DNA of 64,000 nucleotides from the NCBI RefSeq assembly GCF_030684315.1, contig NC_081356.1:59566835-59630834 (forward strand). The letters run 5' to 3'. The stretch is from Stegostoma tigrinum. Lineage: Eukaryota. A model generated the notes under the pieces. The model ran no database searches and had not been told where the DNA came from. It saw nothing but the letters and a program-made list of their open reading frames with translations. Within the stretch, counting starts at the first letter, position 1; each line of letters begins with the position of its first letter. Shown in pieces: positions 1 to 64,000 of the stretch. Made by a program: the position numbers and the translations under genes.

Positions 1-850
1 TCCAGCTACTGTATTGATGATCTTGCTCCATCACAAGGTCAGTAGCAAGGGTGTTCACCAATAATTGCACAATGTTCAGCACCATTCATGATTCCTCAGA
101 TGTTGAAGCAGCCAATGCCCAAAGTGACAAGGCCTGGGCAATATCCCGTGACAAGTAACATTTGTGCCGTACAAATACCAGGCAACAACCATCTCCAAAA
201 AGAGAGAATCCACCATCACCTCTGAAAATTAAATGCTAGCACGATCCCTGAATCCCCCTCTATCAACAGCCTAAGGATTATCATTGACTATAAACTGAAT
301 GACTAACAAAATAAGTACAGAGGCTAAAAGAGCAGGTCAGAGGTTAGGAATGTTGTAGCTAGAAACTCTCCTCCTGATTTCCCAAAGTCTGTCCACTATC
401 AACAAGGTATAAATCAGGGTTGGGGGGCAGGTGGTGAATACTCCCACTCATCTGGATGAGTGCTGCTCCAACAACATGCAAGAAGCTTGACAATATCCAG
501 AACAAAGCAGCCTACTTGATTGGTACCACAGCCACGTTCACCCCTTTTACCACTGATATTCAGTAGCAGTAATGTGCACCATCTACAAGATATATTAGAA
601 GGACAAAGCAGCAAATACATGGAAACAACAACAACTTGTGAGTGTTCCTCCAAGTCATTCAGCTTCCGGGATGTTGGGCCAAAATCTTGGAACTACCTTC
701 CAAATGATGTTGTGAGTGTATCTACACCAAATAGACTGCAGCAGTTCAAGAAGACAGCTCACCATCAACTTCCCAGGGCAACTAGGGATGGACAATAAAT
801 GTTGGCCCAACCAGAGGTATGTACATTCAGTGAATGAATTAAAAATAAAT
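1..850 (+). mobile_element. Degenerate CR1/L2-group LINE 3' end
   Basis: Decayed RT C-terminal region, then a ...gggcaactagggatggacaataaatg...gaatgaatt tail shared with copies at 12380-12630 and 12960-13705. Confidence 0.75.
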
Positions 851-1394
851 TGCTGTTTCATCTTAAATGAGTGTTTCAGGCCCTGGATTGTGGGAAGGAA
901 AGCAGGTAAAATGGCAAGTATTGCACTTCCTATGTTAATGCAAGAAGATTCAGATGGAAAAAGAGACATCAGAACTATTCTTTAATCAAACAATGCTGGG
1001 ATTTTGCAACTTTATTCCTTATTTATTTAGAATCAGGACAACGCTGCTGTGGTAAGATAAGGCATAAGATTGTAATTTCCAGTTAACTGTTTATTAGCTT
1101 AATGGTAAAGAAAAGTTGCAACAAGACCCTTTTCATTCTGTTATTTTGAAAATGTTACTTCATCAAACAAACATTTCCCACCATAATTTTGCACAGATAT
1201 CTTTCAAAATCTATTGCTATTGCCTGAATAAATGAACATGCACTATGTGTGGTAGAATGATGGAATTTGGTTCTCCATTGAGCATGGAGAGATTAGTAAT
1301 TTCAAGCAAACATCATAAATAGTACTGAGCCAGATTTTCTATGCTTTTGTGATTAAGTCTTGAATAATTAAAATCTACTGAATTGCAAATTAAA

Positions 1395-1985
1395 AGCTTC
1401 CATTTATATCACACCTTTAGTAAATTCAGGTTTTACAGCCAATGAATTAAGTTGAAATGGGGCCACTGCTGATAGTCAACTGGCACACAACAAACTTTTC
1501 AGACATTGATTTAATAATGATAAAGTCATTGTAGCCTTACTGCTCTCTCATTAGAGAGAGATAACTAGTGGTGGTTTAAGCTGAACGTCATCAAACCTCA
1601 GATGAGGGAGAGGTTGAGATAAAAAAGTCTTTCAGGTAACCTTAGAGGGTGTGGGAATTAAACTCGCACCACTGGCATCACTCACCAGCCATCCAGCCAA
1701 TTGAGCTAACTAACCCCTCGATAGTCAGTTTTCAGTAATATTAATTGAAAGATAATTATCAGACAAGATATAAAGATGATACCTCCTCTCATCTTTCTCG
1801 CAATAGTGCCGTGGTATCCTTCACATCGACCAGAAAGAACTTACTGGAATTCTGTTTATCTGAAGGAAAATGTATACTTCCAAAAATGCTGTACTCACCC
1901 TACACCAAGTTATCATCCATGTACATTTTTGTGCTCATATTAGTGAATAGGACTTGGACCCATAAGACCAGAAAGTAGCTACTAA
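1395..1985 (-). mobile_element. Deu-domain (SacSINE1/AmnSINE-like) SINE, interrupted by another SINE
   Basis: L2-like tail (catttatatcacaccttt...ttttacagccaatgaa) and Deu-like core (aatagtgccgtggtatcctt). Related tails near 6980-7080 and 19930-20030. Recognised from memory. Confidence 0.5.
1535..1720 (-). mobile_element. tRNA-derived SINE
   Basis: ctgctctctcattagagagag...gggaattaaactc...ccagccaattgagctaac, i.e. reverse-complement B and A boxes. Second copy at 42405-42615. Confidence 0.65.
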
Positions 1986-3602
1986 ACCCAATTTGTGGTA
2001 GTACTATTAAATAACTACATCAATTCTTAAAGAATTTGTTAGTACTATGGAAAACAAAAACTTAATCTTTAAACAATGATAAATGGTAAAAAATTTAATT
2101 CATTCCAAGACTTTTTTTAACCAAATGAATACCATGCATTTTGTGCGCATTCAGAAGACAAATGGGTTGTCTAATGACATGAAAAATAATCTGTCCTTTG
2201 TTTCTGATGAGCTTTCACTAGAAGCAGCCCTCCAAAGCTCAGTCCTTTTAACTTAAAACATTGCTTTCTTCATAATTAAATGACAAAAAACCAGCTTTGC
2301 TCTTAACAATTACAATGCAGTGAATTTAATTTTAATGTGTCGTCATTGAAATATGTTTTATTCTACTTTATTATGTTGTCATTGATGTGTTTTTCATTAG
2401 CTTATTTTTTTTCTTGATTTTACTGAAATGCAGTAACTAGTTTCTTCACATGGCAAGTTCCACAAGGCAGAAACCCCACAAGATAAGCAACAATTAGATT
2501 CCAGGTAAAAGCAGTAATCTGTCCCATAAACTGATTGCGAACAGTAAATAAATTTGAAGTGATACCTAATCTACCAAATGTTTGTCCAAGTTGTTTAATC
2601 TAGACATACATTTGCCACAAATTACTTTCCAAATTTAGCTTGGATGTATGCACATAATTTAAAGACCTATCAGTAAAATGGGCCGGGGTCATTTTGTTGA
2701 GGCAATGCTTTTGCTTTTAATGGAAAGGGTTTTTTTTTAAGATGGTCATTCCTCTTTTCTCATAACTTTAAAAAGTTGCAATTGTCTTTTCTTTTCTCTT
2801 TCAGATCTGTCACATCACCAAGATATCTGCTTCTCTAAAAGATTATACCCCTCAACCTTAATCTTTACGCTGCTGTCACAGAAACCTAATTGTATTCCTT
2901 TAACACTTCAAGGCTTTTGAGACCCTTCTTTCTTGTCTCTCCATTTCCATCCTGGCAGGCTGATGTCCAATTGTAGGCAGTTTGAACAAATAATGAGAGA
3001 ACAAGATTCCATAGCCATCTCAACTTTCAATGACAGCAGAACCTGTAGGTCTGTGCAAAAGACAAGGTTGAAATATTTGCAATTGTCTTCAACCTAAGAA
3101 TTGAGGTGAGAGTGATAGCTCCTGACACCAAGGCAGTACTTGCCTGAGTGTGGCATAAAGTCTTTGTGACTCATATGTATACACATTTAATTTCTCCCAC
3201 TTTCACACAGGACTTTCAGTGGTAAATCAAGCTTTTGTTTAAGTTGTGATGAGTTAGAGTCAATCTTGACAAAATTGCCAGTGGTAATGCACTTACAAGA
3301 AGGTATTTCCAATAGACACAGCTGGAAGTTGGTCCATCTATAACTCCTCTCTTAGAACATACATCTGTCTCCATCTGGGTCATTTTTTATTCTAATTTAT
3401 AAATTCAAGGGTTGTGGATGTCACAAGCTAAACTAACATGCATCGCGCATCCAAATTTGCCCTTGAGGTGGTGGTGGTGAATCTGTTTCTATATGCTGGC
3501 CCATCTTCACTAGTGTTCTGCCAATTCATTTCACTCCTTGTGATATTAAGAAATGGCTATGACTATCCTGGTACAATAAAAGCTGTCAGTTCCATCATCC
3601 TG

Positions 3603-4860
3603 AGAGATGGTAAGAACTGCCGATGCTAGAGTCAGAGATAACACAGTATGGAGCTGGAGGAACACAGCAGGCCAGGCAGCATCAGAGGACTAGGAAAGTT
3701 GACATTTGGGTCAGGACACTTCTTCAAATATGGGGGAGGGGGAAGGGGGCTCCAAAATAAATAGAGATGAGGGGTGGGGCTAGGGAAGGTAAGTGGAATG
3801 GTGATAGGTGAGTGCAGGTAGGGAGTAGTGGGGATTAGTCAGTGAGGTTGGAGGAGCAAATAGGTAGGACAGAAAATGGACAGGTTGAGTCAGGTTGTGT
3901 CAAGTCAATGAGGCGGGGATGAGAGGGAGGGTTGGTCATGGGATGAGGCCAGGGGGTGGGGAGTTTTTGAAACTGGTAAAGCCCACATTTAGGCCATTGG
4001 ACTGTAGGCTCCCAAGGTGGAATATGAGATGCTGCGCTTCCAGTTTCTGGGTGGTGTCATTCTGATACCCGAGGTAGCCTAGGATGGACATGTCGCCCAA
4101 AGAGTGGGAGGGGGAGTAGAAATGGTTCGCGACTGGAAGGTGGTGTTGTTTGTCATGAGCAGAGTGCAGGTGCTCCACAAAGCTGTTTCTAAGCCTCTGC
4201 TCGACCTCACCGATATAGAGGAGGCCACGATGGGGAAGTGGATGCAGTAGACCACATTAGCGGGTGTGCAGGTGAACCTCTGTCTGATGTGAAAGGTTTA
4301 TTTGGTGCCTGGGAAGGGGGAGGTTTAGAGACAGGTGTAGCACTTCCTGCAGTTGCAGGGAAAGGTTCCGGGGGGGTGGTGGGGCTGGTGGGGAGTGTGG
4401 AGTGGACAAAGGAGTCATGGAGAGAGCAGTCCCTGCAAATATTTCAACCTTGACTTTTGCACAGATTGGGGAGGGGAGGGAAATATATCGTTGGTTGTGG
4501 AGTTGGATTGCAGGTGGCGGAAGTGATAGAGAATCATACATTGAACACAGAGGTGAGTGCGGTGATAGCATGAGGACAAGGGGAATTCTGTCTGTTTTTG
4601 TTGAGGTGAGGGAACGTGAGGGCAGTGGTGTAGGAAACTCAAGATATGCAGTTGAGAACATTTTTGACCACCAAAGGGTAGAAGTTGCAGTCATTGAAAT
4701 ATGAGGACATATGGGATGTGCGGGAGTGGTACGCCCCATCTTGGGAGCAGATGCGGCAGAGGCGGAGGAATTGGGAGTAGGGGATCGCATTCTTGCAGGA
4801 AGGTGTGTGAGAGGAAGTGTAGTCTAGGTAGCTGTGTAGCCCTGAAGGTGTTGTCCAGAA
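3603..4860 (-). mobile_element. 5'-truncated Penelope-like element (RT thumb, GIY-YIG end, pLTR)
   Basis: ORF fragments HSYLDYTSSH..CKNAIPYSQFLRLCRICS and HLPVANHF..HLIFHLGSLQSNGLN. pLTR at 3603-3730. Confidence 0.88.
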
Positions 4861-5389
4861 TGAACTCTTGAACACTTTGAATTTCTCTCACCTTCACATG
4901 GGATTTTCAGTGGTAAGTCAACCTTTTGTTGAAGTTGTGGTGAGTGAGAGTTATCCTTGGCAAAATTTCCAGTGATAACCTTAACAAAAATCTTTTCCAA
5001 TAGACATGACACTTCCCTTTCCTTCCTTCAGACTTCACAGGGATAGGATATCAAGCAATATCCACCACAAATTCACTGACTATGACAGTTACATCAAGTT
5101 GACTTCCTGACTGTCAGGCTTTCTGCAAGGACTCAATTCTGTTCTCCTTGTCCCCTTTTTCACACTTTCCCCCTGACCCTTGCCCCACCTCCCAGTTTAT
5201 GTATTCAAAGGGTTACCATCTATCATTTCTGCCACTTCCAGTATGATACCGTACTAATATATATATCCCTCCACTCTTTGCATTTGACAGGGACTTTTCC
5301 TCTGGCAGCACCACGATCTAAGCCTCTGTCATTCTTAACACAAATTTTACATCTTTCAGCCCAACTTGCTAACCTCCAATTCCATTACT

Positions 5390-5950
5390 TGAGACAAGGT
5401 TGAAAAATTTGCAGTCAATTTCTACCAGTAGTGCAGAGGAGAAGCTCCATCTTGGCCTAGTCCTTGGTCCCAGCATCAAAAATGTCAGATTTTAGCCAAT
5501 TTGATTCTTTCCTCATGATATTTAAGAAATGGCTCAAGCCCTGGATGCGACAAAAGCTATATACTGTTTCAAGGTTCCTGGACTGTTTCAAAGTTCCTGG
5601 TTTGAAGGTGTGCTCTAGAGCTGACCTCACTCCAGGCCCAATGTTACCACCCACCTGACAGCGTGGGAAAGTGCCCAGGCATACCCTGGCCTCAATAAAA
5701 AGGACGTATCCAACCCGACCAATTACTGTCCCATCACTTTACCCTCGATTGTAAGCAAAGTGATGCAAGGGTTCATTGATAGTCCTACCAAGCTACATTT
5801 ACATAGCAACAAACTGCTCACTGTGGCTGAATTTGTGTTGTCAGGTCCTGACCTCATTATCTTGGTTCAAGAATGGATAAAAGAACTCCAGATGTGAGGT
5901 GAGAGTCTCTGTGCCTGGCATCAAAGCAGCATTTGACTGAGTGTGGAATC
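5390..5950 (+). mobile_element. CR1-group LINE RT fragment
   Basis: Decayed NY.PI.L.SI.SKVM and ALDIKAAFD-like coding. Paralogous fragment at ~8030-8410. Confidence 0.7.
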
Positions 5951-6372
5951 AGCCTGTAGGACAAAATAGCCACCAATTATCACCATGTTTACATCAAATC
6001 ACCGTGGCAGCATCGATTACCTTGTAATTACAAATTATATGAACGCAAGAAAAATCAAAAATTATAATACTCCTTAGACTGACCCCAGTCAAACTTTTTT
6101 CACTCATTCAATAAAGCATTTTTTTCCTGATTTGAATTTTCCTGGTTTGTATTTAAATCCTATTGTCCTACTTTGTTGGTATACTTTGAAATCATAATTA
6201 TTCAACAGTTTGCTTCAAGAAAATATTTAGAAAAATCATTAGACACTTTGATGTTCACTAAATAAGCAACAATTGATATCTGGCTTATCTCCTGGCAGGA
6301 TATGAACTGATTTGATATTGGAATAGACTATTTGTTGTCTAGGTCTGTAACATCAGTTTTTGACTCAGGCTT

Positions 6373-6539
6373 AAACAGAAATTGCTGGAGAAACTCAGTA
6401 TTAGTGAAGAAAAAATCAGAGTTAACATTTCGGGTCCAGTGACCCTTCCTTAGAAGTATTCTGCCAGACCTGCTGAGTTTCTTCAGCAACTTTAGGTTTT
6501 GTCCCTGATTTACAGCATCTACAGTTCCTTTGGTTTTAA
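6373..6539. mobile_element. Short palindromic PLE pLTR derivative (family 2)
   Basis: Exact 14-bp TSD tttgactcaggctt (6359-6372, 6540-6553). Inverted arms and a decayed hammerhead core. Confidence 0.8.
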
Positions 6540-8789
6540 TTTGACTCAGGCTTGTTCTTAGTCAAAAGATTGTTCCCTCATCCCAATGCAGTCTCCACAT
6601 GTACTGCAACAAATGAATTTGCAGGTTATACATATCCTCAATTGCTCGTCTGGAGGAAGGACCACAAGTAGTGCACTTGTTGAACGAGGTTGATATCCAC
6701 CCAAAAACCCCAAACTCTGAGCAGAAAAAAACAGCGGCTGTTTTTGTCTGAGTATATTTAAATACCCTGTAAGGCCTCAATTTACTTAATGACAGTCTCG
6801 GGCTGGTTCATATTAATGCTTTACTGGGCAGCATCCAGGATCCATATCAAAGTAAAATGATATATCCCGATTTTATGAACATTGCAGCAGATAAAATTCT
6901 CTAGGCAAAAATATAGACTAAATGTATACATAAATATATATACACTTATACTATATCTATATAAATGTATGTATACATTTGCTATGTTTCAACACTGCCT
7001 GTATTTCAAAATACTTAATTGATTGTAAGGCACTTTGAAATGTCCTGAGTTCATGAAAGGTGCTATATAAATGCAAGCTTCTCATTTTTTATTACCTCTG
7101 AGTTCATGGCTTTGGTGTAAAGGCAAGATTACAGTCCAAATGCGTGTTGACTTTAATCAAGTTTTAAATGGCACATGCAATGGATCATCATGTGCAGAGA
7201 GAGCCTGCCACTTTGACTAGTGACCATGGTAACAGTTCGTTGCAGCCTTCCCTACTTTTCAGAAAGGATGCTTTATCACTGGTGGGTTTCAAAGAACAGG
7301 AGCCCATAATTCAGTGAGTTCTGTGTGTGGATTACAGACATGAGATATTTGAAAAATGAAGGAATCAAACAATATTATACAATTAAATGTGATATTATAA
7401 CATATGTCAAACAAAATAATCATGTTATGCCATAAAGTGCTCCACATTGCGGTACCTGATGATAGTAAGTTGTGATAAATCACGTACATTTAAACATAAA
7501 ACAGTAACATTGATTACAATACACATTCTTTATCTATTGAAATAAGGTAGCGTTGTACTTTAATATAAGAAAATAAAGAGTTCTTGTCAAAGAAAAAACT
7601 GTCAGAGCTTTATGTCATGCCCTCAATAGGACAGTTGCAAAACTATCAAATTTCATAGGGAATACCAATTCATACTCTTTTCAGAAAAGTGGTGCTGATT
7701 AGTTGAGAAGATCCGATTGGTCAAAATATCACCATGGAGAGTGTGCTAAGATCAATTATGCCCGGATCTATGATCAAAAAGACAGATCAACTCCAGTTGA
7801 GACACTGCAATGCTTTTATTCAATAAATGAGCCAATATCAGTTTCCTGATCTCACATAATAGGACACTGCAAATATATATGTGTGGCTTCCAGCAAGTGT
7901 AAGTATGACACATTGCAAGCCTGACTGTTAATCATAAATTGGTTGTTAGTGTGATTCCTGAATGTGCTGGATTCTTCAGTAAGTGCTGTCCAATCTCAGA
8001 ATTATGTCCAATGTTGGACACTGTGTTTTTGAGCTTTGATTAATTACCGCCCTGTCAATTTACTCTCAATTATTAGTAAAAGTGATGGTAGGTGTCATCA
8101 ACAGTGCTATCAAGCTACACCCGCTCAGCAATACCTTACTCCACGATGTCTAGTTTGGGTTCTGCCAGGGCCACTCAGATCCTGACCTCATTACAGCCTT
8201 TATTCAAGCACGGACAAAAGAACTGAATTCCAGAGGTGAGGTGAGAGTGACAACCCTTGACAGCAAGACTGCATTCAACTGAGTGTGGCATCGAAGAGCC
8301 TTGCAAAGCTGGAATCAATGGGAATCGGGGACAAATTATCTGCTAGTTGGAGTTATACGTGGCACATATGAAGATGGTTATGGTTGTTGGTGGTTGGTCA
8401 TCTCAGCGTTAGTAAATGAGCACATTCATGTGTTCGTATGGTACACAGTGAGAAATGATCTGATTGGGTAGACATTATGTCATAGGATAACTTTGATACT
8501 CCTTATATTGGCATCAGTCTTGCATGATGAGTAAACAGCTCAGAACCTAATTATGAGGATGCTTATAAGGCCACTGTCATAGCATAACAGTGCAGGTCTG
8601 TTTCTGGTAGAGAACCTGGTAGAGAAAAGGACAATCATTAGACTGCTCTGTTTCAAAGTTGAGTTTAAGCATTAAACAGAGTACATTAAAGTGTGCAAGG
8701 GAATTCTTACAGAGCTATAGTTTCAAATATAGCAAATATATCATCCTATATATTGGAAATATGCAAGGTGTAAGAGCTAGTAGTCACAT

Positions 8790-9170
8790 GGAAAGTGGTA
8801 ATGCTGATGGTCTAATAATCTAGAGGCCTAGCCTCATCCTTTGGGGCCCATGAACTCAAATTCCACCAATGCAACCGGTGGAAAATTAAACTCAATTCAT
8901 AAAATCAGAAAAATAGTCTACTGGTAAACATGAAACTATCATTGATTGTTATAAAATCTATCTGGTTCATGAATATGCTATAGGGAAGGAAATCCACCAT
9001 CCTTACCCTTCCAGGCAACATGTGACTCCAAATCCACAATAATATTGTTAACTCTTGACTGTCCTTTTGAATCCCTGGCGAGTCACTTAGTTTCAGGGCA
9101 TTTTGGGATTGGCAACAATTGCTGATATTGACAGTGATGCCCAAATCCCATGAAAGAATATAAAAAATCC
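8790..9170 (+). mobile_element. tRNA-derived SINE with LINE-shared 3' tail
   Basis: A/B-box-like head, agggaaggaaat..catgtgactcca core, and a tail like the LINE at 1-850. Confidence 0.7.
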
Positions 9171-9699
9171 ATACCGAATACATTTTTGTCATGAAAATTG
9201 ATAAAAAATATTGAGGCACCAGGCTTAGAAGTGATTCCATGGCAACACCATGTATCTGAAAATCTATGGTGTTGTTAAAGTTCATCTCAACTGTGTGAAT
9301 TGCTCAGTCCCCTAATTCAGTTAATGAAGATTCATATGGTGACAGTTCTAGATTGTCATGATACTGTGATGCGGTGCAAATGTTTAAGTCTTCCTTAAAT
9401 AGTATATTCAATAACAAAGATCAGAAACATGGTGTAGCTTGTTTAAGTCTTTGTGATGGTCAAAGAACCATTCACCATGAAAAAAGGAAACTCACTCAAA
9501 ACTGGTTGTACCAAGCCCATTTTTAGCCAATTGATAGTGTGCACGATCACTCAAAGGCAAATCGGGGATTAAAGGGACTGTATATGCACTCATAGAAGCA
9601 AGAAAACATGAGGACATTACAAAACATTTATTTTAAAGTTGTGCTCAAGCAGACCAATATTGGTGTCCAACATTAATTTTGTGCCCAGCATTTGGGAAC

Positions 9700-10020
9700 A
9701 CACAGTCTCATGGTATAATTGCTGGATTGGCAATCCAGAGACCCAGATATTGTTCTGGGGGCCTGGGTTTGAATCCTGTCAGGTGGCAGGTGGTGGAATT
9801 TGAATTAAAAAATGAACTGGTCTTAACAGTCTAATGATGACCATGAATCCATTGTCAATTGTTGGAAAAACCCATCAGGGAAGGAAACTGTCATCCTTAC
9901 TTGGACTGGCCTACACGTGAGTCCAGAACCACAGCAAATATGGTTGACTCTTAGGGATGGGCAACAAATGCTGGCCCAATGACTGGACACTCTCATCCTG
10001 TGAATGAATATGAATATGAA
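9700..10020 (+). mobile_element. tRNA-derived SINE, same family
   Basis: tggtataattgctggattg...gggtttgaatcc head with the same core and tail. Further copies at 11620-11935 (-), 40660-40940 (-), 43230-44520 (-, split), 59615-59830 (-) and 60140-60520. Confidence 0.7.
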
Positions 10021-12959
10021 AAAGATATTAGATCTGATTTCATAATTAGACAGTACTTAATGATCAATCCCGGGCATGCTAAGAATTACAGCACTAGCTA
10101 ATTTAAGATTATCAATCTGCTCACAATGCAGCTCAAATATGTTAGAAGTTACATATATTGATACACAAGGTACTGTCCTCGGAAAGGTGATGTCCAAGCA
10201 CTGTGCCTGTTTCAAAAATAACAGCATGAGATAACCTGTACATTCTCCATGGCAATGCTCAACCAATCAGAGTACTCTCCTCAAAAAATTAGAACTTCTC
10301 TTGTAAAGTATAAATAATTTTTCCTTTGAAATTTGGCATTCTTGCATCTGTCCTGATAAGTGCAAGATGAAAGCTTCCACAGCTTGTCTCTTTATTTCAG
10401 CAATATGTAAGTTTTGTACTAACACATGACTGTAAAGATTTATCTTGAAAAACATTTTTATGGCATTTTGTGCAAAATCTATAACTCCAGTACTGTTTTG
10501 ATGTCCAATGGCTATTTATTTGAAAATATGAATGTTTTATCATTTCCAATCTTTTTTATTTCATGTATGAAAACAGTATCATGCTGTGAAAATAAGTTGT
10601 AACTTCATGTTGAAATTTTAATGGTGATGATTTTACTAAGTTCTTTTGCAGGGATATTTGCTATATGAAAGCACCTGTCAGCCCAAACGGGAAGTACAGA
10701 GCCTGTTGTCAGTTAACCCACACAGCAATATTGACATTGTTATTTTTATGATCTATTCCACATGAGTAAAAGAAAACTAGTTAAAATTCAAAATTAAACT
10801 GGGTGCAGCATAGTCAGATCATTGTACAAATATTTATAGTTGTGTATGTTCTGGCATGTATTGTATTTGAAGTATCAGATTTGAACATGCAACAAAAATA
10901 TCACTGAACTAAATGTTTTTAAGTGTATTGACATAAGTACAATACTCAGTTGAAGAATAGTAGAATACACAATGCAGCATTGCAGTTTTTGGCTGATGTT
11001 TTAGAATATAGGAGTCAGCTATTTCAGTTGGCTAGCAGTTAATATGCACTATAGATTAATGCCAAAAATATAAGGTTCGATCCATGAGCTGTACGCTTGC
11101 TCAGGACTTGCCTACTCATGGGGAAAATCAGGCCTTATATCCATATTTCATTAAATGGTGGCCAAAGGCCTGTCTTTGGGCAGACAATTCCAAAAGCAGT
11201 AGAAGAAGATTAGGGATTTACATCATGAGCAAGAAACCTCAGCTATTAGTGATGCATGCAAGAGCATTTTGGGTGTGTTGCCCACAATTTCACATCCTCT
11301 GTAGTCCTCCTGCCTACTTTGAGAGAATGCTTCCAAAAGCAAGATGAGTGACAGAAAAGATGTCCTTGTTGCAAGAGTCTTATATCTACTGGTGTTCCTG
11401 GGCAGTAGTAGCCTGGGCTTTCCTATTCCGTCAGGGAAGGGAAGGTTACTTCAAAACTATTTTGCTAGTTCTCCTTGGCCTCCGACATATATTCCTGGTA
11501 AGATAGTCATTAGGGGCTTTCTACTCAAGAGTGGTTGAAAATTTCACCAGGGTGAATGTACATTTATTAATGAGATGGCTCCCAATGCATTAAAATTGCA
11601 CATTTGTCTTCGTCATTTGTGGATCGTGAGCAGCCAACATTTATTGCCCATCCTTAATTGCCCAGATGGCAGTAAAGAGTTAACTAAATAATTGTGGGTC
11701 TGGAGTCACACGTTGACCTGATAAGGATGGCTGATTTCCTTTTTTAAAGGACATTAGTGAACCAGATAAGTTTTTACAACAGACAACAATGGCCACCTTT
11801 AGGTTAGCACTTTTTCAAAATTTTTGTTGAATTGAAATTTAACCATCTGCCATGATGGAATTTGAATCAGTGCCCAGAAACATTAGCCTGGGATACTGAA
11901 TTATTAATCTGGATTATTACCACTATGGCACGACTTCCGCATTAGAAAGAACAGAGCGAGAAATGAAACCACACTATTTCCGCTTCCCTCACCCACTGAG
12001 GAGAGATAATCTCACCCTACCAGTCTGTGTCAGAAGTTTTCTTTAATCTCATCCAGTTAGGTTATAGCTAACCTGAAAGCCTGTGCCAGCCAACTCAATG
12101 TTGTTGTTAGACAGTAGTTTGTTTGTTGTGTTTGGCCTTTTCTGTGGCTATCTGTAAGTCTGTCAATGTCTCAGAATTTGCTGTTCCTTGCAAAATAATT
12201 ATAGTTTTAAAATATGACCACAAATTTATTGCGAGTCTTGCCATGATTTTTAGCCATTCAGAATTTCTGTCTGCTCAATGTCTAATTGATCATGTTTGAT
12301 TATGGGAAAACTTCCTCAACTGCCGCTGGTTTTAACATAAACTGAAGTCAAATGAAAAAACTGTTCATACCCTGAAACTCTACAGTTGAAATTCACCAAA
12401 AATCCTCAGACTGCACCTTCCAAACCTACAACCACCACTCCCATCAATAAGGACAAGGGTAGCAGATACATGGGAACACCACCACCTCCAAGTTTGCCTC
12501 CAAGTTACTCACCATCCTGAGCTGGAAATATATCACCATTTCTTCACTGTCACCACCTTCCCAAAGGCAACTGAGGACGGGCAATAAATACTGGCCAGCC
12601 AGCGACACCCTCATCCCACAGATGAATAAATAAGGTTGACTGAGTTCATTATGAGAATTAGATTGGTCATGAGGCTCATTCACAAAAAGTAGTAAGAATG
12701 TAATAATTCATTTTATTTACTTACTCTTCATTTCAATATCCCACATCCTGCAAGGCTAAATCTGAATAGATAACTGGACACATTACAGGGGTTCATTCTT
12801 TTAATATCTTTTCATGGATGATGTTGATCACTGAGTAATATCAGATAATTTCAGGCTGTATATGTTTCACTTTTAGATCATTTTATAACATCTAATAGAA
12901 GATGAGAAGAAATTTTGTCAAAGTGTTCTACATTATGAATGGTTACGAGAAAACAAATA

Positions 12960-13705
12960 ACCTCATGACACAGTGCCAGGCAATGACCAAGTCCAATAAG
13001 AGAGAATCCAACTATTACTCTTTCACACCCAATGGCATTACCATAGCTGAATTGTCCATGATCAACAACTGAAATCGATAAGGACTTTCATTACAAGCGC
13101 AGCAACATCGAGGCTAAGAATTCTATAGGAAGTAGCTCATCTCCTGTCTCCCATATTCTGTCTACTATCTAAAAGGTGCATGTCAGGAGTGTGATGGAAT
13201 ACTCCCCACTTGCTGCAATGAGTTTAGCTCCAGCAATATTCAACAAGTTTGATACCATCAAGGACAAAGTAGCTTGGTTAAGACCCCACCTAATGAATTC
13301 AACATTCATTCTCTTCACTCCCAATTAACAAGAAAAGCAGTGTGTACCATCAACAAGAATGAACTGCAGCACCTTATCAAATCTAATTTGGCAATACCTT
13401 TAAAACCCACCTCTTCAAACACCTAGAAGGGCAAGGGCAGCAGATACACGGGAGCACAAACCCTAAAGATTTCTCTGCCAAGCAACACACCATCCTGACT
13501 TGAAACTATGTTACTGTTCCTTTATTCTCACTTAGTCAAAAATCTTGAACTTCATTCCTTAAAACACCTAGGGTGTCCCTGCACACAACAGACTGCAGCA
13601 GTTCAAAATGGCAGCTCACTTTACTTTTTACAATATCATTAGGAATGGGTAATAAATGCTGACATTGCCAGATACAGCCACATCCCTGGAGTGAATAAAA
13701 ATAAG
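12960..13705 (+). mobile_element. CR1/L2-group LINE 3' end
   Basis: Colinear with 170-850. Confidence 0.75.
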
Positions 13706-13719
13706 TAAATTATATCTAG

Positions 13720-15000
13720 TGATTTTAGAAATGGTGCACCTTTGTGATTGGAAAGTCATCTCAGAGTCAAACATAATATTATGCTTGTAAACAATGTGGT
13801 TCTGTCTCAGACTGTTACCTGGGACAGGGATGGAGTCTTCAGTGGGGAAATGGAGTTTGTCTTGTGGACCAAAGACAAGGACTTCAATCTTCCCTATATT
13901 TCGTTGGAGAAATTTTTTGCATAGCCAGAACCCAATGATAGAAAAACAGTTTGAGAATTTAGTATTATTAATGGGGTTCAGGGAAGTTGTGAAATAAAGC
14001 CACGTATCATCAATCTGACATTGCATTTTCAGGTAATGTCACTGTGCATCAGGATTTAGATAGAAAATAGGAAGGGGCCAAGGATAGATGTTTGTGGGAC
14101 ACCATAGTTAATAGAATAGTAGTGGTAAGAGAAGCCAGGAAAAAGGTGTGAACAGCCCTGCATAGATGATGACAGCTGGAGGAGGATTATATGATTGACC
14201 ATATCAAAGGCTTTAGACAGATCAAAAGAACAAGAAAGGATACTTTACCTTTGCTACAACCTCATAGAATGTGAGTTGTGACTTTAGTAAAAATGATTTT
14301 GTTTTTATGCCAGAGGTATAAATCTGACTGGAAGTATTCGAATGTGGCAGTAAATTTAAGCAAGACACAGTTTGAGAGGTCACAACAGATTTAAGGACTT
14401 TAGGTTGGAAAAGGATTGTGGAACTGGGGTGATAGTTCATGAAGGTGATGAGGTCAAGGTTCGGGAAATTAACTGATTCACAATTTAATGGGAATATGGC
14501 TGAGGGAGTATGAGGTATGTCTACCAGACAAGATGAGCTTGTGAAGGGCAAGATGGGAGATGAAAGGGAAACTGGAGAAAATTCTGAGTTCAGTGATAGG
14601 GCAAAGAGGAGCTGGAAAGGAAGCTTTGTCTTGTGGGGTTGTGGAAGAGAGAACAGCAGCAGAGGGCAGCTGAATATATAGTCTCAATCTTAGTGGCAAA
14701 AAACATCCTTAGCTCCTTACATTTATTGATAGAGGTGAGCTTGGAGGAGACGGGGGGAATGGGTTTTAAAAAGATAGATTGCAGTGGAGAAAGGAAATTA
14801 GGGATTATCTTTGTATTCCAAGGTACATTTGGAATAGTGAACAGTTTTGGCAGATGTGAACAAAATCCAATATTGCTTTATATTGTCTAGCCAGATCTTG
14901 CAGTGAATGACTAAAACAGTTGCCTGTCAGATTAATGGCAGCCTGACTGCCTTGGCGTTAAGGGAGTGGAAATGAAAGCCTCATTAAGAACATTCCAGGA
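13720..15000 (-). mobile_element. L2-clade LINE RT fragment
   Basis: ORF 13628-14026 gives IDDTWLYF...WLCKKFLQRNIGKIEVLVFG, resembling the L2 YADDTQLY...NFLQLN..KTE motif. Confidence 0.75.
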
Positions 15001-16389
15001 CTACTTCCAACACTGGAAAAAGGTTCTTCCAAAACTCATTAACCACAGCATCGAAGAGTAAAGTTTCTTGGGTAAATGGGTATTTTCTGTTTTGGGATAG
15101 AAGCTATAATTATCAGATTTAGTTTCTTGAGTCACCCACCAATCAGGGAAGGTTGTATTAATTTATGACTCCAAATGGGCAGGACAATGACATGAATGTC
15201 AAATGTGGGAAATGCGCTTGGAGGCTTGTAACATTCTGTTCATGGGCAGATTAACTCTGGCATTTAACACCGGTCAGTCTGACTTGAAACTATCTAGCAT
15301 CATGCATAGAGTCTGCACAGTATAATAAGCTGTGTCAATTTTGGTTAGATCAGCTAATAAAGAAACTCGTCATTCAAATGCTGTATGTTATATAGCACAA
15401 GCATTAAGTTTTCAAAAATTTCTGAAGGAGATAATTTACAGCAGTAAGATAATATTTCTTCCTTGTATTTGCCTCAACAATTGTCTGATTTGAAGTAGAA
15501 TTTGCATTCCATAGATCCAAGGAGAACGCCATTTCAACTTTTTAAGCAATGACATTTTTTGAAACTGAACAAGCTTCTGTGTCTGTACACTCAGTATTTG
15601 TGTTAACACAATTCCTAATGAAAGGCTGGAAATGATCAATGGAATATGTTAGCTTTGCACCAGGAAGAATGCTATAGGTGAAGTTAAATAGCATTCTGTG
15701 ATATTGGCATTGACCTTATGGATTAACTTCAAGATGATTTCTATCGACATCATTTGTAAAACTACTATTTGGAGCAGCAGTTGAATAATGATTAAGTATT
15801 ATTTAAATTTATAAAGGCTTGCAGTTTGCATCTGTTTTAGCTGCAGGTGTTTCCTCTTGTCTACGATGGCTACCCTTCTGTTTCTAGGTATTAATATGCC
15901 ATTCTACACCAATATGTCAAGATGTAACTGAAGCTTAGATTTCATATGTTGTAGAATCTTTCTTTTCATTTGCAACAGAAAAAGAGTCATCTTCCAATTC
16001 TTATTTTGGGAATGTCTGTAAATACTTATTGTTCAGGGTCTTCTGCTTCCTATAGTTTCTGGCTAAAATGAAGAAGCAGGAGAGACAGTTTAAATAGCGT
16101 GTGGGAAAATATCAATTATAATTTAAAGGAATACTACCTTCATGATTCTCCTCATCAATAAACTAGAGCTAACGCTGACAAGTGAAAATAAAACCAGTTG
16201 TCTGGCCTCTGGCATAAATCAGGCAGTGTACAAGTCTACTGCCCCTGACAAGAATGCAGATCAAGTTGTCAGTTCAGCTAATTTTCATGCCTTGACCTTC
16301 ACAGAGACATTCTTGAGAATGTCTGAGTATTCCAAGAGTGTAAGGGGGAGAGGAGAGTGTTGTGATGCTGCATGGGGAATCCTACTGTA

Positions 16390-17250
16390 ATCCTGGCTGG
16401 AGAACTGTGTGCAGCTCTGATCACATTGCTAGTGGAAGGTTGTGATAAGCACTAGAGGGGGTACAGAGAAGGTTCACCAGGATGCTGCCTGGGATGGTGA
16501 AGTTGATCTATAGTGTGAGACTGGATAGGTTTGGATTAATTCTTTGCAGCAGAAAAGAGCTGAGGGGTGGACATGATTGTGGAGTATGATATTATGAGGG
16601 GTATAGACAGGATGAATAGAGAGCAGCCATTGCCCTTGGTTGATGTATTAGTCACAACTGGACATAGTGCTAGGGTAAGGGACAAGACATTCAGAGGGGA
16701 TTTGAGAAAAAAAACTGTTTCACTCAGAGCAGGTGGCAATCTAGAATACATTGCCTGGGAAGGTAGCGGAGGCTAGAAACCCTACAACCTTTTAAAAAAA
16801 ATGTAATATCATAACATTCAAGTATATTAAATAAGATTAGATTACCTACAGTGTGGAAACAGGCCCTTCGGCCCAACAAGTCCCCACCACCCATTGAAGC
16901 ATCCCACCCAGACCCATCCTCCTATAACCCACACATCCCTGAACACAATGGAAAATTTAGCATGGCTGATCCACCTGGCCTGCACATCTTTAGACTATAG
17001 GAGGAAACCGAAGCAAACCCACACAGACACAGGGAGAAAGTGCAAACACCACACAGACAGTCGCCTGAGGCTGGAATTGAACCTGGTTCCCTGGTGCTGT
17101 GAGGCTGCAGTGCTAACCACTGAGCCACCGTGCTGCAAATAAGTATAGGAAATTAGACTTAGCTTACCTTTAGTAGTAGCTGTGTTGGTGCAGACTCGAT
17201 GGCCTAAAGGGCCTTTTCTGCGCTGTATGACTCTATGATTCTACTGTTGC
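16390..17250 (+). mobile_element. CR1 3' end hosting a SINE
   Basis: LENCVQ..LEGVQRRFTRMLPG..YDIMRGIDR motifs. Confidence 0.8.
16836..17136 (-). mobile_element. HE1-type tRNA-derived V-SINE
   Basis: Head gcacggtggctcagtggttagcactgc, B box ggttcaattcc, V-domain, CR1-type tail ending aatctaatc. Likely TSD aaataag (16829-16835, 17137-17143). Confidence 0.88.
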
Positions 17251-18019
17251 AGGCCTAAAAGGCGTTCTGTCTGGAGATCTCTCTTTTGCAACAAAGAACA
17301 AGAAATACTTTTTTTCTCTCAGCAGGTTGTAAGATTGTGGATTTCTCCTTTGCAGAAGATAGTGGAGACTAGGCCTTTGAATTTGTTTAAGGTCCAGTTA
17401 TATAGATTTTTGATAAACACTGAGGTCAAGGGTGTTAGTGTGGCAGACAGAAGTGTGGAGATGAGCACAACCAGATAACCCACATCAACCATTATCTTAT
17501 TCATTACTGGATCAGGATTGAAGTAGTCACATCCAGTTTCTATCACTTATGCATTTATACTCACCAACGTTAAACCGTCACAAGCAGAGGCAGCTGGTGT
17601 CGTGACAATCTGTGGAATCTTTGTTTTATATGAGTACTTTTTGTTTGATTTCACCAAGGAATATACAAGAAATATTCCAGAATAAAGACTCAATTAAAGT
17701 TTAACAAGAAAGAGGTGTAGAAGGAATTAGAATTAGTAAGAAGGTCGTACTGGAGAAGTTAATGGAACTGAAAGGCCTGGTATTCTACAATCTAGAGCGG
17801 TGAAAGATGTTTCTTTAGAGACTGTTAATACATTGGTGAACAACTTTAAATACTCCGTAGATCCTGTAATGTTTCTTGTGGGTTGGAAAGTAGCAAACAT
17901 CAGTCTGCTATCTAAGAAAGGAGTGAGAATGGAAACAGGGAACTACAGACCCATCAGCTTTACATCATTAGGGGAAAATGCTAGAATTTATCATAAAGTA
18001 TGTTTTAAATGCATTGATT

Positions 18020-18372
18020 GAATAGAATCCCTATGGAGTAGGGACAGGCCGTTCAGCCCAACAATTCCACACCAAACCTCTGAAAAGTATCCCACCCAGA
18101 TCCATCCCCATCCCCCTACCCTTTTCCCTGTAACCCTGCATTTCCTGTGGCTAACGCAACTAACCTACACATCCCTGAACACCAGGGGCAATTTAGCATG
18201 GCCAATCGACCTGACATTTACATCTTTGGACTGTGGGAGGAAACCAGAGCACCAGGCAGAAACTCACGCAAACACAGGAAGAATGTTCAAACCCTAGATA
18301 GTTGCTTGGGGTTAGAATTGAAACTGGGTCCCTGATGCTATGAGGCAGCAGTGCTAACCACTGAGTCACCGA
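18020..18372 (-). mobile_element. HE1-type SINE
   Basis: Colinear with 16836-17136. A third copy lies at ~51450-51765. Confidence 0.85.
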
Positions 18373-18597
18373 GCTTCATCCTTGGACATAATCTGATTGG
18401 GCATAGATGGATTTGTGAATGAGAAAACTTGTTGGAGACGTTTTGAGGATGTTACAAACCAAATAAAGAGCAGTAATGGTATACTTGAATTTTCAGAAGG
18501 TTTTTGATTAGGGCCCCCACAGGAGTTTAATTAGCAAAATTAAAGGACATGGAATAGCAGGTAATGTTCTAGCATTGACTAAGGATTGACCAACAGA

Positions 18598-19407
18598 CAG
18601 ACGCTATGACAACGGATGAATGGACACCATGCAACAATCGCCAGACAGGAATGTTCCCTCCCTGACAAGGAACATTTCAGCGGTCAAGGATATTCAGTCT
18701 CTGGTCTTCAGTTAAGCTTCCTCCAAGGCAGCCTCCAGGGTACACAACAAAACAGAATTGCCAAGCAGAAACTGTGAGTCAAGTTCCGTACCCATGAAGA
18801 TGGCCTCAGCTGTGAATCTGGGTTCATTTCACGCTATGTAACCAGACACGTAACCCCGCCTCCTCACACTGTCCTGTACCTGTAAAATCTCCCTTGCAGA
18901 CCTCTTTTGACACTATCACCCTGATTGTTATGATGTCCCAAACTTAATTACTCTGTATAGTTTTAGATTGCTTATTACTTTGGTTAGACCCTTGGCGTTT
19001 GGCTCTTATACATATCATGTTATTCCAGTCATTTGATTTGTCTGCAGCACCACCCACTTTTTATTTTTTTCCAGTTATCTTCCTGCATCATTTAATCAGA
19101 TTATAGATCATCCCTATGCTTACTATTCAACTGTTGACAATTTACTCACACTGTCTGACACTTTTGATCACCAACAGAGACTTATTATTTGACACTCCAT
19201 TCACACCATTTGTGTGATCTCTTGGTCTCTCTGCCCATTGATCTCTCTGCCCATAAATTCTGTGCCTGTGGGCTTCTGTCTCACTTCACCTGACGAAGGG
19301 GCAACACTTCAAAAACTTGAGATTTCAAATAAAGATGTTGGCCTATAACCTGGTATTGTATTATTTCTGACTTTGTCCACCCCAGTCAAACACCGACACC
19401 TCCACAT
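18598..19407 (+). mobile_element. Penelope-like element 3' end (third family)
   Basis: GIY-YIG C-terminal remnant (QRMNGHH..EHFSG..RIAKQKL..FRTHEDGL). Decayed hammerhead-like ctgacgaagg at ~19290. TSD caacaga (18591-18597, 19408-19414). Confidence 0.75.
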
Positions 19408-21929
19408 CAACAGATGGAAAACAAACAGTAGGTATAAACAGGTCATTCTCACATTGGTTGATTGCAACTAACAGGGTACCACAAAAAACAGTACTTAGGC
19501 CTTAGCTGTCTGCTTTTGACTATATAAATATAATGATGTTTAAAAGTTAGGCACCAAATGTAATATTTTAAAATACACCAATGATGCAAAACTAAGTGTG
19601 AATATGTGCTGTGAGGGAGATATAAAGCAGTTTCAGGAAGATTTATACAAACTTAGTGAGTAAGAACATGTCAGATAGAATATAATGTGGAAATATATGA
19701 GTGTTCCATTTTGGGAGGAGGTACAGAAATGCTGAATAGTTCTTGAATGCTCAAGAAGCTTACAGGGTAGAAATATATAAAGTGACCTGGTGTGCTCATT
19801 GCTAGCATGCTACAGACCTGTAGGAAGGCTAATTGAATGTTAACTTGTTTTGCAAGAGCGTTTGCGTACAGGAAGCGTCAAGTCTTACTTCAGTTCTATA
19901 GAAGCTTGTTTAGACCACCTGGAGTTGTCAAAACTACACTTCATTTTAAGGCACTGAGTACCACGTTATGAATTTAAATGTCAAAAGACACTTTGAAGGA
20001 TGCTATATGAGGTCAAGTGTATAAAGTAAATAAGAATGTCAGGGGACAGTGCTGCTTGCAATTCTGAGCATGGTAGACCCTAAGCCTTGTTAAGTAGCTG
20101 AGTGCAATAATTGATTTAGAGTGAGTGTGAGGTCACAGATGGAAGATGATGGCACTTACCCTTGCAGAGTGCTGAAAGTCATTAAACTTTTCGCAGTCTT
20201 ACTGCATACTCCTCTGAACCATGGACATGGCATGGGCCTTGGTGGCTACTTTAGATCAGACTGGCAATGTTTGACATACTGCACAGCTGAATTTTACGTC
20301 TGATATCTGTGGCTGAGAACTAGATAACAGGAGATAGGGGCCATGGTTCATAACTAATGAGGTAAGCAGTGGAGAATTGCATGAGATAACTTCCGAGAGC
20401 TGACAGAGATTAACTGTCCATGAAGCTCCCTAACATTGACGTATAGCTGATTTTTAGCTGATTTTGAAATTTGTTAAATTTCAACCCAATATATTAGATG
20501 TTCGTTGACAACATATGATCTACATTTTAAAGAGGTGAGACGAATTTTACAGCCCACTATTGGGACAATTGCAGGTTAAGGGGCTATAAAAATAAAGAAG
20601 TGTAAGCCCACCATCTCTAGCCCGCCCCAAATTATCCTCCTTCTTTCCTGTGGACTGCCAATCAACCTTCAGCCTACTGAGACCCTTGACTGGTCAAGTC
20701 ATGGCCAATTTAAGACTGTTTTGTCTCTACCATGATAACATACGTGACTGGAGAAAACAAAACAAAAGAGGCCTTTCTGGTACTTTGTCTGCTTGGGCTA
20801 AAAGGCAGGAAGGAATGGAAGTACCTGTATTGATGGCCTACTGTGGCCAACACTATCTCTACCCCCAAGACTCTACCCTACTTTGTGTCTTCCACACAGA
20901 CCCCTAAAATTCTCCCCCCATAACCCTAAACAGGAAGCCTTACCAAAAACAAACCCCGGTTTACATGTAAACCCTCAGGATTGCTTGCAGTTTCAATAAT
21001 TTCCAGGCACTGCAGGGATTACTCAGCTGCTGGCCAATCAAATTGGCTGACAGCTCTCAGGTAGGGCTTACTTACCAATAGGTTTGAACTCCCACTTTCC
21101 CCTTGTTCCTGTTGCTCCTGGTATATCATTGTATCACGGCAGCCTTTTTAAATCTGTCTACTTAGGCTGACTTTGCTACTGGTGAAAGGGGAGGGGATAT
21201 CCAAGCAAGTTGTACTCTCATGAAATTTATCCCACCATGAAAATATTGCATTAGACAATAAACTTTCTCTACAGCTCATGCATGGGGTAATATAGTAGCT
21301 GTAAAATCGAATGTTAGGAAGTTATTGAGGGAATAGAATAAAATTAGATCATTATTTCAAGTAGATTTTATTGCTAAAATTATTTACAAATGAACTTTTT
21401 CACTGTGCTTGGCTGCAATTGTAGTGCCCTTCAAATGTTGCTCTAATCAGATTTAACTTCCATCAGCAAAATCTACCATGGTGGATCTGAAAATGTCTAA
21501 ATTTCCCATTGAATCTGTACCATTCATTCTAAACAAGAAACCATATTCCTCCAAACTATGGACAGTGCATGGACCATGGTGGCTGCATCAGGCCAGACTG
21601 GCAATGTTTGACATACTGCACAGCTGAATTTAATAGCAGGAAACCAATCCTCAAAAGCATCCTGCTTGTTAAAATAAAACTTTTCTTCTCCAATCTTCAC
21701 AGGGGTAATTGATTTATCAAAGGGCACAGTGAGAAGCAACTGAGGAGCATTCTGGGAGAAGTTAGTGCAGTCACTATGACTGCTAATTTTGAGTAGCAGC
21801 CTTACCTTGATCAGCAACCAGGAACCAAAACCAAAGAAGCTGGAAGGAGGAGACAGCGACCGGAGCAGATACGCACTTGAGCACAGGGCATTGACTTGAT
21901 CCATTTCACTGTGAGTATTGTGGGAGCTG

Positions 21930-22265
21930 CACTTCATCATGCCACAGGTAAAGAAAAGTATGATGGGTTGTGAGAGGAAACTAGCTCAGAATATAAAAAT
22001 AGATAGCAGAAGTTTCTACAAATGTATAAAATGAAAAATAGTGCCCAAGGTAAACATTGGTCCCTTAGAGGATAAGAAGGGGATTTAATAATGGGAAATA
22101 AGGAAGTGGTTGAAGCATTGAACAAGTATTTTGTGTCAGACTTCACAGTGCAACACACAAATAATGTGTCAATGATTAATAACAATGAGGCTGTGGCAGG
22201 TGAGAACCTGGAAACGTTTATTATCACTAAAGGGGTAATGTTGGGCCATCTAATGGGGGCTAAAG
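21930..22265 (+). mobile_element. Host CR1, left part
   Basis: MGNKEVVEALNKYFVSDFT..MLGHLMG, continuing at 26725. Confidence 0.85.
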
Positions 22266-25200
22266 ACAGACTCGCAGCAGGAAGAGCAGGAGCGTTGCTC
22301 AGGGCCTACAGGGAAGGTGAGTCACCACTTTAAGGTTTAAAAAACTTACCTCGACCAGCGGAGCCCTCCCTTTCTGTTCCAACCGCAGGAAGAACGGAGT
22401 TCTAACCAAGAAGGACTCTTGTCTGTTGTGAAGGTATGGCTTTTCAATTTATATTTCTTGTGTATATTGTGATAGATTAAAAGTTTAATTGGTTAATTGA
22501 ATAAGACCGTAGCAGACAAGCGCTAGAAATTTTTAATAGATAAATTGTAAAAGTTAATTAAATAAGTAGTAATGCCTGGACAGGTGATGTGCTGTAGCTG
22601 TATGATGTGGGAGCTGGCTGATCCCATTGTGAACGGCAGCGACCACATCTGCAGCTAGTGTTGGTTGCTGGAAGAACTCCGGATTAGAAATAATGATCTG
22701 GAATCTGAACTTCAAACTCTGCAGCATATCCGGGGGGGGGGGGGGGGGGGGGGGGGAGAGTTACCTGGACACTTTGTTCCAGGAGGCAGTCACACCCAGT
22801 AGATTAAGTAATTCAAATTCAATAAGTGTTCAGGGACAACAGAGTGTGACTGTAAGTGAGGCAGGTCGGGGGATTCTGAGTTCAGGAGTGCAGGAGCCTC
22901 AGCCCTTGACCTTGTTCAACAGGTATGAGATTCTTACTCCCTATACAGATGGGGGAAAGGGCTGTGGACAGGATGAGCCAGCTGACCACGGCACCTGGTG
23001 CAGAAGGCCATTCAAGAGGGGGGAGCAAAAAGACAGGTAGTTGTTATAGGGAATTCTATAATTAGAGGGACAGATAGTCTCCGATGCAAGCCGGATCTGG
23101 AGTCTCGCATGGTGTGCTGCCTGCCTGGTGCCAGGGTGCGGGATAACTCCGACCGGCTTGAAAGGATATTGGAGCGGGAGGGGGAGGATCCAGTTGTTGT
23201 GGTCCACGTTGGGACTAACAACATAGGCAAAGCTAGGGTAGAGGACCTGTTCAGGGATTATGAAGCATTAGGAAGGAAATTGATGTACAGGTCCTCAAGG
23301 GTGATAATCTCCGGAATACTGCCTGAGCCACGTGCCAATTGGCATAGGGAAAAGAAAGTTAGAGAAGTAAACACGTGGCTAAGGGATTGGTGTGGGCAAG
23401 AGGGATTCCATTTCATGGGGCATTGGCATCAGTTTTGGAACCGGGGATCTGTACCGTTGGGATGGTCTCTACCTGAATTGATATGGAATCAGTGTTCTAG
23501 CGAAAAGGATAAATAGGCTGGCCAGTAGGACTTTAAACTTCTGAGTCGGGGGAAGGGAAAGCAACAGGGAGTATGGAGTTAAATGGAAAGATAAGCAGCA
23601 GGATAGCAAGTATGCAGGTGGGTTTAAGCTCGAGGCAGACTAAAAATGCAGCAAAAAGGAAGAATAACTTAGGACATCTTATGATTTCCAATATCTCTAA
23701 TAATGTTAAGAAAGTTAGCATTAAAGCACTTTACGTAAATGCTTGTACTATTTGTAACAAAGTAGATGAATTAACAGCACAAATCATCTTGAATGATTAT
23801 GATGTGATAGGCATCACAGAGACGTGGTTGCAGTGAGTTCAGGACTGGCAGTTAAACATCCAAGGATTCACAACTTATCAAAAAGACAGGGAGGTGGGCA
23901 AAGGGGGCCGGGTTGCCTTGATAGTTAAGAATGAAATTAAACCTATGGCACTGAGTGACATAGGGTCAGATGATGTGGAGTCTGTGTGGGTGAAGTTGAG
24001 GAATCACAAATGCAAAAAAACCATAATCAGTGTCATGTACAGACCTCCTAACAGTGGTCAGGACCAGGGGTGCAAGATGCATCGAGAAATAAATAGGGCA
24101 TGTCAGAAAGGTAAGGTCACGGTAATCATGGGGGACTTCAATATGCAGGTGGACTGGGTGAATAATGTTGCCGGCAGAGCCAAAGAAAAGGAATTCATGG
24201 AATGCTTACAGGATGGCTTTTTGGAACAGCTTGTGATGGAGCCCACAAGGGAGCAGGCTATTCTGGATTTAGTGCTCTGTAATGAGCCAGACTTCATAAA
24301 AGATCTTAAAGTAAGGGAACACGTAGAAGGCAGCGATCATAATATGGTAGAGTTCAGTCTGCAGTTTGAAAGAGAGAAGGCAAAATTGGATGTAATGGTG
24401 TTACAGTTAAACAAAGGTAATTACAGGGGCATGAGAGACGAACTGACGAAAATCGACTGGAAGCAGAGCCTAGTGGGGAAGACAGTAGAGCAACCATGGC
24501 AGGTGTAATTGAGGACACGGTACAGAGGTTCATCCCAAAGAAAAGAAAGATTATCCGGGGGCGGATTTGACAGCCATGGCTGACAAACGAGGAAATGTAT
24601 CAAACAAAAAGAGATAGCCTATAAAATGGCCAAGAGCACTGGGATATCAGAAGATTGGGAAGGCTACAAAAAACAAACAACTGATAACAAAGAGAGAAAT
24701 AAGGAAGGAGAGGATCAAATATGAAGGTGGCTAGCAAGTAATATTAGAAATAATAGTAAAAGTTCCTTTCGATCCATAAGAAAAAAATGAGAGGCAGAAG
24801 TAGACATTGGGCCGCTCCAAATTGATTGCTGGAAGGCTACTGATGGGAGATAAGGAAATAGCTGAAGAGTTTAATATGTACTTTGCGTTAGTCTTCACAG
24901 TGGAAGACATGAGTAATATCCTGACAATTAAAGAGAGTAAGGTGGCAGAGTTGAGTATGGTAGGCATTACAAAAGAGAAAATGCTAGAAAAGCTGAAAGG
25001 TTTAAAAATTGATAAATCTCCTGGCCCCAAAGGGCTACATCCTAGAGTTCTGAGGGAGGTGGCTGAGGAAATAACGGAGGCTTTGGTTGTGATCTTTCAA
25101 AAGTCACTGGAGTCTGGGAAAGTCCCAGATGATTGGAAAATCGCTGTTGTAACCCCCTTGTTTAAGAAAGGATCAAGACAAAAGATGGAAAATTATAGGC

Positions 25201-26724
25201 CGATTAGCTTAACCTCGGTTGTTGGTAAAATTCTAGAATCCATCGTTAAGGATGAGATTTCTAAATTCTTGGAAGTGCAGGGTCGGATTAGAACAAGGCA
25301 GCATGGATTTAGTAAGGGGAGGTTGTGCCTGACAAACCTGTTAGAATTCTTTGAAGAGGTAACAAGTAGGTTAGACCAGGGAAACCCAGTGGATGTTATC
25401 TGAGAAGATGGGAACTGCAGATGCTGGAGAATCCAAGATTACAAAGTGTGAAACTGGATGAACACTGCAGGCCAAGCAGCATCTCAGGAGCACAAAAGCT
25501 GACATTTCGGGCCTAGACCCTTCATCAGAGAGGATGTTATCTTTCTAGACTTCCAAAAGGCCTTTGATAAGGTGCCTCACGGGAGCCTGCTGAGTAAGGT
25601 GAGGGCCCATGGTGTTCGTGGTGAGCTACTGGCATGGATTGAGGATTGACTGTCTGACAGAAGGCAGAGAATTGGGATAAAAGGCTCTTTTTCGGAATGG
25701 CAACCGGTGACAAGTGGTGTCCCGCAGGGTTCAGTGTTGGGGCCGCAGCTGTTCACTTTATATATTAATGATCTGGATGAAGGTACTGGGGGTATCCTGG
25801 CGAAGTTTGCTGCTGATACGATGTTAGATGGACAGGCAGGTAGTACTGAGGAGATGGGGAGGCTGCAGAAAGATTTAGACAGTTTAGGACAGTTGTCCAG
25901 GAAATGGCTGATGAAATTCAACGTGAGCAAATGCGAGGTCTTGCACTTTGGAAAAAAGAATTCAGGCAAGGACTATTTTATAAGTGGTGGGAAAATTCAT
26001 AAAGCAGAAGTACAAAGGGATCTGGGAGTGCTAGTCCAGGATTCTCGAAAGGTTAACTTGCAGGTTGAGTCCGAGATTAAGAAAGCGAATGTAATGTTGT
26101 CATTTATCTCAAGAGGATTGGAATATAAAAGCAGCGATGTGCTTCTGAGACTTTATAAAACTCTAGTTAGGCCCCATTTAGAATACTGTGTCCAATTTTG
26201 GGCCCCACTCCTCAGGAAGGACATTCTGGCACTGGAGAGTGTCCAGCAGAGATTCACATGGATAAATCCTGGAATGGTAGGTTTAATGTACGATGAACGG
26301 CTGAGGATCCTAGGATTGTATTCAGTAGAGTTTAGAAGGTTGAGGGGAGATCTAATAGAAACTTACAAGATAATGCATGGCTTAGAAAGGGTGGACGCTA
26401 AGAAGTAGTTTCCATTAGGCGGGTAGATTGGGACCCGTGGGCAAAGCCTTAGAATTAGAGTGGGGCAATTTAGAACGGAAATGAGGAGATGTTTCTTCAG
26501 CCAGAGAGTGGTGGGCCTGTGGAATACATTGCCACAGAGCACAGTGGAGGCCGGGATGTTAGAAGTCTTCAAGGCAGAGATTGATAAATTCTTGCCCTCA
26601 CAAGGAATTAAGGGCTACGGGAGAGTGCGGGTAAGTGGAGCTGAAGTGCCCATCAGCCATGATTAAATGGCAGAGTGGACTCGATGGGCCGAATGGCCTT
26701 ACTTCCACTCCTATGTCTTGTGGT
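22266..26724 (+). mobile_element. Full-length, inactivated CR1 LINE (ORF1 zinc finger/leucine zipper/SGNH esterase; ORF2 APE-RT)
   Basis: ORF1 from ATG 22572 (CCSC..CS*C, then VVVIGNSIIR..CLPGARV..VHVGTNN). APE motifs GITETWL, MGDFN, SDHN. RT motifs PQGSVLGP and FAADT. TSD ctaaag (22260-22265, 26725-26730). Multiple stops and frameshifts. Confidence 0.93.
25402..25531 (-). mobile_element. Solo PLE pLTR inserted in CR1 RT
   Basis: Exact 11-bp TSD ggatgttatct (25391-25401, 25532-25542) splits the VDVI|FLDFQKAFDKV motif. Confidence 0.9.
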
Positions 26725-28290
26725 CTAAAGGTAGACAAGTCTCTTGGTCCTGATGGAATGGATGCCAGGGTACAAAAGAGATGGCTGGGGAAATAGCAAA
26801 TGTGCTCATGGTAATTTACCAAATTCACTGGATTCAGGGGCAGTTCCAGCAGATTGGAATATAGCAAATGTGACTCCACCATTTAAAAAAGGAGGAAGTC
26901 AAAATGTGGGTAACTATAGGCCCGTTAGCTTTAATGGCTGTGGTGGGGAAAATGCTTGAATCTATCATCAAGAAGAAATAGCGAGACATCAGGATAGAAA
27001 TTATTCCTATATGGCTGATGCAGTATGGATTCATGGAAGACAGGTCATGTTCAAATAATTTATTGGAATTCTTAAAGGACATTATGAGCACAGTGGACAA
27101 TGGATAACTGGTGGATATGGTGTATCTGGATTGTCAGAAGGCATTCAAGAAGGTGCCACACAAAATGTTGCTGTATCAGACAACATTGCATGGTATTATG
27201 GATAATGCATTAGCATGGATAGAAGATGGGCTAATCAACAGAAAGAAAAGGATGGAGATAAATTGCTGTTTTTCTGGTTAGCAATTAGTGCTAGCAGTGT
27301 GCCTCAGATATTGATGTTGGGACCACAATTGTTTACAATTTGAATAGATGATTTGGAGTTGGGGCCCAAGTGTAGTGTGTAAAAGTTCACAGATGGCACT
27401 AAGATGAATAGTAGACCAAAGTACTCAGAGGTCACTGAAGTCTACAGAGGTATACCAATATGTTAAGTGAGTGGACAAGCATCTGGTAGATGGAGTACAA
27501 TGTTGGTAAATGTGAGAACATCCATTTTCACAGGAGTAACAGCAAAATGGGCTATTATTTAAATGGTGAAAAATTACTGCATGCTGATGTGTGAAGGGAC
27601 CTGGATGTCCTTGTGCATGAGTCACAAAATGTCGATTTGCAGCTGCAGTAGATAATTAAGAAAGTAAATGGAATATTGTCCTTCATTGTGAGAGGAATGG
27701 CATTCAAAAATAGAGAGGTAATGCTGCAGCTGCTTAGGGTACTGGTGAGGCCACATCTGGAGTACAGTGTACAATTTTGGTCTCCTTACTTGGGAAATGA
27801 TGTAGTGGCACTGGAGGGGATGCAATCAAGATTCACAAGGTTGATTCTGAAATTGAGAGTGTTGGCTTATGCGAAAAATTGAGTAGACTAGGACCGTACT
27901 CATTGGAATTTAGGAGAATGAGGGGGCATCTCATAGAAACATATCAAATTATGAAGGGAATAGATAAGATAGAAGCAGGGAGGTTGTTTTCACTGATGGA
28001 TGAAACTAAAACTAGGGGGCATAGCTTCAAAATAATGGCGAGCACATAAAGGACTGAGTTGAGAAAGAACTTCTACACCCAAAGGGTTCTGATTCTCTGG
28101 GATTCCATGCCCGGTGTAGCAGTTGAGGCTGACAGATTTTGAACAGTAAAGGAAGTAAGGGTTATAGGGAATGGGTGAGTAAGTGGAGCTGAGTCCAGAA
28201 AAAAGATCAGCAATGATCTAATTGAGTGGTGGAGCAGGCTTGATGGGGCAGACTGGCTGCTCCTGCTCCTAGTTATCTTCTTATTATGTT
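26725..28290 (+). mobile_element. Host CR1, right part (RT to 3' end)
   Basis: KVDKS.GPDG, WNIANVTPPFKKG, VRPHLEYSVQFWSP, then the 3' tail. Confidence 0.88.
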
Positions 28291-29729
28291 CTAAGTTCAA
28301 AAGTGACATTTTGAACAGAAGGGTCCTTGACCGGTAAGTGGTGGTCAAGAATTTTTTTTCTTTAGCTTTAATTTCAGTCACCACAGTACCTATAACATTT
28401 TCGAGTAATGGCATTTAGGCTAGTGTAGAATATTACAGTACTGGGATTTAGAATGGTACCTAGACTGTTGCTTACAGAATAGTGTAATTAGTATTTTTTT
28501 AGTGAAAATCTAACATGAAACACCATCTAGTTAGCTGTAATGTAATTGAATTGAAATTTACTTTTAATTAAATATTTGCTGGGAGTAATAATGGAGGTCA
28601 GTAGGGTAGTCTGCTTCCACTGCAGAATGTGGGAAATAAGACACAGTTCAACATCCCTGACAATGACATCTGTAGAAAATGTGGCTCCTGTCGGACCATA
28701 TGGATCTGCTGGGATGGCAGTTGGACGTGCTTAGGAACATGCAGGAGACGGAAGGTGTCACAGACATAGAGTTTTAGAAATGCAGTCACATCCATGGTTC
28801 AGGCAGGTAGATGGGTGACTGCTGGAGGGGCAGCGCAAGAGTCCCCTGTGGCTATCCCCCTCCCTAACAAGTATACCGTTTCACTGGGGAGGGTTCCCCA
28901 TCAGGGAATGGGAACAGCAGCATCCAGAATGGTGGCACCACAGCTGGCTTTGTTGTACAGCAGGGAGGGTCAAAGTACAGTTAAACAAGTAGTAAGAGGG
29001 GACTGTATAGTTAAGGGCGCAGACAGACATTTCTGTGGCCGCAAAAGAGATTTCAGGATGGTGTGTTGCCTCACTGGTGCCAGTGTCAAGGGAGATCAAG
29101 AAGCCAGAGGTCACGGTACACATTGGCACTAATGACTAGGGCAGGAAGAGTGTGAAGTCCTGCTAAGGGATTTCAGGGAGTTAGGTAGCAAGTTGAAAAG
29201 CAGAAACACCAGGGTAATAATTATGGGATTACTCGCTGTGCCACATGCCAGTGAGGCTAGGAACAGGAAGAGAGTAGAGTTAACTACTTGCCTATAGCAC
29301 AGGAGGGAGGGCTTGAGGTATGAGGATAATTTGGAGGTCTTCCAAAAAAGCTGGAACCTGTACAAGAAGTATGGATTGCACCTCAACTGGCTGGGCACCA
29401 ATAACTTGGCAGGGAGGTTTGCTAGCATCACTCGGGAAGGTTTAAACTAGTGCGGCAGTGGGGCAGGAACAGGAGCAATAGAACTGCAAGAGAAATGACC
29501 AAGGAGTAGTCGGAGAGTAAGGCCACTAAGACTGTGAAGAAGAAGACAGGGAAGAGTTACTGAGCAAAAACAAAGTTGCTGGAAAAGCTCAGCAGGTCTG
29601 GCAGCATCTGTGGAGGACAAAACAGAGTTAACGTATTGCGTCCGGTGACCCTTCCTCAGAACTGGCGAAGGGTCAATAGACCTGAAACGTTAACTCTGTT
29701 TTCTCCTCCAGTGCTGAGCTTTTCTAGCA

Positions 29730-30965
29730 TAGCAAGGTGGAGAGCTGGATGAATACAGCAGGCCAAACAGCATCATAGGAGCAGGAAAGCTGACGTTTCC
29801 GTCCTAGACCCTTCTTCAGAAATGGGGAAGGGGACGGGGGTTCTGAAATAAATAGGGAGAGGGCGGAGGTGGATGGAAAATGGATAGAGGACAAGGTAGG
29901 TGGGAAGGAGATAGACTGGTCAAAGAGTCGGAGATGGAGCCAGTAAAGGTGAGTGTAGGTGGGGAGGTAGGGAGGACATAGGTCAGTCCAGGGAGGATGG
30001 AGAGGTCAAGGGGACAGGATGAGGTTAGTAGGTAGGAAATGGAGTGGGGCTTGAGATGGGAGGAGGGGATAGTTGGGAGCAAGGACAGGTTAGGAGGGCA
30101 GGGACGAGCTGGGCTAGTTTTGGGATACGGTAGGGGGAGGGGAGATTTTGAAACTTGTGAATATGAAGTGGGAAGAGGGGATAGGTGGGAGGAAGGACAG
30201 GTTAAGGAGGCAGGGATGAGCTCGGCTGGTTTTGGGATGCGGTAGGGTGAGGGGGGTTTTTGAAGCATGTGAAGTCCACACAGATACCGTTGGGCTGGAG
30301 GGTTCCCAAGCGAAATATGAATTTCTGTTCCTGCAACCTTTGGGTAGTATCGTTGTGGCACTGCAGGAGGCCCAGGAAGGACATGTCGTCTGCTGAAGAG
30401 AGGGGGAGTTGAAGTTGTTCGCGACTGGGAGGTGTAGTTGTTTAGTGCGAACCGAGTGTAGGTGTTCTGCAAAGCAGTCCCCAAGCCTCCGCTTGGTTTC
30501 CCCAATTTAGAGGAGGCCACAACGGGAACAGCGGATGCAGTATACCACATTGGCAGATGTGCAGGTGAACAACTGCTTGATGTGGAAAGTCTTCTTGAGG
30601 CCTGGAATGGGGGTGAGTGGGGAGGTGTGGAGGCAAGTGTAGCACATCCTGCAGTTGCAGGGAAAAGTGCCTGGTGTGATGGGGCTGGAGGGGAGTGTGG
30701 AGTGGACAAGCGAGTCACGGAGAGAGTGGTCTCTCCAGAAGGCAGATAAGGGTGGGGAGGGAAAAATATCTTTGGTGGTGGGGTGGATTGCAGATGGCAG
30801 AAGCGTTGGAGGATGATGCGTTGTATCTGGAGGTTGGTGGGGTGGTACATAAGGATGATGGGGATTCTGCTTTGGTTTTTATTTTTGCAGGGAGGGGTTG
30901 TGAGGGATGAGTTGCAGGAAATGTGGGAGACACAGTCGAGGGCGATCTTGACCACTGAGGGGGGG
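29730..30965 (-). mobile_element. Penelope-like element, left arm of inverted pair
   Basis: QSRIPIILMYHPTNLQIQRII, GIY-YIG region, then a pLTR with hammerhead remnant. Confidence 0.9.
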
Positions 30966-30972
30966 GAAGGTT

Positions 30973-32141
30973 TCAAGGACCACAAACTCGCCCCTCAGTG
31001 GTCGAGAACACCCTCAACTGTGTCTCCCGCATTTCCCACAACTCATCCCTCACATCCCCTCCCTGCAATAAGAACCAAAACAGAATCCCCCTCGTACTCA
31101 GGTACCACCCCACCAACCTCCAGATCCAACGCATCATCCTCCGACACTTCTGCCATCTACATTCCAACCCCATCACCAAAGACATTTTTCCCTCCCCACC
31201 CTTGTCTGCCATCTGGAGGGACCACGCTCTCCATGACTCCCTTGTCCGCTCCATAATCCCCTCCAGCCCCACCACACCTTTTCAATGCAACTGCAGGAAG
31301 TGCTGCACCTGCCCCTACACCTCCTCTCTCACCCACATCGCAGGTCCCAAGAAGGCTTTCCATATCAAGCAGATGTTCACCTGCACATCTGCTAATGTGG
31401 TATATTGCATCCGCTGTTCCCGTTGTGGCCTCCTCTACGTTGGAAAACCAAATGGAGGATGGGGGACCGCTTTGCAGAACACCTCCGCTCGGTTTGCACT
31501 AAACAACTACACCTCCCAGTCGTGAACCATTTCAACTCCCCCTCCCATTCCGCAGATAATATGTCCATCCTGGGCCTCCTGCAGTGCCACAATGATGCTA
31601 CCCGAAAGTTGCAGGAACAGCAACTCATATTCTGCTTGGGAACCCTGCAGCCCAACGGTATCAGTTTAGACTTCACAAGCTTCAAAATCCCCCCCTCCCC
31701 CTACCACCTCCCAAAACCAGCCCAGCTCGTCCCTGCCTACCTATCCTGCCCTTCCTCCCAACTATTCCCTCGTCCCACCTTAAGCCCCACCCCATTTCCT
31801 ACCTACTAACCTCATCCCACCCCCTTGACCTCTCCATCCTCCCTGGATTGACCTATCTCCTCCCTACCTCCCCACCTACACTCATCTTTACAGGCTCCCT
31901 CCCCATCTCTTTGACCGGTCTATCTCCTCTCCACCTATCTTCTCACCTATCCATCGTCTATCCGCGTCCCCCTCTCTCCCTATTTATTTCAGAACCCCCT
32001 TTCCCCCCGCCATTTCTGAAGAAGGGTCTAGGCCTGAAACGTCAGCTTTCCTGCTCCTATGATGCCGCTTATCTTGCTGTGTTCACCCAGCTCTACACCT
32101 TGTTATCCTGGATTCTCCAGCATTTGCAGTTCCTACAATCT
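30973..32141 (+). mobile_element. Penelope-like element, right arm of inverted pair
   Basis: CNCRKCCTC Zn-linker, FTCTSANVVYCIRCSRCGLLYVG (GIY-YIG) and EQQLIFCLGTLQPNG. pLTR with hammerhead motif at 32016-32045. Confidence 0.92.
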
Positions 32142-34315
32142 CTGAGCTTTTCCAGCAACTTTGTTTTTGTTCCTGATTTACAGCATCCGCAGTTCTTTTG
32201 GTTTTTATTGACAAGTTACTAAACATGGTAGGATTGGCAGTCTGAAGTAACTTAACGTTTGGATTGGGGGGCAACTTTTTCGTAGTGAGAGTGGATTGTC
32301 TGTGAAGGGAACAGCCAGAGGAAGTTGTAGACACAGGTACAGTTACAATTTTTAAAAGACTTTTGGACAGGTACGTGAATAAGAAAGATTTAGAGACATA
32401 TGGGCCCAATGCAGAAAAATGGGACAAGTTTAGTTTGGGAAACTTGCGTTAACATGAATGAGTTGGACTGAAGGGTCTGTTTCCATGCTGTAGGATTCTA
32501 TGACTATGATTCTTGTATGTATAACTACGATGTTGCAGCTATTACAGAGATTTGTTTGAGAGAGAGTCAAGACTGGTAGCTCAATGTTTGGGGATTTAGA
32601 TGTTTTAGGCGAGATAGATAGGGATGTAAAAGAGGGAGGTGAGTTGTATTACTGATAAGGGAGAATATCACAGCTGTACATCTTGGAGGGATCATCCAGT
32701 GAGTCCATATGGGTACAGCTCATAGGAAGAGTGCAAATCTTTTGAAGGGGTTTTACTACAGGAGTTTGAACAGCCAGTGGGAGATAGAACAATAGATATG
32801 TGGATGGATTATGGAAAAATTGTAAAAATAGCATTGTTGTCGTGGGAATTTTAGCCTCCCCTCTATACTGCCTTTGTGCCAGGGGCATGCATACGGGTGG
32901 AATTTGTCGGGTGCATCCAGGAGGGTTTTTTTTTAAAACAATGTGTAAATAATTCAACTAAGGAAGGGGCCATACTAGACCTGGTATTGGGGAATGAGAC
33001 TGGCCAGCTGATCAAAATTTCAGTGAGGGAATGTTTTGAGAACAGTGACCATAGTTCTATTAGTTTTAAGTTACTTATGGAAAAGGGTAAGAGCATCCCT
33101 GAGGTGAAAGTACTAAACTGGAGGAAGACTAATTGTGGCAATATTCAGCAGGGCTGGTTAATGTGCATTGGGTCACCTGGTTGAGGGTAAGTCAACACCT
33201 GTCATGTGGAAATCTTTTAAAGGCCATTTGATTAGAGTTCAGGATCAACATATTCCTGTGAAAATGAAGGATAAAAATGTGTGATTTGGGAATCTTAGAT
33301 GACAAAAGAAATTGTGAGCTAGGCAGAAACAGAAAGGAAACTTATGTAAAGTTAGGAAACAGAAGGCAGACAGAGCTTTTAAAGAATATAAAGAAAGCAG
33401 GAAAAAGCTTAAACAAGATGTTAGGTGGCTAAAAGGAGCCATGACATGTCCTTGGCAAACAGGTTTAGGGAAAATCCTAAGGCACTCTATACATATGTAT
33501 GGAGCATGAGGGTAGCTAGGGAAAAGATAGATTTACTCAAGGCCAAAGGAGGAAATTTATGCATGGAACTAGAGGAAGTGGATGAGGCCCTATAAATGAA
33601 AACTTTGCATTTTTATTCAAAGGATACATGGCACAGTGGATGGTGAGTCTCAGGAGGGGTATGTTGACGTTCTAGAGCGCATTGACATAAAAAAAACGAG
33701 GAGATGGGTGTTTTGAAAAGCATGCAGGTAAATAAGTCCCAAAGACTTGATGGGATCTATCCCAGAGTACTCAGAGAGACGAAGGATAAAATTCCTAGGG
33801 CGTTATATGACATTTTTGTATCCTCTTCAGTCACAAGAGAGGTCCTAGAAGACTGCAGAATAGCCAATGTTGTTCCTTTGTTCAAAAAAGGAGCAAAGAT
33901 AATCTGGGAAATTACAGGTTGGAAATTACAGCAATGGTAGGGAAATTATTAAAGACGATTGTTAGGGACGGGATTTACTCACATTTGGAAAACTATGGAC
34001 TTATTAATGATAGTTTACATGGCTTTTGTTGGGGAAGTCATGTCTCACAAACTTGATTGAATTTTTTGAGAAAGACAGAAAAGATGATTGATGAGGACAG
34101 GGAAATAGATGTCGTCTACATGGACTTTAGCAAGGCCTTTGATAAGGTTCCTCATGGCAGATTAAAACAGAATGTGAAGTCATATGGGATTCACAGTGAG
34201 CTGGCGAAATGAGTAAAGAACTAATCTGGTTATCGAAAACATAGGGATCAGAGTGTTTTTCTGACTGGGAGATCTGTCATCAGTAGCGTGCACAGGGATC
34301 ATTGCTGGGATCCCT

Positions 34316-34508
34316 GATAACAAAGTATGGGGCTGGATGAGCACAGCAGGCCAAGCAACATCTTCGGAGCATAAATGCTGACGTTTCGGGCCGAGACCCT
34401 TCACGTCAGCTTTTGTGTTCCTAAGATGCTGCTTGGCCTGCTGTGTTCATCCAGCCCCACACTTTGTTATCTTGGATTATCCAGCATCTGCAGTTCTCAT
34501 TATATCTT
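34316..34508. mobile_element. Palindromic pLTR element (family 1)
   Basis: Inverted arms. TSD attgctgggatccct / attgctggggtcctt, inside the CR1 QGSLLG motif. Confidence 0.85.
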
Positions 34509-36134
34509 ATTGCTGGGGTCCTTATCGTTTATAATGTGTATAAATGATTTGGAGGAGAATGTGGGTAGCCTGATTAGCAAATTTGCAGATGACACAAGGA
34601 TTGTGGGAGCTGCAGATAGTTAGGCATATACAACAAGATATACATAAGCTGGAGACTCAGGCAGAGAAATGGCAGATGGAATTTAATCCAGACTATTATG
34701 AGGTGATGTACTTTGGAAGGTCTTATGCAAGGGGGAAGTAACAATAAATGGCAAAACTCTTAGAAGCATTAACATTCAGAGGGATCGAGACGCACAGGTC
34801 CATAGTGCCTTGAAAGTGGAAACACAAATAGATGAGGTGATCAACAAGGCATATTTCATGTTTACCTTCATCAACTGGGGCATAGAATATAAAATTTGGC
34901 AAGTCATGTTACAATTGTATAAAATGTTAGTTAGACCAGGTTTGGAATGTTGCACACAGTTCTGGTCACCCCACTAACAAAAGGATGTGGAGGCTTTGTA
35001 AACAGTACAGAAATAGTTTACCAGGATGTTGCTCGATTTGGAGGGTATTAGCTGTGAGGAGAGACTGGACAAACTTGGTTTGTTTTCACTTGAATGTTGG
35101 AGGCTGAGGGTGACCTGATAGAAGTTTACAAAATTATGGGACAAATAGATAGAATGGATAGTCAGAGGCTTTTTCCTAGAGTAGAAATATCAATTACTAG
35201 CGGGCTTGGGTTTTAGGTAAAAGGGAGAAAGTTTAAAGGAGATGTGAGAGGCAAGTTTTTACTGAGAGAGTGGTAAGTGCCTTGAGTGTGCTGCCAGTGG
35301 AGGTGGTAGAAGCAGATACAATAGCATCATTTAAGAGGCATCTTGACATGATACAAGAATAGACAGGGAATAGAGGGATATGGACTGTGTTGAATCAAAA
35401 GGTTGTTAGTTTAGTAAATTGTTATGTGTTGGCGCAGGCTTGGAGGTCTGAAGGGCCTTTTCTTATGCTGTTCTGTCCTTTGTACTTTGTTCTCATTTCT
35501 CATGACTCAAATACACGTTTTCTTTACTGTTAGTCATTGTGGAAAGATCTGGAAACTGTCACCAGATATTTCAATTGGTTTCTGTTTGATTCTGTTATGC
35601 ATGACCACCAAATTACCTTGGTCTATTTCTGAGTGGAGGTGTTTTGCATGACCTCATCATCCTCCTTACAGAAGATTGTTTTGCTTAAAGTTAGAGGAGA
35701 AATTTCAAAATATTACTGCCTTGTGAAGTCCAGCGTTTGTAACAATGGTTAATTAATAGCTTTCACTTGGAGGTGTTGATTTCCTTGTCTGTATTGAACA
35801 ATAAGTAAACTGCATTTCATAGTCTGGTCACTGTACAAGTTTAGCGAAGATCTCTAGACACCCTTCCACCTCATTGTCTTAATACATTCGCCAGAAATCC
35901 AAAGAATATTTTGTGTTAGGTTTCACATGTGACATAATATTGGGATGCCAGTATGAGGGTACAAGTTCTGTATGAAGCAATTAACAATTGGTTTGCAGGG
36001 TGAATTTGCACTGAAGAATATGTCTAATCAATGTATAGTTATTGACAACAGATTAGATTTGCACCTTTATCATTTAGTCTTTAATTGGTGATAAATTAAG
36101 CAAGACCTCTCAAAAGCATCTGGCAGCAATATAA

Positions 36135-36268
36135 GAGATAATGGGAACTGCAGATGCTGGAGATTCCAAGATAATAGGATGAAGGGTCTAGGCCCGAAAC
36201 GTCAGCTTTTGTGCTCCTGAGATGCTGCTTGGCCTGCTGTGTTCATCCAGCCTCACATTTTATTATCT
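36135..36268. mobile_element. Palindromic pLTR element (family 1)
   Basis: Flanking direct repeat tggcagcaatataa (36121-36134, 36269-36282). Confidence 0.88.
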
Positions 36269-39200
36269 TGGCAGCAATATAATCCTTTATTTTGTAGTGC
36301 ATGGCTGTTTTGTTTACTATGTGAGCCTTTTAAAAAATTACTGTGTAGCACTGCGTATGTATGTCAACTGGAAGAGGCTAAGTTGTAGACAGCCTGTTGG
36401 GAATTTCCAGCTTGCTGTGTGGCTGTGCAGCTCAGGTGGAACATGCCACACAACCATCACATGATTAAGATGGATCTGCAGAAATTGGAAAAACACAAAA
36501 GGAAGCAAACTATTTATAATATTTGAAAATACCCTTTGGTGTTCCTTTCGTAATGTACATTTTTTATTCTTCAAATATTTTTTGCCCATTGCTCAGAGTA
36601 TAAACCTATGAACCCATATCATTGATGATGATTTTGTAGTGTTTATAAAGCTGCTTTCTACAAGGTGAAATTATAAAATTATGGGAAAGTCAAAAGTAAA
36701 AGAATTACTTTTCCTGCCATCTGTTAAAATATATAAGTATAAATACATTGTCATAAGGATGAATAAAATCTGTATAACCTGTATATTCTGTTATGAAAGC
36801 AGCGTTGTGATGTGTGCCTGGAAGCAAGGGCTGATCGATATGGTTGAGAAGGGATGAAGGAAAATCTGTTTTAAGCATTCCCAGCAACAAAGGGAATTTG
36901 AGAATAAAAGAAAAATACCACAGATACTGGAATAACTTATTCTATCAGGAAAATCTTAACAATGGTTAAATCACATTAAACTAAAAGCTGAGCTGCAGGA
37001 AGATTGATAGACTTTGTTAGTCAAAGACAGCCGATAACCAAGGAAAAATCTTGTGTGCTATGAAATCAGACAGAGGCTCTTGGTATTGAGATTATACATC
37101 ATTAAACTGCACTCAGTGTTGCTCAAAAACTTTAATCCTCCAGAGTCTCTAGGCATTATTGCATTCCTCCAGAGTATCCTCTGTATCCCATTTATAGTTT
37201 CTTTCAGCCTGTTCACATTCCTTTGTGATTCTTCAAAAGTTCTCTCCTTTTTCTGTACTTACCGCAGAAGCGTTTTGATTTCTTATCAGTATTTGAACCA
37301 AAAGCAATGGAGTGGAACAATGCTCAACTTTGTTCGATGAAGTGGACCACTTACTGTGTCTATTTGCAGTGACAGGAGGTTGGTCATCTTGGCCTTCCCC
37401 AGCCATCCTTCCCAAAGATCAGCTGACCAGCCATTCTGATGGAGATAATAAACAGGCTGAAATAATGAATTTGGGCGTACCCCTTAGTGTACTCCTCAAT
37501 GGCAGTACAACCCTCCCAGCTCCTGCTTTCCAGCAGCTGGTGTAGTAAAAGCTGCCAAGCAGTGACAAAAGTAGACGCTAATTGTGCACTCAAGGTCCTC
37601 AATTTGCTGATGGGTGGGTAGACTATCAGATATCGTAATGTGGGGTGGGGAGGAAAGTGGTAGACTAGAACCCATTTTATTCTGTGTCCCCAGTCTTTAA
37701 AAATAGTCATTTAGTGAGAGGCACTTTGCTATTTCCCTTGAGTTGCAGCTCGTCTCAACAACAAGACAACCTACCTTTACAAAGCAGGTTAATGTCGGAA
37801 AATGTGATTAAAGTACATTACGGAAATGAGTATCAAGCTAATCTTGATACCAAGTAACATTTTACATCTGAGTATCAAAATTATACTTATAAAGGTAGTT
37901 TTTAAGTACCATCTTAAAGAAAGAAAGAGTTGGAAAGGTGATGAGGCATAGAGTGGGAGTTCCAGAAATTAGGACACAGGCATCTAATGACATCTAATAT
38001 GGGTGCCATTTTCTTAAATTAAAAAAAAATTTCTCTGACAGAATGTACTAGAATATAGAAGGAGCTTTAAAGGATTGACTACCCCCTGGATAGTAAGAGA
38101 TTGAACTCTCCCCTGGGTTATATATGTTGTTCCTGAGAATTGAGCAGTGAGGGGAAACAGGAATTCTTCATACTGGAAATTATGCTTGCTAATAGGTAAT
38201 CAATGTACTCTGAGGGCAGTAAGCTGAATGAAATGTACCAGCTTCATGGTAGCTGAAAGGGTTAAACCAGAGGGAGCAGGCTCAACACAATTTTCATTAA
38301 ATAAAATTGATGAGCAATCTTGAATGGGAGAGACACAGAGGCATTTTATATGACACATGATATATGTGTGGCCAAACATATAGTGTCCCAGGTGCTGGAG
38401 TTACTGAATATGTGGGAGAGATATGTTTCAGAGTGTGCTTATAGGTCACAGGGCATCCATCAAGCTCATGCAAATATCAGATTGATGAGTTTCAGTCTGT
38501 CTTTTCCAGTCTGCTTCTTTTCTGGTTGACTAATATCTTATAACATTTATTATGATGTTAGCGTTTAATATAGTTTAGTTTACAAACAGGTAAATGAGTG
38601 ATATTTTCCATGCTGTCGCCATCATTTTGTTCCTTTCCTCGTTATCAGAATTCTAAAGACCTGGGTCACAGCAGCAGAACTAACAGAAAAACCTTTGACA
38701 TTGCGAGTGTGACAACAGGTCATACCGTTCATTTATAAACAAGAATCCAAGACAAATCATCTCTAATGCAATGATTTAGAAATAATTGCATTAGTCGCCA
38801 TTAGACTTTGTGGGAGCTAACATTTTTAAAAAAAAATCACATGGATCATCAATTCTAGTTGTGTGAAAATATCTTGTCAACCCCAAATTAACAAAATAAT
38901 TTTTAATTAAACAGAGGCCTTAAAATAATCCATCAGTAGGAATAACAATGAAGTTTTGACTTCTGATTGCAAGATAAACATATTGTGATTTCTCTGCTTT
39001 TTAAATGATGTGTACAATTTGATTCATTTCTGCATTAGTTTCTGAATTCCAACTTTTGAAAATAAGTCACATACCCAGGATTAAAATAAAGTTCATTTAT
39101 TATTCAGGGAAAATATTTGTAAATTTTCTGTAGAAGAAATAATGACTAAAGACAGTCTTAAAAATCATTTGATTAATTAACCAATTTTGCAGAAATGGTG

Positions 39201-39284
39201 GTTTTGAAACGTATCTAGGACTTTTATTGTTTGATATTCTAGTTCTTCTTTAAGAAGAAAGAAGTTGTAATTGTGTAGCAACTT

Positions 39285-39530
39285 ATTACATTTGTGGATT
39301 GAGATTTGAGAGATCCCACATGTTTGACCCTTGGAAGAAGCCAGTTGCACCGAAGTTTAGTGCAGCTGTCACCTTGATGGCCATTGGAATAGGATAGTCA
39401 TCTGCCTTTTCAGTTTATGTCCCATTTCAGCAGTTGACACATAGTGATAGTGTACTGGGACATCCTCAGTCTGGAATGGCAATAAACCTCATTAATCTGG
39501 GGAAATGACATTGAGGATGATAGAACCTTA
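39285..39530 (-). pseudogene. Harbinger/PIF transposase N-terminal relic
   Basis: Minus-strand translation gives ..YCHSRLRMSQ..CQLL..PIPMAIKVTAALNFGATGFFQG, resembling the HARBI1/Harbinger HTH region. The element may extend to a TIR-like gaaaattctgccc at ~42150-42165. Confidence 0.65.
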
Positions 39531-42500
39531 ACCCTGTAGCACCATTACATTTGAGGGAACCTGCAGCCATGACTTCTTCTTCTGGAGGCTATTTAGCAGC
39601 CATTGGAAGTTGCCGCTGCTCCTGGTCTTGCTGACACATTTGTTGTTGCTCAATTTGTCTGTGCCTTTGTAGTACACAATGAACCCAGTGATGATCAACC
39701 CTGTTGCAGTTGGATGCATTGTTCACTTTTCCAATGAACCTGCATGGGGATTATCAGAAACAGAGCCTGTGCTTATTAATGTGAACAGGCACCATTCATA
39801 TCACACACAAATGCCAATATAACATGGTTCTTGATATGTGGACCACTCCAACAAGAAGAATCATGGCACGTCTGCACATGGACATTTGGCATAGTTCTGA
39901 TACGAACAGCATAAGCCACACCTTACGAATACAGCAGGAGATTGTAAACACAGGTAGGATTAGTGAAATGTTGCCTCTCACCCCCAACCCCCAGTTCTTC
40001 AAAGAAAGGTAATATTGTGCCTAAGAGTATGTTGGCATACATTTACAATTTAAGGTGAGAGGAATTCAGTTCTGTGCCCTTGTGCAGCCACTGAGAACTT
40101 TGTCTTTGTGAATTTGTGGCCCATAGGTGACAGCTTTAAGACCTCGATTAGTTACTTCTGCTGCATAGAGATGATTGTGATAATTTGTAATGACCAATCA
40201 CATAGTCAAAATTGTTTGTGGCCAAGATTGTATCCAGTATAGCTGGTCACTGCATGTGTTTCACAGGCAGAGTTCTATCATTGCAAGTGCCTTTAGCGCT
40301 TGTGTAAGTGTCTGATGAATGCAATGTCTATTTAAGGGGCCTCACATTGACCTTAAGTACAACTCACATTCTCAGGGAAAATTACTTACACTACCCACTC
40401 CAGTTGTGATGGCAGCTATTTTTCATTTCCATCGCACATTTACAGTTTGGATGTGGCTGGAACATGACACACTTTACACAGTCAGTTCTTTAGCCTGTTA
40501 GTCGAGGTGACTTGCTAAACCTTCATGTACTTTTCATCCTTATGTTCCATGTTGAACCCATCAATTCCAACCAACTCTTTCACTTTTTTCAACATTTGCT
40601 GATGTAATGTGAGCTTCACTGCTACTTCAGTGTTTATTCCCCCTCCCTTATTGCCAAGGAGTAGTTAAGAATCAACCATAATTGTTGTGGGGTCTGTAGT
40701 CACGTGCAGGTCAATCCAGGCAGGATGGCAAATTTCCTTGCCTAAAGGACGTTAGTGAACTGCCTGGGTTCATTGCAAGTGGCTGCATGGTTACCATTTG
40801 GCTAGCTTTTGGTTCTAGATATTTTCTTTATTAAATTCAAACATCACCATCTGCCCTAATGGAATTTGTAACTATGTCCCCAGAAACAGTAACGTGGGTT
40901 TCTGCATTGCTAGCCCAGGCACATTAGTCCACCATTCCCTCTTCATCTACCAACATTATGCCTGTGTCCTGGCCTACAGCTTATCCTTGGCAATTATCAT
41001 GATGCATTGTCTTCCCATCAAAGCCAGGGTGCTGATAACCATTGATAATATACTCCTGCTACAGTAACCTGTGCTATCCAATATTTTATTGGTTCCCATC
41101 CTTGTATATTGAGCTTTTTCCATGTCATAATTTTACCTGCATTCTATCCCAACATGCGTCCTCAAATCCCCATGATTGACTTCCCCAAAATCCCTACCAC
41201 AGCTGTAGCCCTTGATAACCCACATGACTTTCATGGACCAGACCACCCATACTGACTGTTGGCCCCTGCCTACTCCATGCCCCCCACCCCACTCACATGG
41301 AATGACAGCCTTGACTGATGAGTGACCAGATCTCTGACTGATGACTGTGTCGCGCCCAAACTAATTTCCTGTCAATCCCCTCACTGATTGCACACTGATT
41401 GTGGTTGGGGCCCTGGCTGACAACAGTCCACTCCCTTGACTGATCATTGCTGTCAACATTAACAAGGTAATAGGTTTGCTGTGTGCTAAAAGGCAAAATG
41501 AGACAAAAGTATGGTGAGAATGTAAAGTTCTGAATGAGGCAGAAAAGTGCTGAAAGGAAAGGGAGTGTCATTGTCAAGTAGTTATGACTTAAATGAACAC
41601 TAAGAATAGATTCACCCTGTCTGATGCGTGAACTGGGTGACTCTCAGTGTGCAAAGTGACCTGATCGCAGCATTACAATGAAAAGTGCTCCAAAGTGCAG
41701 CAGTTAAGTGGATAACTGTACTCTAAGTGAGTCAGCGATGTGTAATCGTGCATTAAGGCTTGTCTGTACCTGATACCAACCTTTTTGACTGCCCATGGAT
41801 TGTGCTCTGAGGGGTTAGGTACTGCTGTTCAAGATGCAGGCTCCAAACAGCAAGTGGGGAGCCATAGCCATGCAGTCACTCTTTAATGTTCTTGTTGGGA
41901 ATTAGTATGGCCTACTTTCTTTCTGCTAGCTGAGAGAATAGCAAACTGCACGCAAATGAGGCAAGAATAGGTACTAATGAAATATTAATGCATGAAAATG
42001 GGCCTATATCCACTCATCATTGACAGTCTCATCTTGCCATTGAAACCCTCAGTGGAAAGTCAGACCTTTTTTGTTTTCGTCAAGGATCCAATTTTTCTAA
42101 TCTTTCAATATGTTTTCAGTTGAGCTGTTAAGACCATTTCTTCAGGGGCTGAGAAAATTCTGCCCAACATTTATGTCCAGGCAGACAGATTCTTGATTTG
42201 ATAGCCCAGCCAAAAGATAGCAGCTTTGATTGTACAGCATTCCTGCATCACAGTGTCCATGCTATCAAACTATGGAGAAAATTTTGAACTGTTAACTTTC
42301 TGACTCAGAGAAAAGGATGTTACCACTGAAACTAGCTGATGAAACTCCTTTACAGGCAATATTTGCCAGTGTTGATTTATCCACATTTAAAAGATACTGC
42401 CATCATAATCCCAGTAGACCATAGGGCTGTTCTCTCATAAGAGAGAGATGGCTGGTGTGAGTCTAACTGAGGGTCACCATCCCTGGGGGAAGATGCAAGA

Positions 42501-42684
42501 ATGAGAACACGATGTCTTCATGGTAACCTCAACTCATGCAGGAATTGAATCTGTGCTGTAATGTCATAATGCATTGCAAACCAGCTGTCCAGTCAATTGT
42601 GCTAACTGACACCCTTACTTTTATGATATAACAAAACTTGATAATATTTGATATTCATTTGATATAATCATAATTGATAACATA

Positions 42685-42904
42685 ATAAAATGTGAGGCTG
42701 GATGAACACAGCAGGCCCAGCAGCATCTCAGGAGCACAAAAGCTGATGTTTCGGGCCTAGACCCTTCACCATGATCTCTGATGAAGGGTCTATGCCCGAA
42801 ACGTCAGCATTTGTGCTCCTGAGATGCTGCTGGGCCTGCTGTGTTCATCCAGCCTCACATTTTATTACCTTGGATTCTCCAGCGTCTGCAGTTCCCATTA
42901 TCTC
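42685..42904. mobile_element. Palindromic pLTR element (family 1)
   Basis: Flanking direct repeat taattgataacata (42671-42684, 42905-42918). Hammerhead core at 42778-42807. Confidence 0.9.
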
Positions 42905-43380
42905 TAATTGATAACATACCTGGCTCTTTAAACCCACAGTGACTTGCATGATCACATGGACAACTGTACCAGAAATTTTCTCTGAGGATCTTTTGATCTG
43001 CTACTATAAGTGCAATAGAACCTCAGTATTGATTATTTAGCAGTATCTGAGGCTGCCCTTCTGTAATGTGAAAATTATACATGATTGACACATTAAGACA
43101 CAGAACTTTAAAATAATTGATTCAGTTTTTTTTATAAAAACAAGCAACAATGTTGCAAGTAGCTAACAGGGCTGTGAACATCTTCAGAGAGAAATAAAAC
43201 TTAACCCTTTCTTTTAAAACAAATTCATACGTTGGTTGTGGGTGGCTAAGCCAGTATTTCTTGGCCTTTTCTAGTTGCCCAGAGGATAGCTAAGAGTGAT
43301 CCACATTGCTATAGGCCAAACCAGATAAGGACAGCAGATTTCCTTCTACAAAGGACAGTCCTGAAACAGATAAGTTTACA

Positions 43381-44315
43381 GTGAGGTTGCTGCTAGCTTG
43401 CCAAGCTGACGGGTTATCGTGCAGACATTTCGTCACCATGCTCGGTAACATCATCAGTGCGGTCTTCGATGAAGCGTTGTTGTTCTGCTCTGCTATGATC
43501 CAGTCGGTTAAGTTGGGTTGTGTCATTTCCAGTTCGATTTTGCATGGGGTCTAATTCCACATGTTTGTTAATTGCATTCCCGGTTGAAAACTAGGCCTCT
43601 AGGAATTCCCAAGCATGTCTATGGTTGGCTTGAGCTAGGCTGGCCATGTTGTCCTAGTTAAATTGATGGCCTTCGTTGTCTGAGTGCACTGATATGAGAG
43701 AAAGTTTGTCATGCTGTTTTGCAGCTAGCTGGTGTTCATGCATCCTGATGGCTAGTTCCCTCACAATTTGGCCAGTTTAATGTTTGTTGCAGTCATTGCA
43801 AGGTATTTTGTAAGCTATGTAGGTCCTGCATGTGATGGGTATGGGGTCATTTGTCCTTGAGAGTGTTTTGTCGTAGTGTGGCTGTGGGTTTCTGGGCTGT
43901 CCTGACTCCTAGTGGTCATAGGAATCTCATTGTCAGTTCTGATATGTTCAGAATTCATCAGGGTAGAATGAATGATCAACAGGGAGTTCTAACCAACACA
44001 GACCAAATCCTCAATTTCCACACTCATCACCCCAACGTCCGCAAACAAAGCTGTGTTAGGACACTATTCAAATGGGCCACAACTCGCTGCAACACACCAA
44101 AACTATGCAAGAAAGAGGAGGAGCACCTATACAAGGTCTTTGTTAATGGATATCCCAACAACTTCGTCCGCTAGATAGGCAACACCAAGAGGACACAGTA
44201 CATCCCAATACACTGGCCACACAACCATATCAGAACATACCAGAACTGACAACGAGATTTCTGCAAGCCAATAACCTCATCCACAACCCAAGCCATAAAT
44301 CTTTGCAAGAACCTT
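43381..44315. mobile_element. Rearranged Penelope-like element (fourth family) inserted in a SINE
   Basis: Minus-strand 3' end and GIY-YIG at 43381-43955. Plus-strand RT-thumb TNTDQILNFHTHHP..KQSCVRTLF..NGYP at 43990-44260. Termini are inverted. Confidence 0.8.
43421..43460 (-). ncRNA. Minimal type I hammerhead ribozyme motif
   Basis: GCA-CUGAUGA-U-GUUACC-gagcau-GGUGAC-GAAA-UG-UC-UGC: 3-bp stem I, 6-bp stem II, loopless stem III. Confidence 0.7.
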
Positions 44316-44845
44316 AAAGGTTTTACAACAATCGACACTGTTGCATGGTGACCATTCAGTTAGCCTTTTAATCCAGATTTTGTTGAATTCAAAGTTCACC
44401 CTCGGCCATTGTGGGATTCAATCATATGTTTGATGAGGTCTGGCTGATATCCATAGAACATTAGGCTGGGATCCTGGATTACTCACCCAATAACATTACC
44501 ACAACACTACCGTTTCCCCATAACTTACTGTCAGTGATCTGATGTCAAAAACAGGAGTTTTTAAATAAGTAAAGTACTGTCATGACATAATGGTGTACAA
44601 ATTAAAAGCATTAACTCTGCTTCTGTCTCTCCCCATGGTTGTTGGGCAACACTGAGTATTTCATAGAATTTCTGCTTTTATTTCAAATTTCCAACATTCA
44701 TGGTACTTTGTTCTGGTATGTCATAAATTCAGAGGAACATTTCAAAAACAATAAATGGCACGCACGATCTGCCAGTTTGTACACCAGTTTTAATGCCTGA
44801 TTGCTGTGTCCACACCAAGTATATGTTAACAGGTATATTATTTCA

Positions 44846-44849
<4 letters not shown>

Positions 44850-44895
<46 letters not shown>

Positions 44896-44906
44896 TATAC
44901 ATACAC
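44850..44906. repeat. (TA)n/(CA)n microsatellite
   Basis: Directly visible. Confidence 0.95.
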
Positions 44907-44949
44907 AAACTTTCCTCTAAACATAATTCTATTAAAACAGCACCAAATA

Positions 44950-47900
44950 CATGTTTCTGATGGCAATGTTTATTGTAAGACAGAATTTTTCCATTGAATT
45001 TGTTGTATCACAACAAAGTTTCCATTTCAATTTGAGAAACTGGTCACATTTCAACATACAAATATATAACACAGTTACTTAGGCATCATCTAAAAATCAG
45101 CCAAGTGCTACACAGACTATTCAAGAAATAAATGTGTACAACAGACTGGAATGGAAAAAAAAGGCAAAGCCTCCAATAAAACAACATCATGAGGCCGATT
45201 TGGGCAGTAGGCTGCTCAAAACTGGACATGTTAAATTTTTAAACTGAATTTCATGTAATTAGTGATCCACAAAATTCCACCTGCCACAGAGCTCCTTTGA
45301 GAACTCCTGTCCCTGCTGTCTCTCGCTATCTGCACTGGCTGAGTGTCATGATGAACCCACTAGTTTTGCAATCTTTGCTGATAATAAAAGAGTGAAGGCC
45401 CAGGTGTGGGAACGGTCAGGGCTTTGGACCAAATCCATCTAACAAGTGCTGGGCATGTTTCTTCTGGCTTCTGCTCCTTGGAATCAGACACTTGATGACA
45501 ATCTTCCCCGCAAATCTTAATTTCAACATCTGTGTAGATTTTTTGTGAAAGACAGAACACAAAAATGTCTTCAATGGTTTTTTTTTGAGAAGACACTGAA
45601 AAATATCACTAAACAGAACAAAAGAAGATAGAAAATTATGTTAAATATCAAGATGAATTTTAGAAAAAAAAAACACCAGGTCACAGTTTCAGTTCCAAGA
45701 GGTTGGTAAAACTCATCTTCGTGGGTTAGGACAAAAAAATCTCTGCCTTCCTAACGCTGTAAAGAAGCTACAGGTAATTTCAAACTGAGGGAGGATTGGT
45801 TTATTGACATTATCCTGCCAATCACTATCACTAAGAAATGCAATAAAGCTGCAACATCAAGCTGAAATATCCATCAATCTTCAAATTGTTGAAACTATGC
45901 TCTCACACGATAAAAAAAATGAGGCTAACCCACACAGGGACTGTCTTTGGCCTGATTGGAAGCTACTCCCAGTATTGTAAGTGAATGAAATTAGCTGTAG
46001 TTCACATATCCTTTGATGTTGCCTGCTCTGTTCACCCCATCAAAAATCCAATGTGTAAGGAGTCAGTTGCTCATTAGCAGACAGAATATAATCACAACAC
46101 AAGACGTTTAATCAAGTGTGAATATAGCTAAAGATTTCTCCAGGCTCTGGTGACAGTACTTATTTTAACAGAAGCAGTCCCTCTTTCAGTGCCTTTGTCT
46201 AAATGTTGCTAATAGATCAATTTCTCTAAAATGTTAAAATTAGTTGTTGTCAGGCATGTGTTAGTAATGAACCCAAAGTGCTGTTACATATTGGATGCCA
46301 CACTTCAAATCCACAGAATGCACAAAAATGTTTCAAAGTTAGCTCATTTGCTGAGTTATTTTAAACTTGTTATGACAAACATATGCCACATTTTATGGCC
46401 ACTAAGTATTTTGAAATTTTGTCAGTAAATGTTGAGGCTTTTATTCCTCCATTTCAATGTTAACATCCATTGCTTTTTACAAAATAACTTGTAAGAGCAG
46501 AAAATGATACAGTGTAAGAAATAAATGTGATTTTATTAGCATAAAAGCTAATATATATTTTTTTATTGGCATTAACATTTCAAATGTTCAGAAGTTTTGA
46601 ACTTCTTAAAGAAATCTTGCTAAGTTCAACTTACAACAAAACTCACTAAATTCTTTATACATCTGTACTAAGATTTGGATTGATTATAATTCTGTTTGTA
46701 AGCCTAAATGTAGATGGAAGGCACATCCTTCAGATCATAGGAACAAAAAATACTGGAACGTATGAATGGGTTGAAGCTGTTGAGTCCTTCAAAGTGGTTC
46801 CCCATTCAAATAGAGCATGACCAATAACTATGTTACCTCCATTTATCTGTATTTGTTTCATACCCCTTAACGCTGTTGGCTAAAACATCCATTGATCTCA
46901 GGTTACTTGGTGGATCATCCTGAGAATATCTACATTTATCTGTTATGCTACGCTGCATATCAAGGGGATGTAAATGCCTTATACACTGCTAAACTGTTGT
47001 AGATCCGGCTGTTAAGAATTCAGCTTAATGAATCTGTCAAAATCACAAATGAGTAGCAGGACATAACGAAGAGTAAGTTGTGTCATTTATAGACAACTCA
47101 TTTTTTTTTCTAATTAACAGACATTTGAACCATTTTAATTAAACAAAACATGTAAAAGATCTAAGGCTTTAATTAATAACTTACGTAAAAAAATAAAACA
47201 ATCATTTGACAATTAAACTCAACATATTAAATCATTAAATATTTGGCCATTAAATTTAAAAAGTTGAATGGATATCCTATATAGACCTCCTCAAATTTAT
47301 GAGAAAACAGGAAAACAGACAAATCCTAAGAACAACCCATGGCTTGATGCTGAATGTAGTTACAAGTTTCAACAGTGCTCCCTCACAGAGGAAGTACATT
47401 TTCAAAAGGAGGAAACATTAGGTTTTGACAGATCAGGTGCTTATTTTAGTGTGAATTTGTCAAACAGATATGGCAGCTAACCTAGGATTCCCCAGCATCA
47501 CAAGATAACTGAGATTTATATGCCAACAAGCTAGACATGAGCCATTGACCATGCATTTTGTACTGCAATGCATCCATGCTCTGTCTGGCAGAACATTTTT
47601 AGAGGAAAAAAAATTAAGCAAGCAAAGGATGCTGAGAATGGTGATACCATAGCAACACAGCTAAGGTTAGGTTTTATGTGATGGCGACCATATCTCAATT
47701 ATAGGATCACTTCTGTCTACCACAGGGACTTAATTTCACTGTCTCTTTACAGATTATATGATCTTTATAATTTTTGTCCATATTCCTGTATTTCTATCAT
47801 CCTATCATACTGTTAAAGCATAAGACCATTTCCTGGAAGTAATGGCTTCCAATAGGGTTTCTAATTAAATATATGCAACATCATTATGGATAACATTCTA

Positions 47901-48894
47901 CATCTAAAAGGTGTACAAGAAATGAGCAATATTTTGTACATACATTATGGTATTAGGATCATGCACAATTATATTTCACTCACATACCTAAGGGAAAGAA
48001 TGTTATAGGATAAGTACATTTTCAGATGATTTGCCTAGACAACTACAAGTGCTGTGTTATTAAAGTCAATCACCTTCAGTATTTGACCCTGAAATTAATA
48101 CTGAACGTTACAACACACTCCAGCCTGAAGCTCAGAAAGCCTGTCTGGAGACTGCATTTACATATTTGACGTTTTGCATTGTTATAGATGCCCAGTTCAC
48201 AGCAAATTGTTGTATCACGCTTGCTTCTTTGTGAGACATGTTATCCAATGCAAAAAAAAAGAGAAAGCAAGAAGCTGGGAAACATTTCTGTACCATGGGC
48301 TTGAATAAAGTGGCTAAATAACAGCATGTATTCGAGGTTAGTTTTAGAGACTCCAGTAGCAAAGTTGAAGCCTATTAAATTATCAGTATGCAATAAATCA
48401 TGACATAATGCCTTTCTTCACTGAATTAAAAAATATTTTCCATATATGTAGATATTTCCTTATTTTCAGCTATGTTTTGTTCATGGCCTGTGGAATATAT
48501 GTATTTGAATCAGTTGTTTTCTTTGCTTTGTGTTGTAGCTGGGTACATATGATTCACAGTCATCTGTTCTTCCCTTTTTTCATCCAAATCGAAGGCAAAT
48601 CACTTAGAATATTTGTAAATTGCAGTGAGAAATTTTGACTGTCTTCAGCAGAATAATCAGTTAGATTAAGGCCTGAGTTTAGGCAGAGTTGCAAATGAGC
48701 AAAAGCCAAATTAATTTGAGTGAGAATGATAAAACTCAAAGTCAATAATGCATCTACAGATGGAGAAGTTTTACCATTTTGCCCTTTAAAGCTTCTCTCA
48801 TTGCTATTAATACTGTCAGGAATCAGAGCATGTTTCTTCGTAATGCAGCAACAATCTCACACGCACACGCCGTCTACAATTGTGAAAGTGATGC
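44950..48894 (-). other. NTRK2: Probable long NTRK2 3'UTR
   Basis: AT-rich, nearly transposon-free ~3.9 kb after the stop codon, ending near a minus-strand AATAAA. The end point is inferred. Confidence 0.55.
44969..44974 (-). terminator. Candidate polyadenylation signal AATAAA
   Basis: tttatt on + strand, followed on the minus strand by a U/GU-rich tract (atgtatttggtgctgtttt). Other AATAAA hexamers occur near 46440-46570. Confidence 0.5.
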
Positions 48895-49080
48895 TTAGCC
48901 AAGAATATCCAGATAGACTGGGGAGGCCTTTGCCAATGTTTGGAGGAGACTGTGAATTTCCTTGATGTTGAGCCTCATGTGTGGTTCACGCTGCCAGCAA
49001 CCAAGCATCAGGTCATAGACTTCTTTCGGGCAGGTTCGAGGGCGTTGAAGTACACGTCCTTGTGTGATGCACTCAATAAC
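48895..49080 (-). CDS. NTRK2: TrkB (NTRK2) last coding exon, with PLC-gamma docking tail
   Basis: Acceptor ...atttccaccAG. Translates [61 protein letters not shown] then TAA (48895-48897). [13 protein letters not shown] and [11 protein letters not shown] are TrkB-type. Absent from the supplied ORF track. Confidence 0.96.
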
Positions 49081-50012
49081 CTGGTGGAAATATTAGAGAA
49101 TGTTTGGATTAACAGTGACTTAGTCTTCACAATTTGAGTGACTTTTTTGCGACTTTGGATAAATTGGATCCATTTGTTTTCTATTATTGTCTTTTTTAAT
49201 TCAATGTCAGGCTATAGATGTTTTTAGCCTAGATACTAGGCAAAATCCTGGTTTGCCTACAATAACCACTTTAGCCAGTTCCCAAGAAGGGCCAGAAAGT
49301 ATCAACCTCTCCAATTTCCTTTCCCTGAGTGTTTGCTTACTTCCCAGATAGACGATTGAGCAAACAGTGATTAAACTTGCAATGATCACTCCTCTTTGGC
49401 ACCATAACACTCAGTTTTCCTGTACTGTCTGTCTTAATTTGTTCACATATCATTCTGTCATCTAATTCTACCCACTCTTAAGTTACACACTCAGATCATT
49501 AGATAATTGATCTTATGAACACTATTCATTGTGTTTACATTTAAAAAAGAAAAATTTAAATCTAAGAAAAAATCTTGAAGATTGCCAGCATCATACTTAA
49601 AGGAACTGGCAGTCATACTGTTTTCAGAATTACTGTGTGTCTTTTCTCCTGTCCCCATTTCTGGGGGTTGGGCCATGGACTGCCATTGAATTGGTCCAAG
49701 TTATGAGCAATGTAATGCAGCCATTTGCCACTGCCTTCAGCAGGATGGCTGACCAGAAAATTTACCTGTCTCACACAAATTGCCAGAATTTACAGGCTCC
49801 TATATCACCTGCTTGGCCATGTTATGAATATACTTTCTATGGTCGCAAGTCCCGGCTTGGAACTCAAACCTGAGCTTCTGTCCCAGAGGTAGGATGCTAC
49901 CACTACACTACAAGACCACCAGCTTTCAATTACTAAATTCTCTATTTTCAGGTAACATATGAATTAAGACAAACACTGTTCGGTCTCCAAAAATGGCTGT
50001 ACTACTAAAGGA

Positions 50013-50219
50013 GTGATAAAGGGAACTGCAGATGCTGGAGAATCCAAGATAATAAAGTGTGAAGCTGGATGAACACAGCAGGCCAAGCAGCATCTCAGGA
50101 GCACGAAAGCTGATGTTTCCCCCTCTCTGATGAAGGGTCTAGGTCCGAAACGTCAGCTTTTGTGCTCCCGAGATGCTGCTTGGCCTGCTGCGTTCGTCCA
50201 GCTTCACACTTTATTATCT
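50013..50219. mobile_element. Palindromic pLTR element in the last NTRK2 intron
   Basis: TSD tgtactactaaagga / tgtactactatagga (49998-50012, 50220-50234). Hammerhead core on + strand at 50127-50156. Confidence 0.9.
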
Positions 50220-50269
50220 TGTACTACTATAGGATGCTGTTGCAAAGAATGGCTGCTACCTTTTGATTA

Positions 50270-50509
<240 letters not shown>

Positions 50510-52515
50510 TCACTACATCAGTAGTGAATCTGGTGAAATACAAAATACCACCACACTTAAGACATATTATGAATAGGTATAGCACTGAACTGAGACGAAG
50601 TTATACACTGTTTGTCCAGCTTTAGTCATTAGGACCATGATTCACACATTTTTATTTAAAAATGTGGTTTGTTTTTCTCTACTCTAAACTTAAAAATAAA
50701 CACAGCTCTTTTTATTTAAACTGGTTTAGTAATCTGCCTTACTTTTCTTGACATTAATCTCAATTCTCATTTTTTTTCCAATCTTGACAGCATATTGTTT
50801 TGATAACGCGATTGGCTCTGGAAAGGCATTTATTTTATCAGTAATTTTTGCTTAATTGTGCAAGCTCTTCTGCATTTCTAGAAATACAAGCTTCTGAAGA
50901 ATAAGATGGACCAGGATTTTTTTTAATATTGCCTGGATCAAAGGTCACCCAGCCAAACCACATTTATGGAAATTACCATCTGTCGTCTGTATCTCAGCAA
51001 CAGCAAGAGTGAGAGTGTAGCTGGATTACTGAAATAATTCAAAAATTGACATATTTTAGTGGCCTTTTATTGCCTAAAATAGGAACAGTTTCAATTGTAT
51101 GAATGTGGAACAAGCATATGCTGCAATTATTTTCTTCCTTATGCCAACTTTTGATGAATATATTGTATATTGCCCCATGCATTAATGGAAGGAGAATATT
51201 CTGAAGCAATACCAAACATTCAGCCTAGGTAAAAATGCTCAGAAATAAAATACTTTATGATTTATATACAGGAACAACATTGAACAAGGGAAATACAAAT
51301 GTACATTTTTCTTTATTGTTCGTGTTTTATTAATTTATTTTTCCTCATGTTCCTGGTTTCTTGCTAAGTTGGAAGAACACACCAGTCTAGAATCTTCAGA
51401 GTTGCTTCTTCTTTGCTTCCAACATTTGGCTGAAGTGCAACAGAGATCTCCCTCATATGATGCAGGAGGAGGCCATTCGACCCAGTGACCCTCTGAAGAG
51501 CTTCTTGCCCAGCCAAAGCTCCCCACGCTATTCCTGTAATCCCACATTTACCAGGACTATTCCACCATGGCATCCATGGTCACTACAAATAATTTAACAT
51601 AGCCAACCCACCCAACCCGTATATCTTTGGACTGTGAGAGGAAACCACAGCACCCGACGGGAAACTCATGCAGACAGGGGAGAATGTGCAAACTCCATAC
51701 CAACTTAAAGCTGGAATTGAACCTGGATCCTTGGCACTGTGAGGCAGCAGTGCTTACCAATGTATCACTAACCTGCCTGTGTTGCAAAATAGTCCTGCTA
51801 ACACCCTGCTCATACAACTCAACCTTATTGTTTGGCTAACACCCTGCTCATCAAATATACTAGGGTCCCTTTTAATTCTGATGGAATAGGAGTAAGGAAA
51901 TCAATTCCAACATGGCAGTCTTGTCTGTGAACTTACACTGGTGCCACAAAGCTTGGCCTTTCCAAAAATATTATTAGTTGAACACTCAAAACAATCTTAG
52001 CAACAACAATGATCCATGGAAATCTATTCCAAATAGTTTGAGCTAAATATAAGCAAGTGTATCTCTTTGATATATGATTAAGCCGTATATCAGGTAAATT
52101 TTATTTATTTGCAACCCAGGTGCTTTAATTTGTCTACAATTTGCACAAAGTGGAAGTAACGATGTATAATTCAAATCATTTGCTTCATTATACATCAGCT
52201 TACATGGGTGGTTAAAGATGGCTGATGTTCTTTAGCTCGAAGCCCAGCAAACACTCGATTCCAGTGCACAACTCAGAAGAAAGCAGCAGAGAACCATGTT
52301 GCTAAGATTATGCACATTTTTTGTTGCACTGGAACTTTTCCAGAAGAAAGATGGAATATTTGTACTTGGAAGAAGTGAGATGTCCCATTGTACATTCATG
52401 GGTAAAGATCTGTTTCTGTATGGCAGTTAGAAGGTGTCCTGGACAGCCACCATTATCAATATTACCGTCCTGAGAAATTGGGTTTATGGCCATATTTCCA
52501 GGCACACGGCCTTAC

Positions 52516-52560
52516 TGTGGGGTACTCATGTTCCAAATATATGTTGAGTCCACGGTCATT
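52516..52560 (-). CDS. Candidate 45-nt in-frame cassette exon in the NTRK2 intron (NDRGLNIYLEHEYPT)
   Basis: Minus strand reads ctctctctctcttttggagttttgatccattgttgcAG | 45 nt, stop-free in phase 0 | ACA/GTAAGG. Based on splice signals only. Confidence 0.3.
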
Positions 52561-53593
52561 CTGCAACAATGGATCAAAACTCCAAAAGAGAGAGAGAGTT
52601 TTAGTCATTAATTCAATTTTTTTTTAAAAACAAGAGAACTATTAGAGACAAAATAATTGCAGGAGTAAGTCCTGTGGCTTTTTTTGCAAAATGTTTGTAT
52701 CGATCTGATGGGATACAACACAAAGTGTAAAAGAATTTTCAAATGGAAAGAGAGAGCGCGACAGAGCGCGACTTCATACAAGAACCTCCTCCACAACACC
52801 TTTTCACTCCTACAGATTATGTTGAAACCTTCTCATAGAGTTTGTTTTGTTTTTTTTTGAAGAATACAAATTGAACATTTTGGTCTAGAAGGTCAGTTTC
52901 AACTCTACTGGATTGTGCTAGTGGGCATGAATGCTGTTATGTGTACCAACCTGTCGTCACATATTTATGTGCTGTGAAGGTAACGGTCGAACAACTATCT
53001 CCTTGTACATCCTTGTGTTACAGCTAGAACCCAGGCAAAGGGCTCTGCACAACACAATGACCATCTCTTACCCTAAATGGTAGAATTTATTCACAGTTGA
53101 AAGGAATCAGAGCTACAAAATCTCAACCATTCTGTTAAACTAAGGATTGTGAAACCACTTCAATTATTAACGACAACATTACTGGAAAAACTTCATTGCA
53201 ATGGCCACGATATTGTACTATCTGTTCTTTGTGAACAATTCACAAACTGATTGGTATGTCTTATTTTTAATCTTCTATCCTTTTGGATTTGCCTCTTCTT
53301 TTTAATCTATATGTTTGTAGTTGCATAATTAATAACTCACTTGTTAACTTGGGAAGGCATGGTTAAATTAGTTCATTTTTAAAACAATTTTTCTTGCGAA
53401 TGGGAGGAAGGTATCCATATGGGAAGGGATCCACTTTTAAATTAATCTTGTTGCTACAAATTGAGGAAGACAAATGAATGAAGATGTGAAGCCAGTTAGT
53501 CCCTCATCACCTGGGACCTTAATAAATTGTGTTATCCTGTCTGGAAAGATAACAAATTGGGGACTTGTGCCTGGTGTCTGGGTGTAACAAAAT

Positions 53594-53611
53594 TGAGGCC
53601 TTGTCCAGGAT
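53594..53611 (+). mobile_element. Decayed tRNA-Pro primer-binding site after a probable LTR end
   Basis: tgaggccttgtccaggat matches TGGGGGCTCGTCCGGGAT at 14/18 positions. Preceded by ...gtgtaaca and by aataaa at 53521. Confidence 0.45.
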
Positions 53612-53614
53612 TGG

Positions 53615-54520
53615 AGTCATACAGCATAGAAACAGGCCCTTTGGTCCACCGTTTCTATGTTGACTAACAAATACTAAACTGCACTAATCCCATTTACCTG
53701 CATTTAGTCCATAGAATATTATTACCTGGCATTTTAAGTGCACATCCAGATACATCTTCAATGTTGTGAGAGTACTTGCCTCCATCACCATCTCAGGCAT
53801 TACTTTCCATGCTTCTTTTAACCAAGAGGGTGGCAGTGTTATTTCAGATCGCGTCTAAACCATTTACTCCTCACCTTAAACTTTTGTTTGGTCTTAGGCA
53901 TGCCTCCCATGGGGAAAAGATTCTCGTGACCATCCCTATTTATGTCTCTCATAATTTGGTATACTGTAATCAGATTTCCCTCAAGCTCCTCTGCTCTAAA
54001 GAAAACAATTCAAGCATATTCAGTATTTCCTCATAACTGAGACTTTTCATCGCAGGGGATCTCCTCTGCAGCCTCTCTAGGGCAGTGATATTCTTTTCGA
54101 TATGGTGACCAAAACTGTATACAGTGTTCCATCTGTGGCTTAATCAATGTTTTATAAAATTGTAACAAGACTTCATTACTGCTGCATTCTATGCCCTGGC
54201 TAAAGAAGGCAAGCATCCCATATGTCTCCTTCACCACTTGTCTGCTTGTGCTGGTACCTTCAGGGATCTATGGGCATATACATCAATATTCATTTGTTTC
54301 TCACTACTCCCATGGGACCAACCATTTACTGTGTATATCCTTCCCTTTTTAGATCTCCTAAAATGCATCCTCTCACACTTATCAGAATTAAATTCTATCT
54401 GCCATTGCTCAGCCCAATTTACCAGCTGATCAATATCAGACTGTAGCCTGAGACCTACCTCCTCACTATCAACACCACCAATTTTTGTGTCATTGGCAAA
54501 CTTACTAATTATATCTGGTC
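53615..54520 (-). mobile_element. CR1 3' fragment
   Basis: LLQFYKTLIKPQMEHCIQFWSP. The tail resembles the HE1 SINE tail. Confidence 0.85.
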
Positions 54521-56784
54521 ACAACAATCAGGTTAAGTGAGGCAGACTTTTGGAAAATTATTCTCAATTCTTCAATCATGCTGTCACCCAATATATGGGT
54601 GAATATATTTAAAAAAAAGGAAAGACATTAGACCACAGAATTCTTGCACTACATCGCTCTCATATTCATATTGCGTGAAATCAGCCTTAAGATTCCACTG
54701 TTACATGGGATATTCTTTTAACATTGCGATTCCAGCATGGGTTTCATGAATTAAATCAGAAGTGCATCTACTGATTGAATGAGGTAAATCAAAATCTTAT
54801 CTCAGTTTTGATACTGAAATAGAGTTGTCAGTTAATGAAGGAAAAGTTATGATCATCTATAAACTAGTTTAGCAATGATAGCTATAACGTCATTCATTTT
54901 CTATGTCATATCCTCAACTTTAAGGAAACTTTACTTTAGAATCATGGGCATGTTTCTTTAAATCAAGTAGAAGTGTTTCAATGTGCTTGTACTTCCTCCT
55001 TTTGGAGGATGGTCAGCAGCATCCAGCCTTCAGGTGTTAGGTCGGAAATAATGGATTATCAGGATTCCCATGTTCACTGGAAACTGTTGTATCAATGGTG
55101 GGCAAGAGAGAACGATTATTGCAAGCTTCTGTCCAATGACCGTATTTTTGATGCACCAATAAAAGCCTTTTATCTGGGCCTTAGCTGGAAGTTGAAAAAA
55201 ATCCATTTGAGTAAGCAATCCTAAAATTTGAAACAACTGTCTTCATTTAGTTGTCGAGAACTGAAGTACTTGAACTGGAGGCAGCTGCTTCAATTTTACA
55301 TAGCCAAAAACAAGATGACTGCAGCACTGAGCAAGTGAGAGACTTGTACTTTAATCCAGATAAACAAATATCACAATTTAAACAGATGATATTGCAGGAC
55401 AATTAAAATTGATTCTTCTTTATTGTCACCTTACGAAGATAAAAAATAAGATATCTCCAGTCCTCCTTCATCCTATTGACCAACATTTATGTATATTCAG
55501 GAACTTTATATAATAGCAATAGCCTTGAGCCTTCAGAGAGTGATTAATTGTCAAATGGCTCAAAGCTCATTAAAAATTAAAGTCTAGCTCTCCACACACT
55601 TTGTTATTTATATGACAATCTAGTTTCAGCAGTTTTTGCTGCATAAATATTAATGACTGTCCTATAATCTCATGGAAAGTGTCCTTTTAGCATGAGCCAT
55701 ATCAATAATCTTCTTGGTATCATTTCCCTTAACAACCATCACTACAAGCAATGTCACTCTATCATTCTGAAGAAGGGTCACTGGACCCAAAACATTAATC
55801 CTGCTTTCTCTCCTCAGAATCTGCCAGACCTAATGAGGTTTTTCCAGCATTTTCTACTTTTGTTTAACTCTACCCCGCTTTGCTGAGGTGATGACAATGA
55901 TGTATTTTCTCTCAATTGGCCAAAACATATCATTTTGATTCCATTGTCCTAGTCAACTTAAGGAGAAAGGGCAATGAGCTCAGTAACTTTGCTGAAGTTT
56001 TCAGAGAAATGTTTCATTGGATTTTGTTAACTTTAGCAGTATCTGCTCTATAGCTTTATTTTGCCTTGGGCTGTGATCCAATACTGGAAGTAGATAGGAC
56101 TGATGATTGCTGGGTTGCAAATGGCTACAGATTCACTTTGAATTAGTGCCAGAAAATGATTTGATTATATCAAGCATATCTAAGATGGTCTGCTGGTGAA
56201 TGACCGCAGTTTAGCTGATAAGATCAAGTAAGTCTTAGCATTGTTGGGAATGGAACACACGATATGCAATAACTGTCATCATAAGCAACAATCAGACAAT
56301 CGCTACATTGCTTATTTGTAGAAATTTAATTGAGTTGAGAGAATAAATTTATAGTTAAAGAAAGACAGCATATCCAACCTAATTTATCCTTGTTATAAGT
56401 AACTGGTTCTGCGTGTAATGACTGCAAATGTTTGAGAATTACTCTGAAGCTATACAGGAGTGTCAGATGGTGATACTGTGGCTGTTTAAATACCATACTG
56501 TTCAATGTCAGGCTACTAATGTAATGTCTTGGGAACAAGTTACAGTATCGGTTCCAAGTTTCACACGGTCCATACACTGGCTTTTGCAAGTCACTTCAGA
56601 CAGCAAAGCTGTTTTAAGGCCATGTTATCAAAAAGAGCACTCTAACTACCTGAACAATACTGCAGCAGTTACCCACAAAATGTGATACTTGAAATGTGTC
56701 TTAAAGAGATGAGTACTCAAGGGCATAAATTTGGGTAAATATAAAGACAAAGGTAGTTACTTTCTCAGCAGGTAAGTCAGCTGA

Positions 56785-58916
56785 TAGAGATAATGGGAAC
56801 TGCAGATGCTGGAGAATTCCAAGATAATAAAATGTGAGGCTGGATGAACACAGCAGGCCAAGCAGCATCTCAGGAGCACAAAAGCTGACGTTTCGGGCCA
56901 AAACCCTTCATCAGAGAGCGAGTTGTTGAGGGTGAGGACGAGTTCAGCTAGGCGGATGAGAGTGTCGGTGGAGGGGGACTGGTCGGGCCTGCGGGACAGG
57001 AAGAAGCGGAGGGCCTTGAGGCCATCTGCATGCGGAATGCAGGTGTATAGGGACTGGACGTCCATGGTGAATATGAGGTGTTGGGGGCCAGGGAATTGGA
57101 AGTCCTGGAGGAGGTGGAGGGCGTGGGTGGTGTCACGGACGTAGGTGGGGAGTTCCTGGACCAAAGGGGAGAAAATGGAGTCCAGATAGGTGGAGATGAG
57201 TTCAGTGGGGCAGGAGCAGGCTGAGACGATGGGTCGACCAGGGCAGGCAGGTTTGTGGATTTTGGGAAGGAGATAGAAACGGGCCGTGCGGAGTCGGGGA
57301 ACAATGAGGTTGGAGGCTGTGGGTGGGAGGTCCCCTGAGGTGATGAGGTCGTGAATGGTGTTGGAGATGATGGTTTGGTGCTCGGGTGTGGGGTCATGAT
57401 CGAGGGGGCGGTAGGAGGTGGTGTCGGAGAGTTGGAGTCTGGCCTCGGCGATGTAGAGGTCAGTGCGTCATACTACCACTGCGCCACCCTTGTCTGCGGG
57501 TTTGATGGTGAGGTTGGGGTTGGAGCGGAGGGAGCGGAGGGCTGCCCGTTCTGCGGGGGAGAGGTTGGAGTGGGTGAGAGGGGTGGAGAGGTTGAAGCGG
57601 TTAATGTCTCGACGGCAGTTGGAGATGAAGAGGTCGAGGGAGGGTAGGAGGCCTGGGGGTGGTGTCCAGGAGGAGGACTTGTGTTGGAAGCGGGTGAAGG
57701 GGTCAGTGGAAGGAGGGTTAGGTTCCCGGTTGAAGAAGTAGGCGTGGAGGCGAAGGCGGCGGAAAATCTGCTCTATGTCCAATCGTGACTGGTATTCGTT
57801 GATGTGTGGTTGTAGGGGGACAAAGGTGAGCCCCTTACTAAGGACTGACCATTCGTCCTCAGTCAGTGGGAGGTCTGGGGGGATGGTGAAGATGCGGCAG
57901 GGCTCAGTGTGGCTGTCTTCTCTGGGGTTGCTGGCTGTGGAGGTTGTGGGCGGAGCGATGAGGTCGTCGGCCATGGGCGGGGTTCCGTCGGCCGTGGGCT
58001 GTGGGCGGGGTTCCGTCGGCTGTGGGCGGGGTGGGTGGCAGCAGCTGCGGTGAGGGTGGTGTGTGAGGTGTTGTACCTGGAAGCGGAGGTGGTGACTGCA
58101 GCAGCGGTTCCGGAAGTTCTGTGGCCGGCGGAGGCGGATGTGACGTCATCCGTGGGGTCTCCGGCCATGTCCTCATGGTCAATGGCGGCGGGTGCATGGT
58201 GGGGGAGGGGCAGGGACAGAGTCGGGATTTGGGAGGCGCAGGAATCCTCTTGTGGGTGGCAGGGGCCAGTGAGTTGGTTGTACTTACGATTTTTGGTGTC
58301 CAGTAAAGCTGAGTGAAACTGGGTATTCAGTCTGTGGATCCTGCGGAGGATGAAAGACAGCAGATGTCCTTTGCAGGTCTGGGAGAGGGAGGCTCTGAGC
58401 TGGGGCAGGCTGGATTGCAGTGTCTGGAGGTGCCGGCGCATGGTTGCAAGTGTCTGTTTCAGGACTCGCAGGGAGAAACGCTTCTGAAGGGTCTGAATAT
58501 TCTGGGTGTAGAGGTGGTCACGGTTGGGGCCAAATTGGGAAGGCTGAAATGTGGACCATAGTCCCTTGGGGATGATCTGGTTCCCTAGGCAGGTGCTGAG
58601 GAAGGTGATGTGGCTGTGGTACCTGGTTTGCTTCAGGACATGGTCGAGCAGTTTCAAGGCCGAAGAGATTACAAGAGAGTTGCAATGGGAGAGAGATTCC
58701 CTGAGGTTGGTCCGGAGGGAGGAGGGTAACTTCTTCAGGTTAGGCATCCCTGGAAGAGGCTTCGCAGTGAGGTTAAAATAGTATCAGAGATAATGGGAAC
58801 TGCAGATGCTGGAGAATTCCAAGATAATAAAATGTGAGGCTGGATGAACACAGCGGGCCAAGCAGCATCTCAGGAGCACAAAAGCTGATGTTTCGGGCCT
58901 AGACCCTTCATCAGAG
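56785..58916 (-). mobile_element. Young, internally deleted Penelope-like element with direct pLTRs
   Basis: Exact 15-bp TSD aggtaagtcagctga (56770-56784, 58917-58931). pLTRs at 56786-56918 and 58786-58916. ORF from ATG 58747 with VLSKGLTFVP, IKPADKGGAVVV and TMDVQSLYTCIPH; it has a frameshift and a stop and is cut before the catalytic DD. CpG-rich. Confidence 0.93.
56885..56916 (-). ncRNA. Minimal hammerhead ribozyme motif in pLTR
   Basis: CU-CUGAUGA-A-GGGU-uuug-GCCC-GAAA-CG-UC-AG. Confidence 0.7.
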
Positions 58917-61047
58917 AGGTAAGTCAGCTGAAAGGTTTTGTGACACTATGGATAATGCCATAGCTTGTGTGTCATAAGTTCCAGATTTGAGTCTCATTTT
59001 CAGATCTGATGGTGGTGGATCACACAAACAAACAGATTGATTGTTGGCAGAGAAATCTTTCAGCACATGTGGAATAAGAACAAGATAGTCTCCTGGTCAG
59101 CCCTGTTCAATGCAGAATGGCACCCCTCAAGCTACAGTCTCTTGCTTCAGGTTAGGACCCATTCCAGGGGAATCAAACCTGAGATTACAGATATAAGCAA
59201 GTACTTGTTGCCCTTTCACATTTCTAGAAGTGAGCAGCCTCCAAAGTTCTGCTGCCAGGAATGAAACCATTTCTGCTGAGACTAGTATTGTTGCTGTAGG
59301 GGACTAGAATACCAGTAAGAAACTAGATGAAAACAGATGACGCAGATCTACTCCAAAACCTTACACATTAAAACTAATTTATGCCACTGTAGGTCAGTAA
59401 ATCTCTACCTGGTTGTGTATACATTCATACTGGTTTTTCTTTCTGCTGCCAGGACTGAAAGCCATAGGTCTCTGTGCTACTTTATCAGCAACAGCCAATT
59501 GGCCAGCAGATGTAAGTACTGCCTCTCAGAATTGCTGAACCAATCAGGGGGCCAATATCTTAGCCACTTTGGCACCTTGGATTTAGGAAATTATCCTTAA
59601 TTGGTGACCTAACTTTTTTCCTTATTCATTCATGGAATTAGGGCGTCGCTGACCAGGCAGCATTTATTGACAGTGGGCTTATGGTCATCATTAGACTCTT
59701 AATTCCAGATATTTTCTTGAATTCAGATTCTACCATCTGCCTGGTGGGATTCGAACTTTATCTGGGTCTCTGAATTAACAGTCCAGTGATAATACCACTG
59801 GGCCATTGCCTCCCCAGTTGAAAGCCATTCCACCACCGTTTTTGAGATTTTCTACTTCCAATTCCTGGTTCACCTTTAGAGGGCAGGTAAAATATAGTCC
59901 AAACTCTAATTCAGAGCAGGAGTTCCTTACGTCAGCAGAGAACACCTCCATCATCCACCACTGATAACAGGGGATCAGAGAGGTGCATATATTGCATGCT
60001 TCTATTTCTGTGGACAATAAGAAGTGCCAGAAAGTAAGATTCCATTGCTGTAAGGCTCTTATAGGTATAGATCATATTTCTGAAACCAGTAAGGAATATA
60101 ATAATATACTTGCCAAGACTGCCAAACAACACACTTATTCTTTATTCATTAAAGGGATATGGGTGTCACTGGCTAGGCAGCATTTATTGCTCATCCCCAA
60201 TTGCCCAGAGGGCTGTTCAGAATCAACCACATTGCTGTTTTTCTGACAATCAACAATTAATTCATCGTCATTGTTGGATTCCTAATTCCAAATATTTTGA
60301 ATGTAATGATGACAATGAATCCATTGTTGATTGTTGGAAAAGCTCACCTTGTTCAATGTCCTTTAGGAGAGGAAACTGTCATCCTTACCTGGTCTGGGCT
60401 ACATGTGATTCCAGACCCACAGCAATGTGGTTGACTCTTAACTGGCCTCTGGGCAATTAGGGATGGACAATAAATGCTGCCTAGTCAGCGGTGCCCTCAT
60501 CCTGTTAGTGAATAAAGGATAATTTGTGTCCTCAAGCATTTGAATTCATAGCTTATGATAACACTGCCCTGAACACAGGTATACAACTGCTGCTGGTAGT
60601 GAAAGGAAAGGTTAAGTCTATAAAAAGATCACTATGAATCTGACAGCAGACCTAGAAAAAAAACATAAATTTATAACAGTTAATGGAAAGCAGAGCTGAT
60701 TTGATTCTGTTCATTGATAGAAAAAAAGTCAACCTGCCACTTAATCATAAAGTAGCAAGTGTTATGGCTTACTGTTTATAAGGATTTTACAAAAAGTACA
60801 CTTTACCTCTTGAATGCTTACTCGACGATGTTGGGGGCAAGACAAAAGTTGTACATACACAAACAGAACATTTTGTCTCTCCATGAGAGAGCTCACTCCT
60901 TTAGTTAAAGAGATAGATGTGTGCCAACAGAATTGAAACAAATTGGCTCAAATTTAATTGAGATAAAACAGCTAATATGAATTCTGATCATATTAGATTG
61001 GTAATTTGGTCTGTTCCTAATTCCAAACAAAATTGCACATTTGTGGA

Positions 61048-61438
61048 TAACAAAGTGTGGAGCTGGATGAACACAGCAGACCAAGCAGCATCTCAGGAGC
61101 ACAAAAGCTGACGTTTCGGGCCTAGATCCTTCCTCAGAGTGGGGGATGGGGAGAGGGTTCTGGAATAAATAGGGAGAGAGGGGGAGGCGGACCGTGAAGA
61201 AGTTACCTTCCTCCCCCCGGAAACAACCTATCTTCTTTTCTCTCCATCTTCGGTCCGCCTCCCCCTCCCACCCTATTTATTCCAGAACCCTCTCCCCATC
61301 CCCCTCTCTGATGAAGGGTCTAGGCCCGAAACGTCAGCTTTTGTGCTCCTGAGATGCTGCTTGGCCTGCTGTGTTCATTCAGCTCCAAACTTTGTTATCT
61401 TGGATTCTCCAGCATCTGTAGTTCCCATTATCTCTGAA
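61048..61438. mobile_element. Palindromic pLTR element with ORF-derived spacer
   Basis: TSD tgcacatttgtgga / tgcatatttgtgga (61034-61047, 61439-61452). Inverted arms of ~145 bp. Confidence 0.9.
61306..61337 (+). ncRNA. Minimal hammerhead ribozyme motif in pLTR
   Basis: CU-CUGAUGA-A-GGGU-cuag-GCCC-GAAA-CG-UC-AG. Confidence 0.72.
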
Positions 61439-61944
61439 TGCATATTTGTGGAGGATCATTTTAAAACAACAGCAAATGTACACAACTTTCCGTGTTACTC
61501 TTAGGAGCTACATGTTTGTTGTGGAAGTGCACTTCTGAATATTTGGTGCATTTATGGGTATCCTTCATTTCCACAAGTGCTGCAATATAAACAAGCAGAG
61601 GATAGCCTCGATACTGAACGTGATCTTCACCAGCAGTTACCAGTGAGATGGTGTGAATAGACCACACAGCTGGCTACACTTACACCAGAGAGGTTAGTGA
61701 ACATTGCCACATGTGAAAGCACAAAAACAACTTAAATAGTGAACGTTTTTCAGTGCTTTCGGCAACTTGAGAAATCTCAATTCATGAAACTGCAACAAAA
61801 CATCAGTGATCACTTTTGTGTTGTTATTGTTTTGTTTCTGCTTTAAAATGTGACAGTAGCAGGATCAAATTCAGTTGTTTACCACATCAAATTACCACAG
61901 ATTCAAGATCAGCCTCTTACCCACTGCTATCAGACTTGTGATGT

Positions 61945-62124
61945 ATTGGAGCTGATCTTTCTCAGCACCTTCTCTGTAACAGTAGCACTATATTCTGCAT
62001 TCTGTTCTATTACCCTGATGTACTTGTGTAAGGTCTGATTTGTCTGGATAGCACGCAAGACAATACATTTCACTATATGTCACAGCTTATGACGATAATA
62101 AATCAAATCAAATCAAATCAAATC
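61945..62124 (+). mobile_element. LINE 3' end with (AAATC)n tail, possibly Rex1/Babar-like
   Basis: aataaa directly followed by about five AAATC units. The clade is a guess. Confidence 0.5.
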
Positions 62125-64000
62125 ACTGTGTTGTCAATGCGCTGATTTGCTGACCTTATGATTGACAAGAAGAACTGCATTCTGGCTCCCAAAATCCTCA
62201 CTAGCGCCCCTCATATATGCAGTCAAGCAGGGTGCATAGCACAGATAAAATTAAGCCATTTTCACCTCTGTCCATCGAGCTTCTGCCAATTCCCACACTT
62301 GCTTGCAAATCATGGGTAGCTAGTACAAACCAACAGGCAGCTAACTCTAATGTGGAAGAAAATCCTCAGATGCTTTTAGTAAATGTTGGGTGAAACGTTT
62401 ATGGGCAATACTTTATATCAGGAGCTTGTTGGTTCTGAATTTTAGAAATATTTCGTGCTTAATTCTGTAGTTATGGAGACATGTTGACTGCTGTTCCCAG
62501 ATACTGTTTCTTTTTTATTCCAGATGCTAAATGCATTTTTCTTTGAAGATGCTGCTGCAAACCCATTACAGTCCCCACCATACGTGAGTAACTGCCTCTA
62601 GAATTGGTGAGCGCCAACTGGGAGCACATTTCTTGTGGATGTTTGCCACCCATATTGTACTGAATGCCCAGGAATAAGATCAATTGGATCCCATTATAAT
62701 TGCTTTGGACAGTTGCTCTATATCTAACTGATCAATAGGCACCATAAAAATCTATTTCATCATCATCCAAATGTTTTTCTATCATTGAAGAAAAAGAATC
62801 CACAAGACTCCACATTTTGAAATCATGTATCATTTTCCAAAAAATACCTATTCAAAAAAATGTCTTCAAAAATCTGAAAAGCATGGAAAAAAAAACAAAT
62901 AGGCATAGGTCATATGATCCAAGGGGATAAAGCTCATCCTCACGATTTATCATTTTTGCCATAACACTAAGTCTTTTCTCTCTTCCCAAATGCTACCTTT
63001 CGAACTCGTATTATTTAATGATTTATTCTACAAGTTCAGTATCCTTTTTGTAAAAATACTTCCATTTTGTTATTCCTATCTGCCCAATATTTATTTTGCA
63101 TCGCTTGGTATTCAATAGTGAACATTTTACTTGGGCATTAGTTTTGCTAATCTGCTTTATAATTTTGAATATTTCAATTAGGTTTCCTCAAAGTCTTCCG
63201 TTTTTTTAAAGAACATAAGCCTTCCTTCAAAATCTATGCCCCAAAAAATCTAGTAAGAAATTATATTTTTTTTCTTATTGTCAATGTTCCTTTCCACGTT
63301 TCCTTATTTTTATCTAATCTGAGATTAGGATGCGTTTTACTATTCAATTACCAAACCAACGTTACCTTAATTGAGAGAAGAATTAACATCAAAGTAGTTC
63401 AGAGAAAATTTGATGAGTCCCTATTCTCCAGGCATCAATTGACCTTTTGCCCTTGATAGCTATGCAACTGACACTTGTATAAGAGCCATGGAAAATTATT
63501 CTCAATTCATCAATAATGATCTTGACTGGTATTTAATAAACATTATGAATGCAGAAGATCTTAGCAGTGGAAAAATTGTCTGCCCATCTACTGCAGTATC
63601 AAATTCCAGTTAGTGATTCTGAGCTAAAAACCAACTTGTGCTGAAATCATTAGTTAAATCCTAATTTTATGAAAACAATCTTTCATACACAATGAGTTTA
63701 AAACTAGTTTAGGTCATCTTACTTTGAGGTGAGGTATCCACACCCTGCCGGTTACAACAATTAGCTATACAATCAAGTGTAAAAGAAATTTTCAGTGTTT
63801 TTGTGGGGTGCCTCAGTATGTTTTTGTTTTAGAAGAATTTGTCTTAAAGAGGCATTGTTACGTTAAAAACAGGTTTGAGAACGTAGAATTTTTGAAGCGG
63901 CCTGGGAGATTTTACACCAAATATTCATCTTAAAGTTTCACAACTTGGCCATATTACTTCTGGATTACCATGTAAACTTTCAGAATGCATTCAGGTAAAT

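What the first reader, a model, noticed from the sequence alone, without database searches (positions are those of the whole stretch)
42685..42904. Recurring asymmetric palindromic mini-elements whose inversion point sits at the ribozyme
Seen: 130-390-bp insertions at 6373, 29567, 34316, 36135, 42685, 50013 and 61048, each two inverted pLTR pieces between 12-15-bp direct repeats. In every case one arm is complete and the other lacks the terminal ~33-40 nt, in two different pLTR families. Most centres, and the 5' ends of the solo (25531) and 58916 copies, fall in or just 5' of the hammerhead. The centres all differ. Inference: each arose independently by a stereotyped PLE integration route (template jump or fold-back at the ribozyme), not by copying one MITE master. 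Inverted pLTRs and a short 3' tail are known for Penelope; I do not know of this density and breakpoint bias being described in sharks.
Basis: partly seen in the sequence, partly recalled or inferred. Interest (0 to 1): 0.7.

Follow-up and report, generated by a model that had tools for sequence, protein, structure and literature searches.

The report
Twin-primed Penelope stubs mark RNA ends
This 220-base mirror-image insert is a stub of a very abundant jumping gene of a known kind (Penelope-like), likely built when both cut DNA strands copied the first 90-130 letters of the element's RNA; such stubs pile up at the likely start of that RNA and, less often, at the predicted cut site of its built-in ribozyme.

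Summary
Real. 42685-42904 is two head-to-head ends of an endonuclease-bearing Penelope-like element (PLE) inside a 14-bp target duplication; only one arm has the ~36-nt tail. That layout is published. In 1.164 Mb of this genome, 38 of 39 pairs are tailed plus tail-less, and duplications are 11-17 bp. Arm 5' ends are about tenfold enriched at -8..+8 (hammerhead core C = +1). The main stop is at -3, not at the scissile bond. It lies ~30 nt after a TATA-like box, and an extra G precedes it in two families, the signature of a copied cap. A smaller pile lies at the scissile site (+29), without that G. The commonest junctions recur hundreds of times, but the one tested occurs in both polarities and several subfamilies: convergent, not MITE copying. 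In 15 of 38 pairs the tail-less arm reaches further 5', which simple fold-back cannot make. Best model (inferred): twin priming at two internal start sites, run-off at the RNA 5' end, microhomology joining. This scan noted the family and similar models many times before; I found no paper stating it.

The parts
42671..42684 (+). left copy of 14-bp target-site duplication
   Evidence: exact match to 42905-42918
42685..42771 (-). tail-less arm: pLTR about +2..+88/91 (core C3 = +1); 3 nt of microhomology with the duplication at its outer end
   Evidence: ruler positions
42772..42774 (+). 3-nt spacer at the inversion point; may be a short templated piece
   Evidence: gap 3; junction unique in genome
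42775..42904 (+). tailed arm: pLTR -2..+127/128
42778..42807 (+). minimal type I hammerhead motif (CUGAUGA, stem II, GAAAC, GUC); predicted scissile bond after 42805
   Evidence: motif only, no Rfam hammerhead hit
42869..42904 (+). ~36-nt tail between the two recurrent 3' ends, which share the motif ATTATC
42905..42918 (+). right copy of target-site duplication
6373..6539 (.). family-B palindrome, 14-bp duplication; tail-less arm reaches about -1, tailed arm starts about +55
   Evidence: arm ends read by eye
29567..32210 (.). family-B palindrome (centre about 29660) interrupted by a nested family-A insertion
29730..32141 (.). long head-to-head family-A copy with GIY-YIG remnants and a 16-bp duplication: the same layout at 2.4 kb
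34314..34508 (.). family-A palindrome, arm 5' ends about +5 / +24, 13-bp duplication
36135..36268 (.). family-A pair, tailed arm only +86..+128, tail-less arm +3..+96: almost no overlap, as in classical twin priming
50013..50219 (.). family-A palindrome, tailed arm from +21, tail-less arm from -8, 15-bp duplication
61048..61438 (.). family-A palindrome with centre at -56/-81 and a 31-nt filler that resembles the element's 5' body; 14-bp duplication
25402..25531 (-). solo tailed arm, 5' end -2..-4, 11-bp duplication
56785..58916 (-). one composite insertion, 15-bp duplication: [-4..+128 plus 2 kb of 5' body] joined to [-3..+128]; both pieces stop at the same 5' point

Best explanation
The insert is a minimal head-to-head insertion of an endonuclease-bearing Penelope-like element, likely made by twin priming: both 3' ends of a staggered cut likely prime reverse transcription at two internal start sites on the element's RNA, the two copies likely run off the RNA's 5' end, and are then likely joined by end repair. 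Shown: two fixed 3' ends (+91-96 and +125-131) sharing one motif; one of each per pair; 11-17-bp duplications; a sharp 5' stop at -3 preceded by an extra G; a TATA-like box about 30 nt before it; a smaller stop at +29; junctions that form repeatedly and independently. Inferred: -3 is a capped RNA polymerase II start; +29 is the ribozyme's 3' cleavage product used as template; both cDNAs come from one RNA or one protein dimer, the outer copy displacing the inner; the ends join through 1-6-nt microhomology or short fillers. The commonest join is the self-complementary end left when both copies stop at -3.
For: Pairs: 38 of 39 are tailed plus tail-less (p 7e-11); family B 7 of 8 rows, two of them a likely duplicate. 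Duplications of 11-17 bp in 35 of 38 such pairs, 26 of them 14-16 bp. Seven unpaired arms with a duplication end at +92-94, so the inner end is a priming site. The tail-less arm reaches >10 nt further 5' in 15 of 38 pairs and the tailed arm in 6 (counted). Hazard of a 5' end: 0.030 per nt at -8..+8 against 0-0.003 elsewhere; 46 of 145 arms once flanks are added. Arms stop together: 25 pairs both at or 3' of -8, 13 both past it, 1 discordant (p 2e-9). Ends exactly at -3: 12,119 genome matches; preceding base G 144, T 43, A 13 in 200 listed rows (hand count). Where the upstream letters did not look element-derived: G in 21 of 29. Control ends at +1: G 27, A 22, C 44 (tandem array counted once); A-versus-G Fisher p 4e-8. 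Family B: G before the initiator-like A in 52 of 100 rows (p 3e-8). TATA-like box at -33/-34 in family A and -32 in two family-B copies. Ends at +29: 45 of 99 rows against 2-11 at each of +24..+33; preceding base A 8, G 3, T 1 in the 12 without microhomology (hand count). Both arms share minor variants: 31 against a shuffled mean of 5.8, maximum 20. Literature: PAc nicks and extends both strands, starts at two internal sites that bound the tail, and is predicted dimeric (PMC11167929). An extra G at full-length L1 5' junctions reflects the cap (PMC11702581).
Against: No RNA evidence was available, so the start site, cap and cleavage are read from DNA scars only. In vitro PAc showed no strand preference for either start site, which does not by itself predict strict tailed/tail-less pairing; that paper also found no reads ending at the hammerhead cut. 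27 of the 45 rows at +29 are one junction centred on a 4-nt palindrome that could anneal without cleavage, and 6 more have microhomology. The unbiased sample has only 2 of 145 ends at +28..+30. Of 30 young copies that include the 5' body, 19 start upstream of -28 and only 3 at -1, so many templates or products extend past the proposed start; this needs tandem read-through or strand transfer. The family-A box (TATTTAT) is non-canonical and lies inside the reading frame's tail. The predicted folds are not the active hammerhead, as monomer or dimer. The 42685 copy itself shows no extra G. Shared variants between arms could come from gene conversion or common subfamily.
Confidence: 0.7

Rival explanations
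1. Twin priming, but from two separate RNA molecules held by an asymmetric dimer in which each subunit is fixed to one start site.
For: Avoids the need for strand displacement; fits 38 of 39 asymmetry and the predicted dimer.
Against: Arms stop together (1 of 39 discordant) and share minor variants, which suggests one template, although a dominant source locus could mimic this.
Confidence: 0.1
2. The stop at -3 is a reverse-transcriptase roadblock or release point, not an RNA end: either a protein or structure just 5' of the hammerhead, or a hairpin completed in the new cDNA.
For: +1..+30 folds into one hairpin. A leading enzyme that clears the block would also explain arms stopping together. 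Many body-containing copies pass -3.
Against: Does not predict an extra G at -3 only, or a TATA-like box at promoter distance in two families with different upstream sequence.
Confidence: 0.08
3. Fold-back: one cDNA primed at the tail self-primes near the hammerhead and copies itself to make the second arm (first reader; compare the self-priming proposal in PMC3846280).
For: Junctions often show 1-6-nt overlap (14 of 39), and some look like abortive snap-backs. Arms share variants.
Against: A copy of the tailed cDNA cannot reach further 5' than its template, yet the tail-less arm does in 15 of 38 pairs, by up to 1.1 kb. A tail-less first strand cannot supply a tail. The inner end is also the end of solo copies with duplications.
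Confidence: 0.07
4. A non-autonomous MITE-like or retrozyme-like palindrome amplified from one or a few masters.
For: 464 exact copies of one junction; 35 of 100 rows (24 loci) share the perfect -3/-3 junction.
Against: Among 30 copies of that first junction the tail is on one arm in 11, on the other in 16, and incomplete in 3; at least three subfamilies occur, with markers on both arms. The tail lies outside the inverted repeat, duplications vary from 11 to 17 bp, and sizes run continuously from 119 to 2,518 bp.
Confidence: 0.02

Closest known systems
Endonuclease-bearing PLE insertions with inverted pLTR, one-sided tail and target duplication (Pen2a_Av, PMC3846280; general scheme PMC8557442 Fig. 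2 legend; D. virilis Penelope PMC2377424)
   Same: Head-to-head inverted pLTR, 30-40-nt tail on one end, variable duplication, hammerhead in the pLTR, promoter supplied by the pLTR.
   Different: Here a large share of pairs (27 of 39) are under 400 bp with no coding sequence, about 23 per Mb. Ends pile at a start-site-like position with an extra G. A TATA-like box is present, whereas D. virilis Penelope is described as TATA-less. Those papers call the mechanism undefined or propose self-priming.
PAc (Poseidon, Anolis) in vitro, PMC11167929
   Same: Both strands nicked and extended; two internal start sites bound the tail; hammerhead about 100-130 nt upstream.
   Different: No inverted products or strand-to-site assignment described in the parts I read; no reads at the hammerhead cut; different clade.
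L1 twin priming and cap-derived G (passages of PMC11702581)
   Same: Two primed ends, discrete duplications, end-joined inversion junction, extra G at full-length 5' ends.
   Different: As I recall, L1's second primer anneals internally and the two pieces do not overlap; here both arms usually repeat the same sequence and start at fixed RNA motifs, with no poly(A).
Opposite-strand dual minimal hammerheads in Schistosoma (PMC4209133) and non-LTR retrozymes (bioRxiv 10.64898/2026.07.22.740005)
   Same: PLE-derived hammerhead repeats without coding sequence; pairs 100-700 bp apart on opposite strands were noted.
   Different: Retrozymes are head-to-tail arrays; the opposite-strand pairs were not dissected.

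Membership tests
Endonuclease-bearing PLE | One ORF with RT and C-terminal GIY-YIG nuclease carrying the CCHH motif | tested here: met
   Natural copy L117: open frame of 1,192 codons with RT motifs, CxxC before YIG and downstream His residues. Pfam RVT_1 E 4.5e-5, below its curated cut-off; no Pfam GIY-YIG hit, so the nuclease is assigned by motif.
Endonuclease-bearing PLE | pLTR from partial tandem, direct or inverted | tested here: met
Endonuclease-bearing PLE | Optional 30-40-nt tail at one end | tested here: met
   3' ends at +91-96 and +125-131
Endonuclease-bearing PLE | Minimal hammerhead motif in the pLTR | tested here: met
   Motif; core intact in 36 of 74 young arms; no Rfam hammerhead match
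Endonuclease-bearing PLE | Ribozyme self-cleavage | tested here: inconclusive
   Excess of 5' ends at +29, confounded by a palindrome; predicted folds inactive
Neptune (or Nematis) clade | CX2-5CxxC linker between RT and nuclease | tested here: met
   residue 926; definition from PMC8557442
Neptune clade | RT phylogeny with Neptune rather than Nematis | not tested
   No reference set was fetched
MITE / DNA transposon | Terminal inverted repeats at both ends and a fixed short duplication | tested here: not met
   Tail lies outside the repeat; duplications 11-17 bp; definition from my own knowledge
MITE / DNA transposon | Copies descend from a master with one junction and polarity | tested here: not met
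Non-LTR retrozyme | Head-to-tail repeats each with a type I hammerhead | tested here: not met
   The window copies are head-to-head; a separate array in L331 does meet it
Twin-primed insertion (works like) | Both target 3' ends joined to priming sites, duplication intact | tested here: met
   the order of events is not testable here

The most novel reading that the evidence does not exclude
These tens of thousands of stubs record the whole PLE cycle in a vertebrate germline. One dimer primes both DNA ends at two AUUAUC sites on one capped RNA and displaces its own first copy. The minimal hammerhead cleaves in vivo. Any 3' pLTR that keeps the TATA-like box can seed new stubs. Run-off copies transfer to the 3' repeat to rebuild pLTRs, as retroviral strong-stop DNA does; a possible scar is C>G at -4 in 7 long copies against 1 C>A.
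Probability: 0.35. Interest if true: 0.75.

Novelty: new variant of a known kind. Interest (0 to 1): 0.55.

Why it matters
How PLEs make their inverted repeats and tails is called undefined in the reviews I read, and whether their minimal hammerheads cut in vivo is open (PMC8557442, PMC4209133, PMC11167929). These copies turn both into sharp tests: one tailed and one tail-less arm per event, a capped start 3 nt before the ribozyme core, and a minor stop at the scissile bond. The family and its older relatives cover about 10% of the sampled DNA. Repeat annotation could mistake the stubs for MITEs or microRNA hairpins. The layout itself is not new.

Tried and rejected
Rfam gave only sub-threshold microRNA-type hairpin matches and no hammerhead. 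No RNA holder was listed, so expression was not examined. Contigs of two DNA runs laid on 34000-43500 were swamped by repeat copies and showed no empty allele among the listed joints; uninformative. The sigma-70 scan is irrelevant to a eukaryotic promoter. No target-site motif emerged beyond lack of G at the first duplicated base. My first reading, that nothing happens at the scissile bond (1 of 91 arms), was revised after earlier scan notes prompted. A 3' splice site as the cause of the stop was rejected: family A has no AG at -4, and short copies share no upstream exon. An RNA polymerase III start was judged unlikely because T4 at +32..+35 would end the RNA before the start sites (inference). 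The random sample could not be enlarged beyond 1.164 Mb plus locus flanks. No relatives were available, so empty sites in other species were not tested. Solo arms rarely gave a duplication (about 15 of 104); many are parts of larger composites, so I drew nothing from that rate.

Full report
Observation. The insert at 42685-42904 has two inverted arms (89 nt, 96% complementary) and an exact 14-bp direct repeat on each side. Numbering the first C of the hammerhead core CUGAUGA as +1, the left arm spans about +2..+88/91 on the minus strand and the right arm -2..+127/128 on the plus strand. The right arm alone has the ~36-nt tail. The other listed sites are real. The 29567 copy is split by a nested 2.4-kb copy, and the 61048 centre lies 56-81 nt upstream of the core.

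Identity. The arms are the 3' end of a PLE. A natural full-length copy in L117 has a 645-nt partial tandem, an inverted copy in front, and an open frame of 1,192 codons with RT, a CX4CxxC linker and a GIY-YIG domain. Pfam gave only a weak RT hit. The linker points to Neptune or Nematis (PMC8557442); no tree was built. The family is young and abundant: 40 of 40 scored 5'-body matches were at least 99% identical, and one 27-mer upstream of the core has 76,317 exact matches. A second, older family (B) has its own hammerhead and tail.

Census. I analysed 1.164 Mb: 18 blocks of 50 kb at round coordinates plus 264 kb around the window. Of 265 arms, 182 with pLTR identity of at least 86% were kept; they form 39 head-to-head pairs and 104 unpaired arms. 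38 of 39 pairs are tailed plus tail-less. 35 of those 38 have an 11-17-bp duplication, 26 of them 14-16 bp. 27 pairs are under 400 bp, about 23 per Mb; 20 in 0.9 Mb outside the window block. That extrapolates to roughly 70,000 per genome. Family B gave 7 of 8 asymmetric rows, two of them a likely duplicate. Both 3' ends fall on the same motif, ATTATC.

Where the arms stop. Among 91 arms of at least 91% identity, 31 end at -8..+8: 0.030 per nt against 0-0.003 in other bins. Adding 54 arms from locus flanks, with targeted elements dropped, gives 46 of 145. In family B, 20 of 56 ends fall at -5..-1. Arms stop together: 25 pairs both at or 3' of -8, 13 both beyond, 1 discordant. The composite at 56785-58916 stops at -3 in its first piece and -4 in its second.

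Why there. A TATA-like box begins at -33/-34 in family A and at -32 in two family-B copies, 29-31 nt before the modal end. That end sits on initiator-like sequence: a pyrimidine run in young A, CCATTT in old A and TCAGTT in B; these consensus labels are recalled. Genome pattern searches found 12,119 ends exactly at -3. In the 200 listed rows the preceding base is G 144, T 43, A 13; this is a hand count of rows from the start of contig 1, it includes 21 mutated long copies, and perfect palindromes are listed on both strands. Many of those G's could be templated by the other arm. Among rows whose 13 upstream letters did not look element-derived it is G in 21 of 29; that sort was by eye, and one search showed that some such rows are element-derived further out. 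Control ends at +1 show G 27, A 22, C 44 (a tandem array counted once). Family B shows G in 52 of 100; p values are. An extra G at 5' junctions is the cap signature in L1 (PMC11702581). I infer a capped RNA starting at -3.

The scissile bond. My sample showed no pile at +29 (1 of 91). Earlier scan notes claimed one, so I tested it. Among ends between +24 and +33, 45 of 99 rows are at +29 against 2-11 at each neighbour; one deletion row was dropped (hand count). 27 of these are one junction centred on a 4-nt palindrome, whereas the equally long palindrome at +24 gives 3-4 rows. Twelve have no microhomology, and these are preceded mostly by A, not G. Scaled, this is roughly 3,000-4,000 arms, about a third of the -3 class. 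It is a real minor peak, consistent with cleavage products as templates but not proof.

Not a MITE. The 42685 junction is unique. One common junction has 464 exact copies; in 30 of them the tail is on either arm (11 against 16, 3 incomplete), and at least three subfamilies occur with markers on both arms. The perfect -3/-3 junction makes up 35 of 100 rows, 24 loci; the seven examined also differ in polarity, subfamily and duplication. Recurrent junctions are convergent.

Mechanism. Fold-back of one tailed cDNA cannot give a tail-less arm that reaches further 5', yet this holds in 15 of 38 pairs (the reverse in 6). The inner end is also the end of seven solo copies with duplications. Twin priming fits, and the PAc enzyme extends both strands from two internal sites. 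Strict asymmetry, joint stopping and shared variants (31 against a shuffled mean of 5.8) favour one RNA copied twice. Against the simplest form: 19 of 30 young body-containing copies begin upstream of -28, no RNA data were available, and the predicted folds are not the active ribozyme.

Literature seen. PMC11167929: parts 1-2 of 4 (main text, part of methods). PMC4209133: parts 1-2 of 4. PMC3846280, PMC8557442, PMC11702581: passages. PMC2377424: abstract and sections 16 and 18. bioRxiv 10.64898/2026.07.22.740005: part 1 of 5 and passages. No supplements were read; they could hold end maps. Arkhipova 2006 and Evgen'ev and Arkhipova 2005 were not seen. Searches listed no paper whose title or abstract start describes twin priming, a cap-marked stop or this density for PLEs; the library lacks most subscription journals. 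This scan's own notes report the family in at least 16 genomes with similar models; they are leads, not support.

Verdict. A known element class and a known layout, with unusually readable end statistics that make two open mechanistic questions testable. Interest 0.55.

Noticed in passing
L331 3037-4320 (G000:C1, near 140,329,000): Eight near-identical head-to-tail 166-bp units spanning +1..+166 of family A (hammerhead to body start), the last one truncated at the inner end: a retrozyme-like array made from the PLE 5' end.
   Followed up: partly
window about 43424-43457, minus strand: A third hammerhead family with a different stem II; 8 motif hits in 1.164 Mb. Parent element not identified.
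   Followed up: no
L117 1599-5175, minus strand: The PLE frame stays open through the pyrimidine-rich 3' region, the TATA-like box and the hammerhead, stopping at about +42; it also has a Pro/Thr/Asp-rich repeat near the N terminus.
   Followed up: no
L257, L260 and five more rows: Long copies with C>G at -4 (7, against 1 C>A and 13 C>T): a subfamily variant or a scar of cap copying followed by strand transfer.
   Followed up: no
window 29730-32141 inside 29567-32210; L244: Family-A insertions sit inside family-B pLTRs; whether this is more than chance was not tested.
   Followed up: no
L153, L176, L179: Body-containing copies whose 5' pLTR starts at -29, -33 and -34, at or just inside the TATA-like box.
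   Followed up: no
window 60135-60522: Another inverted pair (111-nt arms, 81%) of a different repeat also found at 9711-9953 and 11632-11792.
   Followed up: no
window 44822-44925: (TA)n/(CA)n microsatellite.
   Followed up: no
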